Shown: positions 1 through 64,000 of the stretch, piece after piece | Layout of the letters: each line of letters begins with the position of its first letter | Numbering within the stretch: the first letter of the stretch is position 1 | Source: a virus | Taxonomy: Duplodnaviria > Heunggongvirae > Uroviricota > Caudoviricetes | IMG/VR virus record: IMGVR_UViG_3300045988_134250 | Direction: 5' to 3' (one strand) | Length of the DNA: 64,000 nt | The notes under the pieces: model-generated | Databases searched by the model: none | What the model was told of the DNA's origin: nothing | The model's input: the letters and a program-made list of their open reading frames with translations, nothing else | Translations under genes and position numbers: made by a program

Positions 1-6
1 CTGTCG

Positions 7-198
7 GTGATTAACCCGGAATCGCTGGTGATCAAACAGGGCTTTGCTGAACCGTCGCTGAAAGATGCGGTTGCGGGTAAAGCATTCCAGTTTGAGCGTG
101 AAGGTTACTTCTGCCTCGATAGCCGCCATTCTACGGCGGAAAAACCGGTATTTAACCGCACCGTTGGGCTGCGTGATACCTGGGCGAAGTTAGGTTAA
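7..198 (+). CDS. glnS: 3' terminal fragment of a glutaminyl-tRNA synthetase-like gene (5' end outside window)
   Basis: 63-aa in-frame tail ...[32 protein letters not shown] matches, from memory, the C-terminal region of enterobacterial GlnS; TAA at 196-198 followed by hairpin terminator. Confidence 0.5.
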
Positions 199-220
199 TA
201 GGTATTTCGCCACATAAAAA

Positions 221-249
221 AGTAAACGCCGCTACTGCGGCGTTTTTTA
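221..249. terminator. Bidirectional rho-independent terminator between convergent glnS fragment and methyltransferase gene
   Basis: Stem aacgccgc(225-232)/gcggcgtt(237-244), loop tact, A-run upstream and T-run 243-248 downstream. Confidence 0.6.
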
Positions 250-2607
250 CTTCATTATTGCAATTATATCGTTAGCAACTACACGTGTTGACGCCTTGCA
301 GGAAACCGACCGTCTGGCTGCCATATGATGTACTTTAAACCCGTTTCCTTCATATAGTTCACGGATGTTTGGCGCACCACTATTTGTTATCACTACCTTA
401 GCGCCGCGCTGGTGGGCTTCCACCAATAGAGATACCAGCCGTTTCTGTTCGTCGAAACGGAAGCTATTTCCTGAATAACTGGTAAACCCTTCTGTATCCG
501 GCAGCGGTTCATACGGCGGATCGCAAAAAATCACATCGCCTTCACCAGCCGCCTCGATGACGCCAGCAAAGTCACCTGATACAAAGGACGTGTTTTTGAG
601 TACGTCATCAGCCAAAAATGCCTCCATCTCTGCATGTGGGAAGTAGGGCGCTTTGTATTTGCCATACCCCACGTTGAACTCGCCATTTTGGTTGTACCGC
701 GTTACGCCATTAAAACAGTGCCGATTAAGGTACAAAAAGGCGGCAGCATGATGTAGCTGGTCATACTTTCCTCTGTTAAATGCCTCACGCACTTCGAGGT
801 AAGCGTCAGCGTTGTTGTAATTTTGGAAAAAACTATATGACAGCGTGACGAGCGAATGTCCTTCTCGCTGCAATGTCTGATAGAAGTTAATCAGGTCACC
901 GTTAATATCATTAAGCAGGTTGTGGCGAAATCCTGCATTCGTAAATACAGAACCGCCACCAACGAACGGTTCTATTAACCGCTTGCCGTGTGGTAGATGC
1001 TCAAGCACTGTAGGCAACTCTGAGAATTTACCGCCTACCCATTTGAAGATCGGACGCTCATATTCATCCGGAGTCCGGAGTTTTCTTGTGTAGGTAATGG
1101 TATTTATTGTTTTTGGCTGTTTAGCTTCCACAGTCGCAAGAATGCGACACCCAATCCATTGCATAACAGGAACTGCCATGCTGTTGCCAATCGCTTTGTA
1201 ACGCGGCCCGTCAGCAGCGAGCATCGCGGCTTCTTCTTCGCTTAAATCTGGATAGTGATTGCGAAGGTATGCCAGTTCATCTGAGGAAATTGTTTTACGC
1301 TTTTCCGTAGGGATCAACGTATGCCCATCAGGAAAACCTTGCAGCCTTTCACATTCGACAGGGGTAAGACGGCGGACAGCTACTTCTGCGTTTCTTACTT
1401 CATAGCAAACGGCTGTTGGATTTTGAGCCATTAGAGATGGTGAAGTATTCTTAGTTGCAGCATGTTGTGTACCGCTCATACGCTCAGGAAAAGCTAATGT
1501 AACAAGATGCTCATGGCTTTCTTGCTCACGTGCCCGCAATGTACCATGCCCTTCTGACCAAAAACCTGCTCCTGTGCTGCTAAAAACGGTAAGGTCAGTG
1601 GCATCTTTAAAATCTCTTGCCTTTACTGTCGATGCGGTTTCATCGTCAATATATTCCCCAAATGCTGCCATCCTGAAAGCGTTTACGGCTTTCGTCGATT
1701 TCATACCGGGTGGAATGTCAGCGTGTAGGCATGGATTTAGGCTTTCGCCACTGATTGCAGCGCCATTTGCAATAATGGCGGAAGCGATTTCCTTCTTTTT
1801 TCGGCTCGGCGCAATATCCCGGCGCACGCCTTCGAACTCAAAAAGTATCGTTGCGGGATCGAGGTCTGTTCGAGCACTTGCGACAACAAACACGCGTCGG
1901 CGTCGTTGTGCCACTCCGAAGTATTGGGCATCAAGGATTCTCCAGGCCACTTTTCGCTGCGGTCCATAAATACAACCACACTGCGGCCACTTTGGAGCAT
2001 GGCAACTGGTTTTGACATCCCACCGCCAGAACGCGTTACTTTTTCGTGATTCAGGTCGAGCACCTGGTTCGAATGGCGCATCTTCTCCAGCCAATCCGGC
2101 AAGGAAACATCCGAAGGCGTTATCTGCCGATGACAAGACTCCTGGGACATTTTCCCAGACGATAACGGCTGGTTTGAGAAATGACTCAGCCCGTTTGTCG
2201 TCAATTGCATTTGCAAGCTCCACATACTTTAAAGTTAGCGCGCCACGCTCATCATCAAGCCCACCACGTAATCCAGCGATACTGAATGCCTGACAAGGTG
2301 TTCCCCCGACGAGCACATCAGGGGATTCGATTTCCCCAGCCAGGACTTTTTTGGCAAGTTTTGTCATATCGCCAAGGTTGGCGATATGGGGCCAGCGGTG
2401 CGCAAGAACGGCAGATGGAAAAGGCTCGATTTCAGCAAACCACGCCGGACGCATACCCAACGGTTCCCAGGCAATGCTCGCTGCTTCAATTCCACTGCAA
2501 ACTGAACCATATCTAAGGTTAACGTTCTGCTTCACCGCCAATGGCCTCCACCAGCGCGTTAAACAGTGCAGATAATTCGCCCGTAAAGAGCACGAAATCA
2601 GCATCAA
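247..2607 (-). CDS. dmt: Bifunctional DNA methyltransferase: N-terminal C5-cytosine MTase domain fused to C-terminal Dam-type N6-adenine MTase domain
   Basis: 786-aa ORF; C5-MTase motifs [22 protein letters not shown] (PCQ), [21 protein letters not shown] in N-terminal two thirds; Dam motifs [20 protein letters not shown] in C-terminal third. Track start 2607 is TTG and overlaps the upstream gene; real start probably ATG 2604 or GTG 2535. Confidence 0.8.
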
Positions 2608-3424
2608 ATCGTTGTGCTACATCCTCCCGGTCGATATCGTCGTTCTGGTCATAGAGATCATCACAGAATGTCAGGGCTTTGATACTCATATCATCGTTGA
2701 CTCTGAACGACGCGCGGTCCATCCAGTTAATTGCAACGGTCGTAGCTACTTTCCCCGCCTCAATGTGAGACATAATCTCGTCGGACTGTAGATCAACTTT
2801 GTTGCAGCGAACGGCACCACCATTATCGAGCAGACCCTTTAATGTGGCGTCTTCACCTGCTGTAAATCCGGCAGGGAAGCCGTTTTTAAACCACTCGGTC
2901 ATTGTAATTTCCAGCGGTTCGCGTGGTGTGAATGGAATGACAGGCAGGCTGCCGAGCGATTTTCGCAATAAAGCCAGCTGGTCCTCTGCCTTTTTGGCGC
3001 TGCTTGCCTCAACGAATACCAGATGGTTGCTGCGGTCGATCAGGATTTTGGCGAGTGATTTTCTCGTGAAAGCACGAGGAAGAAGAGAGTGAAGCACTTC
3101 ATCCTTCAGCGAATCTTTTTCGGTCTTCTTCAGCTTTCTGTCTTGCTCTTCTTCAAGTGTCAGGATTTTTTTCTGTAACTCTTCTTTGAGCACTTGAGAA
3201 GGTAGGATTTTTTCCTCTCGTTTATGCTGTATCAGAAGAAAACCCTGGTATTCATGGGTGAGGTTGTCACCAAGAACGGAGGTCCAACCAGCTTTAGCCA
3301 TATCCTGAGAACCGCATGGGGTAAACACAAACTTGCTAAGGGCTGCATTTACTTCTGCAGTATCCCAGCTAACTTCGCGTGAAAGACGATAGATGAAGAT
3401 ATTTTTGAAAGCGACTGATCTCAT
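2519..3424 (-). CDS. rdgC: RdgC-like recombination-associated protein
   Basis: 301 aa, length and N-terminus (...[11 protein letters not shown]...) resemble E. coli RdgC (303 aa, MLWFKNLMVYRL... as recalled); P1 carries an rdgC homolog (hrdC) next to dmt; ATG at 3424 with RBS ggtgag. Confidence 0.7.
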
Positions 3425-3430
3425 GTCTCA

Positions 3431-3475
3431 CCATTTGTGTTAGAAAATACATATTAATTATCTAACACAAATGGG
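3431..3475. promoter_or_regulatory. 45-bp palindrome containing two inverted copies of the TTTTCTAACA motif (candidate double operator) abutting the rdgC-like RBS
   Basis: ccatttgtgttagaaaatac atat taattatctaacacaaatgg; arms are reverse complements with one mismatch. Confidence 0.5.
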
Positions 3476-3483
3476 TGCATTTT

Positions 3484-4137
3484 CTATCCTTTCTTGAAAT
3501 CGAAGTTGCCAGCAGTGGCCTGAAAGGTTCCTCCTGCCTTGAAAGCTATGTCTCCGTTAGCGGTGACAGCAATATTTTCCCCTTTAACATTGATGTTGTT
3601 GGTTGATTTGACGTTAACACTCCCTCCTGCATTCACGATTACATCAGCCGGACCAATGATATATATCTGCCCGGACTCATTCATGCCAATCCTTGAGCCT
3701 GCTGCCGTATTGGCAATTTCATAGCCGCCACCAGCAGTTCGTACTTCAAGAATATTGTTGCGGTGAATAACGAAGTCTTTCGTTGCTGAGATTTGGGGGC
3801 GGGGAGGTGCTCCATCTACTTCCGGCGGCGTCCAGCCGTTGCCTTTGCCAGATGCTTCTGGTGCAACGTTTGGAATTCCTCCCGGTGCATCCTGAGCGGC
3901 ACCAACTATCATTGGGCGTCTGGTGTCTATTCGACCGTTAACATCTAAATAAGGAAACTCTACCCAGACCAGGTCACCTTTGACTGTGGGTACAAAAGCG
4001 TTTCCGATGGGTAACAGGTATTCCGCCCAGGGTAGATCGTCATCAGGAACGCCATTCCAGTCAGGTAAAACACGGACTTGAGCACGCATAAGCCCTGCCG
4101 GGTGCACAGTTCCAACAATTTGCGCTCTACGCTTCAT
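3484..4137 (-). CDS. Hypothetical protein with Gly-rich beta-strand repeats (function unknown)
   Basis: 217-aa ORF, 4-nt overlap with upstream ORF (coupling), same operon as rdgC-like/dmt. Confidence 0.5.
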   Translation of the reverse strand: MKRRAQIVGTVHPAGLMRAQVRVLPDWNGVPDDDLPWAEYLLPIGNAFVPTVKGDLVWVEFPYLDVNGRIDTRRPMIVGAAQDAPGGIPNVAPEASGKGNGWTPPEVDGAPPRPQISATKDFVIHRNNILEVRTAGGGYEIANTAAGSRIGMNESGQIYIIGPADVIVNAGGSVNVKSTNNINVKGENIAVTANGDIAFKAGGTFQATAGNFDFKKG

Positions 4138-5114
4138 TTGTTCGGCACTCCCAATATCATTCGTGTTGTGTAGCCTACGCGGTCTTCAAAGTGCGCAACA
4201 TTTTTTACTATCAGCTTACGGGGCATTGATTCATCAATGCGGTTTTCCTGGTCATAGCGGTATACGATAATCTCTATCACCATCCCCGGTTTTATATCAG
4301 GATTGCCTGCGACTTCTATATCCATTTTGGGGACGAGAGACAGCTGCATATTACGAAGAGTTTCCATATCAGAGTCGGATATATAACGCACTGGGAGTGA
4401 GCTATCGCCATATTCGACGTAGCCATCGGTCATGGAATACCCAACAAAACGATATTGATTCTTTGCTGTTGTCGCATGTTCCTGTTGGAGTAGGCGCATT
4501 TTGGACAAAGTGTATTCTGCTTTAGGGTTATTCCCCTCGTAGGTAAATGATGGCGTTTGCTTCATCAGATCAGCCAGGGTGTAAAAGTTAAATTCCCCCC
4601 GGCATACCCAACATAATGCACCTTTGTCTCGCGCTATCTCCGAAAGCATTTTTGACGGTTTGTCACCGGCATTCAGATGATATGTAACTGCGCGTTTTAG
4701 CACGCTGCTGGTAATTTTAAGCTTGCCGGAATATGCCTTGAATATAGCGTCTGGTGTTTTGTTGGTATGTAAATTTGTGCGCGGGGAGGGGATCTTAAAC
4801 CTGCGCACGTCTTCACTGACAGCAATAACGGTAACAACATCACCAGCCAGCATTGCAGACGTAACAAAGAAATCTGTTTTAAAAGTGCCTGCATTACCGT
4901 TTGGATCGCCCATTTCAGCCACCAGCGATGCACCGTATTTGGCTTTCCAGTCATCAATTACGGTGCCGGTAGCGTCATGAATTTCCAGTTTTAGCAAAGG
5001 GGCTTTGAGGCTGGTTTTTTCTACATATACTGCGGTAAAAATCCAGTCTCGTGGCACTTTGTTATCGTTAATGAGCACTGACTGTAGAAAATATTGTTGT
5101 AACTCCTGGGCCAC
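4134..5114 (-). CDS. Hypothetical protein
   Basis: 326-aa ORF, co-directional and tightly packed with neighbours; no recognisable motif. Confidence 0.5.
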   Translation of the reverse strand: MAQELQQYFLQSVLINDNKVPRDWIFTAVYVEKTSLKAPLLKLEIHDATGTVIDDWKAKYGASLVAEMGDPNGNAGTFKTDFFVTSAMLAGDVVTVIAVSEDVRRFKIPSPRTNLHTNKTPDAIFKAYSGKLKITSSVLKRAVTYHLNAGDKPSKMLSEIARDKGALCWVCRGEFNFYTLADLMKQTPSFTYEGNNPKAEYTLSKMRLLQQEHATTAKNQYRFVGYSMTDGYVEYGDSSLPVRYISDSDMETLRNMQLSLVPKMDIEVAGNPDIKPGMVIEIIVYRYDQENRIDESMPRKLIVKNVAHFEDRVGYTTRMILGVPNK

Positions 5115-5117
5115 TTA

Positions 5118-5885
5118 TCACCCCATAGATATCGAGGTTTCGGTAATAATACGTTTTGCGTCCAACTCCCATGCTGTGATCACGTCTGCAATCACACTTA
5201 TCGGCGCTTGTGTGGCATAAATACGCTCTTCTCCAATTGGTGCTGAAACATCCGTAAAGCCGACTTCTTTGGCATCCTGTATCGAGCAAATCAGCGGGAC
5301 CGGGACACGAACAAGGTGAGTGGTTGCTTCAAATTGTGTACCTGTCATCAGGCGAAGCCGTGCGCCCAGCGAATTACACATCAGACTCATGGTCGCTTTA
5401 TCAGTTGCCATTAACGTAACGTCATACGTCAGAATGGCCTGGGTGTATTCCAGTTCTGCTAAAGGCATTCCGGTATCCGGTTCGCAAAAACTGGCTACTT
5501 TTTTGCGGTCAATCTGCTGATCATCGTTGATATAATTGATATCCATATTGCGTGAGATATTGACCAGGGGGAGAGCATCCCGGTTAATGTTCTGGTTTTC
5601 AGGTTTTCTCCCTTGCCCGGCATTTGCGCGACGAACTGCTTTAAGAAACTCGATCGCATTGTCGAAACGGGCCACATAGACACGCTCTGCTGGTGGACGA
5701 TTCAGGAATGACGCAAAGCGTTTTTCTTCCGGCGCGGGGGCCACCAGTAAGATATCAGAAAAAATGTTGCTGATTAGCGTCGCAAACGCGTTATCCACGT
5801 TTTCAAAGCCCGTGGTCTGGAATTTTCCTGTGCGTGAGGTTTGCCATTCACCTGTTCGCGCCAGGAGGGTTTTATTTGAAGTCAT
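5118..5885 (-). CDS. Hypothetical protein
   Basis: 255-aa ORF, 4-nt gap/overlap spacing in the same operon. Confidence 0.5.
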   Translation of the reverse strand: MTSNKTLLARTGEWQTSRTGKFQTTGFENVDNAFATLISNIFSDILLVAPAPEEKRFASFLNRPPAERVYVARFDNAIEFLKAVRRANAGQGRKPENQNINRDALPLVNISRNMDINYINDDQQIDRKKVASFCEPDTGMPLAELEYTQAILTYDVTLMATDKATMSLMCNSLGARLRLMTGTQFEATTHLVRVPVPLICSIQDAKEVGFTDVSAPIGEERIYATQAPISVIADVITAWELDAKRIITETSISMG

Positions 5886-6685
5886 TCGATCACTCCGTTT
5901 TGAGTCGTATCAAAATTCCTGGCAGGTATGCAGTAGTAAAGCGAACCAACATGCTGTGTGCCGTAGCTAAAAATACGGTGCACGTACCACCAGCGGCGCG
6001 CTACGCCGTTTACCATCTCTTCATTCCATTCAAGAATTGAGCCGACGGGGACGTTATTTGCTGCAATACGCAGAATCAGAACATCATCGGTTAAGCCATC
6101 CTGCTCACCGTCTGCGTCAATCGCATGGAAAGAGTCACGCCCGTCAGGGTTATCCAGCACATAAACGATTTCAGGTTCCTGGTAAGTCAGTTCGCGTTGG
6201 TTGTTATCCAGTTCGGTGAATGACTCTTCTCCTGTTTCGTCGCTGACTACCCCATATGTGCCAACATCTGGTCGATATAAGAGAGCCTGAAACGCGTCTG
6301 GGCTGGATTCAATAATCAGCATCCAGTCTGCGCGGATTTGGTCGTTAAAGGCTTTATGCCCGTTATAGCGTGCTTTTAACTGTGGAGTCGGTTCTCTGCC
6401 AGCCAGGGAAGATGGAAGTATGGCTATATCTGATTCGCCAGCATCCGGAGTAAGGCCACCGTTGCTATCAGCAAAATTATCATGGCTATCAGCTTTGGCG
6501 GCGGGTTGCTCTTCCAGAATGCTGAATGAATCCGAACCGGTATTGCCATGTTCCGGCGCGCCTCCTGCATTCGCTTCAATCGGCGCTGGCGTTTCTCTCT
6601 GCGTGCTGTCATGTTCTGACTCCTTACTTGCCAGGTTTGCATCGTCAGCAAACCATTCGTCAAAACGGCCCATAAGCATCCTCAA
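5882..6685 (-). CDS. Hypothetical acidic protein
   Basis: 267-aa ORF, D/E-rich N-terminal half, first gene of the leftward operon ending at dmt. Confidence 0.5.
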   Translation of the reverse strand: MRMLMGRFDEWFADDANLASKESEHDSTQRETPAPIEANAGGAPEHGNTGSDSFSILEEQPAAKADSHDNFADSNGGLTPDAGESDIAILPSSLAGREPTPQLKARYNGHKAFNDQIRADWMLIIESSPDAFQALLYRPDVGTYGVVSDETGEESFTELDNNQRELTYQEPEIVYVLDNPDGRDSFHAIDADGEQDGLTDDVLILRIAANNVPVGSILEWNEEMVNGVARRWWYVHRIFSYGTQHVGSLYYCIPARNFDTTQNGVIE

Positions 6686-6835
6686 AGGTCGATCTGTCAG
6701 GTATCGAAAGGAAGATTTTCTGGAGATTGTGATTTTGGATGAAGGAGGGGGAATTCATAAAATGCACTTGCGCACAGTGCAACGGTGCGCTATAGTTATG
6801 GCATTCGGTAATCATCACGGAGGATCAAATGACTA

Positions 6836-7138
6836 ATGACCAAAAAAATTAACATAAAGGATTTCAGGGATGCGTGGCTTGATGATTTTTTTGAATTTTC
6901 AACACCACATAGAAAGATACCTCCTGATATTCATATGACATTGTCACGGAAGTTGGACATTATCAATGCCGCAACTACCTGTAAGGATTTAAGATCACCA
7001 CCAGGTAATCGGTATGAGGAACTGTCAGGGAAGCTAAATGGCTATTCATCAGTAAGGGTGAATAAGCAATATAGGTTAATTTTTAGGTGGGTTAACGGAA
7101 AGGCCGAGGACTTGTATCTCGACCCTCACAAATACTAA
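6836..7138 (+). CDS. higB: HigB-type toxin (plasmid maintenance system killer protein family)
   Basis: 100 aa; pattern F.D.WLDDFF...IP......L..L..L..A.....L..P.G.R.E.L.G.L.G..S.RVN..YRLIFRW.....ED..L..H typical of COG3549 killer proteins; RBS ggagga 10 nt upstream of ATG 6836. Confidence 0.7.
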   Translation: MTKKINIKDFRDAWLDDFFEFSTPHRKIPPDIHMTLSRKLDIINAATTCKDLRSPPGNRYEELSGKLNGYSSVRVNKQYRLIFRWVNGKAEDLYLDPHKY

Positions 7139-7208
7139 AACAGATACCCGGTTACGGACCGGGTTCTGACCAGAGTCCACTTAATACGCACGCTAGTAAG
7201 GGCAAAAA

Positions 7209-7547
7209 ATGAAACAGGCAACCAGAAAACCGACGACCGTAGGTGATATCCTGCTGTACGAATACCTGGAGCCGTTAGAGCTGAAGATCAACGAGTTAGC
7301 AGAAATACTTCATGTTCATCGTAACACCGTAAGTGCTCTTGTTAATAATAATCGTAAGCTAACGATGGATATGGCATATCGCCTGGCAAAAGCATTCGAT
7401 ACTTCTGTAGATTTTTGGATTAATCTTCAGACCGCAGTAGACCTGTGGGAAGTCGAAAATGATATGCGCGTTCAGGAAGAGTTAAGTCGTATCAATACTG
7501 CTGAAAAATTTATTTCTCAGCGGAACCTGAATAAAAAAGCAGCCTGA
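7209..7547 (+). CDS. higA: HigA-type antitoxin (XRE-family HTH, VapI-like)
   Basis: 112 aa; TVGDILLYEYLEPLELKINELAEILHVHRNTVSALVNNNRKLTMDMAYRLAKAFDTSVDFWINLQ matches the HigA/VapI HTH pattern; directly downstream of higB. Confidence 0.7.
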   Translation: MKQATRKPTTVGDILLYEYLEPLELKINELAEILHVHRNTVSALVNNNRKLTMDMAYRLAKAFDTSVDFWINLQTAVDLWEVENDMRVQEELSRINTAEKFISQRNLNKKAA

Positions 7548-7567
7548 TATAGTAAAACACATACAAA

Positions 7568-7597
7568 AAGCCCACTTAGCAAGTGGGCTTTCCTTTG
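7568..7597 (+). terminator. Hairpin terminator-like element after higA
   Basis: aagcccactt-agc-aagtgggctt stem-loop followed by tcctttg; ends 7 nt before next ATG (7604). Confidence 0.4.
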
Positions 7598-7603
7598 TAA
7601 TTA

Positions 7604-7963
7604 ATGAACATTAAACCTATCCGTACAGAACAAGATTATGAGGCCGCACTGCGTGCGGTCGAACCGATGTTCGATAACGAACCGGAAATGAATACTCCGG
7701 AAGGTGATTTCTTTGAGGTTATGTGTCTTCTCATTGAGGAGTACGAGAAAAAACATTACCCAATTGAGCCACCATCACCTATTGAGGCCATTAAATTCCG
7801 TATGGAACTGCAAGGACTGACCGTGAAGGATCTGGAACCGGCAATTGGTAAGTCAAACCGTGTTTACGAAGTGCTTAATGGGACACGAAATTTGACGTTA
7901 CCTATGATTCGTCGTTTACATGCCCAGTTTGGTATTCCACTGGAAAGCCTGGTTGGCGTTTGA
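7604..7963 (+). CDS. Second HigA-family antitoxin-like protein (C-terminal HTH), no adjacent cognate toxin
   Basis: 119 aa; C-terminal LTVKDLEPAIGKSNRVYEVLNGTRNLTLPMIRRLHAQFGIPLESL resembles E. coli K-12 HigA C-terminal HTH (...KLTLEHAKKLATRFGI... as recalled). Confidence 0.55.
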   Translation: MNIKPIRTEQDYEAALRAVEPMFDNEPEMNTPEGDFFEVMCLLIEEYEKKHYPIEPPSPIEAIKFRMELQGLTVKDLEPAIGKSNRVYEVLNGTRNLTLPMIRRLHAQFGIPLESLVGV

Positions 7964-7968
7964 GTTTT

Positions 7969-7994
7969 GCGGTCTGGATGACCGCTGTTTTTAT
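7969..7994 (+). terminator. Rho-independent terminator
   Basis: gcggtc-tggat-gaccgc hairpin followed by tgtttttat. Confidence 0.55.
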
Positions 7995-8026
7995 AAAAAA
8001 TAGATACTAGAAATTTGGTAGCATAT

Positions 8027-8806
8027 ATGAGTACAGATTCATCAGTAAAGAAGACATCTGAATCAGATAAAGAAAATGAGTCCGTTGTTGATTCCGTCAA
8101 GAATACAATGGAATATGTTATAAAAGATAAAGTATTTAATAAGCTTTTTGCATATATTTTTATATCTTTTCTGGTTGTTAACTGGAGAGATATATTAATT
8201 TTGTTCAAATCAAAAGAAGATGTTCTATATACTCTGTCAATAGTTTTTACCGGTGAAAAAATACAATTTCTTGATGGCGAGATTTTACCTCCTTGGTTTG
8301 CCCACTTTTTCTTGCCGTTTTTCTATGGTGTGATTGCGTCGATTGTGGCACCAGTAATTACACTTGCGGTATCTTGCATTACAACTAAGGTGTACTATAA
8401 AATAAAAATTTTGGACAATAAAACAGACGAAAACGAGAAAGAGAAATTAGCAAAAAGAGCCAAGAAAAGAGCTGAGCGTGAAATAGAGGCTAGCTATAGC
8501 CAACAAAAGCTGGATGAAAGAAAAAAAGAACTGGAAGACATTTTAAACAAAATAGAAGATGAAAAAGAAAAATATGATAAAATGAAAGAAAGGTTTGATG
8601 ATGCCATAACGCTTACATATAAAAATATTCACATTTTGCCTACTCTGTATGAGAATAGGAAATGTAAAATTGAAACTCCGCAGGATTTATATGATTTTAT
8701 TGCAGCAATAAAGAAAACATCATTCTATAGTACTGATTTTAATGAATTGTTCTCTGATATTTCTCGATTGTATTCTGAAATGCAAACTGATTTATCAGAA
8801 AAGTGA
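8027..8806 (+). CDS. AT-rich membrane protein with two predicted TM helices and a long charged coiled coil (function unknown)
   Basis: ORF-track 8015..8806 (TTG); first ATG at 8027. Hydrophobic stretches LFAYIFISFLVVNW and FFLPFFYGVIASIVAPVITLAVSCI, then KE-rich heptad region; markedly lower GC than flanks. Confidence 0.55.
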   Translation: MSTDSSVKKTSESDKENESVVDSVKNTMEYVIKDKVFNKLFAYIFISFLVVNWRDILILFKSKEDVLYTLSIVFTGEKIQFLDGEILPPWFAHFFLPFFYGVIASIVAPVITLAVSCITTKVYYKIKILDNKTDENEKEKLAKRAKKRAEREIEASYSQQKLDERKKELEDILNKIEDEKEKYDKMKERFDDAITLTYKNIHILPTLYENRKCKIETPQDLYDFIAAIKKTSFYSTDFNELFSDISRLYSEMQTDLSEK

Positions 8807-8841
8807 AAGCCTGGCATAGACCACCAGGCTATATGTGTGGT

Positions 8842-10035
8842 TTATGCTTTTTTTACATACGCCATAAACATTTTTTCAGCATGTTCTTGTGGCGTTCCTG
8901 CCATGACAAGCGCATCAATAAACGCCTGCTTCTTCAGTGCGAACTGATCGGCCAGGCGTTGCTGAAGCTCCTTGTTTTTCTGTTTCTCACGTTGCAACGC
9001 CGCTTCTTTTGCTGCCGCCCGTTTTTTCTGTGCGTCTGACAACTTTCTGGCCTTGGTCAGTTGGTCACGTAGCTTGTCAATCTTGCCGTTGTCCTTTGCC
9101 AGTTTTGTGCTTAAAGCGGCCTGGCGCTTCTGATAGAGTCTCCATTCTCGCTTGGCAGCGTCAACGTTCGTTTTACTGCTACGATTGCGATTAAACTCCT
9201 TCTCGTCTTCTTTTGAGAAGTGTTTGGTTGTACGGCGGCGATCGTCACCAAATGCAATTTGCGTTGCAGCCTTTTGTAGTGCACGAGCAATACTCATTTG
9301 CCAACTTGCGGACTGTAACCGCGTCATTGAGTGGATCACGTGTTTACAGGCGACGCCTTGTAGCTTAGGGTTACGAACTTTTGGATAGGCGTATTCTTTT
9401 GGCGGGGCCAGGGCAAAGTTACCCGCAGTAGCGATGTAACGATACCAGTATTGATGACGACCACAGTCACAATCGAAAGACACTCGCCCGGCGCACAGTG
9501 ATTTAGTGATTTTGAGAGCTGATTTATCGTCTTCTGCGATGTCATCGACCATCTGATCCCATTCTTCAAAGCGTATCCGGACGATATGGTGCTGGTGGAC
9601 GGATATATCCGATGCTTCTACGCGGATATTAATCACGTTGTGGCGAAGAGATACGGGGGTAGCTCTTTTGATACCAGATCCGTCATCCACGGCGTTATTT
9701 GCACGCTTAATATCGATTGCCTGGCTGGATGCCACCAGCTGGGCGTATGTGATGCCAGCCGTCTTGCTGTCATATTTTTCGCGTGTTTTACTCCGTAGCT
9801 TTTCGAAACCTTTCAGGTCGTCTCGCGTGAAGAACGTGCCGCCTTTTTTCTTCCCTAACTTGAGAATATCTTCGGCGGATTTGTTCCTCAGTCTACCTGG
9901 CGTCAGCGTCCGGTGAGCTTGTCGGCGCTTACGGGTTTGTTCTTTCCTGATAAGCTCGAATATACGCGTGAAGTCCTTAGAGGACAGACCGTCAGTGATA
10001 TAGCGCCCGTCCTGGTTTTTCAGGAAATCAGGCAT
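8842..10035 (-). CDS. SWIM-type zinc-finger protein with lysine-rich coiled-coil C-terminus
   Basis: 397 aa; CxC-x(n)-CxH arrangement FDCDCGRHQ...GVACKHVIH; C-terminal K/R/E/Q-rich tail. Confidence 0.5.
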   Translation of the reverse strand: MPDFLKNQDGRYITDGLSSKDFTRIFELIRKEQTRKRRQAHRTLTPGRLRNKSAEDILKLGKKKGGTFFTRDDLKGFEKLRSKTREKYDSKTAGITYAQLVASSQAIDIKRANNAVDDGSGIKRATPVSLRHNVINIRVEASDISVHQHHIVRIRFEEWDQMVDDIAEDDKSALKITKSLCAGRVSFDCDCGRHQYWYRYIATAGNFALAPPKEYAYPKVRNPKLQGVACKHVIHSMTRLQSASWQMSIARALQKAATQIAFGDDRRRTTKHFSKEDEKEFNRNRSSKTNVDAAKREWRLYQKRQAALSTKLAKDNGKIDKLRDQLTKARKLSDAQKKRAAAKEAALQREKQKNKELQQRLADQFALKKQAFIDALVMAGTPQEHAEKMFMAYVKKA

Positions 10036-10357
10036 TTTCTATCTCCGGTTCCGCGCTTGCGTAATCACGGATCTTGTTCCTCAGCCATGCCACATCAGGA
10101 AGAGTTAACGTGGTCCCTGCGGGCATTTCTTCCATTTCTGACTCATGGCCCACCAGCACCCGGAATACCCAGCGCAAATCTGCATTGCCATACGCCCGGT
10201 AGGCTGCAAGGTCTGAACGATATACTTCATCAATCTTTATCGTGTACTGGAAATTATCAGAGTGATACTCCGATACCCGCTTAATCATTTCCTGGTGAAA
10301 CAGCGCACGAAAAATATCGTCTTCAATGTACCTGTCGTCGAGTCTGCTATAGCCCAT
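10028..10357 (-). CDS. Hypothetical protein
   Basis: 109-aa ORF overlapping the start of the downstream ORF by 8 nt (coupled). Confidence 0.45.
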   Translation of the reverse strand: MGYSRLDDRYIEDDIFRALFHQEMIKRVSEYHSDNFQYTIKIDEVYRSDLAAYRAYGNADLRWVFRVLVGHESEMEEMPAGTTLTLPDVAWLRNKIRDYASAEPEIENA

Positions 10358-10550
10358 AACAAAGCCTCTCAGTCATAACCTGGGGGAAACTGTATGCAGG
10401 GTGTGAAATGTGAGAAACAGACAGGCCACCAGTTCAGGGGGATGTGGTTCATAAATCCCCTCACTGGTGACAAGTGACTTTCATTAATCTTTGTGCGGGG
10501 GCCAGCTTCATTTGCTGGCATTAGATTAAAAATTAAACGGAGTGAATGAC

Positions 10551-10685
10551 ATGGATGTTATATTCGAATTATTAATGCTAATTGATCTGTTTATGAACGC
10601 TTCATTGACCACTCAAATACTCGCGTCAATATTTTTGTTACTCTTCTACCTGGTATTGAGGGAGTTAACAAAGCTACTAATGTGA
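10551..10685 (+). CDS. Small hydrophobic peptide (44 aa), candidate membrane toxin-like ORF
   Basis: ATG 10551 preceded by RBS ggagtg; translation MDVIFELLMLIDLFMNASLTTQILASIFLLLFYLVLRELTKLLM; below the 60-aa cutoff of the ORF track. Confidence 0.3.
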   Translation: MDVIFELLMLIDLFMNASLTTQILASIFLLLFYLVLRELTKLLM

Positions 10686-11339
10686 TCAAAGTATCACGGT
10701 ATCTTCATCAACTTCTTTCCCAGTCAGCGACTTTGGCTGGGAGGTGCCTGCTTTAACTTTTTCATGCCCAATAATGGACAGGAACGAAGCGAGTATGCCT
10801 GTTTTTTGCTCTTTCTCGACTGTACCGGTCATCTGCTCTACGTAATCCGCACTGGCAACATTGTGGTATACGGTCGCGTAGCAACACAGGATCATCAAAA
10901 TATGTTCCGGCCTAATATCCTGCCAGTTCACCCGGTAAACTTCTTCTCCGTTACCGTTGTATTCGGTGTCAACGATGGAGTCGGGAATTTCGAAAGCACC
11001 TTTATTGTTTTGCGGCAGGGATAATAGCTTCTGGAGTTTTAGCTCTCTGTATCTTTCCATCCCTACGATGATCGCAGCTCTGCCGTCGGCATGACGTGTC
11101 TTGAGTGTTACCTGGCTTGCTCCGGTGCCAGCGGAGATCGTTGGCGTAATTTCGTCTACCAGCACCTTAAATTTGCTTTTCCGCAGGGCTGCTATAGCTG
11201 GAGGAATCTTTTGCTTTTGTTCCAATGCTGACGCGGGAAGGGGTTTTACTTCGTTAATCACGAGAGCACCGTCTTTCAGTATTGCAGTGAGCATTTGCGG
11301 TTTGCTGGTGGTCAGGCTGAATATTGCTATCTTCTCCAT
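10686..11339 (-). CDS. Hypothetical protein
   Basis: ORF-track 10686..11381 (GTG); in-frame ATG at 11339 has strong RBS ggaggaagg, giving 217 aa starting MEKIAIFSL. Confidence 0.5.
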   Translation of the reverse strand: MEKIAIFSLTTSKPQMLTAILKDGALVINEVKPLPASALEQKQKIPPAIAALRKSKFKVLVDEITPTISAGTGASQVTLKTRHADGRAAIIVGMERYRELKLQKLLSLPQNNKGAFEIPDSIVDTEYNGNGEEVYRVNWQDIRPEHILMILCCYATVYHNVASADYVEQMTGTVEKEQKTGILASFLSIIGHEKVKAGTSQPKSLTGKEVDEDTVIL

Positions 11340-11607
11340 TGTCCTTCCTCCACGGATGACGGATACAAAAAAAGGCCGCACATGGCGGCCTGCTTTGGCG
11401 TTATGACTCCCTACCGCGCTTCGGCTGAAAGTTAATCGTCAAAAGAACCTTCAACGGGAGCCGTTAGCGCGATGGATTATGTGCAGTTTGTGATTTCCAA
11501 AATAGTGTCAACCACTTTTTGTGGATTTTATTTTTTGACCGAAATTTGGCCTAAATCATGTTGATGTAGTTGATTGTTTTTGTAACATAAAACTTCATTT
11601 TGTTTAC

Positions 11608-12231
11608 ATGAAGGACGGTGTAGTGAAGTTAAGGGTTTTAGGGACCGCGCTCGCGGCTATGTTGGGATGCGTATCTGTTAATACAGCCAATGCAACTGCG
11701 TTACCTGCACAATTCAGGGCAGGGCAGCAGGTTATGAATAACGCTGGTGGGGATCATTCACAAGCGGCAATTATGGACTTTTGCAAGAGAGAGGGCATTC
11801 CATTACGGCCTGTTGGAACTCAGTTTATTGGTAAAACTGACTTTTGCGTTTTTGCATATACAGCATATCTGACGGACAAAGCTATAACAAAAACAGGTTA
11901 TTCAACCAAAGATACTCTTTCCAGATTAAGTCAGGGATGGCAGCAATTCGAAGTGTATCGCCAGCAAGGATTAGGTGAGTTATTACAACCACTTTTTATG
12001 CTTGCGCTGGTGCCCGAGGGGCAGCAATTTTTGGTTAAAAAGGGAATGCTTCGCCAAAGTGATATTGCCGGGTTCGATAGCATGATGGCTTATGAGCGCA
12101 AACTAACCGAGCAGCGAAATAAAAAACCATCTGCTTCATGTGTGCAAAGTAAAACAGCAGAATACAGTGCAGTAGCCGGGCCTTTAGCCAAACAAATGGC
12201 AGAGCAATGGTGTAAAAAATACGGGCAATAA
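11608..12231 (+). CDS. Secreted/periplasmic protein of unknown function
   Basis: 207 aa; N-terminal signal peptide ...LGTALAAMLGCVSVNTANA with AXA site. Confidence 0.5.
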   Translation: MKDGVVKLRVLGTALAAMLGCVSVNTANATALPAQFRAGQQVMNNAGGDHSQAAIMDFCKREGIPLRPVGTQFIGKTDFCVFAYTAYLTDKAITKTGYSTKDTLSRLSQGWQQFEVYRQQGLGELLQPLFMLALVPEGQQFLVKKGMLRQSDIAGFDSMMAYERKLTEQRNKKPSASCVQSKTAEYSAVAGPLAKQMAEQWCKKYGQ

Positions 12232-12251
12232 GTTACGCAGCGGAGGCAGAA

Positions 12252-12644
12252 TTGAAAAGATTGGCTATTGCTTTACTGGCGTCTTTCCCTTTGATCGCGA
12301 GCGCCGGAAATTTACAAGTTAAGTGCGGTAGGTTTGATATAAAAATCTATCCAGATGCCATATTTCTGAATGGGAATAAGGTTGATAACGCACACCGAAA
12401 AACTGAATCTGACGTAATGAGCTATGTGTTCCAGGAGTATGCGGAGATGGGGGGAACTTACACGCTGTACTCGCTGGATGTTCCTTCTCGCGGTGATATG
12501 ACATTATCCCATCAATGGCAGAACGCCGATGGCGAAGCTCTGCGCGAGGTTAAAACAGAAAAATGTGGCACTTTCCATTCTTTTAAAGGGAAAGCGCCAA
12601 ATGTTAAATCTGTGCTTGAAAAACAGCGCGCAGGTGAGCTTTAA
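12252..12644 (+). CDS. Secreted protein of unknown function
   Basis: 130 aa; signal peptide MKRLAIALLASFPLIASA. Confidence 0.5.
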   Translation: MKRLAIALLASFPLIASAGNLQVKCGRFDIKIYPDAIFLNGNKVDNAHRKTESDVMSYVFQEYAEMGGTYTLYSLDVPSRGDMTLSHQWQNADGEALREVKTEKCGTFHSFKGKAPNVKSVLEKQRAGEL

Positions 12645-12952
12645 ACACCTTTAACCACGGAGATGCCGTTCCCTGCACGATAGCGGCGGGGAACGGAATT
12701 CTCCATCAGGTCACGAATTACTCCCGCCTCATGTAGTTCCTCTGTTTCCCAGTATCTGTTTGTCACCAGATCGAGGCTGGCTATGACCTTGTGCCGGTCA
12801 TTAGGCATAGCCAATTTTTCTGCTATAACCATCAGTGAAAACTCTTCATCCAGTAGGATTTGATACCAGACTTTTGACAGTTCCAACTCTCTAATGAGGG
12901 TGAAGCGCCGCTCAAGTGTGGCGGCAGAATAAGTGAAATCTATTTTTTTCAT
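12641..12952 (-). CDS. Hypothetical protein
   Basis: 103-aa ORF downstream of ant-like gene. Confidence 0.4.
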   Translation of the reverse strand: MKKIDFTYSAATLERRFTLIRELELSKVWYQILLDEEFSLMVIAEKLAMPNDRHKVIASLDLVTNRYWETEELHEAGVIRDLMENSVPRRYRAGNGISVVKGV

Positions 12953-13011
12953 CGTGCGGATAATCCGATTATTTGGCAGTTAAATCCCCGGCGTCGCCGG
13001 GGATGCAGCAT

Positions 13012-13953
13012 TTAACTAACAATCCAGTCCATAGCAATAACATCCTCTGGAGCTAAATCAATAGCATGGATTTTCCCGTCACGGATGGTGCGCCAGTGCT
13101 TTCGTGATCCACCTTCGGGCCACACCCATATACCTTCAGGCCAGGAAGAACGACGACACACTGTTGCGTATCCAGTCCTGATCTTCTCTCTGGCGGTATG
13201 TAGTGACAGATTATCCTTTGGGCTTTCAGGCACAGGATGGTGGATTGCCTGAAACATCCCCATCTTTGGATGATACCAGCGTTTATTGCGTGGTTCTGCC
13301 TCCGACATCACCTGCTTAAAGGCTTTCCGGAAGGGGGCAAGGGCCACAATGGAGCGTCGCGCAAGCAAGCCATCGGGGGTCAAAAACTCATGTGTATCGG
13401 TGGGAATCCGGTAAGCGTTGACAAGGTTACGGCATTTGGCTTCAGTCAGGCCACATTTCGCCGCCAGCTGGCGGTAGCCAATGTAGCCTTCCGGCATATT
13501 GCCTTTCTTGATTTGCTCAACGGTTTCAGCGACCCTGGACACTTGTGCCGATACCTCGGCTACCTGGGCATTTACGGCGTTGATCCGGCGTTCATGCTCA
13601 AGATGCATTTGCGCCATTTCAGCCAGGATTTCGGCTTTTGATTTTAACTGTACCCGGGCATTCTCCAGTTCGCGCCAGCGGTCCACCAGCCGGGCGGTAA
13701 ATTCGGGAGAGAGCTGCGCGACGACGACAATACTATCGCGCTTGCCTTGTTCGCCTTCGAAGAAATAGGCTTTTGTGTATTTATTAGGGCTAAGTGATTG
13801 ATTATTCTCAACTGTAGCCAATGGCGTATGTTGGATAACTCCTTTAGCAACAAGTCTTTCGATGCTGCGTTTAACATCAGAGTGACGACTTCCCACCAGT
13901 TCCGCGATCTCAATACTGGTCATTGTCGCTTTTTGAGAGATGGACAGATTCAT
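13012..13953 (-). CDS. ant: Antirepressor-like protein with Rha-type N-terminal domain
   Basis: 313 aa; N-terminal MTSIEIAELVGSRHSDVKRSIERL (Rha/phage regulatory HTH); start overlaps stop of icd-like ORF by 1 nt. Confidence 0.6.
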   Translation of the reverse strand: MNLSISQKATMTSIEIAELVGSRHSDVKRSIERLVAKGVIQHTPLATVENNQSLSPNKYTKAYFFEGEQGKRDSIVVVAQLSPEFTARLVDRWRELENARVQLKSKAEILAEMAQMHLEHERRINAVNAQVAEVSAQVSRVAETVEQIKKGNMPEGYIGYRQLAAKCGLTEAKCRNLVNAYRIPTDTHEFLTPDGLLARRSIVALAPFRKAFKQVMSEAEPRNKRWYHPKMGMFQAIHHPVPESPKDNLSLHTAREKIRTGYATVCRRSSWPEGIWVWPEGGSRKHWRTIRDGKIHAIDLAPEDVIAMDWIVS

Positions 13954-14168
13954 CAGTGCACCTCCACGCAGTTCATCGGCAGATTCCAGTAATTGAGGAT
14001 CTCCATCGCATCAAGAGTGAAGCGAGCAGCAAAAATGCAGGGTTCTTCGGGAAGGTATGAGCGCGCCTCTGCTTCGGTAGCAGCCATGACGCAGATATAC
14101 AGGTGTTTTTGGCAGGAATAGAAACGCCAGATAAATTCAGAATGAGTTGGGGTAGGGATAGTAGCCAT
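13953..14168 (-). CDS. icd: Icd-like small protein
   Basis: 71 aa; RBS aaggagg; conserved EFIWRF.S.QK...AATE.EARS shared with second copy at 53664-53888; coupled to ant. Confidence 0.5.
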   Translation of the reverse strand: MATIPTPTHSEFIWRFYSCQKHLYICVMAATEAEARSYLPEEPCIFAARFTLDAMEILNYWNLPMNCVEVH

Positions 14169-14480
14169 ATTGGCAGCCTCCTTTGACTAAGTTAAGGAGC
14201 TACCGCGTGAGGTTCCAATCTCAATGGCGGTAGCACTGACTGGGTTGGAACTACCGGCGTCAAAGGGAACCGGCCTGCCTTTCGGCAGCCCAGCCAGCAC
14301 TACCATTGATCTCTGAGCTAAACGCTAAGTATGGCTGTGCGATGGCATGACACAAAAAAAGACGCGTTCGGCGTCTGTGTCGCCTTTGACATTATCCGGG
14401 GTTCCAATCCCGGCACCCGTTTTTCTAAGGTGCCGTAGAAATATACCCCACGATAATGCCAGGGCGCAACAGTCAGTATT
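14169..14480 (-). ncRNA. Structured leader / candidate c4-like regulatory RNA region upstream of icd-ant
   Basis: Minus-strand RNA has element CCUUUGAC (plus 14259-14267) complementary to the icd SD region GUCAAAGGAGG (plus 14177-14187), several stem-loops, and an internal terminator. Confidence 0.3.
14354..14375 (-). terminator. Rho-independent terminator within the immI-like leader
   Basis: gacgc-gttcg-gcgtc hairpin (14361-14375) followed on the minus strand by a 7-U run (A-run 14354-14360 on plus). Confidence 0.5.
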
Positions 14481-14648
14481 TTATGCTTTGGCGGATTTCT
14501 TCCTGACTTGCTTGCAGGCGTAGGCCATTGCTTTAGCTTTCACTTCATCCAGCTTCCCGGTGATCACTTCTTTTCCGAGAGTGACAAACCAGTCATAGCA
14601 ACCGCCAGTAATGTTCTTGATTTGAAAGTTGAGGTAGCGAACAGTCAT
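14481..14648 (-). CDS. Small ORF (55 aa) in the immI-like leader
   Basis: ATG 14648 with RBS gggggtg; MTVRYLNFQIKNITGGCYDWFVTLGKEVITGKLDEVKAKAMAYACKQVRKKSAKA; not in ORF track (<60 aa). Confidence 0.3.
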   Translation of the reverse strand: MTVRYLNFQIKNITGGCYDWFVTLGKEVITGKLDEVKAKAMAYACKQVRKKSAKA

Positions 14649-14969
14649 TTTGACACCCCCGGCGCGAGCAAAGAATGCAGATTATCGCGTGAGTGGTGGA
14701 AGACGAGTGATGGGAAAAGACTGTAGTTGTTCATAGTGTTGTGACTCCTTGCTTTCGGAGCCGCCATCGACTGTTCCACGGTCTGGTGGCGGCGCAATAA
14801 AGGCTGGAACACCGTGAGTCAACGGGGGCTTTTCAGCCACCTATATTGCACCGCCATAGGTATGGCGGAGGCAATAATACGAAAAACTAAACAGTTTGTC
14901 TCAAAAAGTTGACCGGTGTGCCAATCGGTAGTGAATGTACATCGGAGAGTTTTTCAATTCAACTTAAAA

Positions 14970-14979
14970 TGTTAGAAAA
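14970..14979 (-). promoter_or_regulatory. TTTTCTAACA motif copy (candidate C1-type operator)
   Basis: plus tgttagaaaa; upstream of the immI-like module 1 leader on the minus strand. Confidence 0.45.
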
Positions 14980-15558
14980 CTAATTTATCAACTCAATCGC
15001 CATCTGATACAACGTCATTTCATCGGCATTGTGCCGCATGAAATCTGCTTTTCCGCCTATTTTTCCGTCAGCATGAACAGGGACCAGCCAGGGATATTGT
15101 TCTCTGACCTCGGCTGGCGCTGCGTACTGGTGGTGCCATTTACACAAAGGGAGGACATATTTATGCGCGTTCTCTGCCGTTCTCCCGAAGATATGGTGCA
15201 GGGATACCACTGGGCTATGTTGCCCGTGAATATGGCAGGCAATGCAGGGGAGAGCACCGATAGCGGTCTGTATCCGGCGTTCATCGGCTGTGAGTGATCT
15301 GCCTTTCAGGCCGCGTGACGTGCGTGTTTTTTTGGACGGAGCGGATACAGCTTTATCTTTTCTCCGCTGTTCATATTGCTTTGCTTTTTCAATTTTCTTT
15401 TGCCGATATTCAGGCGATGCGGCTTTTTCTCTCGCTCGCTGCTGCTGGCGTTGAGCTTGTTGAAGGCGCTTTGCCCTTTGTTCCTCTCGCCAGGCCGGGT
15501 CAGCCAATTTTTGCATGGCTTTTTGTCTCTGTTTCTCCCAATAACTCTGTTTCTGCAT
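14980..15558 (-). CDS. ref: Ref-like HNH nuclease with basic N-terminal domain
   Basis: 192 aa; K/R/Q-rich N-terminus, ADPAWREEQ, then Cys/His motif LPCIACHIHG...SLHHIFG...PLCKWHH, as in P1 Ref as recalled. Confidence 0.5.
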   Translation of the reverse strand: MQKQSYWEKQRQKAMQKLADPAWREEQRAKRLQQAQRQQQRAREKAASPEYRQKKIEKAKQYEQRRKDKAVSAPSKKTRTSRGLKGRSLTADERRIQTAIGALPCIACHIHGQHSPVVSLHHIFGRTAENAHKYVLPLCKWHHQYAAPAEVREQYPWLVPVHADGKIGGKADFMRHNADEMTLYQMAIELIN

Positions 15559-15626
15559 GATGGCAGTCTCTTACTTTTCAACGATTTTTCTATGATTGAT
15601 CAAAATGGTTAGATATTCAAAATTGA

Positions 15627-15636
15627 TTTTCTAACA
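15627..15636 (+). promoter_or_regulatory. TTTTCTAACA motif copy at head of the long rightward operon
   Basis: gattttctaacacaaaac followed by -10-like taatat and RBS ggagga. Confidence 0.45.
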
Positions 15637-15675
15637 CAAAACATTAATATCATTCCTGATAACTGTTTGGAGGAC

Positions 15676-15831
15676 ATGATGCTTATAGCTTTAAGTGCGA
15701 TCCACCAGCCATCTGTGAATGAGATTGGCCTGTTCTATGTGTTGTTTTTCGGGGCGTTGGCGCTACTTGAGCTTGGTATTGAGCTTTTCGCAGTGCTTAT
15801 GTTTTGCGTCACGATTCTGGGGAAATTTTGA
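15676..15831 (+). CDS. Small hydrophobic protein (51 aa), translationally coupled to next gene
   Basis: ATG 15676 after RBS tggaggac; MMLIALSAIHQPSVNEIGLFYVLFFGALALLELGIELFAVLMFCVTILGKF; stop TGA overlaps next ATG (TGATG). Confidence 0.4.
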   Translation: MMLIALSAIHQPSVNEIGLFYVLFFGALALLELGIELFAVLMFCVTILGKF

Positions 15832-16442
15832 TGGTGAAACGTGTTTTGAAAATTTACATCGCGGGGCCGATGACTGGTTATCCAGATTACAACCGTGCGG
15901 CGTTTAATGCGAAAGCGAGCGAGTTGATGGCTGAAGGGCATATCGTTCTGAATCCAGCTATGTTACCTGGTGGCCTTTGTCAGAGTGAATACATGGATAT
16001 TTGCCTGGCAATGGTGCGTTCTGCTGATGCGATCTACTTGCTCAATCGATGGGAAGAATCGGTTGGTGCTCGCGCAGAGCACGCGCTGGCTGAAAAGCTG
16101 GGGCTGACTGTAATTTATGAGTCACCAACCAACATTGAATGCCAGGTTGCTCCGCATATTTACCGGGAACTGGTCAATGCACTGCGTGATATCGCTGCTG
16201 TATATCACGGCACAGAACAGCTTCGTGAGCGTTTAGCCCATACCATTTCCTATTACCTGTCTTTATCTCATGAGCACAAGCTCCGCCAGAAGGTAATGAT
16301 CAAATTTATCATGAGGTTATCGAAATCCCTGGCAAACGCCGATCCAAAGAATCCATTACCGAAAGAGGCAATGAATTACCTGAAGTCCTGCAACGTTGTT
16401 TCTGAAGATGGCGTTCTTTTGGTTAGAAGGAGTTCTGCGTGA
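15831..16442 (+). CDS. DUF4406-like protein (nucleoside 2-deoxyribosyltransferase-like fold)
   Basis: Starts MVKRVLKIYIAGPMTGYPDYNRAAFNAKASEL, pattern typical of DUF4406 as recalled; track start 15804 is upstream non-ATG. Confidence 0.5.
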   Translation: MVKRVLKIYIAGPMTGYPDYNRAAFNAKASELMAEGHIVLNPAMLPGGLCQSEYMDICLAMVRSADAIYLLNRWEESVGARAEHALAEKLGLTVIYESPTNIECQVAPHIYRELVNALRDIAAVYHGTEQLRERLAHTISYYLSLSHEHKLRQKVMIKFIMRLSKSLANADPKNPLPKEAMNYLKSCNVVSEDGVLLVRRSSA

Positions 16443-16756
16443 GCTGGCGGGGATGGGGAAGGGCAGAAATCATGATACTCCGCCAGTGCGCCGGAACTAT
16501 GACGGTCGAGAGTATTGGGAAGCTGATCGGTCGTACCGGTGATGCCGTCAGGACTAAAGCGCGGGAGTTGGGGATCAGCATGATTCTGAAAGGAGACTTT
16601 CATCCGTCAGCCAAATTCCGGCAGAGCGATATAGAACTGGCGCGGCAGCTTCATCAGTGTGGTGTTCCCCGCCGTGAGATCGCGGAAAAACTCGAAATGC
16701 CCCTGGGCATGATTAATCAGTACGTTTATTTCGAAAGGAGAGTACATGAAGTCTGA
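16439..16756 (+). CDS. Small DNA-binding-like protein
   Basis: 105-aa ORF with two HTH-like segments (IGKLIGRTGDAVRTKARELG; CGVPRREIAEKLEM). Confidence 0.45.
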   Translation: MSWRGWGRAEIMILRQCAGTMTVESIGKLIGRTGDAVRTKARELGISMILKGDFHPSAKFRQSDIELARQLHQCGVPRREIAEKLEMPLGMINQYVYFERRVHEV

Positions 16757-17249
16757 AGGTTTAACGCCAGCACAACTGGCAGAGCGTAACGCTGAGTATG
16801 TAACGGAAATTTCCCGACTTGAGAAAGCGTGTGCTGCGCTGGCGGCGGAGAATGCGAGACTGAATGCGATATGTGAGGATCGCCGCACGTTCATTATGAA
16901 TGGCGTGCAGCTTGGCTTTATCAAGGTGCCAACAGTGGAAATAGATCCAGCTCTCGAAACAATTCGTCTCGCCCTATCACCACAAAAAACCACTCCTGCG
17001 ACCGACACTTTCCTGGATGAAGTGAAGACTGAAGCACGCAAGGAGGGCGCTTACTTTGTGGCGAACAGGATGCTGGCTGCTTGGGAAGCTGGTTTTATTG
17101 ATGATACTGCGAAGAACGCCGCGGATATTGCCCGGATGATTCTTACCTCTACTGAGTTTATGGCTAATGCGCGGGAAGGCGATTTTGACCGCTCATTCTC
17201 TGATGGCGTTCTCGAAGATATCGCCGAACAGCTTAGAAAAGGAAGGTAA
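16746..17249 (+). CDS. Coiled-coil protein, member of a paralogous family
   Basis: 167 aa; shares AALAAEN coiled-coil segment and C-terminal ...EGAYFVANRMLAAWEAGFIDD with 21017..21739. Confidence 0.5.
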   Translation: MKSEGLTPAQLAERNAEYVTEISRLEKACAALAAENARLNAICEDRRTFIMNGVQLGFIKVPTVEIDPALETIRLALSPQKTTPATDTFLDEVKTEARKEGAYFVANRMLAAWEAGFIDDTAKNAADIARMILTSTEFMANAREGDFDRSFSDGVLEDIAEQLRKGR

Positions 17250-17252
17250 ACA

Positions 17253-17501
17253 GTGAGTAATACCGCACGACTACAGCTTGGTTTTTCACCGCTATCAAAA
17301 ACCATCGTGTTGGCAAAAATGCGTGACTTAGGGGATGGAACAAAACGTCGTGTTGGCAATGATCGCGGTCGTGATGTAACCAACGAGGCCGCTCAACTCC
17401 TCTGGCATCTGGTCATGGCAGAAGGCGGTGAAATTAATTGGGAGCTGGATGATGGTTCTCGCATGGTATTGAAGGCAGAAAAGCAGGAACCACCACAGTG
17501 A
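17253..17501 (+). CDS. Hypothetical protein
   Basis: 82-aa ORF in tightly packed rightward array. Confidence 0.4.
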   Translation: MSNTARLQLGFSPLSKTIVLAKMRDLGDGTKRRVGNDRGRDVTNEAAQLLWHLVMAEGGEINWELDDGSRMVLKAEKQEPPQ

Positions 17502-17773
17502 ATATCGACACCACGATAACGCTCGATACGGCCCTAAATACCGGTCTGGCACTTCTTGGTTGGCTTTACATCATGTCCCGTACCTGGCGATGGCTGGGTT
17601 CCATTTTCCTAAAAGAGTGGAAAAAACGGCGCAAACAGGAACTACGCCAGAAGGCATTAGAAGCGTTCTATGACGCATTTGAACTTAGCCGCATTGAACC
17701 AGGCACAACAGCCAGAATAGCGACAAAAGGCGACCTGATGATAGTGATGTTCAGACAGGAGAAAACCAAATGA
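17498..17773 (+). CDS. Hypothetical protein with N-terminal hydrophobic segment
   Basis: 91-aa ORF, 4-nt overlaps on both sides. Confidence 0.4.
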   Translation: MNIDTTITLDTALNTGLALLGWLYIMSRTWRWLGSIFLKEWKKRRKQELRQKALEAFYDAFELSRIEPGTTARIATKGDLMIVMFRQEKTK

Positions 17774-17994
17774 CAGAACAGACGATGACAAATCGCGAAC
17801 TTGTTGATGCCGCGATTGAACTTGCTGGCGATTTTTATTCCATGATGGGGTACACGCATCGCCCAGGCTTCAAATATTGGGAGTCTCCGCACCCGCAAGA
17901 GCAACGGGTATTTCAAATGGCCTGCCGCGCTTTTGAAGTTATTCGCGGTTCTGATGTGATGGACGCGGTTGCTGATTTGGAGGATGAAGAGTGA
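17770..17994 (+). CDS. Hypothetical protein
   Basis: 74-aa ORF, 4-nt overlaps. Confidence 0.4.
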   Translation: MTEQTMTNRELVDAAIELAGDFYSMMGYTHRPGFKYWESPHPQEQRVFQMACRAFEVIRGSDVMDAVADLEDEE

Positions 17995-18302
17995 ACACAA
18001 TTAAAGAAATGCCGGTAGAACGTGATGAATATGGCTGCTGGACACATCCGGAGTATGAGAAGTTTTGCGCAGGTCGTGAATATATTTCCACTGAGGAATT
18101 TGACGCCTGGATGAAGGAAAATAATCTTCAGTGGACTATTCGCAGTATGGATGAAGATGATTTTGATCTGGACGCAGCTGGTCCCGATATTGCCGCCTGG
18201 GAACCGGAGCGACCAGAGGGTGAAGGCTGGTTTGTTGGCTCTATTCATGACACTGAAGATGGTCCGGTTTGTATCTGGCTGCGTGAGAAGGTTGCCGCAT
18301 GA
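17991..18302 (+). CDS. Hypothetical protein
   Basis: 103-aa acidic ORF, 4-nt overlaps. Confidence 0.4.
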
Positions 18303-18991
18303 CCCAGGCTCTGCATGAAGTGAATTTATATAGCCGTATTGATGGTTCTGGCTATAGAAACATATGGGTTGTTGGTGATCTGCATGGTTGCTACACCAGA
18401 CTGATGTCCGAACTCCATCGTGTGGATTTTGACCCGGCGCAGGATTTACTGATATCGGTTGGCGACCTTATCGATCGCGGTACTGAAAATGTCGAATGTC
18501 TGGAACTATTGCAGATGCCCTGGTTCAGGGCAGTAATGGGGAACCATGAGCGGTTGATGCTTGATGCGTTAAGTCCTGATGGCAACGTGAATAACTGGCT
18601 AATGAATGGCGGACAATGGTTCTTCATGCTGGACACTGATCAGGAAATATTAGCCAAGGCGCTGGTGGAGCTGGTAAAGCGTCTGCCATATATCATTGAG
18701 TTGAACACCGGGCATGAAACTATCGTTATAGCCCATGCCGACTATCCAGGTGGAGAGTACCAGTTCGGTAAGGATGTGTCGCTTTTTGATGTTGTCTGGT
18801 CGCGCAGTCGCGTCGGTGATTCGATAGATGGCATTGGTGGAGAAATCACAGGCGCAGATCGCTTTATCTTTGGGCACACACCGGTACGAAGACCAAAAGC
18901 ATACTGGAATCAGCACTACATAGACACGGGCGCGGTTTTTAGCGGAAATCTGACGCTAATGCAGGTGAAGGGAGGGCAGCTTAAAGTCTGA
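18299..18991 (+). CDS. ppp: Ser/Thr protein phosphatase (lambda PPase family)
   Basis: 230 aa; metallophosphatase motifs GDLHG, GDLIDRG, GNHE, and later GH; P1 encodes a homologous phosphatase. Confidence 0.75.
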
Positions 18992-19037
18992 TCAAATCAT
19001 TTACGCACTCAAAATTACGTTAGAACATTGATTTTAG

Positions 19038-19047
19038 TTTTCTAACA
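19038..19047 (+). promoter_or_regulatory. TTTTCTAACA motif copy
   Basis: gttttctaacatatt 43 bp upstream of ATG 19090; degenerate copy cgttagaaca at 19018-19027. Confidence 0.4.
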
Positions 19048-19089
19048 TATTATTTTACCGATCGGAACAAAACAGAGTCGGTATGCATT

Positions 19090-20085
19090 ATGAGTGCAAT
19101 AATCACCCCATATGTCGTAAATGAAACTGGTGTGGCTGTCTTTCCTGTAGATAAGCCCACCAGCAATTACATCGGCGCAGGACGCCGTTTTCTTATATCC
19201 CCATTGCCGCGTGAACAGGCTGAAAACACCCCTGATGGTGTCGTTGACCTGAATTATTCACTGGTTGCCAACCAGTCACTGGCACCCTTTTTTCAAAGTG
19301 AGCGCGTATTTAACGCGTTAGGTGGTGAGGATTCTCTCGTTCACTGGGTTAGCACCAACATTCACGATTGCCAGGTGCATGATAAGCGCGATTGCAGCCA
19401 CCAGCTAACCACCCATTTCTATAACGGTTCTGCCGTTCGCCTGTGCTGGAAGCATGATGCGGAATACATGATGAAGGGATACGGCAAGCTGGAAGACCAA
19501 CTGTCACTGAATCGCGCCAACTGGATTATGAACTGGGCTGCCAGCGAGTTAAAACTTCCGCCAGATCGCGATCTGAGCATGGTTGAACTCACCTTTTGGG
19601 CCATTCGCCGGAATCTTAAAGACGAACTGCCTGATGAAGCTGGTCGCATTGCATTTTGTCAGCCAAAAACTGAAATCCCTACCGGCACTCTGAAAGAGTC
19701 GGATATTACTTGGGAGCATAGTACCCGCGAGCTGGTGGATATTTCCGCAGAGCAGATCGTCAATCTGTCCGTCGATGAAGATTCTGGCCTCCTATATATG
19801 CGCCGTCCAAAAACCTTACTCGGAAAAAGCCCGGCTTATCTCCGGTTTGTGGTGTCTCGCCCGTGTGTAGGCTGCGGCGGCAAGGTTAATCACCCATTCA
19901 TGTACCGCGCCCGCTCGTTAAACGAACACGACCGCTGGACTGTTCCTCTTTGCGATGACTGCGCCAGAAGCGCAGAAAACGATGTCCGGGCATGGGAAAA
20001 AGCACATGGCATACGCCTTTACGTAGCCGCTAACCAGCTTTTCGACTTCGCCATTGAGCGCGGAGTGATCACGTTCAATAACTGA
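19090..20085 (+). CDS. Hypothetical protein with C-terminal Cys/His zinc-binding (HNH-like) motif
   Basis: 331 aa; C-terminal RPCVGCGGKVNHPF...HDRWTVPLCDDCARS. Confidence 0.45.
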   Translation: MSAIITPYVVNETGVAVFPVDKPTSNYIGAGRRFLISPLPREQAENTPDGVVDLNYSLVANQSLAPFFQSERVFNALGGEDSLVHWVSTNIHDCQVHDKRDCSHQLTTHFYNGSAVRLCWKHDAEYMMKGYGKLEDQLSLNRANWIMNWAASELKLPPDRDLSMVELTFWAIRRNLKDELPDEAGRIAFCQPKTEIPTGTLKESDITWEHSTRELVDISAEQIVNLSVDEDSGLLYMRRPKTLLGKSPAYLRFVVSRPCVGCGGKVNHPFMYRARSLNEHDRWTVPLCDDCARSAENDVRAWEKAHGIRLYVAANQLFDFAIERGVITFNN

Positions 20086-20098
20086 TGGGAGCAATGCA

Positions 20099-20392
20099 AT
20101 GAGTCAAGGTAATGGTGACGGAGCTGCAAAGTGCAGAATCTCCACTTGTTTGATTAATGACAAAAAAATAGAACCGTGCGCGGCGTTGGCACAATCTCTG
20201 GAGCAGGATGCTGAATACACGACGCGGAAAGGTCTGCTGAAATACAAAATCTATAACCATGAATTAATTCATTCACAAGACCTGATCATGCTGCGGTCTG
20301 GTGAATTTTCTAAATCGCCTATTCGAGTTTCATTTTGCCCATTCTGTGGTGAAAGTCTGAAAACGTGGGAAGCGGAGGCAACCAGTGAATAA
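20099..20392 (+). CDS. Hypothetical protein
   Basis: 97-aa ORF; CxxC...CxxC pattern (CRISTCL...CPFCG). Confidence 0.4.
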   Translation: MSQGNGDGAAKCRISTCLINDKKIEPCAALAQSLEQDAEYTTRKGLLKYKIYNHELIHSQDLIMLRSGEFSKSPIRVSFCPFCGESLKTWEAEATSE

Positions 20393-21029
20393 CCGCTTTT
20401 ACATGATGTGCTTGCGTGAAACTGTGGGTAATAACGCCTCATTCCATTGCCATAACGGCAATGGTTACAGTTCTGATATCGATCGCGCTCATATTTACAC
20501 GCTGGAAGAAGCCCAAAAAGCCTGGAATTGTGGGCGAGATATCGATCAGCCTGTTTGTGCCGATAGTGTGGATGCAATGGCTGTGTGGCACGTTGATTGC
20601 CAGTACATCCCTACAGAAAGCCTGATTGAGTCAGATTGCACTGAGTATGTGGCCTACAAAAAAGGTAGCTGGAACGGCAACGATGTTTACTGGCTTCAAC
20701 ACGGTGGATTGCCAACAGATGACTTCAGTAAAGCGACCATCTTTAGCTTCGCCAACAAAAACGAACCAGGAATAGTTTGGTTGCCATTTTCCATTGCTGA
20801 TGCAGCAAAGCGCCGGACGTTCAATATCAATAACTTTAACCGCAGAACAATGGTTCAGGGCGCAGGTTTGGTCATGCCTGACTGGTTGAAAGAGCAGAAC
20901 AGAAGAAAGAAGTCGCGAAGCGGGAAGGTGCGTTGGAATTGTCCGCATTGCGGAAAAATAACCTGGCAGTACAGCCCATATGATTTTGAAGGCTGTCGTG
21001 ATTACAACTGTGAAGGATGGCGAGAATGA
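20385..21029 (+). CDS. Hypothetical protein with C-terminal zinc-ribbon-like motif
   Basis: 214 aa; NCPHCGK...GCRDYNCEGW. Confidence 0.45.
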   Translation: MNNRFYMMCLRETVGNNASFHCHNGNGYSSDIDRAHIYTLEEAQKAWNCGRDIDQPVCADSVDAMAVWHVDCQYIPTESLIESDCTEYVAYKKGSWNGNDVYWLQHGGLPTDDFSKATIFSFANKNEPGIVWLPFSIADAAKRRTFNINNFNRRTMVQGAGLVMPDWLKEQNRRKKSRSGKVRWNCPHCGKITWQYSPYDFEGCRDYNCEGWRE

Positions 21030-21739
21030 CAATTGACTATCAGGTACTGCGTGAGGCGGCAGAAAAGGCAACACCAGACGAATGGGTCGCATTTATTTCG
21101 ACGGATACTGGTACTTATGCGGTGCACACGCCCGGTGATGAACGATGTGAAGACGTTATCAAATGGACCGGCTTTGATGGACAGAAAAATGCAGAGAACA
21201 ACGCTCGTTATGTTGCCGCGTTCAACCCAAAGGTTGCACTGGAGCTTCTTGGTGAAATTAAGCGCCTGGAGGACACAAATATTGATGCTATGTGTCGAAT
21301 TGCAGAGCTTGAGACTAATCTCGCGGCGCTGGCGGCGGAGAATGAACTGGCTCGTAAGGCAGTTCAGGCATTCTGCGATGTTGTTGGCGACAACACCGAG
21401 GTTATCGCTGAGGAGGTTGGGCGAGATGGCGTTCTGGTTATTTTGGAGGCCATGAAGGCAACAGGAAATATGCCAGCCACCGATGCTTTTCTGGCTGAAA
21501 TTCGTGCGGAAGCACGCAACGAGGGAGTTAACTATACCGCCAGCCGTCTTGCTGCTGCGTTCAATCACGGATTTATCAATAAGTCTTTGCGTGAAGTTTT
21601 CGACGTTACACGCATGATTTTGTCAGCGAAAGAAGAGTTGGCTAATGAAGCGCATCCGATTGATGGCCTGTCTGGTGAATATGCGGAGAAATCCCTTGAA
21701 GAATGGGCGGAACAGATTCGCAAAGGAGCTGACAAGTGA
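21017..21739 (+). CDS. Coiled-coil protein, paralogous family member
   Basis: 240 aa; N-terminal MTIDYQVLREAAEKATPDEW parallels 22675 gene; AALAAEN segment shared with 16746 and 22143 genes. Confidence 0.5.
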   Translation: MARMTIDYQVLREAAEKATPDEWVAFISTDTGTYAVHTPGDERCEDVIKWTGFDGQKNAENNARYVAAFNPKVALELLGEIKRLEDTNIDAMCRIAELETNLAALAAENELARKAVQAFCDVVGDNTEVIAEEVGRDGVLVILEAMKATGNMPATDAFLAEIRAEARNEGVNYTASRLAAAFNHGFINKSLREVFDVTRMILSAKEELANEAHPIDGLSGEYAEKSLEEWAEQIRKGADK

Positions 21740-22146
21740 AGAAGATGATTTTTATCGCGGCATTGTTGGTGAATATCCAACAAGTGCATGCTTCAGCAGC
21801 TATTGTAGCCTCTACCGCCGCGACTACGGCTGCTGTAGCTGCTGCGAACTCTGCGAATATCGCAAACCAACAGGCACAGCGTGCTGCTAATGCATCAGCC
21901 AGCGTTCACTCAATCACCATTAAGAGCAGTAAGCAAAATCTGGGATTCATAACGTGCGGCACGCGTTCTAATGAAGCTGTAGGTTCACTTGGATGTACGG
22001 TATATGGGGGTAGTGAGAATAGAGAAATTCCATGGAAAACGTGGCCCGGATACGTTCTTGGCTCGAAGCTCCCGGCCAGTTATGAAGTAAACGCCGTATC
22101 GTTTGATCACTATAACGGCGTGGCAACGGTCTATTTTGCATATTGA
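21736..22146 (+). CDS. Secreted protein of unknown function
   Basis: 136 aa; signal peptide MKKMIFIAALLVNIQQVHA. Confidence 0.5.
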   Translation: MKKMIFIAALLVNIQQVHASAAIVASTAATTAAVAAANSANIANQQAQRAANASASVHSITIKSSKQNLGFITCGTRSNEAVGSLGCTVYGGSENREIPWKTWPGYVLGSKLPASYEVNAVSFDHYNGVATVYFAY

Positions 22147-22688
22147 GGCTCCGCATGAAATTCTCCAAATTTTCTGAGTTGGTGAATCGTATTTTGTTGA
22201 ATCGTATTTTGTCCAACAACCACAGCCATCGTCGCGATATGGATGTAACGATCGTTGTTCATTCGCCTGGCAGCATTGGTTCAACACCCTCAGTTGAGGT
22301 TCAGTCAATTCACGCTGGTTTTGATTGGGATTCCGGGAAAGTGCTGATTTTCCCAGCACAGCCACTGACCACTCTAACACCAGAACAGATTACTGATATT
22401 ACTGATAGTGTGCGCAAAGGTCAGTCCTGGCACGCATATCAGGAATACAAGAAGCATAAAGAGCAGTTGGAAAAATTATCGATTGAACTTGATACCGCAA
22501 AACAGCGCATTGCAGAGCTGGAGAGCAATCGCGCGGCGCTGGCGGCGGAGCATGGTATTCAGATTGCAATAAATGAACTGCTTGCTCTGGCCCCGCGTCT
22601 GGATAAACGAGCGGTGGATGCACTCTCTGTGGCTGTGGAGCACCTGTGTAAACTGATTAAGAAGGAGGCAGTCAGTGAGCAAAATTAA
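22143..22688 (+). CDS. Coiled-coil protein, paralogous family member
   Basis: 181 aa; RIAELESNRAALAAEH segment. Confidence 0.45.
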   Translation: MRLRMKFSKFSELVNRILLNRILSNNHSHRRDMDVTIVVHSPGSIGSTPSVEVQSIHAGFDWDSGKVLIFPAQPLTTLTPEQITDITDSVRKGQSWHAYQEYKKHKEQLEKLSIELDTAKQRIAELESNRAALAAEHGIQIAINELLALAPRLDKRAVDALSVAVEHLCKLIKKEAVSEQN

Positions 22689-23313
22689 TTACCAGGCACT
22701 GCGTGAGGCGGCAGAGAAAGCAACGTGGGGAGACTGGGACTCATATAAACCACACCGTGGCGCACGTGGTTATAAGGTCCGACTAAGTGGTCAGGCCATT
22801 GCGCAACACGTTCTGAAAAACAACGCTGAATTTATTGCTGCCTTTAATCCAAAGGTTGCTTTGGCATTACTGGATGAACTGGAAAGAAACCAGCAATACA
22901 TCAAATCTCGCGACCAGGAGAACGAGGATATTGCGCTTACGGTAGGGAAGCTGCTAATCGAAAACGGCCGGCTTGTTGCCGATACGCTACGCCACTTAGC
23001 TGATAACGAAATCGACTCTGATTATTTTGCTATCACCTCAACGAATGAGAACGGTACTGAAATTGATCATGAGATGGCTATTACCGATTACGCACTGCAA
23101 GCTGCCGGAACTGTAGACGAATTGGTTGCGGCGTTGGAATCCGCAGAGAAGCGCATTGCAGAACTGGAAGCACGGGAAATATCGCTCCCAGAACGTAGCA
23201 GCATGCTTCATCGAACAGATTTTCACGAGGATTACCAAACGGTAATGGCATACAAAGTTTCTGAAGTCATCGATGCAATCCGCGCTACTGGCATTCGCAT
23301 CAAAGGAGAGTGA
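22675..23313 (+). CDS. Hypothetical protein, paralogous family member
   Basis: 212 aa; N-terminal MSKINYQALREAAEKATWGDW. Confidence 0.45.
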   Translation: MSKINYQALREAAEKATWGDWDSYKPHRGARGYKVRLSGQAIAQHVLKNNAEFIAAFNPKVALALLDELERNQQYIKSRDQENEDIALTVGKLLIENGRLVADTLRHLADNEIDSDYFAITSTNENGTEIDHEMAITDYALQAAGTVDELVAALESAEKRIAELEAREISLPERSSMLHRTDFHEDYQTVMAYKVSEVIDAIRATGIRIKGE

Positions 23314-23314
23314 G

Positions 23315-23725
23315 ATGAACGCTATAACCAAAGAACGTATCAAATTATTCATTAAAAATCCGCTTGATAACGGACTTACTCGTGGCGAACAAATGGAACT
23401 GGCACGAATTGCTCTGGCATCGCTGGAAGCAGAGGCAGTTATGTTCTGTATATCAGGACAAAATGTAGATTCAGAAGAACATGTATCAACCAGCAAAGCG
23501 GTTGTTGATGCCTGGGTTGAAGAATGGAATCAGGTTGACGGAAGTCCTGGCGAACCACTGTACAAAACTATGCCACTCTACTATCACGCTGCCTTGCCAG
23601 CGCCGGTAGTGCCGGATGAAATGTATTGGCAGGATGCGCCAGTTGAAGGCAGCAGCAAAGCGGCTGCATACGCTACAGGCTGGAACGCCTGCCGCGCCGC
23701 TATGCTTCATGGGAAAGGAGAGTGA
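23315..23725 (+). CDS. Hypothetical protein, N-terminal paralog of 24001 gene
   Basis: ATG 23315 with RBS aaaggagag (track gave 23273); MNAITKERIKLFIKNPLDNGLTRGEQMELARIALASLEA. Confidence 0.5.
   Translation: MNAITKERIKLFIKNPLDNGLTRGEQMELARIALASLEAEAVMFCISGQNVDSEEHVSTSKAVVDAWVEEWNQVDGSPGEPLYKTMPLYYHAALPAPVVPDEMYWQDAPVEGSSKAAAYATGWNACRAAMLHGKGE
23327..23433 (+). repeat. ~105-bp direct repeat, copy A
   Basis: accaaagaacgtat-aaattattcattaaaaatccgcttga...ctggcatcgctggaagcaga, about 90% identical to 24013-24119. Confidence 0.7.
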
Positions 23726-23726
23726 T

Positions 23727-23990
23727 ATGGCAACTTTAACAAAAAAAGAACGGGCATGGTTGAACGAATTACAGGACGTTCTTGATCGCTGCCCATCACC
23801 GAAAAAAATTGGTTTTTACACCATTGGCGATAAAAGCATTTACCTGTATGACCTGCGCCGCATGGATGAAATCATGGAGACTCTTGATAATCGTTCGTCG
23901 ATGGATTGGTGTGTTGCTGTTCATGATATGAATGCAGGGTTTGATGAAAAGATTTTGTTCCCCTCATCAGTTGAAAGCACTGCGGGTTAA
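23727..23990 (+). CDS. Hypothetical protein
   Basis: ATG 23727 with RBS ggaaaggag (track 23616 start is inside previous gene); MATLTKKERAWLNELQ... Confidence 0.45.
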   Translation: MATLTKKERAWLNELQDVLDRCPSPKKIGFYTIGDKSIYLYDLRRMDEIMETLDNRSSMDWCVAVHDMNAGFDEKILFPSSVESTAG

Positions 23991-24000
23991 GGAGTAACAC

Positions 24001-25521
24001 ATGACCACTATTACCAAAGAACGTATTGAATTGTTCATTAAAAATCCGCTTGAAAACGGGCTTACCCGTGGTGAACAAATGGAACTGGCACGGATTGCGC
24101 TGGCATCGCTGGAAGCAGATCCAGTTAAACGAGTTAACTCAGATCAGATGCGCCGAGTCTGCTTAGAAGCTAATCGCCATTTAGATAAATATGACGCGAT
24201 GGCGAAAGAGGTAAATAAGTTGCTTGGACGCATCGCCCCGCCAGCGCCGGTAGTGCCGGAAGAAGCAACTCCGGAAAACGTAGAAATGCTCTCTGGCTAT
24301 GTTTCCACGTACAAATTAACCGATAGCGAGCGCGATATTGCTGCCGAAATATGGAACGCCTGCCGCACCGCCATGCTTCAGTCCGGAAACTTTCGGGAAA
24401 GCAAGAATTCGTCAACCAATAATTTTCGGGAAATCGCGGAAACGTCAACCAACTATCCGGTAATTCCTAGTGAGGTGTTGTCAGCAATCCTGAAGTTTGC
24501 CAGAGTTCGTGCCGATTTCGATGATTTTGACGGTGACAGGCGAGGTATCGGTGATTGTCTGGATGAGGCCGAGCAAGAGCTTATCGTTACCATTAACAAA
24601 TATGCCAGTCAGTTGGCAGCAGAACCGATAGCGACTAATGACGTTCGAGAGCAAACAGCCGTTCCGCCAATACAGGCTGATGTCGCGCAAGCAATTGAAA
24701 ATCTCAAGCAGAAGTTAGTGGAATGCAATCGCTATAACTACTGCGCAGATGCAGTTAAAGGCGTAGAGGATGCCAGCCGCGTCTTGGCACTCCAAAATCA
24801 AAATATGTCAGCACCGGTAACGCCGGAGGCCATTGAAAACGCAATTGAATATATCCGCAGTATCGCTTTTCACATCGATGAAGACGATTACCACGGCAAG
24901 CATATTGCGTATTTCATGCGACAAGCATTGGCCTGGCTGGAAGGGCATTCATGCAGCGACGACAGGCTGGGTAAGGCCGACAATCAACCCGCATCTGGTA
25001 ACCAGTCTGCCGAATCCAATCGCGGTAATGAGTGGACCGGCAATCCTGATATTGATAACGCCATCATCATGCTCGACCGCATAGATACGGCGGAAAGTTG
25101 CGATGATGACCGTATTGAGGCCGTTAAGGCTGTGTTGCGTAGACTGGCAGGCAACTATCCGGATATTCCGGATAGTTCGGTGCCAGCGCCAGGAAAGGGC
25201 GTCACCGGTGAACGTATCCGCATTAAGCCGCATGTTTATCGCGAACTGGTTAACCGTCTCCACGATACAGCGATCAAGTGTGCTGGCACCCAGCAATTAC
25301 GAGAAAGAATTAGCCGTGTTTTGGGCGACGTTATTACACCAGATCATCATAAACAAGCCGAGAAAAGTGGCCTGGAAAGGTGTCGCCTTGAGGCGGCATT
25401 AAACATTAAGCCGGGGCATACGCTTGGCATTATTGATGCACTATTGGTTCATAAGATGGCCAGGGCTTTATTGCCGCTGGTGGCTGAAAAGCATGAGGTG
25501 GACCATGCCAACGAAAGCTGA
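24001..25521 (+). CDS. Hypothetical protein (506 aa), N-terminal paralog of 23315 gene
   Basis: MTTITKERIELFIKNPLENGLTRGEQMELARIALASLEA; also shares PAPVVP and WNACR.AML segments. Confidence 0.5.
   Translation: MTTITKERIELFIKNPLENGLTRGEQMELARIALASLEADPVKRVNSDQMRRVCLEANRHLDKYDAMAKEVNKLLGRIAPPAPVVPEEATPENVEMLSGYVSTYKLTDSERDIAAEIWNACRTAMLQSGNFRESKNSSTNNFREIAETSTNYPVIPSEVLSAILKFARVRADFDDFDGDRRGIGDCLDEAEQELIVTINKYASQLAAEPIATNDVREQTAVPPIQADVAQAIENLKQKLVECNRYNYCADAVKGVEDASRVLALQNQNMSAPVTPEAIENAIEYIRSIAFHIDEDDYHGKHIAYFMRQALAWLEGHSCSDDRLGKADNQPASGNQSAESNRGNEWTGNPDIDNAIIMLDRIDTAESCDDDRIEAVKAVLRRLAGNYPDIPDSSVPAPGKGVTGERIRIKPHVYRELVNRLHDTAIKCAGTQQLRERISRVLGDVITPDHHKQAEKSGLERCRLEAALNIKPGHTLGIIDALLVHKMARALLPLVAEKHEVDHANES
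24013..24119 (+). repeat. ~105-bp direct repeat, copy B
   Basis: Near-identical to 23327-23433. Confidence 0.7.
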
Positions 25522-25789
25522 ATTACAGGTGCGCGTAGATGAGCTTGAAAAAGAGAACGCGAGCCTCAAAAAAATGCTGTCGCGGGCGGAAAGGGAATTA
25601 TCAGGCAAATTATTGCCAGAAGAACTGCCACCAGCAGATATACCTGATCGAGTGTCCTGGTGGATGAAGTATTTCCGTGCACCGTGGGAGGCGTTTTGGT
25701 GCTACGACCATCGCAGATGGTGTGATGAGCTTGATAGCAGTTTCCCCTATTTTGCAGAAGGGAACTCTTGCCCTGAATGTAGGCGTTAA
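25505..25789 (+). CDS. Small Cys-rich protein, paralog of next gene
   Basis: ATG 25505 (track 25424); WEAFWCYDHRRWCDELDSSFPYFAEGNSCPECRR. Confidence 0.45.
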   Translation: MPTKAELQVRVDELEKENASLKKMLSRAERELSGKLLPEELPPADIPDRVSWWMKYFRAPWEAFWCYDHRRWCDELDSSFPYFAEGNSCPECRR

Positions 25790-26094
25790 TGATGACCGGC
25801 GAGCTTTATTTTAAAATGGCACGGGAGCGGCGTGTGCATCTGGATCGGATATTTCATCTCCAGAAGAGAGTAGAAGAACTGGAACGTCGTCTGAACTGTT
25901 ATCCTGTTGATATGGTGTCTGCAATACCGCCGATTCCAATAGAAATGCAGATCCGCCTATGGATGGAAGAATATGGAATGCCGTGGGAGATATTTTTCTG
26001 CTTCGACCATAAACAGTGGGTAGATGAGCTGGATAATAGTTTCCCATATTTCACAGAGAACACATGCCCAGTATGCAGGAAGAACGGAATATGA
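25789..26094 (+). CDS. Small Cys-rich protein, paralog of previous gene
   Basis: 101 aa; WEIFFCFDHKQWVDELDNSFPYFTENTCPVCRK; TAATG start overlap. Confidence 0.45.
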   Translation: MMTGELYFKMARERRVHLDRIFHLQKRVEELERRLNCYPVDMVSAIPPIPIEMQIRLWMEEYGMPWEIFFCFDHKQWVDELDNSFPYFTENTCPVCRKNGI

Positions 26095-26615
26095 CAAAAT
26101 TTGGAAAGCTGGAAGCTCATTTGCTAACTCGCAACTACCGCCATGATATACACCCATATAGACAGTGGATCGATGAAAGCGAAGGAGTAGTTACATTCCC
26201 TCTCTACAGGTTTGATGGGATGTTGGCTGGGTATCAGACATATAGACCAGGTGCACCTAAGCAGCATAGCAATCCGAAGATGGCCCGGTATTTCACGCGA
26301 TCACACGGCAGACAGTTACTTTGGGGAACCTATCTTCCTTTAAAAGATGGCCCAATATGGATAACTGAGTCTATTTTTAAGAGCGCAGCTGTACACAACG
26401 CGGGCGGCAATTCGTGGGCGCTGTTAGGTTCAACTTTCTCCGCAGGATTACGCCGTCAACTTGCGATGCTGCCGTATGACTTTCGCGTAATAGGTGACAA
26501 TGATGCGGCTGGTGAATCACTTGTGAAGTCTTTCGGAAAAGGTTTTGTGGCCCCGGATCTTGACGAGCTACAACCACATGAAGTGTCTCATTTGATTTTT
26601 AGCCATAGCCAATAA
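26091..26615 (+). CDS. Hypothetical protein
   Basis: ATG 26091 with RBS aggaag (track 26064); contains VIGDNDAAG (Toprim-like DxD?). Confidence 0.4.
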   Translation: MTKFGKLEAHLLTRNYRHDIHPYRQWIDESEGVVTFPLYRFDGMLAGYQTYRPGAPKQHSNPKMARYFTRSHGRQLLWGTYLPLKDGPIWITESIFKSAAVHNAGGNSWALLGSTFSAGLRRQLAMLPYDFRVIGDNDAAGESLVKSFGKGFVAPDLDELQPHEVSHLIFSHSQ

Positions 26616-26823
26616 GCATCTCTCCCCTTTGAGGTCACAATTAGTGGCCTTAAACAATGTGTTTTCTACCTCGATTTAGCCTTTATTATCGTTTTGCATT
26701 TCTCTAATCCGGGCAACGAGGTTACGCTGATTCGTTGGTGATGAATAGTAGCAAAGCGCACAAAATCATCTGCGGTGGTTGATGTACGTAACGCGTTTGC
26801 ACCAAATGTGTCTCTTTAATGTA

Positions 26824-26843
26824 TACTGTATAAATGAACAGTA
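26824..26843 (+). promoter_or_regulatory. LexA box (SOS operator)
   Basis: tactgtataaatgaacagta matches CTGT-N8-ACAG; 20 bp upstream of humD ATG. Confidence 0.75.
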
Positions 26844-26862
26844 TTATTGAGGTGAAAACGCT

Positions 26863-27252
26863 ATGGGCTTCCCTTCTCCTGCGGCGGACTATGTTGAAAG
26901 CCGAATTTCTCTTGATCAGCAACTAATCAGGCATCCATCAGCGACATACTTCATGCGGGCGGCAGACAGCCATCACCGTGAGGGAATATTGCAGGGTGCT
27001 TTGCTGGTGGTTGATTCTTCGCTTACTCCAGTTGATGGTTCGCTGCTTGTGTGCGCTATGGAGGGAGAATATCGCGTAAAAAGATACCGGAAGTATCCGC
27101 GCCAGCACCTGGAGGATTTAAGCACCGGGAAGAAAGAGGCGTTACCAGTAGATGACGATGGTTACACGGGTAGTAATGCTGTTTTTGGTGTGATCACCCA
27201 CATTATCAATGACGCCAGGGGCGGTGAATTTGATGATAGTCCTGCTATATGA
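26863..27252 (+). CDS. humD: UmuD'-like protein (pre-processed UmuD homolog)
   Basis: 129 aa; begins MGFPSPAADYVESRISLDQQLIRHPSATYF, aligning with E. coli UmuD from Gly25 (the RecA-mediated cleavage product). Confidence 0.75.
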   Translation: MGFPSPAADYVESRISLDQQLIRHPSATYFMRAADSHHREGILQGALLVVDSSLTPVDGSLLVCAMEGEYRVKRYRKYPRQHLEDLSTGKKEALPVDDDGYTGSNAVFGVITHIINDARGGEFDDSPAI

Positions 27253-27386
27253 TTTGTTTTCAGAGAAACCATAGAGAGGCATGACTGGATCTATATCGCC
27301 CTGGCCATTTAAATGATTCCTCCCATTAGACGCGGTTACTCACTTGAAGATAAGATGAGGTTATAATTCTCTTTTTAGGTACGCGA

Positions 27387-27809
27387 ATGAGTTCGTCTGC
27401 TTTTGTCACTGTTGTCACTGGAGTAAGCGTTTTTGTCCTAGGTCGACTCATCATCAAGGGGGTTGAGTCTTACATTTCATTCAAGGAACAGTTGGGGGAA
27501 ATATCGCATCTGTTATTGTCTAACCAAGCAAAGCTATCGAATCCCCGCTCTGACTTAAAACAAGAAATCATCCATGATTTGAAAGATGCGGCAGCACAGT
27601 TACGGGTGAAGTACGAACTATTACCTTTCTATATCAAAATGTTACACATCGGTTTTCGCCTTGTTCCATCAGAAACTGAAATTCGTAAAGCGGCGCAAGA
27701 ATTGAATCTGATAGCCTCGATACATGATGGTAAAACCGGAGAGCTGCCATATGAGCACATAGCCAAGATTGGATTACTGCTCAGAATTCCAACCACTTAT
27801 TCTGCTTAA
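27387..27809 (+). CDS. Hypothetical protein with N-terminal TM helix
   Basis: 140 aa; AFVTVVTGVSVFVLGRLII hydrophobic segment; lies between humD and phd. Confidence 0.45.
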   Translation: MSSSAFVTVVTGVSVFVLGRLIIKGVESYISFKEQLGEISHLLLSNQAKLSNPRSDLKQEIIHDLKDAAAQLRVKYELLPFYIKMLHIGFRLVPSETEIRKAAQELNLIASIHDGKTGELPYEHIAKIGLLLRIPTTYSA

Positions 27810-27917
27810 TCCCAGCAATTGCAAGACTGCATCTCGAGGATTTAAGGCACCAAGAAGTGGTATTCAGCATCATTAAAACCTATAATTGCGTACACATAAC
27901 GAGCACACGAGGTGTTT

Positions 27918-28139
27918 ATGCAATCCATTAACTTCCGTACCGCGCGCGGCAACCTTTCTGAAGTGCTCAACAATGTTGAAGCCGGGGAAGAGGTTGAAAT
28001 CACCCGCAGAGGCCGTGAGCCAGCAGTAATTGTCAGCAAGGCTACTTTTGAAGCCTACAAAAAAGCGGCGCTGGATGCCGAATTTGCATCCCTGTTTGAC
28101 ACCCTGGACTCCACCAACAAGGAACTGGTTAACCGATAA
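27918..28139 (+). CDS. phd: Phd antitoxin
   Basis: [73 protein letters not shown] matches P1 Phd as recalled; ATG 27918 (track GTG 27912). Confidence 0.85.
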
Positions 28140-28519
28140 TGAGGCATATATCACCGGAAGAACTTATTGCGCTTCATGATGCGAATATAAGCCGCTACGG
28201 CGGCCTGCCGGGAATGTCAGATCCGGGTAGGGCAGAGGCCATTATCGGGAGAGTTCAGGCCAGAGTTGCCTACGAAGAGATCACCGACCTTTTCGAAGTC
28301 TCCGCCACCTACCTGGTGGCTACGGCGAGAGGGCATATATTCAATGATGCCAATAAGCGTACCGCGCTAAACAGTGCGCTGCTATTTCTACGCCGTAACG
28401 GTATACAGGTATATGATGATCCCGTGCTGGTGGAGCTTGCAGTGGGGGCTGCAACTGGTGAAATCCCCGTATCTTCAGTAGCGAAAAAACTACGTGAACT
28501 ATATGGTTCCAATATTTGA
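28139..28519 (+). CDS. doc: Doc toxin (Fic-fold kinase)
   Basis: 126 aa, [25 protein letters not shown]...[11 protein letters not shown]; TAATG overlap with phd. Confidence 0.85.
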
Positions 28520-28520
28520 A

Positions 28521-28552
28521 AAGAAGCCCGCTCAACCAGGCGGGCTTCTTAC
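28521..28552. terminator. Bidirectional hairpin terminator between doc and convergent terminase paralog
   Basis: gaagcccgc-tcaaccag-gcgggcttc stem-loop (28523-28548). Confidence 0.5.
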
Positions 28553-28554
28553 TA

Positions 28555-29649
28555 TCACTCAATGATTTTTTCTGCTGTCAGCCAGCTAATTTCTTGCCTG
28601 TCTTTCGGCGGTTTTAGCATGTGGGCGTATTCAGCGACATTCTCCCACGGAATTGTTTTTGCCCACTCAACGATAGCATTGTGATCTGCAGTGAAGAGTG
28701 GAATGGTGTGCGATTTCAACCATTCTAATGTCGTGACGCCATGTTTTTTGGCGTGGTGCTGCGCATGATGCCGGGCTATCACTCGTAATGGTATTGTCCA
28801 TTCACTACCATCAGGCATCGAAAAGCGCATTGTCTTCGGCATATCTGATTCAAGAACAGCCTCCCTAATACCAGGGAACTCACCAAGAATCATACGACGA
28901 TAGTCATCACTATTTCGCCCGCCATACCTTTCGGCAAAATGATCAAGATATTCTTGGGTAATAAATGGTGAATCCTCCGCACTCAGCTTAATGGCTTTAT
29001 ATACACCACTCGGATTATCTTCAGCTAAAGCACGTCCATGATGTGAATCATAAAAAAAGCCTATTTCCTCTGGTGACGGAATTGAAGTGAGCAATATGCG
29101 TGAATCACCACTAGTCATGCTTGCCCACACAATGCTGTATGCCCGATCGCTGATATGTGCGGAATCCACAATAATGAATAAAAGATGGTCGGCGTAGTGA
29201 CCTGCAATGCTATCTTCATAGTTAAGGCGGAAGTTACAAAAGCACATTCCCCAAAATTCATTGAACATCAGACCGCTATCACCGACCTTAAAATACTCAA
29301 TGATAAAAGGTTGTTTTTTCAGCAATGCCTCCCAACATTGCCACACATATGCAACAATTCCTCTTTTGCAAACATTTGATTTTGGATAAACAATTACTGT
29401 CCGGGAATCAGGATACATAATCGTATAAAGGGTACTAATAACAGCAAGCACTTGCGGTCGTCCGATCCCATACGGAGTGGTGACAGTAGCTTTTGCATTA
29501 TTGGGCTGTATAGCTTCAACAATTTGTTGTTGCTGGTGGCTTAAATCAATATCAAACAATTCTTTTGCTGCCAGTACCCAATTGTCTTTATATTTCTCCA
29601 CCAGCGACAGCCAGCGCGGATCTTTATAAATATTGCTCTTAGTCGCCAT
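28555..29649 (-). CDS. Terminase large-subunit paralog: ATPase-like domain with degenerate Walker A/B, lacking the C-terminal nuclease domain
   Basis: Track ORF 28555..29940 overlaps upstream gene; ATG 29649 gives ~364 aa (MATKSNIYKDPRWLS...). Aligns by eye to PacB-like 34738..36246 over ~330 aa (DPRW, HQQQQI, FFYDSHH, DNP.G, YGGR, LG.FP) but Walker A is TTPYGIGRPQ and Walker B is IIVDSAH. Confidence 0.6.
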   Translation of the reverse strand: MATKSNIYKDPRWLSLVEKYKDNWVLAAKELFDIDLSHQQQQIVEAIQPNNAKATVTTPYGIGRPQVLAVISTLYTIMYPDSRTVIVYPKSNVCKRGIVAYVWQCWEALLKKQPFIIEYFKVGDSGLMFNEFWGMCFCNFRLNYEDSIAGHYADHLLFIIVDSAHISDRAYSIVWASMTSGDSRILLTSIPSPEEIGFFYDSHHGRALAEDNPSGVYKAIKLSAEDSPFITQEYLDHFAERYGGRNSDDYRRMILGEFPGIREAVLESDMPKTMRFSMPDGSEWTIPLRVIARHHAQHHAKKHGVTTLEWLKSHTIPLFTADHNAIVEWAKTIPWENVAEYAHMLKPPKDRQEISWLTAEKIIE

Positions 29650-30406
29650 CTGCCACTTCCTTAACTTCTTCTTTGGCCTGTTCTGCAATCGCCGCACGGC
29701 ATTTCGCCCTGGCTGTAGCGATTGCTTCAGCTCGCACATCGTCTGGAATCGTTGACGTGATATACATATCCAGTTCTTCGGCACGGAATACTGTTTGGTC
29801 CAGATATTCGCGTAGCATCCAGGTAAATTCGAAATCACACGCGATAATCTCTGCGCTACCTTCTGCACCATTTGGGAAATGAATAAATGCCTGTTTAGCC
29901 AAACCGATAACACGACATGCGGTTGCCAAAACAGCGACAACTAGGTTTACATTTTCACACGCTACGGGCTGGTTAACGCCGGAGATTACTCCATTTAACT
30001 GTCGGTTATATGGAAGGTAGTTTGAGATGCGTTCTACGCGCCATGTGCCAGTCAGGCTGCCATTTTTAAATATAATTGGTGTAACGGATAGCCCAAGCTC
30101 GCGTATAAGTCGTTGCGCTATAGCAGGATCATTAAACAGGTCTAATGCTACACATTCGAAAGACTGCGCAAGGGCAAACAGTTCTTCCAGAGAGTAGTCT
30201 TTGCCCCTGGCGGTGATGTAACGACGAACGCCGCTGTCTGCATCACTCCATATAGCTACGCCATGCTCTTCATTCAGCTCTTCATTAAAGCCGAGATACG
30301 TCATGATAGTGCGTTCAATCGTGTCAAACGGCAGTGACATGTCGGCGTTAACAGCCACCAGCAGGCCATTACGCAAGCGGTATTGAATTGTTTTAGTGCT
30401 TTCCAT
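29639..30406 (-). CDS. Hypothetical protein
   Basis: 255-aa ORF immediately upstream of and overlapping the terminase paralog start. Confidence 0.5.
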   Translation of the reverse strand: MESTKTIQYRLRNGLLVAVNADMSLPFDTIERTIMTYLGFNEELNEEHGVAIWSDADSGVRRYITARGKDYSLEELFALAQSFECVALDLFNDPAIAQRLIRELGLSVTPIIFKNGSLTGTWRVERISNYLPYNRQLNGVISGVNQPVACENVNLVVAVLATACRVIGLAKQAFIHFPNGAEGSAEIIACDFEFTWMLREYLDQTVFRAEELDMYITSTIPDDVRAEAIATARAKCRAAIAEQAKEEVKEVADGD

Positions 30407-30412
30407 GTCAAA

Positions 30413-30853
30413 TCACTCCACAACAAACCAGTCACAGGCCAGCAGGTCGCCAACTGAAGGCACCCACGGAACAACTACACCTTGTGCATTTTTTAAGGCG
30501 AAATAAGCACCATACGGAACGAGGTCGCCGGGGAAATATCCCTTAATGGCTTCCATTCGTGCCGGGTACTGTCCTTCAGGAACCAGCCAGCAGAATTGGT
30601 TTTCGCCGTTCCACCCGCGTCGAGCAACTTTCTTGCCTTCCTTCAGCCACATCAGCGCGTCTGAAAAGTCGGCTGCTTCAAGGTCGATTTCTTCTTGCTG
30701 GGTGGTGATGCCACCAGCAGAAATAGTTACGCTCCCGGTAAGATTAATCATCACGCCGTTGTCATCCGTAATGATGACCGTGGTTCCATTTTTTTTGTGA
30801 GCTTTGTATTTGGGACGGAACTTAAAAAGCTCTTTCGTTGCCATGTTATTCAT
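30413..30853 (-). CDS. DUF2829-like domain protein (Tad2-like fold candidate)
   Basis: 146 aa; C-terminal FSDALMWLKEGKKVARRGWNG...VPWVPSVGDLLACDWFVVE resembles the DUF2829 signature as recalled. Confidence 0.45.
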   Translation of the reverse strand: MNNMATKELFKFRPKYKAHKKNGTTVIITDDNGVMINLTGSVTISAGGITTQQEEIDLEAADFSDALMWLKEGKKVARRGWNGENQFCWLVPEGQYPARMEAIKGYFPGDLVPYGAYFALKNAQGVVVPWVPSVGDLLACDWFVVE

Positions 30854-30867
30854 AGTCTTTTCTCTGC

Positions 30868-31362
30868 TTATAACTTTTCGTACTGAAGCGGTGAACGCTT
30901 AATTTCAAAGTGGCCTTCCGATGTGCTACCAAAGCCACCAGCACCACGCTCCGTTTCGTTGAGTTCCTCAACCTCGACTAGTGAGACTTGTTCAACACGC
31001 TCAAAAATTCCTTGCATGACAGCCATTCCAGGCTTGAGACAAACGCCTTCCCCGCCGGGATCAGTAATCAGTTTTGCCATGATTTCGCCGCGATAATCGG
31101 AGTCGATAATTCCTACGCAGTTAGCCAGGCGAGTATGTTTTTTGCAGCCCAATCCTGATCGCGGATAGAGTTTCAGACACCAGCCGGGCGGGATCTCCAT
31201 AGCCAGTCCGGTATACACCCACCAGCTTGAGGAAATTGCACCATTGCTATCGACGCATGGTTTTATTTCAACAGCCTCAAAATCCATCGCCGCCGATCCG
31301 GAGGTGGCATAAGCTGGAAGTTTTGCTGCCGGATGTAGGCGTTTCACTTTTACGTAAATCAT
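30868..31362 (-). CDS. dut: dUTPase-like protein
   Basis: 164 aa; LPAYATSGSAAMDF, GIIDSDYRGEI, RGAGGFGSTS motifs. Confidence 0.6.
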   Translation of the reverse strand: MIYVKVKRLHPAAKLPAYATSGSAAMDFEAVEIKPCVDSNGAISSSWWVYTGLAMEIPPGWCLKLYPRSGLGCKKHTRLANCVGIIDSDYRGEIMAKLITDPGGEGVCLKPGMAVMQGIFERVEQVSLVEVEELNETERGAGGFGSTSEGHFEIKRSPLQYEKL

Positions 31363-31841
31363 TGTTTTTTAGCTCTCTGCGTGAAGGTGTAAACCCGACG
31401 TTTGATATGTGGAACGGTAGGAACAGGAAGACAGGAACTTTCAATAACTCCTTGCTCATCCAGCGATCGCACCGCCCGCAAGAACTGCGACGTGTCGCCG
31501 CCAAACTGGCGGGCATAGGTGCTGCCGTTATGAAGTATTTGAGCTATTACCCGAGTTTTTGTCTGGCTGTCACGATATGCGAATAGCCGCACGGCCTCTT
31601 CTGGCGCAATCGCTAACTGATAGCCTTTCCCGGCACGGTGTCGAATGAATCCATGCGCCAGTAGGTTTTTGAGTTCGTTACGAGTGCGAACAGATCCGTA
31701 ACCCAGGAAGTGTGGATTGATAACGACTGGCTTAAACCATTCCGTAGGTGCTTTAGCTAATAGAGCTAACAGCTTCCCGGATAATTCTGGATAGGAAGAC
31801 GGGTAACAATTCAGAGATGGGTAATAAGTTTTCACCGACAC
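31359..31841 (-). CDS. Hypothetical protein
   Basis: 160-aa ORF, 4-nt overlap with dut-like gene. Confidence 0.45.
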   Translation of the reverse strand: MSVKTYYPSLNCYPSSYPELSGKLLALLAKAPTEWFKPVVINPHFLGYGSVRTRNELKNLLAHGFIRHRAGKGYQLAIAPEEAVRLFAYRDSQTKTRVIAQILHNGSTYARQFGGDTSQFLRAVRSLDEQGVIESSCLPVPTVPHIKRRVYTFTQRAKKQ

Positions 31842-32176
31842 CCCCTTGCAGGATATCGACCGGCATTAGTATCCGGTGCAATAAAGCCGGTAGTGGGGCG
31901 AGTGAAAGCGAGATTAATCTTCTCGACCATAGTGCGATAATTTTCCTGATAGTGGGCCAGGAGTTTTTCGGCGGCAATGATGGTTACTTTCCGGACGTAG
32001 CTTTCTGCTTCCTCCAGATTTCGCCAGTTTTTTTCGAGGGTAAACACAGGGACGGCCTCAAGCCCGGTCATGATGCCGAACACAACGACAGCATGACTGT
32101 TCTTAACACCAGCGGCGAAGGTTACGGTGTAACCATCCACCTTGAAGCGTCTTGATTCCGTGATTTGACTCTGCAA
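31832..32176 (-). CDS. Hypothetical protein
   Basis: 114 aa, TTG start with RBS aggagg; first gene after dre. Confidence 0.4.
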   Translation of the reverse strand: MQSQITESRRFKVDGYTVTFAAGVKNSHAVVVFGIMTGLEAVPVFTLEKNWRNLEEAESYVRKVTIIAAEKLLAHYQENYRTMVEKINLAFTRPTTGFIAPDTNAGRYPARGCR

Positions 32177-32234
32177 AGCACCCTCCTAAATAGGCGAGGG
32201 TACTTTACAGCAAAGGCGTTAATCTAAAAAGATG

Positions 32235-32244
32235 TGTTAGAAAT
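32235..32244 (-). promoter_or_regulatory. TTTTCTAACA motif copy
   Basis: plus gatgtgttagaaattt, between dre stop and next gene start. Confidence 0.45.
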
Positions 32245-32249
32245 TTAAT

Positions 32250-33278
32250 TTACGAATCCATCAGGCGGCTATTAGCCCCCACAGACACGCCGCCACGGCG
32301 AAGATACCGCATAAGTGTTTCCGGTTTCTTCCAGGTTCCTTCCTGCATGATCTCCACCATAGACACCTGCTTTTCAGCCATATCAATAGCGGCCCCGACG
32401 CGTGCACTATGCCCGGTCCACGTCCGGTATCTTCCTTTGTTTGGCGTAGCATCTCTTTTATTCAGCAACACCCAGGCGTCGCTGAATATTTTCTCCATTG
32501 CAGGTGCAGTAAGGGGCGTTGTCGTGATCCTGGCCTTATTGCTACGGTGTATCGGCGGGAACAGCACTGCGTCAGGATGTTCGCGAAGCCCGGAAACATC
32601 CAGCCAGTCATTCAGCACAGCGGTAGTGCGACGGGAAAGCACCTTATCAAGCCCGGCGGCGGTCGTTATTGTCTTCGTGTGTGAAATATGTAGCGTGACA
32701 GTGTCACCTGTTTGATCCAGATCTCCTACACGAATACGCGAGATTTCCGACATACGCATCAGCGTATTGTATGCAACAAAGAGAAAAGCCCGGTTGCGCA
32801 GGTCCACCAGCCGTTCTGACCTGGACAACAGGACGTCGAGCAGTTTCAGATCGTCCCACCGAAGCGGTATAGCCTGGCCTGTTCGTTCGCCTTTTTCAGT
32901 TGCCGCTTCGCGCCGGATGCGCCGCATAGCCAGAGAAACACTTTTATCATCCGAAAGTGGCGGAAGGCCACAATGCGAAAGCAGCATATTCAGCATGGCG
33001 TAGTGCTTATCAATGGTGGTCGAAGCCAGATCGGCATCATGCAGCTGAAGAAAATACTCGCGGGCCATTTCTGGTGAGATCGGAAACCAGGCAAGCTGGC
33101 GAGCGTGACACCAGCGCGCCCATGAATGAAACACCAACCGGAGGTCGCGCAGAGTATTCGGCGCATAAGCCCCCTGGTCATTCATGAACCGCATAAAGTT
33201 TTCTGCGGCCTCCTGGTACTCTTTGCCAATGTTGCGCAGAAAACCACCGGAGCTGCCAGAGATAATTAATTCACTCAT
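32250..33278 (-). CDS. dre: Cre-family tyrosine recombinase (Dre)
   Basis: 342 aa; Cre-like segments WFPISPE, LNMLLSHCGLPPLSDDKSVSLAMRRIRRE, IRVGDLD, WTGHSARVGAAIDMA, EIMQEGTWK; sequence as recalled matches D6 Dre; rox site 150 bp upstream. Confidence 0.85.
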   Translation of the reverse strand: MSELIISGSSGGFLRNIGKEYQEAAENFMRFMNDQGAYAPNTLRDLRLVFHSWARWCHARQLAWFPISPEMAREYFLQLHDADLASTTIDKHYAMLNMLLSHCGLPPLSDDKSVSLAMRRIRREAATEKGERTGQAIPLRWDDLKLLDVLLSRSERLVDLRNRAFLFVAYNTLMRMSEISRIRVGDLDQTGDTVTLHISHTKTITTAAGLDKVLSRRTTAVLNDWLDVSGLREHPDAVLFPPIHRSNKARITTTPLTAPAMEKIFSDAWVLLNKRDATPNKGRYRTWTGHSARVGAAIDMAEKQVSMVEIMQEGTWKKPETLMRYLRRGGVSVGANSRLMDS

Positions 33279-33430
33279 GAAACTATTTAACCTCTATATA
33301 CAGATAACGCTACGCGAAAAATATAAAAATGACAGGGTAGCTATAAGTTAATTTTCAAGATTCAAGCCTTTGATTCGAGGCGCGTATTTTCAGTGATGTC
33401 AATACTGATCATCTACCCATAATTATAGCC

Positions 33431-33462
33431 TAACTTTAAATAATGCCAATTATTTAAAGTTA
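33431..33462. other. rox recombination site (Dre target)
   Basis: taactttaaataat-gcca-attatttaaagtta: 14-bp inverted repeats around 4-bp spacer, identical to rox as recalled. Confidence 0.85.
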
Positions 33463-33644
33463 TAAAATGGCGATTTTTTTTAATCCATCACAGATTGATT
33501 CTGACCAGTAACACGTTGCCTTCATGGTCTTTAATTTGCGAAGCGTGGTTTATACAGTTGGTTTTCTAAATTTGATGACAAAAAATCACAGTTCGATCCT
33601 TTACTCACTCTGTTATTCGACATAAATTTGTCATAGTAATTTTA

Positions 33645-33654
33645 TGTTAGAAAA
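33645..33654 (-). promoter_or_regulatory. TTTTCTAACA motif copy just upstream of candidate repressor gene
   Basis: plus ttttatgttagaaaactaaat, 18 bp before ATG 33673. Confidence 0.45.
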
Positions 33655-33672
33655 CTAAATCGAGTAGGAATA

Positions 33673-34710
33673 ATGAGTAAGAAGTCGATCGAGAAAGAGT
33701 ACAAACGGTTCCTGCAAACCGCTGAACGGTGGAAAGAGCTGGTGGTCGCAAACTCTGTTTTCCATGATACCAGTTATGCTGGCGAGGAATTCCGCCATGT
33801 TGCATTAACGCATGACCAAAACATATTAGAAGAAGCTGAAAAATGTCTTGCTGAATGGAAAGCCTTCGTTGACATGTGCCGCGATGCCGACGGCAAAGCG
33901 TCGAACATTGTTGAGTCTGTATATTCTCCGATCCCATTCATCATTGAGGACACCAATCAAAGCACGCATGTTGTTGTGCAAAGCGCTACAACAACACGTA
34001 CATTTACACGTGAACAATTGCTCAAAAAATACGACAAAATCATAAAGAAAAGCCTGAAAAATAGGGTTTTTTCTCAAATCGTAGGTGCTCTTGAAGAAGA
34101 ACAGCGCTTCTTTGAAGCTGAGCCTGAAGGCGAGATCTACCGGGCGCGTAAAGAGGCATATACAGATGTTGTGCTGACAACAAACATCGAAGGCAGCAAT
34201 GCCCTTTCTCGCTTTAGAGTTGGCGCACATGGCGCATTGGTTTTCGCAAGACTACCGAAGACAACGATCCCCGTTGTCAATAATGTTGGTGAGCGCCGGA
34301 GCATTACAATTTATTCTGGCGTCGAATCGGTACCTTGCAGCCTTCTCGGCGATTTTAACTTATATCGTGTTCGTGACCTGGAAAAACACCAGCCAAGCTA
34401 CGTTGCGAAGTCGTACATCTTAAGGAACATCGATATTCGCAATGAAAGCCTTAAGCAGAAATCCGCTAAGATGCTGGAGGATGCCGATCCGGCTATTCGC
34501 CATATCATTGAGCGTAAGATACGTACATCACGTGAAGCAATGGCAAGGCTGGATAAAATGGATCTGGAATTGTTAGACGTAATGATGGCCTCTGGAGACG
34601 ACCTGACCGGCATAAAACTGAATGAAGCTCGTAAAAAATACGGCAAAGCAATCGAAGAACGTTACGGATACACATTCCCCCAAACGCAGTACGCCGCGAA
34701 GCTCTGGTAA
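33673..34710 (+). CDS. Candidate C1-type immunity repressor (positional inference only)
   Basis: 345-aa ORF between rox/dre and pacB, the position of c1 in P1-family phages; operator-like motif at its 5' end; no motif-level confirmation. Confidence 0.3.
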   Translation: MSKKSIEKEYKRFLQTAERWKELVVANSVFHDTSYAGEEFRHVALTHDQNILEEAEKCLAEWKAFVDMCRDADGKASNIVESVYSPIPFIIEDTNQSTHVVVQSATTTRTFTREQLLKKYDKIIKKSLKNRVFSQIVGALEEEQRFFEAEPEGEIYRARKEAYTDVVLTTNIEGSNALSRFRVGAHGALVFARLPKTTIPVVNNVGERRSITIYSGVESVPCSLLGDFNLYRVRDLEKHQPSYVAKSYILRNIDIRNESLKQKSAKMLEDADPAIRHIIERKIRTSREAMARLDKMDLELLDVMMASGDDLTGIKLNEARKKYGKAIEERYGYTFPQTQYAAKLW

Positions 34711-34737
34711 TCACAACCGGCCCCGCATCGCGGGGCT

Positions 34738-36246
34738 TTATATATCCAGATCCGGCATTTCGATATCCGCCAGAACCTGATCTCGGAAAGTTGCCATTTC
34801 GGCACCAATATCTTCATTAGCAGGCACATAGTCCACCAGCATAGTGAAGCAGTAGGTATCCCATCGGTCAGGCGATTTGATGTTTAGCTTTTGCCGCATG
34901 TGCTCTTTGCGCATCATCGCCATTTTCCCTTCTTCATTCAGTAAAAAGGGGATTTTTGACGCTTGCTCTGCCGTTTTAGGGTCACTGTCTATCCGCATAC
35001 GCCCTGACTTTATGGCATCTCGCGCCATAATATTTGCGTAGGCACGCTGATTAACAAATCGCTCCCTGTCTTTGTTCGCAAACATGGGTTTTCCCCACCG
35101 AATACGTACCGGGTTCGCACCACGACGCACCAACTGCGCACACGTATCAGAACCAAAACCATCAGCATCAACCGCGATTGTTATATTCGGGTATTTTTCC
35201 GGCGTACATTCGTTATATATGAAGTCAGCAAAGGCCAATGGGTCCATAGTGCCAGGCATCTCCATTACCTTAAAGTTAACAACGCGCCGCTTATCCCTGT
35301 GACCTGATACCTTGCAGATGTTGAGGACCGACTTATCTCGCCCATTACCAACGTCAGCCGTTGCCACCCATCCCCAGTTTTTCTCCAACAACACCTTGCG
35401 GCGAGCAGAGCGATCGCATTCATCACGACCAAGCAAATAGCCGTTAATTTCTCGTGGGAACTGACCAAGCACCTTGACCATGTACTCAATAGAATCGCGC
35501 CCACCATATTCCAGAAGCTTCTCCTTGATGAATTGTGGTGTGACGAACGGTGATTCTTCCGAGTTAAGAACAATTGCTGTCCAGATCCCTTTCGGGTTGT
35601 CTGGGGTTTTTGCTCGAGAATGGTGCGAATCGTAGAAATAACCACTTGGCCTTGTTGGCTGGGATAGCATCAACATCCGGTTATCTTCTTCAGTAAGAGC
35701 ACCGGTCATTACGCCGATCGCCTTATCAGATATACCAGATGCTTCATCCAGAATTAGAAGCAAATGTGCCGCGTGTTCCCCCGCCAGCGCTTCTTCGTTG
35801 CCGAGTCGATAACCTTTGCAGAGAACTTCCCAAATCCCCTTACGGGAGCGCTCATAAAACATGGTGTCAGAGAGGACAAAATAGGTCTGCAACCACCCAT
35901 GACGCTTAACTGCATTCGCCCAATACTGTTTAACGTATTTGAATACGCCTGTTTTTACCTGGCCTATCTTGTTAGCAACAATGATGACACGGGCATCGGG
36001 GAACAGGATCATAAAAATCAACAGCAACATCGCGGTAAGGGACGACTTCCCCGTTCCGTGTCCGGACGTGACGGTCGTCCTACTCCCCGTTTCCTGCACT
36101 GACTGAATGATCTGCTGCTGCTGGTGGGAGGGGAACATCCCAAAAATATCGACTACAGCCTGGGTAAAGTTGTAGCGGTATTTGATTACCATATCGCGCC
36201 AGCGTGGATCGCTGGTGACGCATTTAATCTTGCGCCCGCCAGCCAT
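34738..36246 (-). CDS. pacB: Terminase large subunit (PacB-like)
   Basis: 502 aa; Walker A TSGHGTGKSS, Walker B LLLILDEAS; start overlaps pacA stop. Confidence 0.8.
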   Translation of the reverse strand: MAGGRKIKCVTSDPRWRDMVIKYRYNFTQAVVDIFGMFPSHQQQQIIQSVQETGSRTTVTSGHGTGKSSLTAMLLLIFMILFPDARVIIVANKIGQVKTGVFKYVKQYWANAVKRHGWLQTYFVLSDTMFYERSRKGIWEVLCKGYRLGNEEALAGEHAAHLLLILDEASGISDKAIGVMTGALTEEDNRMLMLSQPTRPSGYFYDSHHSRAKTPDNPKGIWTAIVLNSEESPFVTPQFIKEKLLEYGGRDSIEYMVKVLGQFPREINGYLLGRDECDRSARRKVLLEKNWGWVATADVGNGRDKSVLNICKVSGHRDKRRVVNFKVMEMPGTMDPLAFADFIYNECTPEKYPNITIAVDADGFGSDTCAQLVRRGANPVRIRWGKPMFANKDRERFVNQRAYANIMARDAIKSGRMRIDSDPKTAEQASKIPFLLNEEGKMAMMRKEHMRQKLNIKSPDRWDTYCFTMLVDYVPANEDIGAEMATFRDQVLADIEMPDLDI

Positions 36247-37610
36247 TAATCATCCTCCGGCGGTTCTATCGCGATATCATCATCTCCGGCGTCATACCCT
36301 GCATCAGATGCATCATAATCACCGTAAATTTCAGCCGTTGCCGAAGGGTCAATATCCAGCTCTTCGTCGTTGGCCTCGAATTCTCCAGCTTTACGCTCGC
36401 CATTGCGGTCGTAATCTCCGCACCCCAATTCTTCAACAATGGTTGCCACATCCGCCCGGCGCTCTGCCAGCCATTGCGGATGGTTAGCCTGAAGCGTTGC
36501 AAACTCCCTTGCCTCTTTGTCCAGCTGTTCATCATCAACATCATTGACGTCAGAAACAGGTGGTTCGAGAAGAGTGATAGCTTTCGCCGCGCGCGCCGCG
36601 AGGATAGCCGGGACGCTGACACCCTGGCGCTCGATGTATTCAGCAACACCGATATCATCCAGTTCCTCGCGCTCACGCATACGTATAGCGGCGGCGATAA
36701 CTCTGGCTGCGCGTGCGTCAGCGCCAATGCGATATTCAATCTCTTTGCCACGCTGTTCGGCCTGTAGGCGTGCTAATTCGAGTTTTTCTCTGGCCTCAGC
36801 CTCTTTGAATGCTTGCTGGCGAGCGCTCTGACGAAGCTTTTCATCCCCCTGTCGCAGCTTTTGTTCGGACTGATATATAGCTGCCAACCTACTGATAAAA
36901 TCATTCATGTAGTAGGCCGCGTCACTGATTAGACCGAGAAGGCGCTGCCCAGGGTGCATTCCTTCTGGCTCTTTATCGCCCAAGGCGTCTATTTCCGCCT
37001 GTAGACGTTCGGCCTCCTGATCAACAATGCTTTGATACTGAAGTGCGCGCTCTTGCGCCATTTGAATTGCTAACCGCAGGTGTTCTTCTGCGCCGTTCTT
37101 CATCATATCGCGAGCCACATTCGTAGTTGGCAATGTGGCACGCTGCACAGCACCGTCAGGGATCATTGCAGAAGATCCCTCAATTTTTGGGGCGTTTTTA
37201 TCTTCTTCGGGGATCATTTTCGCCATTTTTTCGCGCAATGATCTCCTGACAGATTCTTTTATCTCATTGTTATTATTTGAATTATTTTCATGATCCGAAG
37301 TTTTCTTTCTCGGCATACTTCGGAAAGAACCTGCGCCCTGCGAATTGTCAATTTCTGTAAATTTTGTTTTTTCTGCACCCTCTTCCAGCTTTTTTGTTGC
37401 TCTTCCCGCCCGTTTTTTTTCAGGTGATTTGGTGCTTTTTTTTGTTGTCTTTACCTGCGACCGCACCTCATTTTTTTTCATATTGAGATGCTTTCTGGCT
37501 GTATTGAAGCTAAGGCCATGCTCCTCACAGTATTCCTTTACAGTGATCCCTTTTTCTTCACGCAACGCTATAAAGCGGGCGCGGTGCTCCTCCCAATTAA
37601 CCAGACTCAT
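36246..37610 (-). CDS. pacA: Terminase small/pac-recognition subunit (PacA-like)
   Basis: 454 aa; N-terminal HTH ITVKEYCEEHGLSFNTARKHL, central coiled coil, acidic C-terminus; coupled to pacB; GATC cluster inside 5' third. Confidence 0.65.
   Translation of the reverse strand: MSLVNWEEHRARFIALREEKGITVKEYCEEHGLSFNTARKHLNMKKNEVRSQVKTTKKSTKSPEKKRAGRATKKLEEGAEKTKFTEIDNSQGAGSFRSMPRKKTSDHENNSNNNNEIKESVRRSLREKMAKMIPEEDKNAPKIEGSSAMIPDGAVQRATLPTTNVARDMMKNGAEEHLRLAIQMAQERALQYQSIVDQEAERLQAEIDALGDKEPEGMHPGQRLLGLISDAAYYMNDFISRLAAIYQSEQKLRQGDEKLRQSARQQAFKEAEAREKLELARLQAEQRGKEIEYRIGADARAARVIAAAIRMREREELDDIGVAEYIERQGVSVPAILAARAAKAITLLEPPVSDVNDVDDEQLDKEAREFATLQANHPQWLAERRADVATIVEELGCGDYDRNGERKAGEFEANDEELDIDPSATAEIYGDYDASDAGYDAGDDDIAIEPPEDD
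37155..37300. other. Candidate pac site (cluster of Dam GATC hexamers inside pacA)
   Basis: Five GATC in ~135 bp (37161, 37174, 37212, 37240, 37292), four within TGATC; P1 pac lies within pacA and consists of clustered TGATCA/G elements. Confidence 0.45.
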
Positions 37611-37999
37611 AAAGCAACACCACGCTTTTTAACGGCGGCATTCCACAGCTTATTCGCCATGTCCACCAGCTCTCGTTGCTCTTTTCGCGCCTGTTCGACT
37701 GATTTCCTGCTACAGTTTTTAACCAGTAAACTGCCATATTCAGGGGTTCGCCCACGCACCTTGAACTGATATCCGTTCAGGCCATGCAACCAGTATTTTC
37801 GTGGGTAAACACGATCATCAAGCTCACAGATTGCCCTGCTTGAACGAACAAAATGACGAATGATGTTAGTTACACTTACTCGTGAAACATGGAGATGAGG
37901 GTATTTTTCTTTGGCGAGAGTGGTAATTTCAGTGACTGTCAGATAGCAGTCAGCCCTGATCATGATATCCGCAATTTCTGCGCTGCTGATTTGTTCCAT
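37607..37999 (-). CDS. Candidate late-promoter activator (Lpa-like; positional)
   Basis: 130-aa ORF directly upstream of and coupled to pacA; operator-like motif 80 bp upstream. Confidence 0.35.
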   Translation of the reverse strand: MEQISSAEIADIMIRADCYLTVTEITTLAKEKYPHLHVSRVSVTNIIRHFVRSSRAICELDDRVYPRKYWLHGLNGYQFKVRGRTPEYGSLLVKNCSRKSVEQARKEQRELVDMANKLWNAAVKKRGVAL

Positions 38000-38077
38000 T
38001 AATCCCCCGGGCAGGAAATGACCGAGGGGATGATAATGAGAATGTTAAAACTGTATAGACTGGTAAAAAGATGAATA

Positions 38078-38087
38078 TGTTAGAAAA
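38078..38087 (-). promoter_or_regulatory. TTTTCTAACA motif copy
   Basis: plus atatgttagaaaattaat; degenerate neighbour atatctaatgct 38096-38109. Confidence 0.45.
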
Positions 38088-38107
38088 TTAATACTAAATA
38101 TCTAATG

Positions 38108-38500
38108 CTACCAGCGAGACAAACGAACAACATGTTTCACTTTTGCGATCCACTGTCCGCGATAACTATTGATTACGGCCTGTGCCAGCTTCAAATTGGC
38201 TTCAAAATCAGCCTTACTACCATCAGACTCCACCAGCATTCCTCCATCTATTTCTGGTAAACATAGATAATCCTGCTCAACCTGCAGCGGCATTGATGGC
38301 TCTCTGAATGGGGTTACTTGCTCTGCTTTCCAGCGAAATCTAACCCTTATCCCCCTGGTGGTCATTACTAGATAGCCTGTTATAGTGCTTTTATGGCCCA
38401 CATCAGTACGCGTGGCATTGCATGACTCGATCTTACAGTTAGCGATAGACCACTCCATATTGGTGGCCTGTTGAGTGCTTAATTTGGTAGTCCCGTACAT
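38108..38500 (-). CDS. Hypothetical protein
   Basis: 130-aa ORF coupled (1-nt overlap) to upstream gene. Confidence 0.45.
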   Translation of the reverse strand: MYGTTKLSTQQATNMEWSIANCKIESCNATRTDVGHKSTITGYLVMTTRGIRVRFRWKAEQVTPFREPSMPLQVEQDYLCLPEIDGGMLVESDGSKADFEANLKLAQAVINSYRGQWIAKVKHVVRLSRW

Positions 38501-39075
38501 CAGAAAGCCTCCCAGTCAGTCGCGATAATATCCACACCAGTTGCAAACCAGTCTGTCTGCGCCTGTAAATCCCCATTCATCATTACCAGGCGAGGCATCA
38601 CCATCACATCGCACCCTTCCACAATATCGAATGCCTCTTCCGGCAAGAATTCGAAGAGCTTTTCTTTGCTGCCAATACTGCCACGGAACATCGATATATA
38701 GCTCCCTTTGGGCCATGATGTCCGCCGGGCATCAAGCCCTTTCATCATCCAGTAAAAAGCCGAGGAAAAAGGGATATTCTTTTTGCCAATGATTACATTA
38801 TTCGCTTCTGTGTATTTCAGGAACTTAACTAACCTTACCATTGACTCGGATAACGCAACGTATGGCTCATGATTGATTGCTGACACGCTTACACCGTGCA
38901 ATCCAACGCTTACCACTGTCATATCGCCGCTCTGTGCGGTTTCGATATTGACGCCTTTGCGAACTAATGAGGCGTAAATTTCCTCTCGCTTTTGGGTCCA
39001 GCGTTCACGCTTCCCTATGAAGTCACTCAAAATGAGATCTTCTTCTGTATATGCGTTATCGTTCGCCATTAACAT
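38500..39075 (-). CDS. Hypothetical protein with C-terminal DUF2829-like segment
   Basis: 191 aa; FSSAFYWMMKGLDARRTSWPKGSYI...DIIATDWEAF. Confidence 0.4.
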   Translation of the reverse strand: MLMANDNAYTEEDLILSDFIGKRERWTQKREEIYASLVRKGVNIETAQSGDMTVVSVGLHGVSVSAINHEPYVALSESMVRLVKFLKYTEANNVIIGKKNIPFSSAFYWMMKGLDARRTSWPKGSYISMFRGSIGSKEKLFEFLPEEAFDIVEGCDVMVMPRLVMMNGDLQAQTDWFATGVDIIATDWEAF

Positions 39076-39527
39076 AACGTTTCCTTTTTTACACGCGCGA
39101 CTATCCCCCGGAAGTACCGGTAGTGATGTCGTAACTTCGTATTAATTAAGGGGTACAGCCTGAGCGGCTATATGATGAATTGAAAGGAGTTGTGGCGGTG
39201 GTGCCTCCACCTGCCAGGTTAGCCACTCCTGGCGACGTCACTTATCAGAACGTAGTGAATGAAAATGGCTTCGTCACGAGCGCATAGCCGCAATTACCAC
39301 AACGGAAACGGCGCTCACGCTAATTAAACGCCTTTTCCTGTTGTGCGCCGTGCTCTTCCGGCTGTCACACCGAATCGCCAGGATGGTGAATCCGCAGTCC
39401 GACGCTATGAACGGGGCTTGCACATTCCGGCTACCTGGTGTGCCCATGCAGTGTTAGTAAAAGGTACCTAACAGCTACACCAGACCGCTAACGACGCATG
39501 TGCCATACGCCGTGTTACAACCAAATG

Positions 39528-39603
39528 TGGTGGCCCCTACCGGACTTGAACCGGTGACCGTGCGATTATGAGTCGCCCGCTCTAACCACTGAGCTAAAGG
39601 GCC
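39528..39603 (-). tRNA. tRNA-Ile2 (anticodon CAU, ileX-like)
   Basis: GGCCCTTTAGCTCAGTGGTTAGAGCGGGCGACTCATAATCGCACGGTCACCGGTTCAAGTCCGGTAGGGGCCACCA; near-identical to E. coli ileX as recalled; encoded CCA. Confidence 0.8.
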
Positions 39604-40032
39604 AGATTACTGTTAATTACGCTTACGCTTTTTGCCAGAACCGCGTAAGGCTTTTGCCGCTTGCTCTACCCCGTATGCAACCACCAGCAGAAACAATAAT
39701 GTCCACTCCGGGTTTTTATCGGCAAACGCCCAAAAATCCATCACTTGCAGCCACCTTTTAAGACAAAACGCCATTGCTGTTAGGTTGCGGTGCCGGGCGC
39801 CTCCCGGTGACGTTAACCAGTTAACAATTAACGCCGGATCACTTATGGATTCTCGTTACGCCAGTAAAAAGACCACCTTTACTGTTTTAACTGTTCCGCG
39901 TGCGCTTAGCCGCATTCACCGCAATGGTAAGAGCATTTGGCTGACTGGGCGGCGATGACGCCTGTACGCATTTGGTGATCCGGTTCTGCTTCCGGCATTC
40001 GCTTAATTAGCCAAATACCCTTAATGTTGCAC

Positions 40033-40119
40033 TGGCGGAGAGTAATGGAATCGAACCATCATCGCTTGCGCAATGGGACGGTTTTCAAGACCGCTTGAGC
40101 ACCATGCTCCCTACTCTCC
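40033..40119 (-). tRNA. tRNA-Ser (anticodon UGA), type II
   Basis: Acceptor GGAGAGT/ACTCTCC, anticodon arm CGGTCTTGAAAACCG identical to E. coli serT, long variable arm, T-loop TTCGATT, CCA end. Confidence 0.7.
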
Positions 40120-40491
40120 CGTTATTGTGGCGACCGGTGCTGATCTCCGGCTTGCGGTTATTTCAGACTCTCACGGGCGTTTAATTGCCCCGCCGAACAG
40201 CTCTTTTCCGCAATAGCTGCAATGTCTTTCGCGCATCAGCCTGCGCATTCACCACAATGTTGAGAACACTGGTTGTCACGCTGCAACGCAACATTTATTC
40301 GTAGATTGGGATATGACCCCGTTACGCCAGTGTTCTCAACGTTGTAGTGCCGGTTACGGTTCCGGCCAGACCTCTTCCTCAACGGGGTGTTCTCCATACG
40401 GACTACCGTTTATTGGTCGTTCCTGCGGTTTATGTTGTGAAGCCAGATGCTTATCTTCTGGTTGCTTCAAAGAGCTGCACTTCATCACAAC

Positions 40492-40565
40492 GGTAAGAGC
40501 ATTTATGGCTCGCATCGCGGGAAAAAGCCCACGGTAGAGAGTCGAACTCTACAAATGCTCTTACC
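40492..40565. repeat. 13-bp perfect inverted repeat enclosing a tRNA 3'-half-like element
   Basis: ggtaagagcattt (40492-40504) / aaatgctcttacc (40553-40565); on the minus strand the loop reads GTAGAG-TTCGACT-CTCTAC-CGTGGGC-TTTTT (T-arm plus acceptor-like 7-mer plus U-run); related copy at 39926-39938. Confidence 0.5.
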
Positions 40566-40573
40566 TGTTGTGT

Positions 40574-40649
40574 TGGTGCCGGTTAACGGGATCGAACCGC
40601 TGACCATTCGCTTACAAAGCGACTGCTCTACCAACTGAGCTAAACCGGC
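40574..40649 (-). tRNA. tRNA-Thr (anticodon UGU)
   Basis: GCCGGTTTAGCTCAGTTGGTAGAGCAGTCGCTTTGTAAGCGAATGGTCAGCGGTTCGATCCCGTTAACCGGCACCA. Confidence 0.8.
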
Positions 40650-40653
40650 AATT

Positions 40654-40740
40654 TGGTGGGGAGTGATGGAGTCGAACCACCCGAGTCGCAATGACAGTAG
40701 ATTTACAGTCTACCCCGCTACCCCTACGGACTAACTCCCC
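40654..40740 (-). tRNA. tRNA-Tyr (anticodon GUA), type II
   Basis: Acceptor GGGGAGT/ACTCCCC; anticodon arm GTAGACTGTAAATCTAC (E. coli tyrT: CAGACTGTAAATCTG); long variable arm; TTCGACT T-loop; CCA. Confidence 0.75.
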
Positions 40741-40745
40741 TAAAT

Positions 40746-40820
40746 TGGCGATGGTGGGTGGATTCGAACCACCGACCAGTTGGTTAACAGCCAACTGCTC
40801 TACCGCTGAGCTACACCATC
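40746..40820 (-). tRNA. tRNA-Asn (anticodon GUU)
   Basis: GATGGTGTAGCTCAGCGGTAGAGCAGTTGGCTGTTAACCAACTGGTCGGTGGTTCGAATCCACCCACCATCGCCA. Confidence 0.8.
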
Positions 40821-41888
40821 ACTTGCCGGGTACGTCTCCGGCGAGGGCTTCCACCTCCGTATGCTTTTCGGCGCACCGCGCCCTGGCTGCAATTCGGTAA
40901 CAGGGGATGCACAACCCTGGCTTCCAGCGTGATTAGCGCCTTCAGCATGACGGGATATACCCGTTACAAGAAGTTCTCCCAGGATGCCATTAAGCAATGG
41001 CTGTTACGCGGGAAGGACGCAACAGGTAAGGGCGCTGACCAGAAAGACCTGACCCTTCTCATTCATCTGGTTAATCACACCAGCGCCCTTGCCTGTTATG
41101 CCTCCCCGTTCCCTAATACACAGACGGGGACACTCTGCGGTCGATTTTTTTGACGGGGGACGACTCATACCCCGTGGCGTCTGGCTTCTTAGCCCGCTAC
41201 CATCATCAGATCATCGTTTGCATTTACTTTAATGGTCAGTTTCTAAACCGCCGCAAAGTCGCTAACCATGACGAAAACCCTAAAAAAGCCCACCCGAAGA
41301 TGGGCAAATACGCTACATCTCACACAAGAAAGAAGCCGACTGCCTGAGCTGGATTCACTTTCAAATGCCCGCTGAAAGGGATCACAAGTCGGCTTCTTTC
41401 TTGATGCGGCACTCTCTCCGCCCGTCACCGCTCTGTCTCGGTTGTCGCGTTTGCCACGCCAGCCGTAACGAGGTTTAAAGTCTTTACACGTTTCCATCAC
41501 TCGACTGCCGTCTGTGGCTGTTCGTTGCAGCGGGGGTGCCTCCCCCTGGGGATATCCCCGGCCTTACCCCATTCTTTCAAGACACAATGCAAGGCCACAT
41601 CCGCATAGGTGCATTACCGCAACATTAAGGAGACTCAGGGCAAAAGGTAACCGCCACAAAAATCCCTATGCCTCCTTAATGTTGAAGATGTGCATTGATG
41701 ATTAGATGCAGCATGTACCGTTACTCTCTGCCGGACCATCATCAATGAACACCTTAAAAAGACCTTCCGTGGCTCAACATGTATTGTCGTTTACTCCGCA
41801 AAGTGCTCTCTCTGAAACCACTTTCCGCACTAAACCTGCTGAACTTTGGCCTGCACGGTGCCAAAGCGTGCTCTTGCATTACTATACA

Positions 41889-41898
41889 TTTCTAACAC
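41889..41898 (+). promoter_or_regulatory. TTTTCTAACA-family motif copy
   Basis: catttctaacacttt in the ORF-poor region. Confidence 0.35.
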
Positions 41899-42044
41899 TT
41901 TAATTTGTTAAATGCTGGTGGGCGAACAATAACCAATAAGTGACTATCAAGCCCAGCAAGCGAAACGTGGGTACCGCCCACCAGCAAGGAAAATTCTATG
42001 TTAAGTTATCTTCACAATCAATACATTCGAATTGTGATTTTAGA

Positions 42045-42054
42045 TTTCTAACAC
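42045..42054 (+). promoter_or_regulatory. TTTTCTAACA-family motif copy
   Basis: agatttctaacacatt immediately 3' of the 402-aa gene stop. Confidence 0.35.
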
Positions 42055-42055
42055 A

Positions 42056-43264
42056 TTATTTCCCATAAAGATCTTCTACACCCCCATTCTTCTTATCCCA
42101 TTCGTTCGCCCATACCCGGCAAGCGTCAATGATTTCCTGACGACGATCTCCTTGCATGAACGGGATGCTTTCATGGAAACAGCTTGGAATGCAGGCCACA
42201 CTGAATACAGTATCAAACTCCGTCTGCTTGATTGCCTCCAGCGTCTCCGGACGCATTTTTAATTCATCGATTGGCGCATCCTTAGAGTCCATAATCCGGC
42301 GATATAAGCGCGGAAAATCCGTCTCCAGATACGCCATAATTTTATCTGCGAGACATTCGTCTATGTCGGTATTCCAGTCCTTTTCGAAGCCCGGCAGGCG
42401 ATAGTAAAGCGGCGTTCCCCATACCGATGGGATCACATCCATCGTTAACAGGCGATTGGTTCTGATTTGTTGATGGTAATTAGCCGTCAGCAGTGCTTCG
42501 CCACGCTGCCCAGTTTCCGCAACCAGGCCGTGCGGATACTCATGGATGTAGGCAATGGCATCCCTTCCATCATACATAAGTGGAAATGTCTCTGGTCTTT
42601 GTCCCATGCCACAAGCACGGTTCAGATCGTGACCAAGCTGTGAGCACTCTCGCTTTAATGTTTCGATAATGCTCTGCGCTGTAGCCAACTTTTTACGCAG
42701 TGTGACGCCTTCGCCTTGATAATCAATGCATTGCTGATTGAGCTTGGTTAAACGCTCTTTTAGTTCCCGGCGCTCTCTTTTCAGCGTGCGGTTATCCTTC
42801 TCCGCAACATCCAGCCGCTTTGTCAGGCTTGGCGGATAGTCTTTTTTGTAACGGTTCAAATCGGCTTCGGCAGATTTACGCAGTGTATTTGCCTGTTCAA
42901 GACGCGCTTCCAGATTGCCGATCTCATTACGCATATTCGCGGCAAATTGATTAACTGCATCACCCAGGCTTTCAACTGTCGCTGATACGCCTGTGACTTG
43001 TGAAAAACGGATCAAGCCATCATTAACTGCTTGTTGGTATTCCTCAAACTGATCCACCAGCTTATTGTAATCAACTGCCCCATCATCAAGCAGCTTGTTG
43101 ATTTCCGCCACCAGGTTATCTGTAGTGGCAATGACACTCTCGTGCAGTCGCTTTGACAGGTCATCACCCGGATTCCGTTTCTGTATAAGAGCGATTTGTG
43201 TGCGCAGCGTTTCAATTGCTGTCGAGATAATTTCCAGATTAGAAGTATCAGTGTGTTGACTCAT
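42056..43264 (-). CDS. Hypothetical protein: N-terminal coiled coil plus C-terminal globular domain
   Basis: 402-aa ORF, ATG 43264; operator-like motif 30 bp upstream; no recognisable catalytic motif. Confidence 0.55.
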   Translation of the reverse strand: MSQHTDTSNLEIISTAIETLRTQIALIQKRNPGDDLSKRLHESVIATTDNLVAEINKLLDDGAVDYNKLVDQFEEYQQAVNDGLIRFSQVTGVSATVESLGDAVNQFAANMRNEIGNLEARLEQANTLRKSAEADLNRYKKDYPPSLTKRLDVAEKDNRTLKRERRELKERLTKLNQQCIDYQGEGVTLRKKLATAQSIIETLKRECSQLGHDLNRACGMGQRPETFPLMYDGRDAIAYIHEYPHGLVAETGQRGEALLTANYHQQIRTNRLLTMDVIPSVWGTPLYYRLPGFEKDWNTDIDECLADKIMAYLETDFPRLYRRIMDSKDAPIDELKMRPETLEAIKQTEFDTVFSVACIPSCFHESIPFMQGDRRQEIIDACRVWANEWDKKNGGVEDLYGK

Positions 43265-43292
43265 TGCTATTCCCGTTACTTTGTTAAATTAT

Positions 43293-43302
43293 TTTTCTAA
43301 CA
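43293..43302 (+). promoter_or_regulatory. TTTTCTAACA motif copy
   Basis: atttttctaacatatt between 43264 gene start and upstream gene stop. Confidence 0.45.
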
Positions 43303-43377
43303 TATTTTATTAGTTTGATGACAGTATCGAAAGATGCAATAAACAAAAAACCCGCTAATTGGCGGGTTTTTATGCAA

Positions 43378-43692
43378 TTACTGTGTTGCAGCCTGATAAA
43401 TAAGATACGCGATAAATACAGGTACGATGGCCCATTGCAGCAATGAAAGTAGCCTCATTACTGTTATTGGGGTAACTCCATCCACGTATTGTTTCTCTGA
43501 CATTTTCCCGAACCAACTAACCGACAACAGTGCCGAGTTTTCCCCCAATTCCAGCTCTCTGAGAGCTTCACGGATTAACGGCGCTGTCACAGCCTTAACC
43601 GGTGTGCTCAACGTGATACTCCGCGTCCTCCCCGCATCGTCAGCGAACGCCAGACTCACATAATATTTTTTGCTCAATGTACAAACTCCCAA
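43378..43692 (-). CDS. Small membrane-anchored protein
   Basis: 104 aa; C-terminal hydrophobic helix LLSLLQWAIVPVFIAYLIY. Confidence 0.45.
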   Translation of the reverse strand: MGVCTLSKKYYVSLAFADDAGRTRSITLSTPVKAVTAPLIREALRELELGENSALLSVSWFGKMSEKQYVDGVTPITVMRLLSLLQWAIVPVFIAYLIYQAATQ

Positions 43693-43874
43693 TCATCAGC
43701 GCTTGCACTTTCCGGGGTTATGTGAACCTTATCGCCAGTAACAATATTGCGAGCTTCAAAACTTCCATTGATACGTTTCGAGATCTCAATACATAGAGCC
43801 TGCTGCCATGAGCGACGACGAGCGATAGCATTAGTTCCTGCAGGGATAAGTTCTGCCACGTTAAGTAACCGCAA
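43674..43874 (-). CDS. Hypothetical small protein
   Basis: 66-aa ORF overlapping downstream gene by 19 nt. Confidence 0.35.
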   Translation of the reverse strand: MRLLNVAELIPAGTNAIARRRSWQQALCIEISKRINGSFEARNIVTGDKVHITPESASADDWEFVH

Positions 43875-43888
43875 AACGATTTCTCCGT

Positions 43889-44383
43889 TTAATCAAGACA
43901 AACATACTCCGTGATAGCTTTTATGGCTTCAGCGGCACTGCGCGCCTCAAAGCAGTAGTAACCGGCTTCTGTGAGGCGAGTCATCCAGACGAGTTGTTCG
44001 GGAGTCAGGCGATTTCTCCCATGTTTCATCTCAATGCGCATTCCGTGGTATCCCCCACAAGCAAGGTCTATAGAAAGATCGGGATATCCCTTCTTTTGGC
44101 CCTCTGCCACCATTTTTATTGCCGTCCTTATGCCTCGCAGGCCACCGTTTGGAGTGGCGTGAGTATGCTCATACACATAACGCATATTGCGATACATCCA
44201 GTCCAGGACGCGAACCTGCTCGTAATGCTCATGGTTCCTTTTGATTAGATCTGGGTTTTTCTCCAGTTCTCTAAGAGCTGCGGCATGTGGGGATGTTTCA
44301 GAATATTCACTACGACGCCTTCTCTTTCGCGCTATTTTTCTAACACACCCATTGATAGTAAATATGCGAAATAATAACAACAA
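43889..44383 (-). CDS. VRR-NUC domain nuclease (PD-(D/E)xK family)
   Basis: 164 aa (TTG start, uncertain); ...YEQVRVLDWMYRN...GYPDLSIDLACGGYHGMRIEMK...LTPEQLVWM fits VRR-NUC; an operator-like motif lies inside codons ~12-17. Confidence 0.55.
   Translation of the reverse strand: MLLLFRIFTINGCVRKIARKRRRRSEYSETSPHAAALRELEKNPDLIKRNHEHYEQVRVLDWMYRNMRYVYEHTHATPNGGLRGIRTAIKMVAEGQKKGYPDLSIDLACGGYHGMRIEMKHGRNRLTPEQLVWMTRLTEAGYYCFEARSAAEAIKAITEYVCLD
44336..44345 (+). promoter_or_regulatory. TTTTCTAACA motif copy
   Basis: tatttttctaacacaccc. Confidence 0.4.
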
Positions 44384-44519
44384 CGTTAGATTTGTAAAAC
44401 AAGAGAGATACTACTCAAGGATGGTCTATATGCAACAGGTCGGATTTGCTTTTAGAGTAAAGAGTGACCTTAATCAACAAGGAGGGTAAATCGCATGGCA
44501 TTTACCCAACCTGTTATTT

Positions 44520-44780
44520 TTAAAGGGTTATTTTATCCTGTTCGGATAATTCTTTGATTGTCTTGTCGATTGCGATCAACCAACCTTCATAGGTTAAATC
44601 ATCAACAAGTTCTACCAACTTATCATCGGTGTGAGGAAAGTATATCCAGCTCCAGTTCGCAGGGTTTTCTGCTTTTCGCAGCGTAAAAACCTTCTTGTAT
44701 CGGTGGAACTCAAGGATATACCCCTTCGATATGGAATATTCCTTTAGGTCTTCGACCGTAAACCTACGATTCTTTCGCAT
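44520..44780 (-). CDS. Hypothetical protein
   Basis: 86-aa ORF. Confidence 0.4.
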   Translation of the reverse strand: MRKNRRFTVEDLKEYSISKGYILEFHRYKKVFTLRKAENPANWSWIYFPHTDDKLVELVDDLTYEGWLIAIDKTIKELSEQDKITL

Positions 44781-44782
44781 GG

Positions 44783-45217
44783 CTACCCCATAATTCGATA
44801 TTTCTCTATAGACTCGTCGTAACTTGTGTACACGTATGGCTCTGTATCATCGGCATAAGGTGCGACTTCCAGAGCATGAACAGGATTGTATACCGCGTCA
44901 TTTTCCAGGCGATCGCTCGAATACAGATGCCCAGCCAAAACCGTAAGCGCCGGGCGACTCATTTTGTAGATCTCTGCCACATCACTATCTACAACTTGTC
45001 CAAATGATATGTCGCCGCGCTCCAGCAATAACGTTTTAAGCGCAGGCCACCACGGCCCATAAAGGTGATAAAGCTGTGGATCTCGTTTCAGCCTTTCCAC
45101 CATGCCATTCAGATATGCATCCAGAAACGCCTCTTCACTCCTGCCATTGAGCGCCTGCGGCAAAATGTCCTCAAGGTAGGATTCCGTCGGTTTTACAGTG
45201 TCAATTAATGTCGTCAT
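44783..45217 (-). CDS. Hypothetical protein
   Basis: 144-aa ORF immediately upstream of the DarB-like gene. Confidence 0.45.
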   Translation of the reverse strand: MTTLIDTVKPTESYLEDILPQALNGRSEEAFLDAYLNGMVERLKRDPQLYHLYGPWWPALKTLLLERGDISFGQVVDSDVAEIYKMSRPALTVLAGHLYSSDRLENDAVYNPVHALEVAPYADDTEPYVYTSYDESIEKYRIMG

Positions 45218-45253
45218 TCAAATTCGGCCCCAGTTGGGGCCGCTCCTTATCTG

Positions 45254-48200
45254 TTAGGCCGCATCGGCGATTATTTTACGCAGTTCATCTACCGAGTAAC
45301 GCGTAGATACCATCCATGCAGGACGGTCAAAGTTCACATCAGCAACCGGGTTTGCTTCAAAATTCCAGAAACGTCCGCCAATCTTCTTAATCGCGTCTTT
45401 GGCGTTCCGTATTGTCGAGGAACCTGGTTGGTCGGCAATGAGATAAACCGCGCCAACGTCCTCGCTGACGCTCCACCAGCGCCCGCGAACACGCGCCTTA
45501 GCGCGAATCGGCTTATCATTAACCACAATGATATAGTCATCATTCGCCGCTTCATCAGCTCTGGCTTCAGCCACTGCCGCCTGCTCTTCTCTTTTGCTTT
45601 CAGCCTGCTCAAGCCTTTCCGCGATCTCTGATTCAGTGGCCCCGCCGTTTTTCAGCGATACATAGTCCTGCCACGTTGCCGATTTGAGCGTATCCGGCAA
45701 CTCATTCACATAGTCGCCGTCTTTCAACTCACGGGCGCGGCGGGTAGCCATTTCTACCAGGCGATTAACAGAAACAGCATCAGCAAAATCGTCCTTACTA
45801 ATGTGTTTTTCATCAAATGCATTGATGACAGCCCCCACCTTAATCCACTGTGCTGCCGGTGATTCCAGGGGGTTATCAGCCTGAACAATGGCGAGTTTCG
45901 CTCCATCTACCCCATTATTCGCCAGCTGTTCCAATGCCGCCCATCCATCTGCATCACTGAGTGATTTATATTGCTCAAACAATGCATCGCGCCAGGCCAC
46001 CAGCGCAGAACGTGTTTTTTCGATCTTCGCCTTAATTTTCGCGATCTTGACCTGATTAAACATCCGTTCAATATCATCGATATTGCTAAAGGCTTTCATC
46101 CTGCCCTGGAATAAACGGTATGCCAGCACGGTCCTCCAGAATGATTCCAGACCTTCTCCGGACGGTTTGCGGAACAAGCTAAGAATATCTTCAGAAGTGA
46201 CTTTATTAAGCGAACGACCTGACAGACCACGCCCAGCCATCCAGTTTTCGAACTCATGGGCAACATCATCCATCGTTGCCTGTGCGCCCCATGCCTGCAT
46301 TCCCTGGGTGTAATCATACCCATACAATGCCTGGAGGAATCCCTCGCCGTCCACGATATTCAGCGGGTTATCACTGGCTTGTATTTTTGCCACTTCACGC
46401 TTCAGCGCCTCGTCGTTGCCATCAGGATATATCCATCGCTCAGGTGCTATATCCGATGCTCGCCCGATTTTTTGGCCTATCACGCCATCATAGGCCGATG
46501 ACAGCGCGATCTGACCATCATCTGTGCGATATGCCCAGTATTTAATAGCTGACCCACCGCCCCATGCATTACCAGGTTTACCAGCAATAACATTCATTAC
46601 CCCATTGCGAATAGCATCATAGAACTGATCGCGAGTAAGTATTGTTGATAGCTGGTGGCACTGAACACCACGCGCAGCCGTTGCGCGCGATTCAGCTACC
46701 CCCTCTTCAAAAGTTACCGCTTCAATCACAGAGTCAAACGGCAATGTAACGATTGACCCCGGTGCTCGAGCGTAACGACTTGCTCTATCCAGCCAGGCGA
46801 TACGGCAGAGGTATTGTGCTTTTTCACCGTCAATTTTTTCCACCCGGACAATCGCTGTTGTTTCGCGATCATCAATGACTGCACGGTAATAACTACCTTT
46901 ATGCAACAGGATATTCTTGTCAGTGCGCATATATTCCTGTGGGTTCTGAATAACATCGATACTGATATCCAGCACACCAGACTTAATAGCGCGCTCCACA
47001 TCACCACGAGAGCGTTTCATTATGGTATCCGCGTCTTTTGCCCTGGTGATCGCAAACCGCAGCACCCGCGCACGTTTTCTGTAGCTACTCAACTGCTCAA
47101 GCGCGTATTTTTGCCCATTCCTGTTCGTACCCGCTTTTATCAGGTCGTCAAGATTGCGCTGGTAATACTCTATCTGTTCCATCGCGCTTTTCAGTTCTGT
47201 CTCCATCATGCCGATATCTTTTCCGGCGGCGTTTGCCGCTTTCAGGTAGATATCGAGAGCATTGTTGGCCTCGCGCTGTGCTTTCAGTTTCAGACGTTCT
47301 TCACGCTCTTGCGCCTGGCGAGCCATGATTGCGCGGCGTTCTTCCGGGTTTGCCGCCAGCATAATGGCGCGTTCATCAGCATCATCCGCATCACCATTGG
47401 CGATCTCTGACATGTCGGATGTCATCACCATCTTGATCCAGTCTTTCTTACGTTTCAGCGTATCCAGACGGAAGTCGTCGAATGTGCCTTTGCCACAATA
47501 GTAGTGAACATTGACCTTTTCTTGCGGTGAACCTACGCGCGCACCGCGCCCATTTCGTTGGTCGATACTGGCTGGTGTCCAGGGTAGTGTCAGGTGGTGG
47601 ATATCGGTTGTCCCGATGTGCAGGTTAATACCTACTTCAGCCTTCTTGTTACAGATTATGATGCGCGTGCGACCTTCGTTATAGTCGGCGGCAATACCTT
47701 CCATGCCCTCAAGGCCAGCATCATTTTTAGCGGAGAGATAATCCTCATATTGGGCAAGTTTGCTGTAGTAGGTTTCCCATGCCCCTTCTTTGTATTCACC
47801 GTTTTTGTTTGGAGTAGGTTCGGTCGGCTTATTCACCTTCTTCAGCTTGATGCCACCAGCCTGGCTAACTGTCGTCGCATTGATAATGCCAATCTCCTGC
47901 TCCGGCATTTGCAGTGCACTGGCGATAATACGGCGCAGCTTCTGGTGCTGGGCTTTTTCATCAATAAAGACGATCTGCTTACCGTTCTTCAGACCTTCAC
48001 GAAGATTTTCGATCAGCGCGGCATACTTCGGCGGGATGGGGTGCGACACCTGCTGCATATCAATGCCGGCAGCCGCAATGGCCTTCAGTATTTCAGCTTC
48101 CAGTTCAATGCTGGCACGTATTTCAACATGCGTCGGATGTTCACTAAAAGCGGTCTTCACTACCTTGCTGGTACGCGTACTGACCAGCCCGCCAGCGCCG

Positions 48201-51200
48201 TCTTCCTCGGCCTCATCAACATCATCTGCCACTTTACCGCCAGCTACTTTTGGCAAGGCATCAGCAATAGCTTTTACCTGGTCTGCAAGCTCAACGGGGA
48301 ACTGGAATGTAATCGCACTGGCATACAGATCCGGGTCTATAGCAACCTTATCCATGTCACGGATGATGGAGAAGATGAAATCATCCGGTTTGTCGTTAGT
48401 GATATGCCCGTTTTCATCGACTGTCAGCTCATCATTGCGACTTAACTCCTGAGCACGCTTACGAAGCTCTTCATAAGCAGTCTCCTGCTCCCCTGTCATC
48501 GGGATCTGCAAGGTGTTCTCGATGATGTCGGGAATTTTAACCGTCGCTCCGACATCTGCAGCAGTCTTCAGAGTGGTCCAACGATGGAAAATACCACGCA
48601 GGCCGTCAAGGTTCTGGAAGCCCACCAGCCCCTGCTTCTCTTCCACTTCCCCGGAAATTTTCTGGACCTGAACTGTGGCTGTTTTGCCAAACACACGAAC
48701 GAAATCATCAGGCGTAATGATGCCCATACGCATCCACTCTTCCTGCGGAATGACAGTAGACAGCATGTTGAAGGCATCAATCGGACTGTTCACCAGCGGT
48801 GTTGCCGTCAGCATGACTACACCACGCCCGTTGTTGCGTTTCATCATGTACGCAGCTTTTACAGCCATGTCGCGGGCCATCTTGGATACTGCCGGGTTAG
48901 GCAAATATGCCAGTTGTCCCGCTTCACGCCCGGCATTAAAGGAGTTGCGGTAGTTATGCCCCTCGTCGGCAATCACGCTATCGAAGTTCATATCCTCAAA
49001 GTAAGGGATATTCTGCTTCTTCGTTGTACCGGTATTCGCGGCCTGATCCTTAATCTTGTTCTTCTTCTGCGCATCACGGTGTTTACCGGACGCCAGGTCA
49101 AGACGCCCCATTTCCACAGCATTAAAGACAGCTTGCTGTGAGTTCTCCTCGATGGTTTTTTCTCGTAGCGGGATAGACGCGAATTGTTCTTTTGTCATGA
49201 TGACCGTTCGCCAATTTGACGACGGGATCATGTTCATACGCTGAACGATAACGGCGCTGGAGGACTCTTTCACAACATTTCTGGTAAGAGGCTGCCCGTT
49301 ACTGTCGAGGCGTGGTTCGCCATTTTCATCAAGCACCGGCGCGGTCAGAATATTTCCGCTGTCATCACGAACTTCATCCAAACCGATAAACATCATATTG
49401 GCGAAGGCATCAGCACTGTAGAAACTCTGTGCCTCGTGATACCAGTTCTGATAAACCGCCTTCGGAACAACAATACACGTGCGTTTAGTGCGACCTGTTT
49501 CGAAGTTATACGCCTCAAGCGCAAGCGCGGTCGTGGTTTTACCCAGCCCGGTACCAAATCCCATGATGCCACGCCCATCTTCTGACAAGCGCCGAACTTC
49601 TTCATTCTGATAAGTCAGAGGAATGCGCTTTCCACTAATCCCTTCCAGGCCAAGCGGTGCGTCAGAATGTGTGAACGGAATGAAACCATTGAATGCGTCG
49701 TTATAGTCACGGGCTATCTGATCCGCCTGCGGGTGGGTGCGTAACCAGTCGTTAAAGCTAACTTCCAGTTGAGCAATTTTATCCAGGTACTCGTTAGCGT
49801 TCTGCCCACGCGGTTTAACACCGTTCAGGTAGTTTTCTAACTGGTTCAGGAAGCCGTCTTTATTGTTGGCCTTCTTGAACTCATTCCCGTTTTTGCCGTT
49901 TACGGTTCGTAGCTGATAGCCGGTAAATACCCCGTCCTTACCTTCGTAATCGTCCGGAGATACCAGAATGCCATCGACGACCTTCAGATCAGGTTCAGTG
50001 TACTTAAACTCGTCATAGCCCTGCTCTGCCAGGAACTCTTTTATCAAGCGGCGATCCAGCCAGCGGGCATTCAGATTAACGGTGACTTTATTTAGTGGCG
50101 TGAAAATGCGTTTCTCTTCGATTTTCGCCAACTGACGCTCAAAGTTCGCTTTCTGCTCACCTGTTGACGCATCACGCCAGCCCACCAGCAGTGCTGTTTT
50201 GGTTGCAACATCGCCGCTGGTGGCGCGGTCCATCGGCAGCAGACAGCCATACCCATCAATAGCGATATCATCAAATTTCGCCAGGTATTCAAGGACCGCG
50301 TCGTCGTCCTCTGGCAGTTCACCAGCAAACGCCTCACGAAAGTCGCCCAGCGTTATAGGATTAAGGGCTACATCACTAAAAAGATGTGCTATCACTTGTT
50401 CAGGACGCGTAAAGTCAATACCGGCAGCACCATCCGTTACATCAAGTCGCCCTGCCAGAAGGTCAGAAGTGGAACCATCCTGTTTCACATTGCCAGTGAA
50501 CGTCATCCAGTTTTTAGCGCCAGCTTCAGCAAGCCCATTCAGCTTAATCGCGTGCGGTGGTCCATACTTCGCAACTTCTGCTGCCGCCAAGCGGGATGCA
50601 TCTGCCAGTTTGTCATCAACGTTCACCCCCAGGTTACGCAAATCAAGTGCCTTGTTGATCAACTGACCTATCAGTGCACCGCGCATAACGCGCTCCCTGT
50701 CTTTTTCTCGCTGCTTGCCAGCAAAGCGAATCATTGCTGCCACTTCATCACTGACAACCGATGGATAGTCGGACGCGATCGCCGATATCTGGTCCCATGA
50801 CAAAGCCAGAATCCCGTTTGTTGACTGGAACGCGATCTGCAGATCGCCAAACGTCGAAACACCATATCGACTTACATCAAGCGCGGAGGATTTGGTTGTC
50901 GTGTCCTGAACCCATTTCAGACCATCAAACTCATGCCAGATACCGCCTACAAGGCGTTTATCGCCCACTTTCGCGCCCTGCCATGCCTGAGTAGTTACGC
51001 CGAGCAAATCCCAATTGATGCGACTATCAAAGCGACGAGATAGCGCGGTTTTCATCGACTCATTGGATACACGACCGTCTTTTTTCACCACTAGGGTATT
51101 GCGGAAGCTGGTACGTTCCATGTCGCCGTAAACAAATCGCTTCCCTTCGGTTGTAAACCATTTCCCTTTGAGGAAGGTAACCCAAAGGACGTTTGCCGAT

Positions 51201-52090
51201 TTGAGCGTCGAATCATCCGTATCGGGGATCATCTCCAGGAAGGCTTCCGGGTGTTTACGCAATACCCATACGTCCACCACGGTATCTGTACCTGATTCAC
51301 TGAACGTACCGGAAGGCATACGATGCGCGCCCAAAAATTCCGCTTTACGGCTGACTTTATCGCGCAATTTTTTGTATTTCGTACCATCAGTCATGCCATT
51401 CGGCACCACCAATACGATAAGCCCACCAGGTTTAACCTTGTCGATCGTGCGCAGCACAAAGTAATTGCCAACGTTCTTCTCGTTTGCATATGCCGGATCA
51501 AGCCCTGCAACGCCGGAACGGCCTTCGCCAAACGGTACGTTACCAACAGCGTGGTCATACATTGCGTCTTTCGCCGCCAGAGCCTCAAACGCCCCAATGT
51601 TCACATCGTCTTCCGGGTGCAACAGCTGGTTGATTCGACCGGAGATCGGAGACAGCTCGGCGCTGGTCATTATCATTCCCTGCCGTTTTGTCTCCTGGAA
51701 AATACCCGTGCCAGCTGATGGTTCCAGTACGTGACCGCCATCAATACCGTAGTCAGCAAACAGCTCCCATATACCTTCAGCCATAAACTGTGGCGTGTAG
51801 TATTCGTATTGGCTGCCCTCACCATCTGTCAGGCCGCCTTCACCGGTATACCCAGCAAGAATCTGACGTTGTTCGTCAGTTAATTTCGCCCCATCGAAGC
51901 CGGGCGGAAGGGAATTAAGAAGATTTACTGCGGCATTGTTTGCTGCCCGGCGTGTTTTCTGAATACTGACGCCATCGGCTTTCCTGACGCCAAAGGTCGC
52001 AACAGCACGTAATTTATGCAACCGACTAACAATTTCAATCAGTTCGCCTAAGCTGGAGGCTTCACTGATTGAATGAAGTAGTTTGTCCAA
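45254..52090 (-). CDS. darB: DarB-like giant antirestriction protein: N6-adenine methyltransferase fused to SF2 helicase
   Basis: 2278 aa (P1 DarB ~2255 aa as recalled); N-terminal MTase motifs VLEPSAGTGIF and NVPFG; helicase Walker A GTGLGKTT and DEGHNYRN box. Confidence 0.75.
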   Translation of the reverse strand: MDKLLHSISEASSLGELIEIVSRLHKLRAVATFGVRKADGVSIQKTRRAANNAAVNLLNSLPPGFDGAKLTDEQRQILAGYTGEGGLTDGEGSQYEYYTPQFMAEGIWELFADYGIDGGHVLEPSAGTGIFQETKRQGMIMTSAELSPISGRINQLLHPEDDVNIGAFEALAAKDAMYDHAVGNVPFGEGRSGVAGLDPAYANEKNVGNYFVLRTIDKVKPGGLIVLVVPNGMTDGTKYKKLRDKVSRKAEFLGAHRMPSGTFSESGTDTVVDVWVLRKHPEAFLEMIPDTDDSTLKSANVLWVTFLKGKWFTTEGKRFVYGDMERTSFRNTLVVKKDGRVSNESMKTALSRRFDSRINWDLLGVTTQAWQGAKVGDKRLVGGIWHEFDGLKWVQDTTTKSSALDVSRYGVSTFGDLQIAFQSTNGILALSWDQISAIASDYPSVVSDEVAAMIRFAGKQREKDRERVMRGALIGQLINKALDLRNLGVNVDDKLADASRLAAAEVAKYGPPHAIKLNGLAEAGAKNWMTFTGNVKQDGSTSDLLAGRLDVTDGAAGIDFTRPEQVIAHLFSDVALNPITLGDFREAFAGELPEDDDAVLEYLAKFDDIAIDGYGCLLPMDRATSGDVATKTALLVGWRDASTGEQKANFERQLAKIEEKRIFTPLNKVTVNLNARWLDRRLIKEFLAEQGYDEFKYTEPDLKVVDGILVSPDDYEGKDGVFTGYQLRTVNGKNGNEFKKANNKDGFLNQLENYLNGVKPRGQNANEYLDKIAQLEVSFNDWLRTHPQADQIARDYNDAFNGFIPFTHSDAPLGLEGISGKRIPLTYQNEEVRRLSEDGRGIMGFGTGLGKTTTALALEAYNFETGRTKRTCIVVPKAVYQNWYHEAQSFYSADAFANMMFIGLDEVRDDSGNILTAPVLDENGEPRLDSNGQPLTRNVVKESSSAVIVQRMNMIPSSNWRTVIMTKEQFASIPLREKTIEENSQQAVFNAVEMGRLDLASGKHRDAQKKNKIKDQAANTGTTKKQNIPYFEDMNFDSVIADEGHNYRNSFNAGREAGQLAYLPNPAVSKMARDMAVKAAYMMKRNNGRGVVMLTATPLVNSPIDAFNMLSTVIPQEEWMRMGIITPDDFVRVFGKTATVQVQKISGEVEEKQGLVGFQNLDGLRGIFHRWTTLKTAADVGATVKIPDIIENTLQIPMTGEQETAYEELRKRAQELSRNDELTVDENGHITNDKPDDFIFSIIRDMDKVAIDPDLYASAITFQFPVELADQVKAIADALPKVAGGKVADDVDEAEEDGAGGLVSTRTSKVVKTAFSEHPTHVEIRASIELEAEILKAIAAAGIDMQQVSHPIPPKYAALIENLREGLKNGKQIVFIDEKAQHQKLRRIIASALQMPEQEIGIINATTVSQAGGIKLKKVNKPTEPTPNKNGEYKEGAWETYYSKLAQYEDYLSAKNDAGLEGMEGIAADYNEGRTRIIICNKKAEVGINLHIGTTDIHHLTLPWTPASIDQRNGRGARVGSPQEKVNVHYYCGKGTFDDFRLDTLKRKKDWIKMVMTSDMSEIANGDADDADERAIMLAANPEERRAIMARQAQEREERLKLKAQREANNALDIYLKAANAAGKDIGMMETELKSAMEQIEYYQRNLDDLIKAGTNRNGQKYALEQLSSYRKRARVLRFAITRAKDADTIMKRSRGDVERAIKSGVLDISIDVIQNPQEYMRTDKNILLHKGSYYRAVIDDRETTAIVRVEKIDGEKAQYLCRIAWLDRASRYARAPGSIVTLPFDSVIEAVTFEEGVAESRATAARGVQCHQLSTILTRDQFYDAIRNGVMNVIAGKPGNAWGGGSAIKYWAYRTDDGQIALSSAYDGVIGQKIGRASDIAPERWIYPDGNDEALKREVAKIQASDNPLNIVDGEGFLQALYGYDYTQGMQAWGAQATMDDVAHEFENWMAGRGLSGRSLNKVTSEDILSLFRKPSGEGLESFWRTVLAYRLFQGRMKAFSNIDDIERMFNQVKIAKIKAKIEKTRSALVAWRDALFEQYKSLSDADGWAALEQLANNGVDGAKLAIVQADNPLESPAAQWIKVGAVINAFDEKHISKDDFADAVSVNRLVEMATRRARELKDGDYVNELPDTLKSATWQDYVSLKNGGATESEIAERLEQAESKREEQAAVAEARADEAANDDYIIVVNDKPIRAKARVRGRWWSVSEDVGAVYLIADQPGSSTIRNAKDAIKKIGGRFWNFEANPVADVNFDRPAWMVSTRYSVDELRKIIADAA

Positions 52091-52241
52091 AGGATTTCCC
52101 CCTCTAAACCGTAAAAAATTCCGCTATGCGGTACGGTTGAGAGGGTATGGAGAATGTTATTTTCAGGGGGACGATACTACCGTCAAAATCACATACTCCC
52201 CATAGTTTGCCTACTTATTAACCCATGACCGGGAGAAAAAT

Positions 52242-52727
52242 ATGGCAAACATTGAACCTCGCTGGCTAATTGAAGCCCGTAAGCACATTGGCTTGACTGA
52301 AATAAAAGGCGCTAAACACAACCCTGAAATCGTTCAGTTCTGGCGCGACATCAAGCGCGGCGGAATTAAAGACGATGAAACGCCGTGGTGCGCAGCATTT
52401 GTCGGTGCAATGCTGGAACGTGTAGGCATTCGCTCAACAAGATTTGAGTCGGCAAAATCCTATCTGGATTGGGGCGAGAAATTAGATACACCGGCATACG
52501 GATGTATCGTTGTATTTACCCGCGTAGGCGGTGGGCACGTAGGCTTCGTTGTCGGACGCCGCGCCAATGGCGATCTGCTTGTCCTGGGTGGGAACCAGGG
52601 GGATGCGGTTAATATTCGCGCATTCCCAACATCAAGAGTGTCTGGCTATCGCTGGCCTGCTGGCGAACCACGCAATACCGCCCTGTTACCAGTCGGAGAC
52701 GCAGCAACCTCAACTAATGAGGCATGA
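52242..52727 (+). CDS. CHAP/NlpC-P60-like putative peptidoglycan hydrolase
   Basis: 161 aa; conserved Cys (ETPWCAAFV) and His (GGGHVGFVVG) in papain-like arrangement; divergent from darB. Confidence 0.45.
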   Translation: MANIEPRWLIEARKHIGLTEIKGAKHNPEIVQFWRDIKRGGIKDDETPWCAAFVGAMLERVGIRSTRFESAKSYLDWGEKLDTPAYGCIVVFTRVGGGHVGFVVGRRANGDLLVLGGNQGDAVNIRAFPTSRVSGYRWPAGEPRNTALLPVGDAATSTNEA

Positions 52728-52759
52728 AAAAAGCCCCGGCCAGGCCGGGGCATCACGCT

Positions 52760-52957
52760 TCAAGTCACGATCCAATCATTACCGACTATATCAGCCGTCG
52801 ATAAATCAACTTCCCGGATCTGGAGTCCATTAATACAAAACCATCCGGTAGTAGAGTAATTATCAGGCCAGGCCCATACACCAACACTCCATGCTTTACG
52901 GCGGCACACTTCAGCCTGTCCTTCCCTGATTTTTTTTACCGCCTGCATGATGTCCAT
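52760..52957 (-). CDS. Ant C-terminal-domain homolog as separate coupled ORF
   Basis: 65 aa from ATG 52957 (TGATG overlap with upstream stop); CRRKAWSVGVWAWPDN...IVGNDWIVT parallels Ant-1 C-terminus CRRSSWPEGIWVWPEG...VIAMDWIVS. Confidence 0.5.
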   Translation of the reverse strand: MDIMQAVKKIREGQAEVCRRKAWSVGVWAWPDNYSTTGWFCINGLQIREVDLSTADIVGNDWIVT

Positions 52958-53664
52958 CACTCACCTCCCCAACCGATCACCTGGAATTGCCCCATTTTGG
53001 GGTGATACCAGCGTTTTCCTCGGTGTTCAGCCTCCGACATCATCCGGTTAAAAGCATTCATGAAGGGAGATAAGGCCACGATGGAACGACGCGACAATAC
53101 CCCCTCTGGAGTCAAAAACTCATGTGTATCGGTGGGAATCCGGTAAGCGTTGACAAGGTTTCGGCATTTGGCTTCAGTCAGGCCGCATTTCGCCGCCAAC
53201 TGGCGGTAGCCAATGTAGCCTTCCGGAATATTGCCTTTCTTTATTTGCTCGACGGTTTCAGCGACCTGGCTAACCTTTGACTCAACAGCATGAATCAGCT
53301 TTTGCTGCTGAACTGCATTCGCAGCCATTGCAGCGATCATCTCTATTTCGGTCAACGGCTGGCGTACTTGTTCTTCCAGTTCGCGCCAGCGGTCCACCAG
53401 CCGGGCGGTGAATTCGGGAGAGAGCTGCGCGACGACAATGATGCTGTCTCGTTTGCCTTGCTCGCCTTCGAAGACGTAAGCCTCAACGCCACGACGCAAT
53501 CCTAAGTTATTGATTTTTTCGAAAACAGCCATTGGCGGTTTTCGGATAATGCTTCGAGCAACCATACGCTCAATACTACGTTTAACGTCAGAGTGTTGGC
53601 TTCCCACCAGCTCCGCAATCTCAATGCTGGTCATTGATAGTTTTTCGAGAATGCAGATACCCAT
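52957..53664 (-). CDS. ant: Antirepressor-like protein (Rha-type N-terminal domain), copy 2, lacking fused C-terminal domain
   Basis: 235 aa; MTSIEIAELVGSQHSDVKRSIERM...; C-terminal region near-identical to Ant-1 residues ~190-260. Confidence 0.6.
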   Translation of the reverse strand: MGICILEKLSMTSIEIAELVGSQHSDVKRSIERMVARSIIRKPPMAVFEKINNLGLRRGVEAYVFEGEQGKRDSIIVVAQLSPEFTARLVDRWRELEEQVRQPLTEIEMIAAMAANAVQQQKLIHAVESKVSQVAETVEQIKKGNIPEGYIGYRQLAAKCGLTEAKCRNLVNAYRIPTDTHEFLTPEGVLSRRSIVALSPFMNAFNRMMSEAEHRGKRWYHPKMGQFQVIGWGGE

Positions 53665-53888
53665 CAGTGAGCCTCCGCAATGCCGGGATTGGTAATATTG
53701 CGATACCAGGGATTAGTGTTTGGTTGTGGGGAAGTAGAGAAACGACCAGTAAGAACACCATGCTGATCAGGGATCAGAGAACGGGCTTCTTTTTCGGTTG
53801 CGGCAATTGCGAAGTGATCGCAGCGTTTTTGCAGGGAGTGGAAACGCCAGATGAATTCTGGACGTGAGCAAGGATTGGCATTAACCAT
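53664..53888 (-). CDS. icd: Icd-like small protein, copy 2
   Basis: 74 aa; EFIWRFHSLQK...AATEKEARS; coupled to ant. Confidence 0.5.
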   Translation of the reverse strand: MVNANPCSRPEFIWRFHSLQKRCDHFAIAATEKEARSLIPDQHGVLTGRFSTSPQPNTNPWYRNITNPGIAEAH

Positions 53889-54230
53889 AGTTACGGCCTC
53901 ACTAACAGGTTTAACAACCTGCCACCCGCTGTCAAACAGGTGGCAGGACGTGACAGGGTTGACAGACTGGCGTTAGTGAAACCAGCAGGCCGAAGCCTCC
54001 CCATCACGCCCCACCATAATTCGGGCGTAACGCGGTTTACGGACACAAAAATACCGCAATATCGGAAATCTGCGGTTGTCCGCACTAACATTCAGGCTGT
54101 CAAACCCGGTCGCAGAATTTGCTACGACGGCATGAATATAAGCCTGAAAACATGGAAGATCAACTAAAAATTTCAGCAATGGATGACTTCAGTCGATGAT
54201 GCAGATCATACATTCCGTTTTAGAAACAGC
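53889..54230 (-). ncRNA. Structured leader / candidate c4-like regulatory RNA region, copy 2
   Basis: Minus-strand RNA has UCACUAAC (plus 53972-53979) complementary to SD region GUUAGUGAGG (plus 53897-53906) plus 9-bp stem cctgccacc/ggtggcagg (53918-53947). Confidence 0.3.
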
Positions 54231-54237
54231 AAATTAA

Positions 54238-54247
54238 TTTTCTAACA
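54238..54247 (+). promoter_or_regulatory. TTTTCTAACA motif copy
   Basis: aattaattttctaacataaat; degenerate copy ttttagaaac at 54217-54226. Confidence 0.45.
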
Positions 54248-54301
54248 TAAATAATCGGCCGAGCATTTTCCGATCATTGGGATGTTTTGTAGACACACAG
54301 G

Positions 54302-55264
54302 TCATCCCCTAAATCCCGCAGGGATTGACCAATCCTCACGGTCAAATTCAGACCGATAGCCACGCTGTTTCATCAGGTCAAAGGCTTCACCAATGGTTGC
54401 ACACCCCTGGGAGCCAGAATAATCCATTGAGAAATCTAGGGCACTGGATTGTTTAGGCTTATTCACTGCGGTAGCGGCACTACGTATCCATGCAAATTTT
54501 TTTGCCAGATTTTCAGCGGTACGATACAGAGCCTGCCGTTTTGCGTGCCCCTCGTCTGAACGACGCTTTGCAGCTCTCGCTTTTGCCGCCGCCAGGCAGT
54601 GGTTGGTATGTTCTTCCCTGATTACTGGTTTTTTATCCAGTACCCCGTTATCCGTTTGAGAACTATCTGCAGGTGAAGCCTTTGGCTGAACCGCGCATGA
54701 TCTTTCTCTTCTTTTGGCTATAGAGTGACTCTTATTTTCTATTGGCTGTTCATTTTGAACATGGGGGGACTTGTTCAATTTGAACAGGGGGTTCCCAGTT
54801 TCAAAAAAATAACGAACCTTTGAAATCAACTGCTTAACCAGTTTTGTGGCGTTGGCAAATTTGATGCCCTGCTTACCCCCTATCTCCATTGCTACATGAA
54901 TGAAGTGGAGAAATTGTGTCGTAAACCGATATACGTTACACACCTGGGCATTGTTATTCGCTACCTGATGTTGCTTAACAAGCATTCCGCACTTCGTCGC
55001 TTCAGCAAATGCCCGGCGCACAGTAGAAATACTGCGTCCTGTAATCTCGGACATATCAGCATATGAGCGACGGATCATGTATTCATCGGTAGACCCTGCC
55101 AGGTTGGCGAACTCGGCAATAATGGCGCTATGTGAAGGGGAAAGAAGACCGCTATGACGAGCAAAAAAACTCAACTGATGACCTTTGATTTTTTTGTGGT
55201 ATTCAGTGTTGTTTTTATACTCAGAAGTGTTGAAAGTTACTGAAACTGAATTTAAAATACTCAC
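54302..55264 (-). CDS. HTH-containing protein, candidate RepL-like replication/regulatory protein
   Basis: 320 aa; N-terminal region ...SYADMSEITGRSISTVRRAFAEATKCGMLVKQ...VCNVYRF; operator-like motif upstream. Confidence 0.35.
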   Translation of the reverse strand: MSILNSVSVTFNTSEYKNNTEYHKKIKGHQLSFFARHSGLLSPSHSAIIAEFANLAGSTDEYMIRRSYADMSEITGRSISTVRRAFAEATKCGMLVKQHQVANNNAQVCNVYRFTTQFLHFIHVAMEIGGKQGIKFANATKLVKQLISKVRYFFETGNPLFKLNKSPHVQNEQPIENKSHSIAKRRERSCAVQPKASPADSSQTDNGVLDKKPVIREEHTNHCLAAAKARAAKRRSDEGHAKRQALYRTAENLAKKFAWIRSAATAVNKPKQSSALDFSMDYSGSQGCATIGEAFDLMKQRGYRSEFDREDWSIPAGFRG

Positions 55265-55437
55265 CAGATAGTTCCGTGAAAAAATCTATCTACCGTATAA
55301 ATCTATGGCAGTGGATTTATACACCCAAAAAGCCGCTGAGAAGCGGCTTTTGCTTTTTTGGCAGTCGCTACCGGAGCAGTGACCGCGATCCTACTCGATC
55401 CCATCCACCAGGATCAACAGTGTATATAAATACACTA

Positions 55438-55447
55438 TGTTAGAAAT
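55438..55447 (-). promoter_or_regulatory. TTTTCTAACA motif copy
   Basis: plus ctatgttagaaatttaac. Confidence 0.45.
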
Positions 55448-55464
55448 TTAACTTAACAAGGCGA

Positions 55465-56463
55465 TTACCCCCTTCTGGAAACGAAGAGTAACGGGGTAGT
55501 GTTTTTGTTCTCCTTCGGTGATAACTCTGGTTCTTTCTTGCCTGATACCGGTAAGCCATAAGTAGCATTTGCCCCAAGAGATTCAAGCATCGCAGCCACT
55601 ATGCGGGCATCATCTTCAGACTGCATACGGCAGAGCGCCCGGCGCTGTTCTGCGCTGATAAAAACAGGCATTTCCTGGATAGCTTCACGCAAAATCCGGC
55701 GGTATTGCTTTGCATTTTCCCCCTGGCTTTCCATCATCGCTGTTTGAGCGCGCAGCTTATCTCGAAGCTGTATGTTTTCCACTTCAAGGAGCATCAATTC
55801 TGATTCCAGGGCTTCACGATGTGCAGATTCGAGCATGGCTTGCTGATTTTTCATTGCTGAAAAGTGGTGAACCAGATCCGTAGCAGCGTTATCGGTAAAA
55901 CCTTGTTCGATAAGTGCTGCATGAATAGCCGCATCGCGCTCTTCTGCTGATTCAAGCATCAGGCTTTTCTTGTCGAGGCTGATATAGTTAGGCACAGTTA
56001 CGTAATCAAAGCCGTGGAAAGACTTTACCAGGGATACCGATGAATCTGGACCAGATGTAGCCCACGACCAACCACCAGCACCAGAATTAATCATGCCCTG
56101 AACAATACGCCCGGTGTCTGTATCCAGTATTTCCTGCGTATGAGTAACAATGCCGTTGTCGTCAATCGAAATGTCGATAGTCCTGTTTGACGGCACGTTC
56201 TCCAATACAACAGGCTTCCCATCTACCATCACAACAGAGACTTCCGGCAAGTTCAGGCTTTTCGTTTTGTTATAGTGCATCGCCCGGCGACCATGACCGT
56301 AATAACCATACATCTCACCCAGCGCGATACGCTCTTTTGTTTCTGGCGAGTTGAATGTGTCTCGTACCGACTGAATGACGTAATTTCGGTTGTTCTGCGG
56401 TGTGTGTTTGCGGATTTTCTCTACCAGGGAGAAGCGATCCGTAACAGTATTCAGTGATTGCAT
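55465..56463 (-). CDS. Candidate head maturation protease/scaffold-like protein
   Basis: 332 aa; follows portal-like gene; C-terminal coiled coil; assignment by gene order only. Confidence 0.35.
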   Translation of the reverse strand: MQSLNTVTDRFSLVEKIRKHTPQNNRNYVIQSVRDTFNSPETKERIALGEMYGYYGHGRRAMHYNKTKSLNLPEVSVVMVDGKPVVLENVPSNRTIDISIDDNGIVTHTQEILDTDTGRIVQGMINSGAGGWSWATSGPDSSVSLVKSFHGFDYVTVPNYISLDKKSLMLESAEERDAAIHAALIEQGFTDNAATDLVHHFSAMKNQQAMLESAHREALESELMLLEVENIQLRDKLRAQTAMMESQGENAKQYRRILREAIQEMPVFISAEQRRALCRMQSEDDARIVAAMLESLGANATYGLPVSGKKEPELSPKENKNTTPLLFVSRRG

Positions 56464-56476
56464 TATTTCCCTCCGG

Positions 56477-58159
56477 TTAATTGCTCATCACAAATTTTGC
56501 AAAGTTTATTAACTGTTCTGGCGTCCAGTTTTCCGGATCGTCACCGGACGACAACGGCGCGGATTCGTACATACCATGCTCGTTGTTTTGCTCTGATTCA
56601 TTCGCCTTAAACTCTTTGATCATGGTGTTGAGAGTGTCATCGTCGATGTGCAACTGCTCAGTGAACAGATAACGCATAAACGCGTCGCTACCAGCCAGTT
56701 TCGGGTTGTTCTGGATCTGGTCCATAATTTGGGAGATGACAGCAACAAAGTTGGCGCGTGCATCCAGTTCTCGGTTTTCCTCTTCCTGGATAGCTGTGTT
56801 CATTGAGTTGAATTGCACGTCATAAGGGCGGTTTGTTTCGGTGTAAACCTTGCCGTATTTATAAGCGAGGTGAATGTCCAGAAGCCGATAAATAGTTCGC
56901 TGGGCGGCCTGTCTGATCCAGTTCGCACGCAATGCAGCCTGGATAGCAGTTTGCTGCCAGCCGCCTTCTCCAAGCCCTCCGCTCATCTGATCAGCCCAGC
57001 CAAGCATTGTTGCGTCAATGCCGAGGCTTGCAGCAAGCTGCCGGAGGTGAAACATAACGTCTTCGATACCACTGATATCTGCGGGTATGGATTGCGTATC
57101 AATGGTGATGCCGTTCTTCCCGTCTCCCATAACAGGTATCAGATGGTTAAGCACAGTCGGAATAGCGTTGGCATTAATCGACCTTTGCGCCACCAGGTCA
57201 CTATGACGCTTCAATGCCTGGCTGACGCCACGCGTATAGTTCGCCGCATTAACCGGGTCCAGTGTGTTCGTCGTAAGAGCAATCAGGCGGTCAATTTTGG
57301 CTGCATTATTTCGCGTTGATTTCAGCGCGGCGAGCGAAGCACATAAATTAAGGTAAGGTTCATAGCTGTATTCCAGGAATGAAGTTCCGTAATTCTGCGT
57401 CTCCATTAACGGCTTATCAGCCTGATCACTTAACAGTGAGTACCCTTTTGTGCCGTAGCTAACCGGAATAACTTTATGCTGTGGCGTCCAATAGGGATTT
57501 TTCATGGAAACCAGATTCCACGGTTCGGTTATTACTCTGCGCAAACTATGCGTATCCAGAATGTAATCACCACTGAAACCTACCAGCTGGCTACCACGAT
57601 AAAACTCCTGGACGAAGTGTGGCAGAGTGTAATAACTGGACTCAATGCCTGTTATCCCCCTGCCCTGTTCAGCATAAGGTCGGACATAAGACACCCCAAA
57701 GATCGCCATAATCATGGCCCATGAAGGAAGTCCGTCATTAATCATCGTCCCCAAATCAGCGGTTAACTCTTCACATCTACTTACTGCCTCGGCATCGGAA
57801 CCATCCTTTGGCGAAAGGATGAATGCTTGTCCGGTTTTTTTTGAAGGCGCAAGCGCATGTGCAATGTGAATATTTAAAGCCGTCGAGATAGTCGGGCTTT
57901 TAGCCATCGTTTCCAGGATGTTGTACTTTTGCAGGCGGTCGCCGGGCAGTTCTGCCGAAATTGATACTGTATCTGCCGCGCTTGTCATGCCATCGCTATT
58001 GCCACCCAGTATCCCCGGACGTAAAGCGGACAGACCAGAACGCGCAACGACACTATGACCGCTCGTAAAAACGACCGGATCGGCAGGCGTGACATCGCCA
58101 CTGTTGAAGGCTTTCTTCAATGCCGACAGAAAGCCTTTGTTTTTGTCTTTCGTTGCCAT
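56477..58159 (-). CDS. Candidate portal protein
   Basis: 560-aa ORF, size and position (upstream of protease-like gene) fit a portal; no motif confirmation. Confidence 0.35.
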   Translation of the reverse strand: MATKDKNKGFLSALKKAFNSGDVTPADPVVFTSGHSVVARSGLSALRPGILGGNSDGMTSAADTVSISAELPGDRLQKYNILETMAKSPTISTALNIHIAHALAPSKKTGQAFILSPKDGSDAEAVSRCEELTADLGTMINDGLPSWAMIMAIFGVSYVRPYAEQGRGITGIESSYYTLPHFVQEFYRGSQLVGFSGDYILDTHSLRRVITEPWNLVSMKNPYWTPQHKVIPVSYGTKGYSLLSDQADKPLMETQNYGTSFLEYSYEPYLNLCASLAALKSTRNNAAKIDRLIALTTNTLDPVNAANYTRGVSQALKRHSDLVAQRSINANAIPTVLNHLIPVMGDGKNGITIDTQSIPADISGIEDVMFHLRQLAASLGIDATMLGWADQMSGGLGEGGWQQTAIQAALRANWIRQAAQRTIYRLLDIHLAYKYGKVYTETNRPYDVQFNSMNTAIQEEENRELDARANFVAVISQIMDQIQNNPKLAGSDAFMRYLFTEQLHIDDDTLNTMIKEFKANESEQNNEHGMYESAPLSSGDDPENWTPEQLINFAKFVMSN

Positions 58160-58291
58160 GAGTCACCGCGAAATGTTTTCAGTTTGCGGCAGCATAATCA
58201 GTATGTGATTTTTGATGATGGATCTTTTCAACTAGAAATATTGGCTGGCCCCTCTCGTAACAAAGTGAAGAATAAAACTTGAATATGCACA

Positions 58292-58645
58292 TTGTGCGCA
58301 TTAAGATTGAAAAAGTTGACCACTTTGCTGCGGAGAAATCCCATGAAAAGCTCTTTAATTAATTCCAAATTACACCAACTTGCTATCAAAAATCGAGTTC
58401 CTGCATGGTCGGTTTACATGCATATCAGCCGCGCATGTCTGAGCAATGAAAACATTTACAATCTGCAAATTCTAAGCCGGGAAGGCAGGACTTTGTTTAG
58501 CGTTGCAGAGGATTCCTATAAGGCCTGGGATATGCTGGATGACGCGTTAAGCCAATACGCGCAAACAGAAGAATGCCAAAAAGAATGGGCCAGGTACTGT
58601 GATGAAGGGATGCCATGCTGCGGTCTATTCGGCGCAGCTCTGTGA
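58292..58645 (+). CDS. Hypothetical protein
   Basis: 117-aa ORF (start probably internal at MKSSLINS), upstream of HTH gene. Confidence 0.35.
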   Translation: MCALRLKKLTTLLRRNPMKSSLINSKLHQLAIKNRVPAWSVYMHISRACLSNENIYNLQILSREGRTLFSVAEDSYKAWDMLDDALSQYAQTEECQKEWARYCDEGMPCCGLFGAAL

Positions 58646-58657
58646 ATCGATTCAACG

Positions 58658-58921
58658 ATGATATACTTCGTTGCGAATCACAGCATTGGCAAAGGGCATA
58701 TTGTGAAACAACTCCCACCAAACACCCCGGAAACTATAATTGAAATCCGCCAGCGAATGGGGCTAACGCAAACGGAGTTAGCCCACAAAATGGGGTATCA
58801 ACTCCGGGCTTGGCAATTCAAAGAAGATAGAAATAAACCGAGACGCCTTATGGCTGGTGAATTTGAGTACCTGTTATTGCTTGCTGGAGAGCATCCTGAA
58901 TTTATTCTTACACCACGCTAA
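58658..58921 (+). CDS. XRE-family HTH regulator
   Basis: 87 aa; IRQRMGLTQTELAHKMGYQLRAWQ. Confidence 0.5.
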   Translation: MIYFVANHSIGKGHIVKQLPPNTPETIIEIRQRMGLTQTELAHKMGYQLRAWQFKEDRNKPRRLMAGEFEYLLLLAGEHPEFILTPR

Positions 58922-58955
58922 AAAAACCCGCCTGACGGCGGGATTATCAATCATA

Positions 58956-59249
58956 TCAATTCACATCAATGTCTTGATATGATTCGCCAGTATCGTCTTC
59001 GTCGTCAGGATCTCCTTCCACCTCTGGCCACTCAACCTCCCAGCCAACAGTTTCCAGGCTCCGCAGAACAAACACCCCATCGGCATGAATGGTATTCACG
59101 ATCCCCATTGCGGAATTTGTGTTGATAAAGCGTAAATCTTGCGCAATATTTTCTTCCGAAATATCGCCTTCAAATATACGCAATGTGCCGTCATCAGAGC
59201 ATTCAACAATCCCTCTAATCCCAGCGGGACTCACAATGCTATACTTCAT
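58956..59249 (-). CDS. Hypothetical acidic protein
   Basis: 97 aa, D/E-rich C-terminus; overlaps upstream gene by 11 nt. Confidence 0.4.
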   Translation of the reverse strand: MKYSIVSPAGIRGIVECSDDGTLRIFEGDISEENIAQDLRFINTNSAMGIVNTIHADGVFVLRSLETVGWEVEWPEVEGDPDDEDDTGESYQDIDVN

Positions 59250-62200
59250 TTTGCAACTCCTTCATACATCCCAAGAAAAATTCCAGCACGCCGTCATTGT
59301 TTAATACAGAGTTAGTCGCCTGCTCCGGATCGGCATACATCTGCAAGGCCATAGAAAAAATCTCAGTCGCCCTGCAATTGCTTAATGCAGGTGGCTTTGA
59401 TATAAATCTGCCGCTGACAGAACTTACCGTATTTTCCATATAAATTTTAGACATATATCCATGACTTAGGTCGGTTCGCACCAAATACTCAGCACTGCCA
59501 CGGCTACCAATATTATGATAAGAAACTTTACCGTTAGTTTTTGATTTAATGAAGGCTTTGGCCCTCTCCAATAGATGGGGATTTGAATGTTCTATATGGT
59601 GACCTATTTCATGCCATAATACACGCTCGTGATCACTATTAGCATCAATTGTTATATTCCCATTTCGACTTGCAAAAGCACGAACATTGTTCTTGTGGTT
59701 AATATTTTTTAATGTAGATAAAGTCCCTCCTGAAATAATATAGGCTTTTTCAATCGTCTCGCGAATACTGTATGCTTTACGGGAGAAAGTTTCATTATCG
59801 TGACCACTTAACTGCTCTGCTTCATCAGAAATAGCAATCCCACGACTCCATTCCTTAGACTGGTCATGTGACACATTTGACGATTCAAGAATCATGTCAA
59901 ATGCGGCTCTGACTTTTTTATGTACTACATTTTCAAGCGCATTAGGATAGGCTTTTTGTCCACGTGTTAATGAAGCTATTTCATATAGTTCTGCTTGCAA
60001 GTCTTCCGGTATGTCCAGATTAAAAACAAGCATTTTTTTCAGATCATATCCAATCCCATGATCATTCTGGTGCAAAACCTCAGCAAGGTAGTCAGTGAGT
60101 TTTTCCTTATTTGACCTAACTTTATTGATTTGTTCTATAGTAAAGTCAACACGCTCCTTGATTCCGTAATATGAGGAATGCTCTGCTAATTCCACTATCT
60201 CCTTAAGCCTGACAAGTGTCTCAATATACGCATCAGCGATCTCCTCTGCCGTTAGTTCAGAGCTAACTCCGACACTGGCTGTTATTTTCCTACCAGCCGC
60301 CATAATATCGTCGATATTATGCAAGCTCTTTTTGAATAACTTCAAAGTATTTTGGATTATGCACACCATCTCTTCTGCGCTTCCAGCTTTATTCATTTCC
60401 TTTCTAAATCTTAAAGCTGTTTTCTCTGCAATAGACGCTGGAGATTTTAAATAGTTACCTAACCAAACAAGACAACCATTGCGCAATTCATCAATACTAA
60501 AGTCATCAGGAATATGTTTTGCTGCATTATGTAAAACACGTATAAATTGTTCAGCGGGCACGCCTTCTTCTGATATGTTGCAAAACGTTTCAATATCACA
60601 ATCAATATTTCTTTCATCTGCGAGCGAAGGAGCTTCATCTCCTTTTTCAATCGCGTCACGCAGTGCGTTAGCATAAAAATTGCTGCGTTGATAAGACAAT
60701 AACATCGTTGTTAACACAGCGTCGCTGTATCCATAACGTTTAGCCCACTCCTTAATCTCATTAACGGTGACATTGCGAATATAAAAACCAAGTTCCAAAA
60801 ATACATTGCGCTTTATTTTTTTTGCGGACTCCTTAATTTTTTCTGACACCTTCACGATTCGGATCAAGTCCTCCACGCTGGTCGCATCAGCAATTAGCTT
60901 TGAAATGTATGGTTCGACCTCTCCTGAAACCGATTCAAACATGGCGAAATTAAGCCCTTTACCTTCGCCATACTCAGCCTCAATTTCATCAGAAACGGCA
61001 GATAAAATGCTACGCAGATCGACATCTCCGCCGCCGAACATATCGCCTAACGCTTGTTGCTGGTGAATAAGTTCATCGTTAATTTTTTGCGCCAGTTTCT
61101 TGAAAGCTGCCCCCATTCGCTTAGCGCTTCGGTTGTTGGCAACAATAAACAGAGCAAGCGCTTCTGCTTCCGGAGTGCTATCTCCAAACAATCCACGCTG
61201 TGCGATCACCTCTTCTACTGCCTGACCGTTATCTTTTGCTTCACGAACAAGGTTAATTGCTTCCTGTAGCGCGGCAATAGCCTGTTTATCCAGACCATTC
61301 AATTGCTCTATACCGTCTACCAGTCCGGTTACCGTGTCATGGTGAACATCACCTGAAAGCGACTGCATTTGCGCAAAATCGCTGGCTGCCGTATTTAATG
61401 CGGTAAGAATGTTACGCATTTCCGGATCTGGCTCTTCCGCCACCAGCCGAACAAGCCTTTCATCCTTGTACGCTTTGGCAAAAATTGCATTCTGGATGCG
61501 GTCGATAAGTTGTTTCGTTGGACGCCCATCGGCAGTAAGCAAACCTGCCGTCGCCGTATCACCTATTTCGCGCAAAAACGCACGAATAAACGCATCATTG
61601 GACCGCGCCAGTAGATTTCCATCATCTGAAGGATTAAATAGCGCCATGACGCTCTCAGTGAGAAATTGCGCATCCGCATACGCTTTTTCACTTGCAGCCA
61701 TCTCTTGCAGATCGCTGATGTTTGAATCGCGGGCAAATTGTGCGCGGTCTACATCTGTGAGTCTTTCTCGCACCAATACGGGCATAGACATTTGTGAAAT
61801 GTCGTCAGGATTCAGACCAAACTCTTTTGCATGATCGATCAGGTACTGGCGATATTCATCCGCCTGCCCTTGCTCATAGGCACGCCAGATACCCATGCTC
61901 CTTCCGTTGCCGGATTCAACAACGTTGTCCGGACCAACTATCGGCGCTCCGTGGCTGCTCATGCCGGAATCCGTTAATTGTGCCGGGCGTAAATTGGAGG
62001 CAATACGGTTAACCTGGAGTTTGCTTGATAGCCGTGTACGGTCACGTGGCTGGAGTTCTTCCGGGAAGGCCGGATTAATCGTACCGTCAAGGTTGTTCGA
62101 AATGATCAGACTGCTGGCATCAACGACCTTAAAAGCCGTCTTTACCTCTGCCCCTTTACTGGTGACTACGTAACTACTGCGCCCCTGGCGTGTTTCTCGC

Positions 62201-62280
62201 CTCTCTAATGAAGAAACCAGCGCAATAACACTGTTAATGTCTGCTGCTTCGGATAGCGCGGAAGTAACTGACTTGTTCAA
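59239..62280 (-). CDS. Large virion-associated-type protein with C-terminal HExxH zinc-metallopeptidase motif (DdrB-like by size and context)
   Basis: 1013 aa; HEIGHH near C-terminus; in operon with small and mid-size upstream genes, resembling the P1 dar/ddr operon layout. Confidence 0.45.
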   Translation of the reverse strand: MNKSVTSALSEAADINSVIALVSSLERRETRQGRSSYVVTSKGAEVKTAFKVVDASSLIISNNLDGTINPAFPEELQPRDRTRLSSKLQVNRIASNLRPAQLTDSGMSSHGAPIVGPDNVVESGNGRSMGIWRAYEQGQADEYRQYLIDHAKEFGLNPDDISQMSMPVLVRERLTDVDRAQFARDSNISDLQEMAASEKAYADAQFLTESVMALFNPSDDGNLLARSNDAFIRAFLREIGDTATAGLLTADGRPTKQLIDRIQNAIFAKAYKDERLVRLVAEEPDPEMRNILTALNTAASDFAQMQSLSGDVHHDTVTGLVDGIEQLNGLDKQAIAALQEAINLVREAKDNGQAVEEVIAQRGLFGDSTPEAEALALFIVANNRSAKRMGAAFKKLAQKINDELIHQQQALGDMFGGGDVDLRSILSAVSDEIEAEYGEGKGLNFAMFESVSGEVEPYISKLIADATSVEDLIRIVKVSEKIKESAKKIKRNVFLELGFYIRNVTVNEIKEWAKRYGYSDAVLTTMLLSYQRSNFYANALRDAIEKGDEAPSLADERNIDCDIETFCNISEEGVPAEQFIRVLHNAAKHIPDDFSIDELRNGCLVWLGNYLKSPASIAEKTALRFRKEMNKAGSAEEMVCIIQNTLKLFKKSLHNIDDIMAAGRKITASVGVSSELTAEEIADAYIETLVRLKEIVELAEHSSYYGIKERVDFTIEQINKVRSNKEKLTDYLAEVLHQNDHGIGYDLKKMLVFNLDIPEDLQAELYEIASLTRGQKAYPNALENVVHKKVRAAFDMILESSNVSHDQSKEWSRGIAISDEAEQLSGHDNETFSRKAYSIRETIEKAYIISGGTLSTLKNINHKNNVRAFASRNGNITIDANSDHERVLWHEIGHHIEHSNPHLLERAKAFIKSKTNGKVSYHNIGSRGSAEYLVRTDLSHGYMSKIYMENTVSSVSGRFISKPPALSNCRATEIFSMALQMYADPEQATNSVLNNDGVLEFFLGCMKELQNEV

Positions 62281-62373
62281 AATACACTCCCCTTACATAG
62301 AAAGCAGGAAGTGTAAAAAGTGTGTGATTTATGGACTTACAGGAAAGTGAAAGGGGCATTTCAGCCCCTTTGA

Positions 62374-62742
62374 TTACCCTGCATAACCGTTGGCTTTCAC
62401 CCAGCTTATGGTCTGCTCTTTTGCCTGTTCCAACGTAAGGAACTCGCCAACATAGTTTGAGATCCCACGCAGCGCATCAATAAATTCCATTTGTGTGGAC
62501 TTTGTGAACACACCGCCCAGGAAGTCAGTCACTATCTTAGGAACTTCATCTACAACAGGATCAGTCTGTTGTTGCGGTTCCGCTGCCGGTTGCGCGGCAG
62601 TCCCCAAGCCCAATTTCAGCATCACATCAACAATCTGCTTACCAATGGTGACGCGTTGCAATACTGGCGCCGTTTTCTGCGCCTGCATTAGATCTGATAG
62701 CTCTTTACCTAATTTCAGGCGGTCTAAAACAGAGATGGTCAT
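62374..62742 (-). CDS. Hypothetical protein (DdrA-like by position)
   Basis: 122-aa ORF between the 407-aa and 1013-aa genes. Confidence 0.4.
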   Translation of the reverse strand: MTISVLDRLKLGKELSDLMQAQKTAPVLQRVTIGKQIVDVMLKLGLGTAAQPAAEPQQQTDPVVDEVPKIVTDFLGGVFTKSTQMEFIDALRGISNYVGEFLTLEQAKEQTISWVKANGYAG

Positions 62743-63965
62743 TAAGCACCTCCCTGCTGAATTTCAGCCAGAATGTTGATCAGGTAGTCAACTGCTGCAC
62801 CAACAGTGGCTTCGTTCTCGTCGTATCGACCTGCGCTGATTAGAGCGTTTGCTGCTTCCTGCACATGATCAAGTTCAGCACTGATGACCGTCAGATCGCG
62901 GGATGTAAACTGCTCCGGCACGGATTTCAGGTACTCCAGTGCTTTATCTGCCTCCTGATCAGCTTCACTTGCTGATTCACCAGCTTCTTCTGGCTCCGGC
63001 TCCTGTTCTGGTGCTGGTTGTGGTTGTGATTCCGGCTCAACCACATGCTCTGTTTTTACTTCGCTTGAATGATTTTGAAGGGCGTTATACACGTCCATAA
63101 TGAAAAGGTTCTCCCCATCACCAAGTGGATACGCCACGTTTGGAAACGCTTTGCGGAAAAGAATTTTCACTTGCGCCTTGAATGTTTTCAGGTCACTGCC
63201 AAACAGGTCTACATAGCCATCAATATGTTTCGACATGCTGGACACAACCAATTGGCCTGCAAAATCTTTCAGCTCATCTTCATCAGGAAGATAGAGCAAC
63301 TCGTACTGGCTGACTTCTTCATCTGTCAGTTTACGGTCATACGTAATGATACCGTGACGAGCATATTCGTAATACTGATCAGCCTGGTCAGGACGATCAA
63401 GCACGGCTTTATTTCCATCCGGCACAGCACCAACACCAGCCGGGCGAGATTGAAGTGCATAGTGGTATTTACCTACATCCTGGCTCTCTGGTTGTGATAC
63501 TGGGTTCGTCTCGGGGTCTGTCTGTGGTGGTTCGGGGTCTTCCTGCTGGCCTGGTAACACATCAACTTTATATTTATCTGCGTTATGCTCTCGGTAGGCT
63601 TTAAGTAATTTGGTTGCAGCATCTGCCAAACTGCCTCCTTTGACAGCACTGGCATCAATACTGAATTTACCTTCAGGTGCTACTATCGTAACGAAATTGT
63701 CACTGCCGGACGTGATATAATTAACTTCAGCGCCATTATCCAGCACTGTTTTTCCGTCAATGGCAAGATTATGTTTTACATGTCGCAGCTGGTCACTAAA
63801 CGCTCGTTCCTTCGTTTTTTCACCTTTAGCAGACAACAATTTATCGCGTTTTTCTTGTAATTCCTCGTTGATGGCTTTCTGGGCATCAAGTTTTTTTTGC
63901 ATCTCCGTAAGAGCAGCACGCTTTTCAGTCAGCCCACGTTGCGCAACGTCCACCTGATCAATCAT
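62742..63965 (-). CDS. Hypothetical protein (DarA-like by position); 5' end may extend beyond window
   Basis: 407 aa from ATG 63965; reading frame stays open upstream to the window edge. Confidence 0.4.
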   Translation of the reverse strand: MIDQVDVAQRGLTEKRAALTEMQKKLDAQKAINEELQEKRDKLLSAKGEKTKERAFSDQLRHVKHNLAIDGKTVLDNGAEVNYITSGSDNFVTIVAPEGKFSIDASAVKGGSLADAATKLLKAYREHNADKYKVDVLPGQQEDPEPPQTDPETNPVSQPESQDVGKYHYALQSRPAGVGAVPDGNKAVLDRPDQADQYYEYARHGIITYDRKLTDEEVSQYELLYLPDEDELKDFAGQLVVSSMSKHIDGYVDLFGSDLKTFKAQVKILFRKAFPNVAYPLGDGENLFIMDVYNALQNHSSEVKTEHVVEPESQPQPAPEQEPEPEEAGESASEADQEADKALEYLKSVPEQFTSRDLTVISAELDHVQEAANALISAGRYDENEATVGAAVDYLINILAEIQQGGA

Positions 63966-64000
63966 TATTGACCGTTCTTCTGCCAGTTTATCTGCTTCAT

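Follow-up and report, generated by a model that had tools for sequence, protein, structure and literature searches.

The locus studied here lies within a 64,000-nucleotide stretch of DNA, referred to below as the window, and comprises the four plus-strand open reading frames named in a preliminary description of the sequence, which we number genes 1 to 4 (Table 1). The window comes from a relative of the phage-plasmid D6: 85% of positions 5800-10400 aligns to D6 at 97.4% identity by megablast, and longer blastn alignments of the same region give 94-95%. The neighbours of the block differ from those first assigned to it. To the left are homologues of the P1 tail/baseplate genes 5, 6, 24 and 7 and not a dmt-rdgC operon, and to the right, where a SWIM-protein gene had been proposed, is a homologue of the P1 tail gene 25, in whose product a Pfam search found neither a SWIM domain nor any other domain. 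The gp25 homologue does contain a CxC...CxH string.

Table 1. Features of the block and its flanks, with positions in the window
Feature	Position	Strand	Basis
Left flank, P1 tail gene 7 homologue (D6 orf69)	5882..6685	-	D6 annotation
Swapped-in cassette: promoter region, higB, higA, hairpin	6734..7595	+	Junction alignments against L041, identity profile
Gene 1, HigB toxin, RelE superfamily, PF05015, 100 aa	6836..7138	+	Pfam, phrog_3066
Gene 2, HigA antitoxin, TIGR02607, Xre-type HTH, 112 aa	7209..7547	+	NCBIfam
Hairpin terminator after higA, 11-13 bp stem	7567..7591	+	Terminator scan
Gene 3, orphaned HigA-type antitoxin, 119 aa; N-terminal domain of ~60 aa and C-terminal HTH	7604..7963	+	5IFG/5YCL match
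Hairpin terminator after gene 3	7969..7985	+	Terminator scan
Gene 4, AT-rich hypervariable gene, 259 aa; two TM, long helix and small C-terminal helical domain	8027..8806	+	phrog_8191; D6 orf73 family
Hairpin where gene 4 and the gene 25 homologue converge at their 3' ends	8808..8830	.	Scored on - strand
Right flank, P1 tail gene 25 homologue (D6 orf74)	8842..10035	-	D6 annotation

The flanking genes are well conserved, gp7 being 97-100% identical in amino acid sequence among close D6-like plasmids and gp25 97-99% among close siblings, with divergence slightly raised at the end of gp25 that adjoins gene 4. In P1, genes 7 and 25 are separated by only 4 nt with no insert, and in JK004 they are likewise adjacent and the slot is empty, while the content between them differs from one D6-like element to another. 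The block is thus an accessory insertion, as had been suggested, and is not shared with identical content by all P1-family genomes. We consider it probable that it occupies an accessory slot filled in successive layers, which splits the late tail operon (26-25 on one side and 7-24-6-5 on the other) and is transcribed against it. The P1 C1 operator consensus had no match anywhere in the window, and Rfam gave only sub-threshold, terminator-like matches in the block.

Judged from their sequences, genes 1 and 2 make up a canonical and ordinary HigB/HigA addiction pair, in agreement with the preliminary description. Gene 1 matches PF05015 over the whole profile (positions 1-91 of 91; E 9e-35, 119.4 bits against a cut-off of 27) as well as phrog_3066 ('toxin of TA system'), and its closest solved chain, 6F8S_B, was deposited as 'Putative Killer protein' (E 2.6e-14). 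Gene 2 also scores well above the curated cut-off of its NCBIfam model, TIGR02607 (E 8e-30, 102.5 bits against 47.7). The toxin gene precedes the antitoxin gene, the inverted order for toxin-antitoxin (TA) modules, with a 70-nt spacer. In this toxin-first order, and in its full-length matches to the two family models, the pair resembles HigBA of the Rts1/GraTA kind, and it is carried by a low-copy plasmid-prophage that also has phd/doc. Nothing unusual was detected in comparison with that kind, and the activity of the pair is predicted from its sequence. Its identity as an addiction module is already known, since both genes are annotated in D6, whose higBA has been presented as a second system of post-segregational killing (PMC6799933).

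Two of the intergenic spaces had been claimed to hold terminators, and a hairpin followed by a T-run is indeed present after gene 2 and after gene 3 (Table 1). Terminator-like sites of this type numbered nine in the scan, against 1.6 +/- 1.3 in shuffled sequences, and the hairpin after gene 2 lies 12 nt before the start codon of gene 3. A sigma-70 scan, in which sites were no more frequent than in shuffled sequence, gave no convincing promoter for gene 3 or gene 4.

Gene 3 had been described as a HigA-family gene with no toxin partner, and both parts of that description hold. Its product has a C-terminal HTH_3 domain (Pfam) and aligns over both of its domains, N-terminal and HTH, with E. coli K-12 HigA (5IFG/5YCL) (phmmer against 5IFG chain B, E 2.5e-7, residues 6-112); at E <= 1e-5 it has 7,997 homologues, several of them named HigA by their source. 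To K-12 HigA itself gene 3 is only distantly related, as the E value indicates, and the likeness to the K-12 HigB/HigA system (YgjN/YgjM, with a PF09907 toxin) extends to gene order: relatives 82-99% identical to gene 3 are preceded, at a spacing of 4-5 nt, by a 100-aa PF09907 toxin gene, those at 82-87% identity being found in chromosomes and lambdoid prophages. Unlike the K-12 operon, the window lacks both the PF09907 toxin gene and the operon promoter upstream of gene 3, and has an unrelated higBA cassette instead.

Comparison with sibling plasmids indicates how this arrangement arose. In the class I siblings L041-L043, L045 and L046, a PF09907 higB stands directly before a gene 3 that is 98-99% identical to that of the window. 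Alignment of the window to the class I locus L041, together with the identity profile, places the junctions at about 6733/6734 and at 7596-7603; sibling plasmids have a promoter and the PF09907 higB in place of window positions 6734-7595, and homology to intact PF09907 toxin/antitoxin pairs begins at the ATG of gene 3. Because the siblings keep the toxin before a near-identical gene 3, we infer that the higBA cassette replaced the toxin gene and orphaned gene 3, the direction from class I to class II following by parsimony. Altogether, four configurations of the slot were seen among 30 loci, and a profile search of viral contigs gave 22 loci. The locus is present in 95 of 5,426 complete E. coli genomes, in every case on a plasmid; 76 of these have the PF05015 pair and about 19-21 the PF09907 toxin.

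The orphaned gene bears marks of decay. Its pN/pS is 0.01 where it stands behind its toxin and 0.10 where it is orphaned, and it has been inactivated three times independently, by a 66-aa truncation, by a frameshift in L039 and by a stop at codon 69 in L040, the truncation being the commonest form in PLSDB. Gene 3 is intact in the window, in D6 and in most class II loci, and its pN/pS of 0.10 points to some remaining constraint, which may in part have been inherited by recombination from toxin-linked alleles. Since toxin and promoter were both lost in the cassette swap, gene 3 is best regarded as a relic.

Gene 4 was described as a strongly AT-rich gene for a protein with two transmembrane segments and a long coiled coil, and its composition and predicted architecture agree with this. 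Its GC content is about 30% versus about 49% in the flanks, hydrophobic segments lie at roughly residues 40-60 and 89-124, and an AlphaFold model contains a helix of 74 residues (137-210). Whereas the open reading frame list begins the gene at a TTG at 8015, the family alignment supports the ATG given in Table 1. The transmembrane helices have invariant Asn-Trp and Pro/Gly positions, and the product is inferred to be an inner-membrane protein with both termini inside and the long helix in the cytoplasm.

By sequence comparison, gene 4 belongs to no known family. A word-indexed search retrieved five homologous proteins and a profile 24, and HMMER, run exhaustively over 1.84 billion cluster representatives, gave 30 clusters, none with an informative name or domain. 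Pfam, NCBIfam and PADLOC gave no family match, only coiled-coil matches at chance level such as AbiLii (E 0.74) and SMC-like models in single members; a '2TM effector' model that matched 2 of 21 family members at E 4e-4 was counted in the same category. Comparison of the predicted fold, in a model of moderate quality (pLDDT 69, pTM 0.31), yielded no detectable match to an exclusion or defence protein, and a locus search with a closer gene 4 profile returned nothing.

In the slot, gene 4 combines persistence with divergence. Nine allele classes of gene 4, sharing 33-79% identity, are framed by flanking genes at 97-100%; among siblings, gp7, HigB, HigA and gp25 are 97-100% identical and gene 4 only 36-63%. 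Nucleotide identity collapses over 7975-8825, with gradients that extend into both neighbours, and one allele was found behind both TA types. The reading frame is intact in 27 of 30 cases, and pN/pS within alleles is 0.2-0.4; as this is below 1, positive selection on gene 4 is not demonstrated, and its fast evolution taken alone is compatible with weak constraint. The gene is intact in L052 despite a broken gp25, and in L024, where gp25 is intact and the match to gp7 is partial and poorly conserved. In a distant D6-like lineage, with gp25 72-73% identical, the slot holds only a gene 4 homologue, of 23-26% identity and on the opposite strand. Gene 4 is absent from P1, P7 and JK004, and homologues also occur on non-phage plasmids. 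To judge from these sequences, gene 4 is the slot's oldest resident, and the only one found there throughout the D6-like lineages. The foreign composition earlier ascribed to it is borne out as far as AT-richness goes, but the gene is no recent foreign arrival.

These observations suggest the following history of the slot. Gene 4 would be its oldest layer, always present, with alleles that are shuffled by recombination and evolve far faster than their neighbours. Upstream of it would stand a type II TA module that differs between lineages and most likely maintains the plasmid-prophage through post-segregational killing, the older module of the E. coli lineage being PF09907-HigB with gene 3. 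In the sub-lineage of the window, a cassette of about 860 bp, made up of promoter, PF05015 higB, higA and terminator, would have taken the place of precisely the former promoter and toxin gene, leaving gene 3 without a toxin and without a promoter of its own. Gene 3 may briefly have shielded the host of the new plasmid from the toxin of displaced, incompatible siblings, and would now be decaying. Gene 4 would act in the lysogen as a factor of the superinfection-exclusion or abortive-infection type, its variable parts recognising the incoming element and its conserved membrane core executing the response.

Gene 3 might alternatively be an orphan antitoxin under selection, neutralising the PF09907-type HigB of competing, incompatible D6-like plasmids, so that these could be displaced and the host survive, or countering the TA defences of prophages and chromosomes during infection, much as the preliminary description had proposed in terms of abortive infection. 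The exact cognate toxin does circulate in sibling plasmids (about 20 of the 95 E. coli carriers), the gene is intact in most class II loci under the residual constraint noted above, and even its truncated form still encodes the N-terminal ~60 residues. In the modular antitoxin VcHigA2, the N-terminal peptide alone suffices to neutralise the toxin (PMC5416850), phage orphan antitoxins that defeat TA defence have been documented (bioRxiv 10.1101/2024.07.11.602962), and the concept of anti-addiction has been put forward (PMC2654758). However, the repeated inactivations and the prevalence of the truncated form speak against selection, as do the lack of a promoter of its own, the strong hairpin just upstream, the lack of a Shine-Dalgarno sequence and the lost translational coupling to the upstream toxin gene; moreover, none of the 21 matches to close copies of the toxin lay on an E. 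coli chromosome. A relic of the cassette swap, with the toxin present in siblings, inactivations and a ten-fold rise in pN/pS, fits these data better, and we regard a selected antitoxin as rather unlikely. Still less probable, indeed improbable, is that genes 3 and 4 work together as a pair in which the HTH protein represses or neutralises a toxic membrane effector, either TA-like or as a tripartite Abi system with HigB. Homologues of gene 4 do lie directly downstream, in the same orientation, in four TA contexts, namely PF05015 higBA with gene 3, PF09907 higB with gene 3, HigB2-HigA2 (Enterobacter and Klebsiella plasmids) and TacA-TacT (a Citrobacter plasmid), and PD-lambda-2 provides a precedent for a three-gene, HigB/HigA-derived anti-phage defence system (Vassallo et al. 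2022, PMC9519451). Yet in the commonest configuration gene 4 is intact although gene 3 lacks its HTH domain, an entire D6-like lineage and several further elements have gene 4 with no adjacent TA or HTH gene, a terminator separates the two genes, and the same gene 4 allele stands behind different TA types. An obligate pair was rejected in view of the occurrence of gene 4 without an HTH gene and behind truncated gene 3. The block as a PD-lambda-2 system was likewise rejected, despite a strong PADLOC match of gene 3 to PD-Lambda-2_B (E 1.3e-41, profile positions 1-119 of 402). The two have in common that they are multi-gene loci derived from HigBA and carried on mobile elements, but in PD-lambda-2B a HigA-like HTH is joined to a C-terminal peptidase domain (PMC9519451) whereas gene 3 ends after the HTH, at residue 119, and the PD-Lambda-2_A and _C models matched none of genes 1, 2 and 4 (PADLOC, E <= 1).

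Gene 4 could also serve the element itself, in lysis timing as a holin- or antiholin-like protein, in the ejection or entry of DNA, or in association of the plasmid with the membrane, its divergence then reflecting weak constraint on a helical protein of low complexity. Its position inside the tail/baseplate operon is strictly conserved across deep D6-like divergence, its pN/pS is below 1, its most divergent part is a Lys/Glu-rich helix tolerant of change, and it has two transmembrane segments, as do class II holins. On the other hand, it is oriented against the late operon with terminators on both sides, P1, P7 and JK004 make tails of the same type and do without it, and it is found intact beside a broken gp25 and in non-phage contexts. 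The putative periplasmic loop also diverges, through indels, and sharply localised divergence flanked by recombination gradients is what loci under balancing or diversifying selection typically show; a self-serving role thus appears unlikely. For a role in defence or exclusion, the likeness to Abi or superinfection-exclusion factors seen earlier is circumstantial (a membrane protein, hypervariable, reversed in the late operon) and has no detected counterpart in homology or fold. Prophage 'moron' proteins for superinfection exclusion do occur within tail operons, HK97 gp15 being an example, and gene 4 shares with such genes an inner-membrane product, a place between tail genes, its own terminators, atypical composition and patchy presence. 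Unlike gp15, gene 4 is larger, has a putatively cytoplasmic helical region of 140 residues, varies strongly between elements and is found on non-phage plasmids as well; no similarity in sequence or fold was detected between them, and exclusion is a candidate role. Such a role is nevertheless plausible, and being both constant at the slot and by far the fastest-evolving gene there marks gene 4 out as a candidate, amenable to testing, for a part in phage exclusion or defence. It is a more speculative, somewhat doubtful suggestion that gene 4 founds an undescribed single-gene family of inner-membrane anti-phage or superinfection-exclusion proteins, long resident at the 7|25 junction of D6-like phage-plasmids, with many divergent alleles kept by frequency-dependent selection, and that gene 3 is a past or present weapon of plasmid competition; if so, gene 3 would give immunity to post-segregational killing by displaced sibling plasmids.

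D6-like phage-plasmids occur widely in E. coli, Shigella and Salmonella, and they have almost no recognised defence systems, a complete one having been reported in only one E. coli D6-like element in one survey (bioRxiv 10.1101/2025.09.12.675607). Against this background, gene 4, at a constant site, intact, and the most divergent gene in a near-identical backbone, offers a concrete and easily cloned candidate for the exclusion of rivals or the protection of the host. The TA part of the slot is ordinary in function, but it presents an unusually clean series from toxin with antitoxin, through cassette swap and orphan antitoxin, to a truncated or frameshifted relic, and this natural series can be used for testing ideas on anti-addiction and the rate at which an antitoxin decays once its toxin is lost. 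As for the newer module, the HigA encoded by gene 2 shares about 78% identity with the chromosomally encoded YbaQ of E. coli (2EBY), which makes cross-neutralisation with the host possible.

The window is closely related to Escherichia phage-plasmid D6, with 85% of positions 5800-10400 aligned at 97.4% identity by megablast and longer blastn alignments at 94-95%. According to the D6 annotation, the four-gene block is flanked on the left by homologues of the P1 baseplate/tail genes 5, 6, 24 and 7, and on the right by those of P1 genes 25, 26 and mat. The preliminary description had named other flanks: its dmt-rdgC operon was misplaced, as rdgC has its homologue at a distance of four more genes to the left, and its SWIM-protein gene is the gene 25 tail-protein homologue, in which a Pfam search found no domain at E <= 0.01. 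The term presumably goes back to a CxC...CxH string (FDCDCGRH...ACKHVIH) in this protein. The accessory insertion proposed there was upheld. Because genes 7 and 25 adjoin in P1, where they are spaced by 4 nt, and likewise in Cronobacter phage JK004, the block is a genuine insertion that splits the late operon and has the opposite direction of transcription, its four + strand genes being surrounded by - strand genes. The region near the superinfection-exclusion gene simB is also variable among D6-like plasmids, and pSL26_91 carries five hypothetical genes in place of simB (PMC6799933).

Features of the block and its right-hand neighbourhood
Feature	Coordinates	Strand	Description
Gene 1	6836-7138	+	PF05015 HigB-like toxin
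Gene 2	7209-7547	+	TIGR02607 HigA
Hairpin + T-run after gene 2	7567-7591		Terminator-like
Gene 3	7604-7963	+	119 aa, HigA-type, C-terminal HTH
Hairpin + T-run after gene 3	7969-7985		Terminator-like
Gene 4	8027-8806	+	Two TM segments, long helix; phrog_8191
Hairpin	8808-8830		Between gene 4 and convergent downstream gene
Gene 25 homologue	8842-10035		Tail-protein homologue
mat / simB region	10686-11381 and beyond		Right of block

All four open reading frames and both terminators of the preliminary description were recovered. The region contains nine terminator-like sites, as compared to 1.6 +/- 1.3 in shuffled sequences, and no Rfam family reached threshold there. GC content is ~0.49 in the flanks, 0.39-0.45 in genes 1-3 and 0.29-0.37 in gene 4.

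The identification of genes 1 and 2 as a HigB/HigA pair was confirmed by matches to PF05015 (full length, E 9e-35) and TIGR02607 (102.5 bits; cut-off 47.7), and the closest solved structure to gene 1, 6F8S_B, bears the deposition title "Putative Killer protein". The pair, which is 99-100% identical among sibling plasmids, is ordinary and already known: the D6 annotation lists it as an addiction module, and D6 higBA has been treated as a second post-segregational killing system beside phd/doc (PMC6799933). Family membership predicts toxin-antitoxin activity, which would serve maintenance of the plasmid-prophage. Over 108 residues the antitoxin shares ~78% identity with E. coli YbaQ (PDB 2EBY), a K-12 protein that is not known to have a toxin partner. 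In view of this similarity, a chromosomal copy in the host may have the potential to cross-neutralise the phage-plasmid's HigB and so act against addiction.

Gene 3 consists of an N-terminal domain of ~60 residues and a C-terminal HTH, and aligns with E. coli K-12 HigA (5IFG/5YCL) over both domains. Its relatives in lambdoid prophages of Kluyvera, Citrobacter and Salmonella (82-87% identical) follow the gene for a PF09907 HigB toxin of 100 aa at a distance of 4-5 nt, and homology of the window to these pairs begins exactly at the gene 3 ATG; with the PF09907 toxin missing from the window, gene 3 is indeed a HigA-family protein without a toxin partner. It also matches the first 119, HigA-like positions of PADLOC PD-Lambda-2_B (E 1.3e-41). 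However, PD-lambda-2B also bears a peptidase domain, and the system requires components A and C (PMC9519451), all of which are absent here; membership was therefore rejected. In Salmonella lambdoid prophages (L011-L014, 2693-3360), the PF09907-HigB and gene-3-like HigA form an oppositely oriented moron between a minor tail gene and the tape-measure gene, a second instance of this toxin-antitoxin (TA) type inside a tail operon.

Comparison of 30 D6-like loci (8 public phage/plasmid records and 22 from IMG/VR) revealed four configurations of the slot between genes 7 and 25. Class I (L041-L043, L045 and L046) contains PF09907-HigB, a gene 3 98-99% identical to that of the window, and gene 4. Class II, which includes the window and D6, contains PF05015-HigB, HigA, intact gene 3 and gene 4; class III, the commonest in PLSDB, differs in that gene 3 is shortened to 66 aa. 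Class IV has a different HigB2-HigA2 pair followed by gene 4, and is found in Enterobacter phage-plasmids and, with gene 4 truncated, in Klebsiella IncF plasmids. In a set of 5,426 complete E. coli genomes, the locus was found in 95, in every case on a plasmid, 76 with the PF05015 pair and about 19-21 with the PF09907 toxin. Since classes I and II share sequence up to ~6733 and again from ~7596, a ~860-bp cassette (promoter region, higB, higA and hairpin) stands where the old promoter and toxin gene would otherwise be. TA cassettes also seem to move between sites and lineages, since JK004 (L049, 1028-1755) has a HigB2-HigA2 pair 86% identical to that in the slot of Enterobacter D6-like plasmids, located instead upstream of mat and gene 26. 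In ~55 Klebsiella pneumoniae IncFIB plasmids (L017, 4216-5426), HigB2-HigA2 precedes a gene 4 homologue of which only the membrane half (137 aa) is left, apparently a piece of the phage-plasmid slot transplanted beside IS elements into large non-phage plasmids.

Gene 3 decays in the swapped background. In the window it begins 12 nt past a strong hairpin, and its upstream region has neither its own promoter nor a Shine-Dalgarno sequence; its pN/pS is 0.01 in class I and 0.10 in class II, and inactivation has come about independently by three routes, namely truncation to 66 aa, a frameshift (L039) and a premature stop at codon 69 (L040). We infer the order class I to II to III because in all other contexts the partners of this HigA type are PF09907 toxins, and because decay is confined to class II. 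The cassette swap, the lost expression signals, the rise in pN/pS and the three inactivations thus support well that gene 3 is a relic, an antitoxin stranded by cassette replacement. Against class I siblings, gene 3 may still have, or may for a time have had, an anti-addiction function, considering that its cognate toxin circulates within the same plasmid family, that the window's copy is intact, and that in another modular HigA the N-terminal peptide alone is enough for neutralisation (PMC5416850). That an orphan antitoxin arose by replacement of a TA module in situ, and that its decay can be followed in a series of loci, is an evolutionary observation that is neat but of modest weight.

Gene 4 is older than the TA modules at this site and the constant occupant of the slot, because in a more distant D6-like lineage (gp25 72-73%, gp26 67-70% and gp7 35-60% identical to those of the window) the slot contains a homologue of gene 4 alone (opposite strand, 23-26% identical), without any TA. 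It is also the fastest-evolving occupant: among close siblings, gp7, HigB, HigA and gp25 are 97-100% identical, whereas gene 4 is 36-56% identical, the nearest other allele being 63% identical to the window's. Nucleotide identity collapses across 7975-8825 and recovers as gradients on both sides, through the 3' half of gene 3 and, in gene 25, through its 3' end, the signature of old alleles exchanged by recombination. The end of the gene 25 homologue abutting gene 4, its C-terminal end, is 94-95% identical among siblings at the nucleotide level, more divergent than the remainder. The 27 intact copies fall into nine allele classes (<90% identity cut-off; 33-79% pairwise), and alleles are shuffled, the same one being found behind both class I and class II modules. 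Gene 4 is disrupted in 3 of 30 copies; its pN/pS is 0.2-0.4 within alleles and 0.43 between the window's and the 63% allele.

The conserved parts of the protein are an amphipathic helix, TM1 (in which Asn-Trp is invariant), a KSK-x-D-I...TL motif, and TM2 (in which Pro97, Gly101 and Pro109 are invariant). Variation affects the N-tail, the loop between the TM segments in its second half, where indels occur, and also the long helix and C-terminal domain. Charge distribution (positive-inside rule) suggests an N-in/C-in topology. No family was matched in Pfam, NCBIfam or PADLOC, the sole match being phrog_8191, to which no function is assigned, and a fold search with the AlphaFold2 model (all-helical, pLDDT 69) gave no meaningful match. 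We tentatively propose, with some doubt, that gene 4 would be expressed in the lysogen as a membrane factor of exclusion or abortive-infection type, the variable regions conferring specificity. Alternatively, it may have a part in lysis, entry or membrane association of the element itself. An obligate partnership of genes 3 and 4 is contradicted by the occurrence of gene 4 alone. According to one survey, a complete recognised defence system is present in only one D6-like E. coli element (bioRxiv 10.1101/2025.09.12.675607). The gene 4 family is uncharacterised, and its population genetics mark it as a candidate worth testing in D6-like phage-plasmids.

The window's allele is rare (3 of 72,556 PLSDB plasmids; 3 of 5,426 E. 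coli genomes). The family is very small, comprising 30 clusters in 1.84 billion representatives, and D6 is its only member among 50,697 GenBank phage records. Other homologues occur in Enterobacterales plasmids, in a Pectobacterium island beside an AlpA-type gene, once directly downstream of TacA-TacT, and in decayed phage-plasmid remnants. An Enterobacter kobei plasmid (L024; 2891-3862, 4747-5946) and another plasmid (L052; 3251-4215) have the appearance of D6-like elements in decay. The gp7 match of L024 is weak and partial (35%, query residues 5-212), with unrelated C-terminal sequence, and adjoins a D12-class methyltransferase gene; in L052 gp25 is in pieces. Both retain an intact gene 4 homologue.

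Follow-up and report, generated by a model that had tools for sequence, protein, structure and literature searches.

The locus considered here raises the question of how the RNA that precedes an icd-like gene and an antirepressor-like gene controls these two genes, and whether it does so in the manner of the immI region of phages P1 and P7. The locus, module 1, is one of two icd-antirepressor modules in a 64-kb stretch of DNA (the window), which is 100% identical to the E. coli plasmid NZ_CP035876 and 91% identical to phage D6; its host replicon is a common D6-like E. coli phage-plasmid. Module 1 is very probably an antisense immunity cassette, of C4 type and IsrK subtype, that gates the icd-antirepressor operon of this D6-like phage-plasmid. 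The arrangement is of an already-known kind, a structured C4 antisense RNA that masks the icd-ant ribosome-binding site, here with recognition sequences of its own. An earlier reading of the sequence (the original prediction) had proposed c4 control of icd-ant like that of P1/P7 immI, and this proposal is supported by an Rfam match to C4 and by the same order of elements as in P1. The sequence elements named in that prediction were all located, either where they had been placed or a few bases away.

The icd-ant operon and the start of its transcript

The icd-like gene (13953-14168, minus strand, with its AUG at 14168) encodes 71 amino acids and is confirmed as Icd-like by a match of 49.4 bits to the NCBIfam model NF033153 phage_ICD_like, which has a cut-off of 25 bits; its product also matches phrog_1426 at E 3.7e-41. 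The antirepressor-like gene (13012-13953, minus strand) encodes 313 amino acids, and the matches to Pfam PF09669 Phage_pRha (32.7 bits, cut-off 29.9) and to PHROG 63, "anti-repressor Ant" (E 2.5e-62), make its product a predicted antirepressor. In this Ant a Rha domain at the N terminus is followed by a central part that is paralogous to the Ant of module 2, and a phrog_7385 segment (residues 252-312) is fused at the C terminus; the protein is 67% identical to its module 2 counterpart. By analogy with work on P1 and Gifsy-1 its target would be a prophage repressor, a tentative assignment because BLASTP detects no relation of the Rha-domain Ant to P1 Ant1 (E 0.2) or to Gifsy-1 AnrP (E 0.86). 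The icd stop codon and the ant ATG share one base (UGAUG), and ant has its own GGAGG at 13965-13961, 7 nt ahead of the ATG. The proposed coupling of icd to a Rha-domain gene agrees with this overlap and with the Pfam match, and translation of the two genes is probably coupled. A GC-rich hairpin (CCCCGGC-GAC-GCCGGGG, 12987-13003, minus strand) begins 9 nt past the ant stop codon and is followed by AUUUAA. It may be a weak terminator that ends the operon, and is missing from the terminator scan because its U tract is too short.

The leader had been taken to be about 800 nt long, but it is really about 265 nt (14433-14169). The shorter length follows from a gene for a conserved 55-aa phage protein at 14481-14648 (phrog_7786, full length, E 2.7e-42), from a promoter geometry conserved across lineages, from the start of the isrK Rfam model at 14433, and from the onset at 14434 of leader similarity to RCS47 and the lambdoid relatives. 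The promoter, a putative sigma-70 promoter at 14440-14469 on the minus strand, has a -35 element TTGCGC (14469-14464), an 18-nt spacer and a -10 element TATATT (14445-14440). It lies directly upstream of the isrK-like RNA, and the +1 read from the sequence (a G at about 14433, 6 nt past the -10) would be the first position of the isrK model. The promoter is absent from the list of a generic consensus scan because its -35 fits at just 3 of 6 positions. The same geometry (TTGnnn, 17-18 nt, TAnnnT, then 6-7 nt to the isrK-like RNA) is found in all relative lineages, with differing sequences; the Gifsy-1 version reads TTGACA-17-TATATT-6-+1.

One of the c4 promoters of P1 carries a C1-controlled operator (Op51/Oc4). 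A search of the whole 64-kb window for this P1-type operator, ATTGCTCTAATAAATTT, gave no match even when as many as 3 mismatches were allowed, and module 1 may differ from P1 in this respect. No repressor operator was found at the module 1 promoter, and there is no repeated 15-mer common to the promoters of modules 1 and 2.

The C4 RNA and its two recognition pairs

An Rfam scan for c4 had been suggested, and it gives a match to RF01695 exactly over the element that bears CCUUUGAC (14223-14310, minus strand; 77.1 bits against a gathering score of 45, E 2.4e-13, model positions 1-87 of 87). By homology with the annotated 77-nt P1 c4 (NC_005856), the mature RNA is predicted to span about 14304-14226 (about 79 nt). 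The RNA is closed by a 17-bp stem that encloses two hairpins, the second of which has the element b' in its loop; the element a' lies in a single-stranded junction, and a 3' GCCA comes after the closing stem. The "several stem-loops" of the original prediction are borne out by the strong structure of this 88-nt segment, which has an MFE of -46.5 kcal/mol (z = -5.0) and an MFE structure that reproduces the family fold.

The predicted 8-nt anti-SD complement is also present: b' (CCUUUGAC, 14266-14259) pairs over 8 bp with b2 (GUCAAAGG, 14187-14180, minus strand), 79 nt away where about 75 had been estimated, and b2 overlaps the icd Shine-Dalgarno sequence AAGGAGG at 14183-14177. The "anti-SD" element is thus a hairpin loop that belongs to a separate structured RNA and not just a hairpin of the leader. 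Beyond the b':b2 pair of the original prediction there is a second recognition pair of 7 bp, formed by a' (GUUCCAA, 14251-14245) and a2 (UUGGAAC, 14212-14218, minus strand), and both targets are copied upstream as a1 and b1. The a2 copy lies in the loop of a hairpin made by the 3' strand of C4 and GCGGUAGC (14206-14199), and it is part of a 10-mer, GAUUGGAACC (14220-14211), that is the same in a1.

Taken alone, the 8-nt b':b2 complement is weak evidence and marginally unusual, since a perfect complement of at least 8 nt to the 24 nt before the AUG occurs in 302 of 5000 dinucleotide-shuffled leaders (p ~0.06). On this number alone one might suspect a functionless chance match. The full a/b pattern, however, is not chance: the composite UUGGAAC-N(5-35)-GUCAAAGG occurs exactly 3 times in 64 kb (a1b1, a2b2 and the reverse complement of b'a') and 0 times in shuffles. 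This count, the near-perfect covariation among 34 variants, the Rfam scores and the canonical order of the six elements refute chance complementarity and leave it virtually no probability.

The covariation was evaluated over 34 distinct variants, 31 of which have a1 and b1 letters available. The b'-b2 positions are paired in 100% of cases, with 5 of 8 pairs altered on both sides, and the a'-a2 positions in 97.5%, with 6 of 7 so altered. For the upstream copies, a1-a' is 98.6% paired with double changes at 6 of 7 pairs, and b1-b' is 98.8% paired with double changes at 6 of 8. Slid controls give only 29-48% pairing, and the observed covariation score was reached in 0 of 500 shuffles. The three C4 helices are likewise maintained (100%, 99.4% and 100% paired, with 8, 5 and 2 compensatory pairs). 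At least 16 a' and 12 b' alleles exist, in 28 combinations.

The anti-SD framing of the original prediction can also be taken to mean a leader acting only in cis, like a classical translational attenuator, in which CCUUUGAC folds onto the SD of its own transcript, with no processed RNA and no immunity in trans. Intramolecular pairing is geometrically possible, and the D6/RCS47 clade has added a local anti-SD hairpin. However, the loop that carries b' belongs to a domain that is very stable, folds independently and co-varies; the family RNA is processed (to 77 nt in P1, by annotation, and to about 80 nt in Salmonella; PMC4825925); and specificity in trans accords with the duplicated targets and the variety of two-element alleles. 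A cis-only leader is therefore very improbable. A point against the C4 cassette reading itself is that folding of the leader without C4 in trans gives no strong SD sequestration, the mean unpaired probability from b2 to the AUG being 0.31-0.47.

Specificity resides in the a and b sequences, which in module 1 are UUGGAAC and GUCAAAGG, and changes of these alleles set specificity as they do between P1 and P7. The "distinct specificity" of the original prediction holds in that both elements differ from those of P1, P7, module 2 and D6. The cognate duplexes of module 1 have predicted energies of -12.7 (b) and -8.5 (a) kcal/mol. The corresponding values are only -6.0 and -2.8 kcal/mol for module 1 C4 on the module 2 target, -2.8 and -3.5 for module 2 C4 on the module 1 target, and -6.5 and -4.7 for module 1 C4 on the D6 target. 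A comparable contrast separates the heteroimmune phages P1 and P7. By these predicted energies the RNA of module 1 is orthogonal to that of module 2, which is P1-type and P1-specific.

The IsrK-like RNA and control of antirepressor synthesis

The 5' part of the leader (14355-14433, minus strand) matches the IsrK-type sRNA family RF01394 at 61.3 bits, above the gathering score of 50, over model positions 1-77 of 77. It begins with hairpin 1; hairpin 2 follows and holds a1 (UUGGAAC, 14407-14401) in its loop, and a single-stranded linker containing b1 (GUCAAAGG, 14390-14383) then leads to an intrinsic terminator. The terminator had been predicted at 14354-14375, and the terminator scan finds it at 14354-14376 on the minus strand, with a stem (AGACGC-CGAAC-GCGUCU, 14376-14360) followed by a U7 tract (14360-14354). 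It fits the terminator hairpin of the isrK model. More than an attenuator in a long leader, it forms the 3' end of the IsrK-family sRNA in which a1 and b1 are located. The model RF03163 c4-a1b1 also aligns over this segment (22.4 bits, E 0.0017).

Together with what has been found in P1 and Gifsy-1, these elements suggest the following model. Transcription would start near 14433 from the promoter at 14469-14440, and many transcripts would end at the terminator (14376-14354), yielding an IsrK-like RNA of about 79 nt with a1 exposed in a hairpin loop and b1 in a linker. Read-through transcripts would contain C4, and a stable form of about 79 nt would probably be cut out of them, as happens in P1. 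On the icd-ant mRNA, C4 would then bind b2 through its b' loop and a2 through its a' junction, and the b':b2 duplex would hide the icd Shine-Dalgarno sequence over its 5' half. With C4 bound, icd would not be translated and Ant would not be produced either, because the ant start overlaps the icd stop; the prophage repressor would remain active. The a1 and b1 elements repeat a2 and b2 exactly, so that the upstream segment would compete for C4, both in cis, as part of a read-through transcript, and in trans, in the form of the short RNA. The balance between short RNA and C4 would decide whether Icd and Ant are made.

The role of the upstream segment is the point on which this model departs from pure P1-type repression, in which C4 represses icd-ant while a1b1 and the terminator only attenuate and aid the folding and processing of the precursor in cis. 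P1 itself has a1 and b1 but no isrK match at gathering level, and P1 and P7 match c4-a1b1 instead; reportedly, Citron and Schuster in 1990 could account for P1 immunity without a decoy sRNA. In addition, the MFE structure of the full leader of module 1 contains cis pairings of a1 to a' and of b1 to b', which suit such repression and also fit the model above. Nonetheless, the terminator, the hairpin with a1 in its loop and b1 are conserved across relatives, a1 and b1 co-vary with C4, and their predicted affinity for C4 equals that of a2 and b2. The homologous short RNA of Gifsy-1 works in trans and loses this activity when a1 is mutated (PMC4825925). Pure P1-type repression is therefore a serious alternative but a rather unlikely one.

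A different alternative puts the gate at translation of the C4 segment, which would chiefly be a 39-codon leader ORF (14306-14187). Ribosomes translating this ORF would open up the structure and be brought to icd, RNA pairing then controlling the start of that ORF and not the icd SD. All 83 unique leaders keep its frame open over 37 codons or more, as against 20 and 13 of the 83 for the other frames, and it is in every case in frame with icd. However, the distance from the C4 AUG to the icd AUG is almost invariant (138 nt in 81 of the 83 leaders), and therefore the shared frame may merely follow from constraints on RNA length. Furthermore, the C4 AUG in the window has no Shine-Dalgarno sequence ahead of it, the same frame has an early stop in P1 and in module 2, and P1 c4 acts as an RNA. 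A precedent is the equivalent 45-codon orf45 of Gifsy-1, which starts at the invariant C4 AUG, is translated and is needed for anrP expression, although the amino-acid sequence of the leader ORF is reported not to be conserved (PMC4825925). Gating by the leader ORF would also leave the b'-b2 covariation at the icd SD unexplained, and we consider it unlikely.

Relation to other C4 and IsrK systems

In P1 and P7 the c4 operon transcript is processed to an RNA of about 77 nt, with RNase P acting at the 5' end, and the product is active in trans. Module 1 shares with them the C4 fold, the two short recognition elements, the location of b2 at the icd RBS and the overlap of icd stop and ant start. 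As in the P1 immI annotation (NC_005856), a1, b1, c4, a2, b2/SD, icd and ant are on one transcript, with P1-like spacing (a2 3 nt past c4, b2 about 10 nt ahead of the icd AUG), and Icd is 63% identical to P1 Icd. The differences lie in recognition (UUGGAAC/GUCAAAGG in module 1, UUGACAG/GUUAGUG in P1), in the neighboring gene (ref in module 1, sim in P1) and in the a1b1 segment, which in module 1 has a strong intrinsic terminator at its end and fits the isrK model, while scoring below the gathering score of c4-a1b1.

The same layout of promoter, IsrK RNA of about 77 nt with a1 and b1, terminator, C4, a2/b2 and antirepressor-like gene is present in Gifsy-1. The Gifsy-1 IsrK is thus the a1b1 element of a C4 cassette, and orf45 reads through C4; an ORF runs through C4 from the same invariant AUG in both systems. 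The compensatory Gifsy-1 mutants G28A/C162U and G31A/C159U (PMC4825925) fall exactly on a1:a' pairs, and the predicted cis a1:a' helix of module 1 is the helix proven in Gifsy-1 by these mutants. In that prophage the short form of IsrK acts in trans to turn on translation from the read-through mRNA, and processing yields a detectable RNA about 80 nt long (PMC4825925). The Gifsy-1 alleles (a = UUGGCGU, b about AUCACCG) differ from those of module 1, and Gifsy-1 lacks icd, so that C4/orf45 directly adjoins anrP, whereas module 1 has icd and a Rha-type Ant. The two paradigms also differ in the regulated site: P1 C4 blocks the icd RBS, whereas the Gifsy-1 model, which names neither C4 nor P1, puts the regulated RBS at orf45, the ORF running through C4 (PMC4825925).

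It is possible, if somewhat doubtful, that C4 cassettes form a combinatorial two-key RNA immunity code common to D6-like and P1-like phage-plasmids and integrated lambdoid prophages (Stx, SfV, phiP27, Gifsy-1), with the a1b1 RNA of the IsrK subtype as a diffusible anti-antisense, and C4 as both antisense RNA and leader ORF in frame with icd. If so, an a1b1 RNA could derepress co-resident cassettes with the same alleles, one prophage thereby triggering another, and two orthogonal cassettes would let two paralogous antirepressors answer different incoming or resident phages.

The orf83-orf82 region of phage D6 (NC_050154) is orthologous to module 1, in the order ref, orf86, orf85, leader, icd, ant and a pmgF-like gene. 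The two loci are 91% identical over 2.1 kb and the leaders 93.5%, but the Ant proteins only about 86%. All three copies of each element in D6 agree with one another (a = UUGAGAC, b = GCAAAAGG) and differ from UUGGAAC and GUCAAAGG in module 1. The GenBank record annotates the D6 ortholog as anti-repressor Ant and annotates no RNA over the leader; orf84, on the opposite strand over the leader, is probably spurious. Other D6-like plasmid prophages, such as pYU39_89, have an ImmI-like region with c4, icd and antirepressor as well as a second c4/icd region (PMC6799933). The extra local anti-SD hairpin of the D6/RCS47 clade pairs 14198-14194 with 14183-14179.

Satellite phage P4, whose type of genes seems to be absent here, has a comparable arrangement, in that its CI RNA, with seqA and seqC, is also a processed structured RNA with complementary sites up- and downstream on the transcript, and seqA has been cited as a structural homolog of IsrK (PMC4825925). 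P4 CI acts, however, by premature transcription termination, not by RBS occlusion (PMC4825925).

The RNAs and genes of module 1

Rfam, run on the whole window at gathering thresholds, places two RNA families on the minus strand in the leader of module 1 (the leader, icd and ant cassette): isrK (RF01394, 14433-14355, 61.3 bits) and the C4 antisense RNA (RF01695, 14310-14223, 77.1 bits). The latter is the family for which the original prediction had proposed a scan. The intrinsic terminator that it named is likewise present (terminator scan), with a stem at 14376-14360 and a U7 run to 14354, and constitutes the 3' end of isrK. The anti-SD element that it described, CCUUUGAC, is indeed complementary to GUCAAAGG at the icd Shine-Dalgarno (SD) sequence, and can now be assigned further as the C4 recognition element b' (14266-14259), located inside the 12-nt loop of the second C4 hairpin. 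Its target b2, GUCAAAGG (14187-14180), runs into the SD AAGGAGG, 11 nt before the AUG. The second recognition element, a' (GUUCCAA, 14251-14245), occupies the single-stranded junction of C4, and its target a2 (UUGGAAC, 14218-14212) lies directly 3' of C4; upstream target copies, a1 (14407-14401) and b1 (14390-14383), fall within the isrK-like RNA, all on the minus strand. The a' and a2 elements and the a1/b1 copies make this layout the canonical P1 type, and in GenBank the P1 genome is annotated with these elements in this order: a1, b1, a 77-nt c4, a2, b2, icd and ant. The C4 family match, this element order and the differing alleles described below agree with the proposal of P1/P7-like c4 control using other sequences. 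A local anti-SD hairpin is also seen at 14179-14198 (minus), in which UCCUU (14198-14194) pairs with AAGGA (14183-14179) and the loop holds the 5' part of b2; such a CUCCUU-type anti-SD occurs only in the D6/RCS47 clade and one other contig (L048), and is absent from most relatives.

The two protein-coding genes are those originally proposed. The icd-like ORF in the ORF listing (71 aa, 14168-13953, minus) matches NCBIfam NF033153 with 49.4 bits (cut-off 25), and its product is 63% identical to P1 Icd. The Ant-like ORF (313 aa, 13953-13012, minus) encodes an N-terminal Rha domain (Pfam PF09669, 32.7 bits versus 29.9) and matches PHROG 63, "anti-repressor Ant", with an E value of 2.5e-62; the icd stop and the ant ATG have one base in common, in UGAUG. 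The last ~60 residues of Ant (13012-13200, minus) correspond to phrog_7385 (E 1e-14), and a Pfam search with the C-terminal 82 aa gave no match. The terminator scan found no minus-strand terminator 3' of ant, where a GC hairpin with a short U run is seen by eye only.

Three observations speak against the original description of an ~800-nt leader. First, 14481-14648 is the gene of a conserved 55-aa phage protein (phrog_7786, full length, E 2.7e-42; orf85 of phage D6). Second, every lineage has the same promoter geometry upstream of the isrK-like RNA (-35 TTGnnn, 17-18 nt, -10 TAnnnT, 6-7 nt), even as the promoter sequence differs between lineages. The putative promoter in the window consists of TTGCGC (14469-14464) and TATATT (14445-14440) with +1 at G14433 (minus), comparable to TTGACA-17-TATATT-6-+1 in the Salmonella prophage Gifsy-1. 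Third, similarity to RCS47, JL22 and lambdoid relatives starts at 14434. The leader is thus probably ~265 nt long, and 14480-14980 was rejected as leader on these same grounds; read-through from genes upstream may nonetheless occur. The proposed promoter is not listed by a generic sigma-70 scan of 13900-15100, its -35 matching only 3/6 positions, and so the promoter call relies on the cross-lineage geometry. The one minus-strand site that the scan did report, 14902-14874, is at background frequency. As to a repressor operator, a repeat search within 14420-15000 found no repeats, and the 15-mers common to the promoter regions of module 1 and module 2 (the second, P1-type cassette of the window) are at chance level only.

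Between ref and the cassette (14481-14812, minus) are two small overlapping ORFs, the 55-aa phrog_7786 ORF and a short ORF ending at 14645, named orf85 and orf86 in D6. The opposite-strand orf84 of D6, which overlies isrK and C4, is probably spurious. The 3' end of the 55-aa ORF (14486-14506, minus) has a 21-nt near-repeat ~4.6 kb away at 9870-9890 (minus), with 1-2 mismatches per 15-mer, which could be a paralogous gene fragment.

Covariation of C4 and its targets

An 8-mer complement to the icd SD region arose in 302 of 5000 shuffles. It is therefore not significant alone, and the case rests on covariation. The composite pattern UUGGAAC-N(5-35)-GUCAAAGG matches only a1b1, a2b2 and the reverse complement of b'a', and shuffles gave none. 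Scanning IMG/VR with a pattern containing the conserved SD-icd start returned 120 stretches, which with previously fetched loci gave 125 leaders (83 unique) having 16 a' alleles and 12 b' alleles in 28 combinations.

Pairs were counted in an alignment of 34 sequences, one representative per distinct element set, a choice that inflates diversity but not pairing. The three C4 helices are paired in 100%, 99.4% and 100% of cells, with 8, 5 and 2 pairs changed on both sides, respectively. The pairings with the targets are similarly preserved: b'-b2 in 100% of cells (5 of 8 pairs changed on both sides), a'-a2 in 97.5% (6 of 7), a1-a' in 98.6% (6 of 7) and b1-b' in 98.8% (6 of 8). When the 3' partners were slid by 1-3 columns as a control, pairing fell to 29-48%, and the observed covariation score was reached in 0 of 500 shuffles. 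Comparatively, this argues strongly for selection on each of the four intermolecular or long-range pairings. On the covariation and the known processed RNA of the family, a chance origin of the complementarity and an anti-SD element acting only in cis were both rejected.

The Gifsy-1 IsrK system and a proposed mechanism

The same arrangement occurs in Gifsy-1 (NC_010392, minus strand), where Rfam places isrK at 34316-34240, c4-a1b1 on that same segment (48.1 bits, above gathering) and C4 at 34214-34131 (69 bits), all in the 273-nt gap before the antirepressor-like STM2616/anrP. Single mutations at IsrK-system positions G28, G31, C162 or C159 increased anrP translation in the basal state, and silencing returned when compensatory changes were combined (PMC4825925). 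Counting from isrK +1, G28 and G31 lie in a1 (UUGGCGU) and C162 and C159 in a' (ACGCCAA); read on the sequence, the compensatory pairs G28/C162 and G31/C159 coincide exactly with a1:a' pairs. The 45-codon orf45 extends from the C4 closing-stem AUG, which is invariant, to a UGA overlapping the anrP AUG, and the simplest reading of the ~80-nt processed STnc1160, inside the C4 segment, is that it is C4. What is called IsrK/orf45/STnc1160 in Salmonella and a1b1/c4 in P1 is one and the same cassette. The IsrK work made the comparison with P4 seqA/CI and did not mention P1 (PMC4825925), and a 2025 review keeps IsrK and c4 apart in its listing; features named "isrK" and "C4 antisense RNA" stand side by side in at least one GenBank Stx-phage record. 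A wider by-product is that two literatures, and two Rfam families, are joined on one element. Because the cassette type is one, the properties demonstrated for IsrK, namely isoforms produced by termination and by read-through, activation in trans by the short RNA and a cis a1:a' helix in the silent state (PMC4825925), bear directly on module 1. Unlike Gifsy-1, module 1 contains icd, and its antirepressor is unrelated to AnrP.

A mechanism can be proposed on top of the family membership, elements, covariation, gene identities and icd-ant overlap established here for module 1. C4 derived from read-through transcripts would pair its b' and a' elements with b2 and a2, occluding the icd SD; through the icd-ant overlap, Ant synthesis would also be blocked and the prophage kept repressed. 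The a1b1 segment, which equals the target in sequence and in predicted C4 affinity, would compete for C4 in cis and, as a terminated short RNA, in trans. In the full-leader minimum free energy structure, a1:a' and b1:b' are paired in cis. The c4 precursor is cleaved by RNase P, and ribosome occlusion and polarity are known from P1 work. C4 processing in module 1 is expected from the P1 annotation and this RNase P cleavage, occlusion and polarity by analogy with P1, and decoy action of the short RNA by analogy with Gifsy-1; the target of the module-1 Ant is inferred as well.

What is least certain is the site of regulated ribosome entry, which the P1 and Gifsy-1 models place differently; the module-1 leader has features of both: the strong SD overlapped by b2, and a 39-codon ORF through C4 (14306-14187, minus). 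This ORF begins with the AUG that is invariant in the C4 closing stem, shares the reading frame of icd and is closed by a UAG (14189-14187) immediately 5' of b2. Its translation would agree with the translated Gifsy-1 counterpart, orf45 (PMC4825925), and with a frame that stays open over 37 codons or more in all 83 unique leaders (the other two frames, 20 and 13 of 83). On the other side, the two AUGs are almost always 138 nt apart, and P1 and module 2 have an early stop in this frame, so that translation of the leader ORF is a minority alternative to entry at the icd SD. Predicted SD accessibility (0.31-0.47 unpaired in full, IsrK-less and processed RNAs) does not discriminate between the models.

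Alleles, the second cassette and relatives

The a and b alleles of module 1 are UUGGAAC and GUCAAAGG, compared with UUGAGAC and GCAAAAGG in the orthologous D6 module, UUGAGAC and GUCAAAGG in the second module of RCS47, UUGGAAC and GCUCAAGG in phiP27, UUGACAG and GUUAGUG in P1 and module 2, and UUAGCAG and GAUUGUG in P7; correspondingly, b' is CCUUUGAC in module 1 and CCUUUUGC in D6. Computed duplexes of module-1 C4 with its cognate target (b -12.7, a -8.5 kcal/mol) are stronger than those with the targets of module 2 (-6.0, -2.8) or D6 (-6.5, -4.7), or than module-2 C4 on the module-1 target (-2.8, -3.5). This contrast is about that computed for the classical heteroimmune pair P1/P7. The "distinct specificity" of the original prediction is thus supported by the alleles and the computed energies. 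The allele pair is not unique to the window, recurring in five other IMG/VR contigs. Of the four a x b combinations, three occur in D6-like contigs (with the ref-orf85-leader-icd-ant context), and P1-like contigs carry the fourth as well. From the alleles it should be possible to predict which related phages are able to derepress one another's antirepressors and which are not, and their practical value lies in annotation and immunity-group prediction.

Module 2 was recognized by a second Rfam C4 and c4-a1b1 match (54141-53936, minus). The leader of this cassette (52760-54180, minus) is 96.9% identical to P1 immI, and its a' and b' are identical to those of P1 c4, whereas its 235-aa Ant is a 67%-identical paralog of module-1 Ant and not of P1 Ant. 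Two RNA-orthogonal cassettes therefore drive paralogous antirepressors in one replicon. Relative to P1 immI, module 1 has different a/b alleles, a terminator-bearing a1b1 RNA, and as cargo a Rha-type Ant unrelated to P1 Ant1; the P1 C1 operator, ATTGCTCTAATAAATTT, has 0 matches in the window at up to 3 mismatches, and a module-2 look-alike, ATTGCTGAAATTTTTAG, is unique. In module 2 the phrog_7385-type domain is a separate 66-aa ORF (52760-52960, minus; 40% identity, E 2e-19) overlapping the ant stop. This free-standing copy has a sub-threshold full-length match to Pfam Tad2-like (Thoeris anti-defence 2; E 0.034, 15 bits versus 25), and the phrog_7385 part could be a fused or split accessory domain.

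Module 1 is a bona fide member of the Rfam C4 and isrK families and is orthologous to orf83-orf82 of D6. Phage D6 shares 91% identity with the 2.1-kb region and annotates there Ref, orf86, orf85, Icd-like, Ant and a pmgF-like gene; E. coli plasmid NZ_CP035876.1 is 100% identical to the region, and matches to it occur in 456 PLSDB plasmids. D6-like plasmids have been described as having an ImmI-like region with c4, icd and antirepressor, plus a second c4/icd region (PMC6799933). Module 1 is therefore an allelic variant of a known cassette type in a well-sampled replicon. Given the PLSDB matches, the identical plasmid copy, the two Rfam families and the published remarks on D6-like plasmids, this standard part of a common phage-plasmid is of little import for the window itself. 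The general points are independent of the window: that IsrK is a1b1 and orf45/STnc1160 is C4, that combinatorial a x b alleles are common to phage-plasmids and lambdoid prophages, and that two orthogonal cassettes with paralogous antirepressors reside in one replicon.

A mosaic joint is seen in the P1-like phage RCS47, whose second cassette (2501-2915 of comparison locus L002) lies between pacB and c1. It matches 14020-14434 (minus) with 88.9% identity over the span and 94.9% over the leader alone, running from isrK +1 (14434) to two-thirds into icd (14020), followed by a different ant. In this comparison, the RNA cassette behaves as a portable unit that is linked to different cargo.

Elsewhere in the window, five tRNA genes (Met, Ser, Thr, Tyr and Asn) are clustered at 39528-40820 (minus), of which tRNA-Ser (40033-40119), unlisted in the Rfam gathering scan, was found by ARAGORN. 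Directly downstream of module 2 is a 2278-aa ORF (45254-52090, minus) with methyltransferase-like and helicase-like motifs by eye, which looks DarB-like (defence against restriction).

What the first reader, a model, noticed from the sequence alone, without database searches (positions are those of the whole stretch)
16746..26094. Expanded paralogous gene families sharing near-identical DNA segments
Within the rightward operon several genes are clearly related. Family A: 16746, 21017, 22143 and 22675 share an AALAAEN/H coiled-coil segment encoded by the same ~20-bp DNA (16833-16854, 21322-21344, 22531-22554), and 21017/22675 share N-termini (xxYQxLREAAEKAT). Family B: 23315 and 24001 share a ~105-bp 90%-identical 5' segment (23327-23433 vs 24013-24119) and further patches (PAPVVP, WNACR.AML). 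Family C: 25505 and 25789 are Cys-rich paralogs (WE.F.C.DH..W.DELD.SFPYF). Such mosaic paralogs suggest a recombination-driven diversification cassette of unknown function.
Basis: seen in the sequence. Interest (0 to 1): 0.45.

Follow-up and report, generated by a model that had tools for sequence, protein, structure and literature searches.

The report
Phage accessory genes shuffled at in-frame linkers
In the early accessory operon of a P1/D6-like phage-plasmid, the apparent gene families are mosaic proteins whose parts are swapped between genes and between phages by recombination at short in-frame DNA linkers; this is a clear, detailed example of a known kind of phage evolution.

Summary
All the shared DNA and protein segments are at the stated coordinates and are significant; the largest is 127 bp at 89% identity (E 4e-42).

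The window is a D6/P1-like phage-plasmid. The region is its rightward early accessory operon, between ref and humD/phd-doc.
- Family A corresponds to P22 EaE and to lambda Ea22 / P22 EaD.
- Family B carries the N-terminal module of P22 EaA, and B2 ends in a P1 PmgU-like module.
- Family C is a small zinc-knuckle family restricted to P1-like elements.

Families A and B are mosaics, not simple duplicates. The 18-bp ALAAEN/H motif occurs exactly three times in the window (A1, A2, A3). In related finished plasmids, heads and tails are exchanged exactly at this motif. The 1.2 kb between copies 2 and 3 sits inside A1 in some relatives. It runs from the middle of one ORF to the middle of another.

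An unbiased sample gave 32 head types, 40 tail types and 70 combinations.

There is no sign of a DGR, shufflon or integron, so ordinary homologous recombination at conserved in-frame linkers is the best explanation. Protein function is unproven. One protein with the same layout, HK446 Oad2, inhibits the OLD defence.

Family C is an old tandem duplication.

The parts
14980..15558 (-). ref (Ref-family recombination enhancement nuclease); context, divergently placed just upstream of the operon
   Evidence: Annotated as such in the 99.8%-identical plasmid p95_MLI121 and in phage D6.
15831..16442 (+). First gene of the operon: a DUF4406 domain plus a C-terminal extension built from modules shared with B2/PmgU (YRELVN motif at 16161-16196)
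   Evidence: Pfam PF14359, E 9e-34. Residues 114-163 match B2 407-455 at 44%, E 3e-9.
16746..17249 (+). A1: EaE-like protein with the layout head | ALAAEN | middle | PATDTFL | C-terminal domain | LRKG
   Evidence: 55% identity to P22 EaE over 152 aa, E 7e-44. PHROGs 14548/614.
16836..16853 (+). ALAAEN linker, copy 1 (GCGCTGGCGGCGGAGAAT); an 'empty' cassette site in this window
   Evidence: In L156/L179/L194/L228 the cassette is inserted here.
16995..17015 (+). PATDTFL linker of A1 (second in-frame junction)
   Evidence: Self-BLASTN 16995-17055 vs 21473-21533.
21026..21739 (+). A2: Ead/Ea22-like N-terminal domain + coiled coil | ALAAEN | middle | PATDAFL | EaE-type C-terminal domain
   Evidence: Pfam PF13935, 73.6 bits (cut-off 27). 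Full-length match to PHROG 368. More than 6268 related 90%-identity clusters.
21326..21343 (+). ALAAEN linker, copy 2; left boundary of the cassette
21344..22535 (+). 1.2-kb cassette running from mid-ORF to mid-ORF: A2 middle + A2 C-terminal domain + stop, the whole gene 21736-22146, then the start and head of A3
   Evidence: The same block lies inside A1 in L156, L179, L194 and L228. It is absent from site 2 in L316, where A2 head joins A3 tail in one ORF. Junction counts in finished plasmids.
21473..21493 (+). PATDAFL linker of A2
   Evidence: CCAGCCACCGAYGCTTTYCTG is conserved in 109 distinct ORF sequences. At least four unrelated 'middles' lie between ALAAEN and PATDAFL in proteins whose flanks are over 90% identical.
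21736..22146 (+). Passenger gene of the cassette: 136 aa with a signal-peptide-like N-terminus; no family assigned
   Evidence: ORF. No Pfam or NCBIfam hit. Travels with the cassette.
22155..22688 (+). A3: head (PHROG 6026) | ALAAEH | short 44-aa tail
   Evidence: PHROG 6026, E 1e-54. The head is joined to the A1 tail in relatives. PGAP labels the head a pseudogene fragment that ends at the motif.
22536..22553 (+). ALAAEH linker, copy 3; right boundary of the cassette
22675..23313 (+). A4: lambda Ea22 / P22 EaD homologue, ending in KGE
   Evidence: Pfam PF13935, 99.1 bits. 50% identity to lambda Ea22 over 96 alignment columns, E 1e-21. 85 bp at 92% shared with lambda ea22.
23315..23725 (+). 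B1: EaA-type N-terminal module (23315-23441) plus a short tail carrying the PAPVVP and WNACRAAML patches
   Evidence: 60% identity to P22 EaA over 65 aa, E 7e-20. The module always sits at the N-terminus of proteins of 55-411 aa, with at least 17 tail architectures.
23727..23990 (+). Small gene (PHROG 1714) lying between the two 127-bp direct repeats
   Evidence: PHROG 1714, E 2e-50. Present or absent independently of B1 in relatives.
24001..25521 (+). B2: EaA-type N-terminal module (24001-24127), then inner modules joined at PAPVVP (24241), WNACRTAML (24352) and NYPxIP (24451, 25153), then a PmgU-like C-terminal module
   Evidence: C-terminus is 94% identical to P1 PmgU and 95% to D6 orf104 over 290 aa. 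Inner modules a-d are present or absent combinatorially in about 65 P1-like contigs, while the C-terminal module stays constant.
25505..25789 (+). C1: N-terminal helix plus a C-terminal CHCC knuckle
   Evidence: 33 clusters, from P1-like elements. Invariant C66, H69, C89, C92. AF2 pLDDT 83; no PDB fold match.
25789..26094 (+). C2: old tandem paralogue of C1; it co-varies with the downstream toprim gene as a single indel
   Evidence: The chimera P0007 (C1 head + C2 tail) is.
26091..26615 (+). Last gene of the operon, a toprim-domain protein (context)
   Evidence: Named a toprim domain protein in the RefSeq/PLSDB annotation of near-identical plasmids; Pfam found no family for it here. Terminator-like hairpin at 26628-26654.

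Best explanation
The region is the early accessory operon of a D6/P1-like phage-plasmid. It is populated by relatives of the lambdoid 'ea' genes (P22 eaE, lambda ea22 / P22 eaD, P22 eaA) and by P1 pmgU-like sequence.

The proteins of families A and B are chains of interchangeable modules. Modules are joined in frame by short linkers that are conserved at the nucleotide level:
- ALAAEN/H (an 18-mer);
- PATDAFLAE;
- the 127-bp EaA N-terminal module;
- PAPVVP, WNACRxAML and NYPxxP.

Homologous recombination at these linkers exchanges heads, middles and tails. It can act between co-resident temperate phages and plasmids, or between copies on one replicon. It can also move a block that starts in one ORF and ends in another. 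Inserting such a block turns one gene into two intact chimeric genes. The window carries this block between motif copies 2 and 3, and has an unoccupied site at copy 1.

Shown here: the joints, the switch of parent at the joints, the combinatorial head-tail matrix, and the alternative cassette positions in finished plasmids.

Inferred:
- The enzymes. The identical cores of 19-25 bp are close to the minimal pairing length reported for Red-beta (23-27 bp) and below that of RecA (31-34 bp). That favours Rad52-like recombinases of co-resident lambdoid prophages. RecA helped by the adjacent ref gene is an alternative.
- The selective reason. These are probably fast-evolving early proteins that bind host or defence proteins. 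HK446 Oad2, which has the same layout, is a direct inhibitor of the OLD defence, and a 54%-identical homologue is inactive.
For: Identity of the element and the operon.

The shared segments are significant.

Low synonymous divergence in the shared patches, next to unalignable sequence: 28 of 36 identical residues in B1/B2 residues 1-45 use the same codon.

The ALAAEN motif occurs exactly three times in the window.

Parent switching inside the 18-25 bp core:
- L156 position 2372 = A1 head + A2 tail;
- L156 position 3567 = A3 head + A1 tail;
- L316 position 6924 = A2 head + A3 tail.

Gene order g16439-[A1h|A2m-A2c]-g21736-[A3h|A1m-A1c]-g17253 in L156, L179, L194 and L228, against the window's order.

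Junction-spanning 180-bp queries in finished plasmids, counting records with at least 80% of the query covered:
- A1h|A1m: 30
- A1h|A2m: 10
- A3h|A1m: 13
- A2h|A2m: 15
- A2h|A3t: 6

Head-by-tail matrices:
- 13 x 19 with 41 combinations in loci retrieved by protein.
- 32 x 40 with 70 combinations in an unbiased exact-18-mer sample.

Linkers are conserved at synonymous positions. The majority base at the third position of the six ALAAEN codons has frequency 0.98, 0.93, 0.62, 0.94, 1.0 and 0.99 across 88 distinct ORF sequences.

Family B:
- More than 253 loci carry the N-terminal module, with at least 17 tail architectures, including DUF551 and a dATP/dGTP pyrophosphohydrolase.
- Inner modules of B2 are present or absent combinatorially.
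- The 16 sites that distinguish the two repeat copies form patchwork hybrids in relatives.

Homology-block boundaries across 318 loci cluster at the linkers.

Homology to EaE, Ea22, EaD, EaA and PmgU.

Published mechanism, including minimal pairing lengths: PMC3945230. Published Ea22 mosaicism: PMC10834534. Oad2: bioRxiv 10.64898/2026.07.10.737580. Its layout.
Against: - No recombination was observed directly. Everything is inferred from comparing genomes.
- The identical core (18-25 bp) is at or below the efficient pairing length of the known recombinases. Some joints could therefore come from illegitimate events kept by selection.
- The window itself encodes no recognised Rad52-like annealing protein in the part examined. 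Only ref and rdgC were seen.
- RefSeq's pipeline marks the A3 head, the B1 N-module and part of B2 as incomplete pseudogenes in the near-identical plasmid. Some mosaic ORFs may be debris rather than working genes.
- The functional link to Oad2 is weak. Only the 16-19 residue linker aligns with A1 or A2.
- The loci retrieved by protein query are a biased sample. The 18-mer sample was capped at 120 hits.
Confidence: 0.78

Rival explanations
1. Illegitimate (non-homologous) recombination makes random joints. Selection keeps only in-frame chimeras joined at a structurally tolerant point of the coiled coil. On this view the linker is conserved because the protein needs it, not because it guides recombination.
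For: About 70% of recent mosaics between temperate phages show no flanking trace of homology (PMC3945230). The identical cores are short, at 18-25 bp. The A2 model places a long helix across the motif, but its confidence is too low to rely on.
Against: Every joint examined falls inside the same stretch of identical nucleotides. Synonymous positions of the linker are nearly invariant across 88-110 distinct ORF sequences with unrelated flanks. GAG and AAT are used in 99-100% of cases. Protein-level selection alone does not predict that.
Confidence: 0.1
2. Ordinary gene duplication within the plasmid followed by divergence. The shared patches would be the slowly evolving remnants of once-identical paralogues.
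For: Family C fits this. C1 and C2 are 42% identical along their whole length, and both copies are conserved as a pair in elements only about 57% identical.
Against: In families A and B, sequence next to the shared patches cannot be aligned at all, while the patches keep identical codons. Relatives are about 100% identical to different window genes on the two sides of a linker. The same modules occur at 92-97% nucleotide identity in lambdoid and P22-like phages.
Confidence: 0.04
3. A dedicated, programmed diversification device such as a diversity-generating retroelement, an invertase shufflon or an integron-like cassette system.
For: There are repeats flanking a movable cassette, and the gene content is highly variable.
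Against: All significant repeats are direct, not inverted. The 14 mismatches between the 127-bp repeats are of every type, not confined to adenines. No reverse transcriptase, integrase or invertase was found among the operon proteins scanned. The variants are fixed differences between genomes, not variants within one sequence.
Confidence: 0.03
4. Several of the mosaic ORFs (A3, B1, perhaps A1) are non-functional leftovers of recombination. On this view the 'families' are partly gene debris in a region under weak selection.
For: PGAP marks the A3 head, the B1 N-module and part of B2 as incomplete pseudogenes in the 99.8%-identical plasmid. A 55-aa truncated EaA-type ORF is the commonest form in lambdoid contigs.
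Against: All window ORFs are intact and tightly packed, with overlapping stop and start codons and Shine-Dalgarno sequences. B1 recurs unchanged in other contigs. The A3 tail is kept in frame in two different head contexts. The PGAP flags arise from comparison with longer reference chimeras, which is what mosaicism would produce.
Confidence: 0.05

Closest known systems
Lambda Ea22 / P22 EaD (Pfam PF13935 Ead_Ea22), described as mosaic proteins with a short N-terminal region, a coiled coil and a variable C-terminal domain (PMC10834534, PMC7093339)
   Same: A2 and A4 pass the Pfam threshold. A4 shares 50% identity with lambda Ea22 and an 85-bp stretch at 92% nucleotide identity, and it has the same KGE ending. 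The layout is also the same: a conserved N-terminus and coiled coil with unrelated C-terminal domains.
   Different: The element here is a P1/D6-like phage-plasmid rather than a lambdoid phage, and it carries several copies. The exact in-frame joints (ALAAEN, PATDAFLAE) and a cassette spanning two ORFs are defined here. I did not find them described in the papers I read.
P22 EaE and HK446 Oad2, an inhibitor of the P2 OLD defence (bioRxiv 10.64898/2026.07.10.737580)
   Same: A1 is 55% identical to EaE over 152 aa. The A2 C-terminal domain is EaE-type. Oad2 has the same layout: head | LAAEN | middle | TPATDAFLAEVRA | C-terminal domain | LRKG. The Oad2 head belongs to the commonest head cluster in the sample.
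   Different: Oad2 aligns with A1 and A2 only over the 16-19 residue linker. Its middle and C-terminal modules are different, so its activity cannot be transferred.
P22 EaA, P7 Upf89.5, P1 PmgU and D6 orf104
   Same: The B1 and B2 N-terminal module is 60-73% identical to EaA at protein level and 92% at DNA level over 134 bp. The B2 C-terminus is 94-97% identical to PmgU and Upf89.5.
   Different: The combination of inner modules differs from every one of these. P1 lacks the EaA-type head.
Mosaicism of temperate phages through relaxed homologous recombination by Rad52-like recombinases (De Paepe et al. 2014, PMC3945230)
   Same: Short, high-identity blocks are exchanged between temperate phages, with crossovers in short conserved stretches. 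Small gene fragments are exchanged more often than whole modules.
   Different: The joints here lie inside ORFs and preserve the reading frame. Exchange crosses the lambda-like / P1-like divide, which that study did not see.
C-terminal module swapping in polymorphic toxins (CdiA at VENN, Rhs at PxxxxDPxGL); recalled from my own knowledge, not tested
   Same: In both, a conserved peptide/DNA motif marks the boundary where variable C-terminal modules, together with a downstream gene, are replaced by recombination, leaving displaced 'orphan' pieces.
   Different: There is no evidence of toxin or immunity function here. The cassette also brings a new N-terminal head, so both resulting ORFs are complete.

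Membership tests
Ead/Ea22-like proteins (PF13935) | Match to the Pfam model above its gathering score | tested here: met
   A2 scores 73.6 bits and A4 99.1 bits against a cut-off of 27. A1 and A3 give no Pfam hit, so they are not members by this test.
Ead/Ea22-like proteins (PF13935) | N-terminal region + central coiled coil + unrelated C-terminal domains (mosaic layout) | tested here: met
   A2 and A4 share only their N-terminal 79 aa. Their C-terminal parts match different PHROGs. Alignment A3 shows variable middles between conserved flanks. The coiled coil itself rests only on a low-confidence helix prediction.
Ead/Ea22-like proteins (PF13935) | Pro-lysogenic effect and tetramer formation | not testable with these tools
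   These properties are known only from experiments on lambda and Stx phage proteins (PMC7093339, PMC10834534).
P22 EaE / Oad2-like proteins | Sequence similarity to EaE over most of the length | tested here: met
   A1 is 55% identical to EaE over 152 aa, E 7e-44. The A2 C-terminal 85 aa are 42% identical, E 5e-19.
P22 EaE / Oad2-like proteins | Similarity to Oad2 itself beyond the linker | tested here: not met
   Only TPATDAFLAEVRA aligns, with E 5e-4 for A1 and 1e-5 for A2.
P22 EaE / Oad2-like proteins | Inhibition of the OLD nuclease | not testable with these tools
   Needs an expression assay.
P22 EaA-like proteins | EaA N-terminal module at the start of the protein | tested here: met
   B2 is 73% identical over 56 aa and B1 60% over 65 aa, E about 1e-20. 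The DNA is 92% identical over 134 bp. The rest of EaA does not align.
Diversity-generating retroelement | A reverse transcriptase, and a template/variable repeat pair differing at adenines | tested here: not met
   Mismatches between the repeats are of all types. No RT domain was found in the operon proteins scanned.
Invertase shufflon (Cin/Rci type) | Inverted crossover sites and an adjacent site-specific recombinase | tested here: not met
   All significant repeats in 15000-27500 are direct. No recombinase gene was found in the operon.
Polymorphic-toxin-type C-terminal swapping | A conserved junction motif with variable downstream modules | tested here: met
Polymorphic-toxin-type C-terminal swapping | A toxin domain with a cognate immunity gene | tested here: inconclusive
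   No toxin or immunity family was detected. The passenger gene 21736-22146 is uncharacterised.

The most novel reading that the evidence does not exclude
The in-frame linkers (ALAAEN, PATDAFLAE, the EaA N-module, NYPxTPDGW and others) may be recombination handles maintained by selection. Together they would form one combinatorial library of early anti-defence or host-binding proteins, shared by lambdoid phages and P1-like phage-plasmids. This would be an anti-immunity counterpart of polymorphic toxin systems. New specificities, such as Oad2-type inhibitors of OLD-family nucleases, would arise by swapping heads, middles and tails, and by inserting cassettes that run from mid-ORF to mid-ORF.
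Probability: 0.2. Interest if true: 0.7.

Novelty: new variant of a known kind. Interest (0 to 1): 0.45.

Why it matters
The result gives base-pair resolution of how one of the most variable and least understood parts of temperate enterobacterial phages is rebuilt.
- Defined 18-130 bp in-frame linkers let whole protein modules be exchanged.
- A block spanning two genes can also move, without breaking any reading frame.
- The exchange crosses two very different virus types: integrating lambdoid phages and P1-like plasmid prophages.

If the modules are specificity determinants of anti-defence proteins, as Oad2 suggests, the linkers supply a map for predicting and engineering new inhibitor variants.

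There are two practical points.
- Homology-based annotation mislabels such chimeras as pseudogenes.
- The 'K/RGE' ending noted for Ea22 proteins is explained by the ribosome-binding site of the next gene.

Tried and rejected
- PDB sequence searches with A2, A4 and B2 found nothing significant.
- NCBIfam gave no hit for any of the ten proteins tried.
- The AlphaFold model of C1 was confident (pLDDT 83), but Foldseek against the PDB found no match (best E 5.7).
- The AlphaFold model of A2, built from a 12-sequence mosaic alignment, had pLDDT 42. It was not used for fold search.
- I first took C1 to be P1 PmgV because the ORFs are similar in size. BLASTP showed no similarity, so I dropped that.
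- My first reading of three tandem C copies in some contigs was an artefact of my hit merging. ORF listing showed one or two copies.
- The promoter and terminator scan was uninformative for promoters: 11 sites found against 16 expected by chance.
- The Stx2c phage record fetched for context had no annotation.
- The D6-like Salmonella population paper did not discuss this region.
- The ALAAEN core GCTGGCGG differs from Chi (GCTGGTGG) by one base. I did not pursue this, because the sequence is also simply common codon usage. True Chi sites in the region are not at the joints.

Full report
**What the window is.** Megablast of 16000-27000 finds phage D6 (46% covered at 94.8% identity), P7, SJ46 and P1. 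It also finds 1163 plasmid records, nearly all non-mobilisable E. coli or Salmonella plasmids of about 90-97 kb. The best is p95_MLI121, at 99.8% identity over 93% of the query. The annotated neighbours are ref upstream and humD, phd and doc downstream. These place the finding in the rightward early accessory operon of a D6/P1-like phage-plasmid, the counterpart of the P1 pmgT-pmgV/upf region and of the P7 operon controlled by the operator Op(hea). The genes are tightly packed. Stop and start codons overlap, and Shine-Dalgarno sequences lie inside the preceding gene.

**Check of the observation.**
- A1-A2 share a C-terminal domain (E 4e-18).
- A2-A4 share an N-terminal domain (E 6e-13).
- A2-A3 share a coiled-coil segment (49 bp at 88%).
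- B1-B2 share 127 bp at 89% (E 4e-42), plus the PAPVVP and WNACR patches at 93-96%.
- C1-C2 are 42% identical along their length (E 2e-21).

The 22-bp ALAAEN match is marginal inside the window (E 0.016 and 0.19), but evidence from other genomes shows it is real. Two corrections apply. Family A is a chain of different shared modules, not four full-length paralogues. One shared module was missed: B2 residues 407-455 match the C-terminal extension of the DUF4406 protein (E 3e-9).

Within the shared patches the codons themselves are mostly identical. In the first 45 residues of B1 and B2, 28 of 36 identical residues use the same codon. The sequence next to the patches cannot be aligned. That pattern points to mosaic ancestry rather than slow divergence.

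**What the genes are.**
- A2 and A4 pass the Pfam Ead_Ea22 model.
- A4 is 50% identical to lambda Ea22. It shares 85 bp at 92% with lambda ea22, and its last 25 bp or so are the same.
- A1 is 55% identical to P22 EaE over 152 residues. The A2 C-terminal domain is also EaE-type.
- B1 and B2 begin with the N-terminal module of P22 EaA (60-73% protein identity, 92% DNA identity over 134 bp).
- B2 ends with a module 94-97% identical to P1 PmgU and P7 Upf89.5. It is 95% identical to D6 orf104 over 290 residues.

Each protein hits many PHROGs on different stretches, which is the signature of modular proteins. The Ea22-like family is very large, with more than 6268 clusters at 90% identity.

Family C is small: 33 clusters, found on contigs the size of P1-like elements. 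It has invariant C, H, C, C residues. A confident model shows a 30-residue helix plus a small knuckle, with no match among solved structures.

**The decisive result for family A.** The 18-mer GCGCTGGCGGCGGAG(A/C)AT, which encodes ALAAEN/H, occurs exactly three times in the window, at 16836 (A1), 21326 (A2) and 22536 (A3). Related contigs and plasmids carry other arrangements.
- L155 and L156 have a gene with the A1 head joined to the A2 tail.
- L156, L179, L194 and L228 have a gene with the A3 head joined to the A1 tail.
- L316, the finished plasmid pKOr024_2, has a single gene with the A2 head joined to the A3 tail.

Nucleotide alignments show these relatives switching from about 100% identity with one window gene to about 100% identity with another, inside the 18-25 bp core.

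The gene order in L156-type elements is g16439-[A1 head|A2 middle and C-domain]-g21736-[A3 head|A1 middle and C-domain]-g17253. So the 1.2-kb block lying between motif copies 2 and 3 in the window (21344-22535) is inserted in those elements at motif copy 1. This block starts in the middle of one ORF, contains one whole gene, and ends in the middle of another. Its insertion converts one intact gene into two intact chimeric genes.

Each junction type is found in finished plasmids: A1h|A1m in 30, A1h|A2m in 10, A3h|A1m in 13, A2h|A2m in 15 and A2h|A3t in 6. Assembly error is therefore not the explanation.

**How general it is.** I split ORFs at the motif and clustered the two halves.
- The protein-retrieved loci gave 13 head clusters and 19 tail clusters in 41 combinations.
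- An unbiased scan of viral contigs for the exact 18-mer was capped at 120 hits. It gave 108 complete in-frame ORFs and 95 unique proteins, in 32 head clusters, 40 tail clusters and 70 combinations.
- In that scan one head was paired with 16 tail types and one tail with 12 heads.
- 60 of the 95 tails contain a second linker, PATDAFLAE.

An alignment of close A2 relatives shows at least four unrelated 'middles' between the two linkers, while both flanks stay over 90% identical.

The linkers are conserved at synonymous positions across ORFs with unrelated flanks. For ALAAEN the majority base at the six third-codon positions has frequency 0.98, 0.93, 0.62, 0.94, 1.0 and 0.99. PATDAFL, WNACRAAML and PVTPDGW show similar uniformity. 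Boundaries of homology blocks across 318 loci cluster at the linkers and at gene junctions.

**Family B.**
- The 42-residue EaA-type module is always at the protein N-terminus.
- It is followed by tails that give proteins of 55 to 411 residues (506 in the window), in at least 17 architectures.
- These include DUF551, a dATP/dGTP pyrophosphohydrolase plus DUF551, and pieces of B2.
- In about 65 P1-like contigs the C-terminal module of B2 and the adjacent C1 are nearly constant, while inner modules a-d are present or absent in many combinations.
- The 16 sites that distinguish the two 127-bp repeats of the window appear as patchwork hybrids in relatives, with 32 patterns. This indicates crossovers or gene conversion inside the module.

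**Family C.** C1 is conserved in P1-like elements. C2 and the toprim gene come and go together as one indel. A C1-like plus C2-like pair exists in elements only about 57% identical, so the duplication is old. One database protein is a C1 head joined to a C2 tail at the shared PWE segment. Unequal crossing-over therefore does occur, but this family does not show the linker-based shuffling of A and B.

**Mechanism.**
- All significant repeats are direct.
- Mismatches between repeats are of all types.
- No reverse transcriptase, invertase or integrase was found among the operon proteins scanned.

A programmed device is therefore unlikely. The pattern fits the published model in which temperate phages exchange short blocks by relaxed homologous recombination. 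In that model Rad52-like recombinases work on short, diverged homologies. Reported minimal pairing lengths are 23-27 bp for Red-beta and 31-34 bp for RecA (PMC3945230).

In lambda and P22 the ea genes lie immediately downstream of the phage recombination genes. Here they lie next to ref. Which enzyme acts is an inference.

That study found no recent mosaics between the lambda-like and the P1-P2-Mu groups. This window shares many 92-97% identical patches with Stx, lambda and P22-like phages.

**Function.** Function remains unproven.
- Lambda and Stx Ea22 favour lysogeny and form tetramers. Their mosaic organisation is published (PMC7093339, PMC10834534).
- A 2026 preprint identifies HK446 gp27 (Oad2) as a direct inhibitor of the P2 OLD nuclease. 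It describes the protein as related to P22 EaE and sometimes fused to EaD/Ea22, and reports that a 54%-identical homologue is inactive.
- Oad2 has the same layout as A1 and A2, and its head is the commonest head in my sample. Against A1 and A2, however, only the PATDAFLAE linker aligns.

My working hypothesis, marked as inference, is that these are early proteins that bind host or defence proteins, and that shuffling changes their specificity.

A caution: RefSeq's pipeline labels the A3 head (ending exactly at the motif), the B1 N-module and part of B2 as incomplete pseudogenes in the near-identical plasmid. This may only reflect comparison with longer chimeras, but some of these ORFs could be debris.

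**Verdict.** The phenomenon belongs to a known kind, namely mosaic ea genes and phage mosaicism by homologous recombination. New here are the precise codon-conserved in-frame linkers, the cassette running from mid-ORF to mid-ORF, and the exchange between P1-like and lambdoid elements.

Noticed in passing
whole window (e.g. + strand 408, 5689, 18661, 19731, 25476; - strand 2548, 19157, 25628 ...): There are 48 Chi sites (GCTGGTGG) in 64 kb: 16 on the + strand and 32 on the - strand. About 2 would be expected by chance. From memory, P1 is reported to be unusually Chi-rich. I did not analyse the orientation bias.
   Followed up: partly
window 15629, 19040, 41890, 42046, 43295, 44338, 54240 (+); 3439, 14971, 32236, 33646, 38079, 55439 (-): The element ATTTTCTAACA(T/C)A recurs mostly ahead of operons, including the two intergenic regions of this operon (upstream of 15831 and of 19090). 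It is a candidate C1-type operator or late-promoter box of D6-like phages.
   Followed up: no
window 23296-23317 and 23708-23729; L321 (lambda) about 2905-2932: The 'K/R-G-E' C-terminus reported for all Ea22 proteins (PMC7093339) is encoded by AAAGGAGAGTGA. That is the Shine-Dalgarno sequence for the next gene followed by the stop codon. The 3' end of lambda ea22 is identical to that of A4 over about 25 bp, but lambda has lost the downstream ATG.
   Followed up: partly
window 16128-16442: The DUF4406 (nucleoside deoxyribosyltransferase-like) protein carries a C-terminal extension made of two modules found elsewhere. One is in B2/PmgU (44%, E 3e-9). By eye, the other resembles the C-terminus of the EaA-type protein of L058.
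   Followed up: partly
L323 (NZ_CP117014.1) 1190-1588, 2467-2592, 2575-2859, 3153-3614: The RefSeq annotation calls the mosaic ORFs 'incomplete; missing C-terminus' pseudogenes. The fragments end exactly at the linkers (A3 head of 133 aa, EaA N-module of 126 bp). This looks like a systematic annotation artefact of mosaic genes.
   Followed up: partly
window 18299-18991: The ppp metallophosphoesterase gene is present in the window but absent from the 99.8%-identical plasmid p95_MLI121 and from pB2C_96. It therefore behaves as a clean indel.
   Followed up: no
window 25505-25789; proteins P0002, P0008, P0010: The C1 family is named 'antitoxin PHD' in several NCBI records, but Pfam shows no Phd/YefM match. 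The name is probably a mislabel. Protein P0007 is a C1 head joined to a C2 tail.
   Followed up: partly
window 20374-24130 versus Stx, lambda and P22-like phages: There are many patches of 92-97% nucleotide identity with lambdoid and P22-like phages. A 2014 survey found no recent mosaics between the lambda-like and the P1-P2-Mu groups (PMC3945230).
   Followed up: partly
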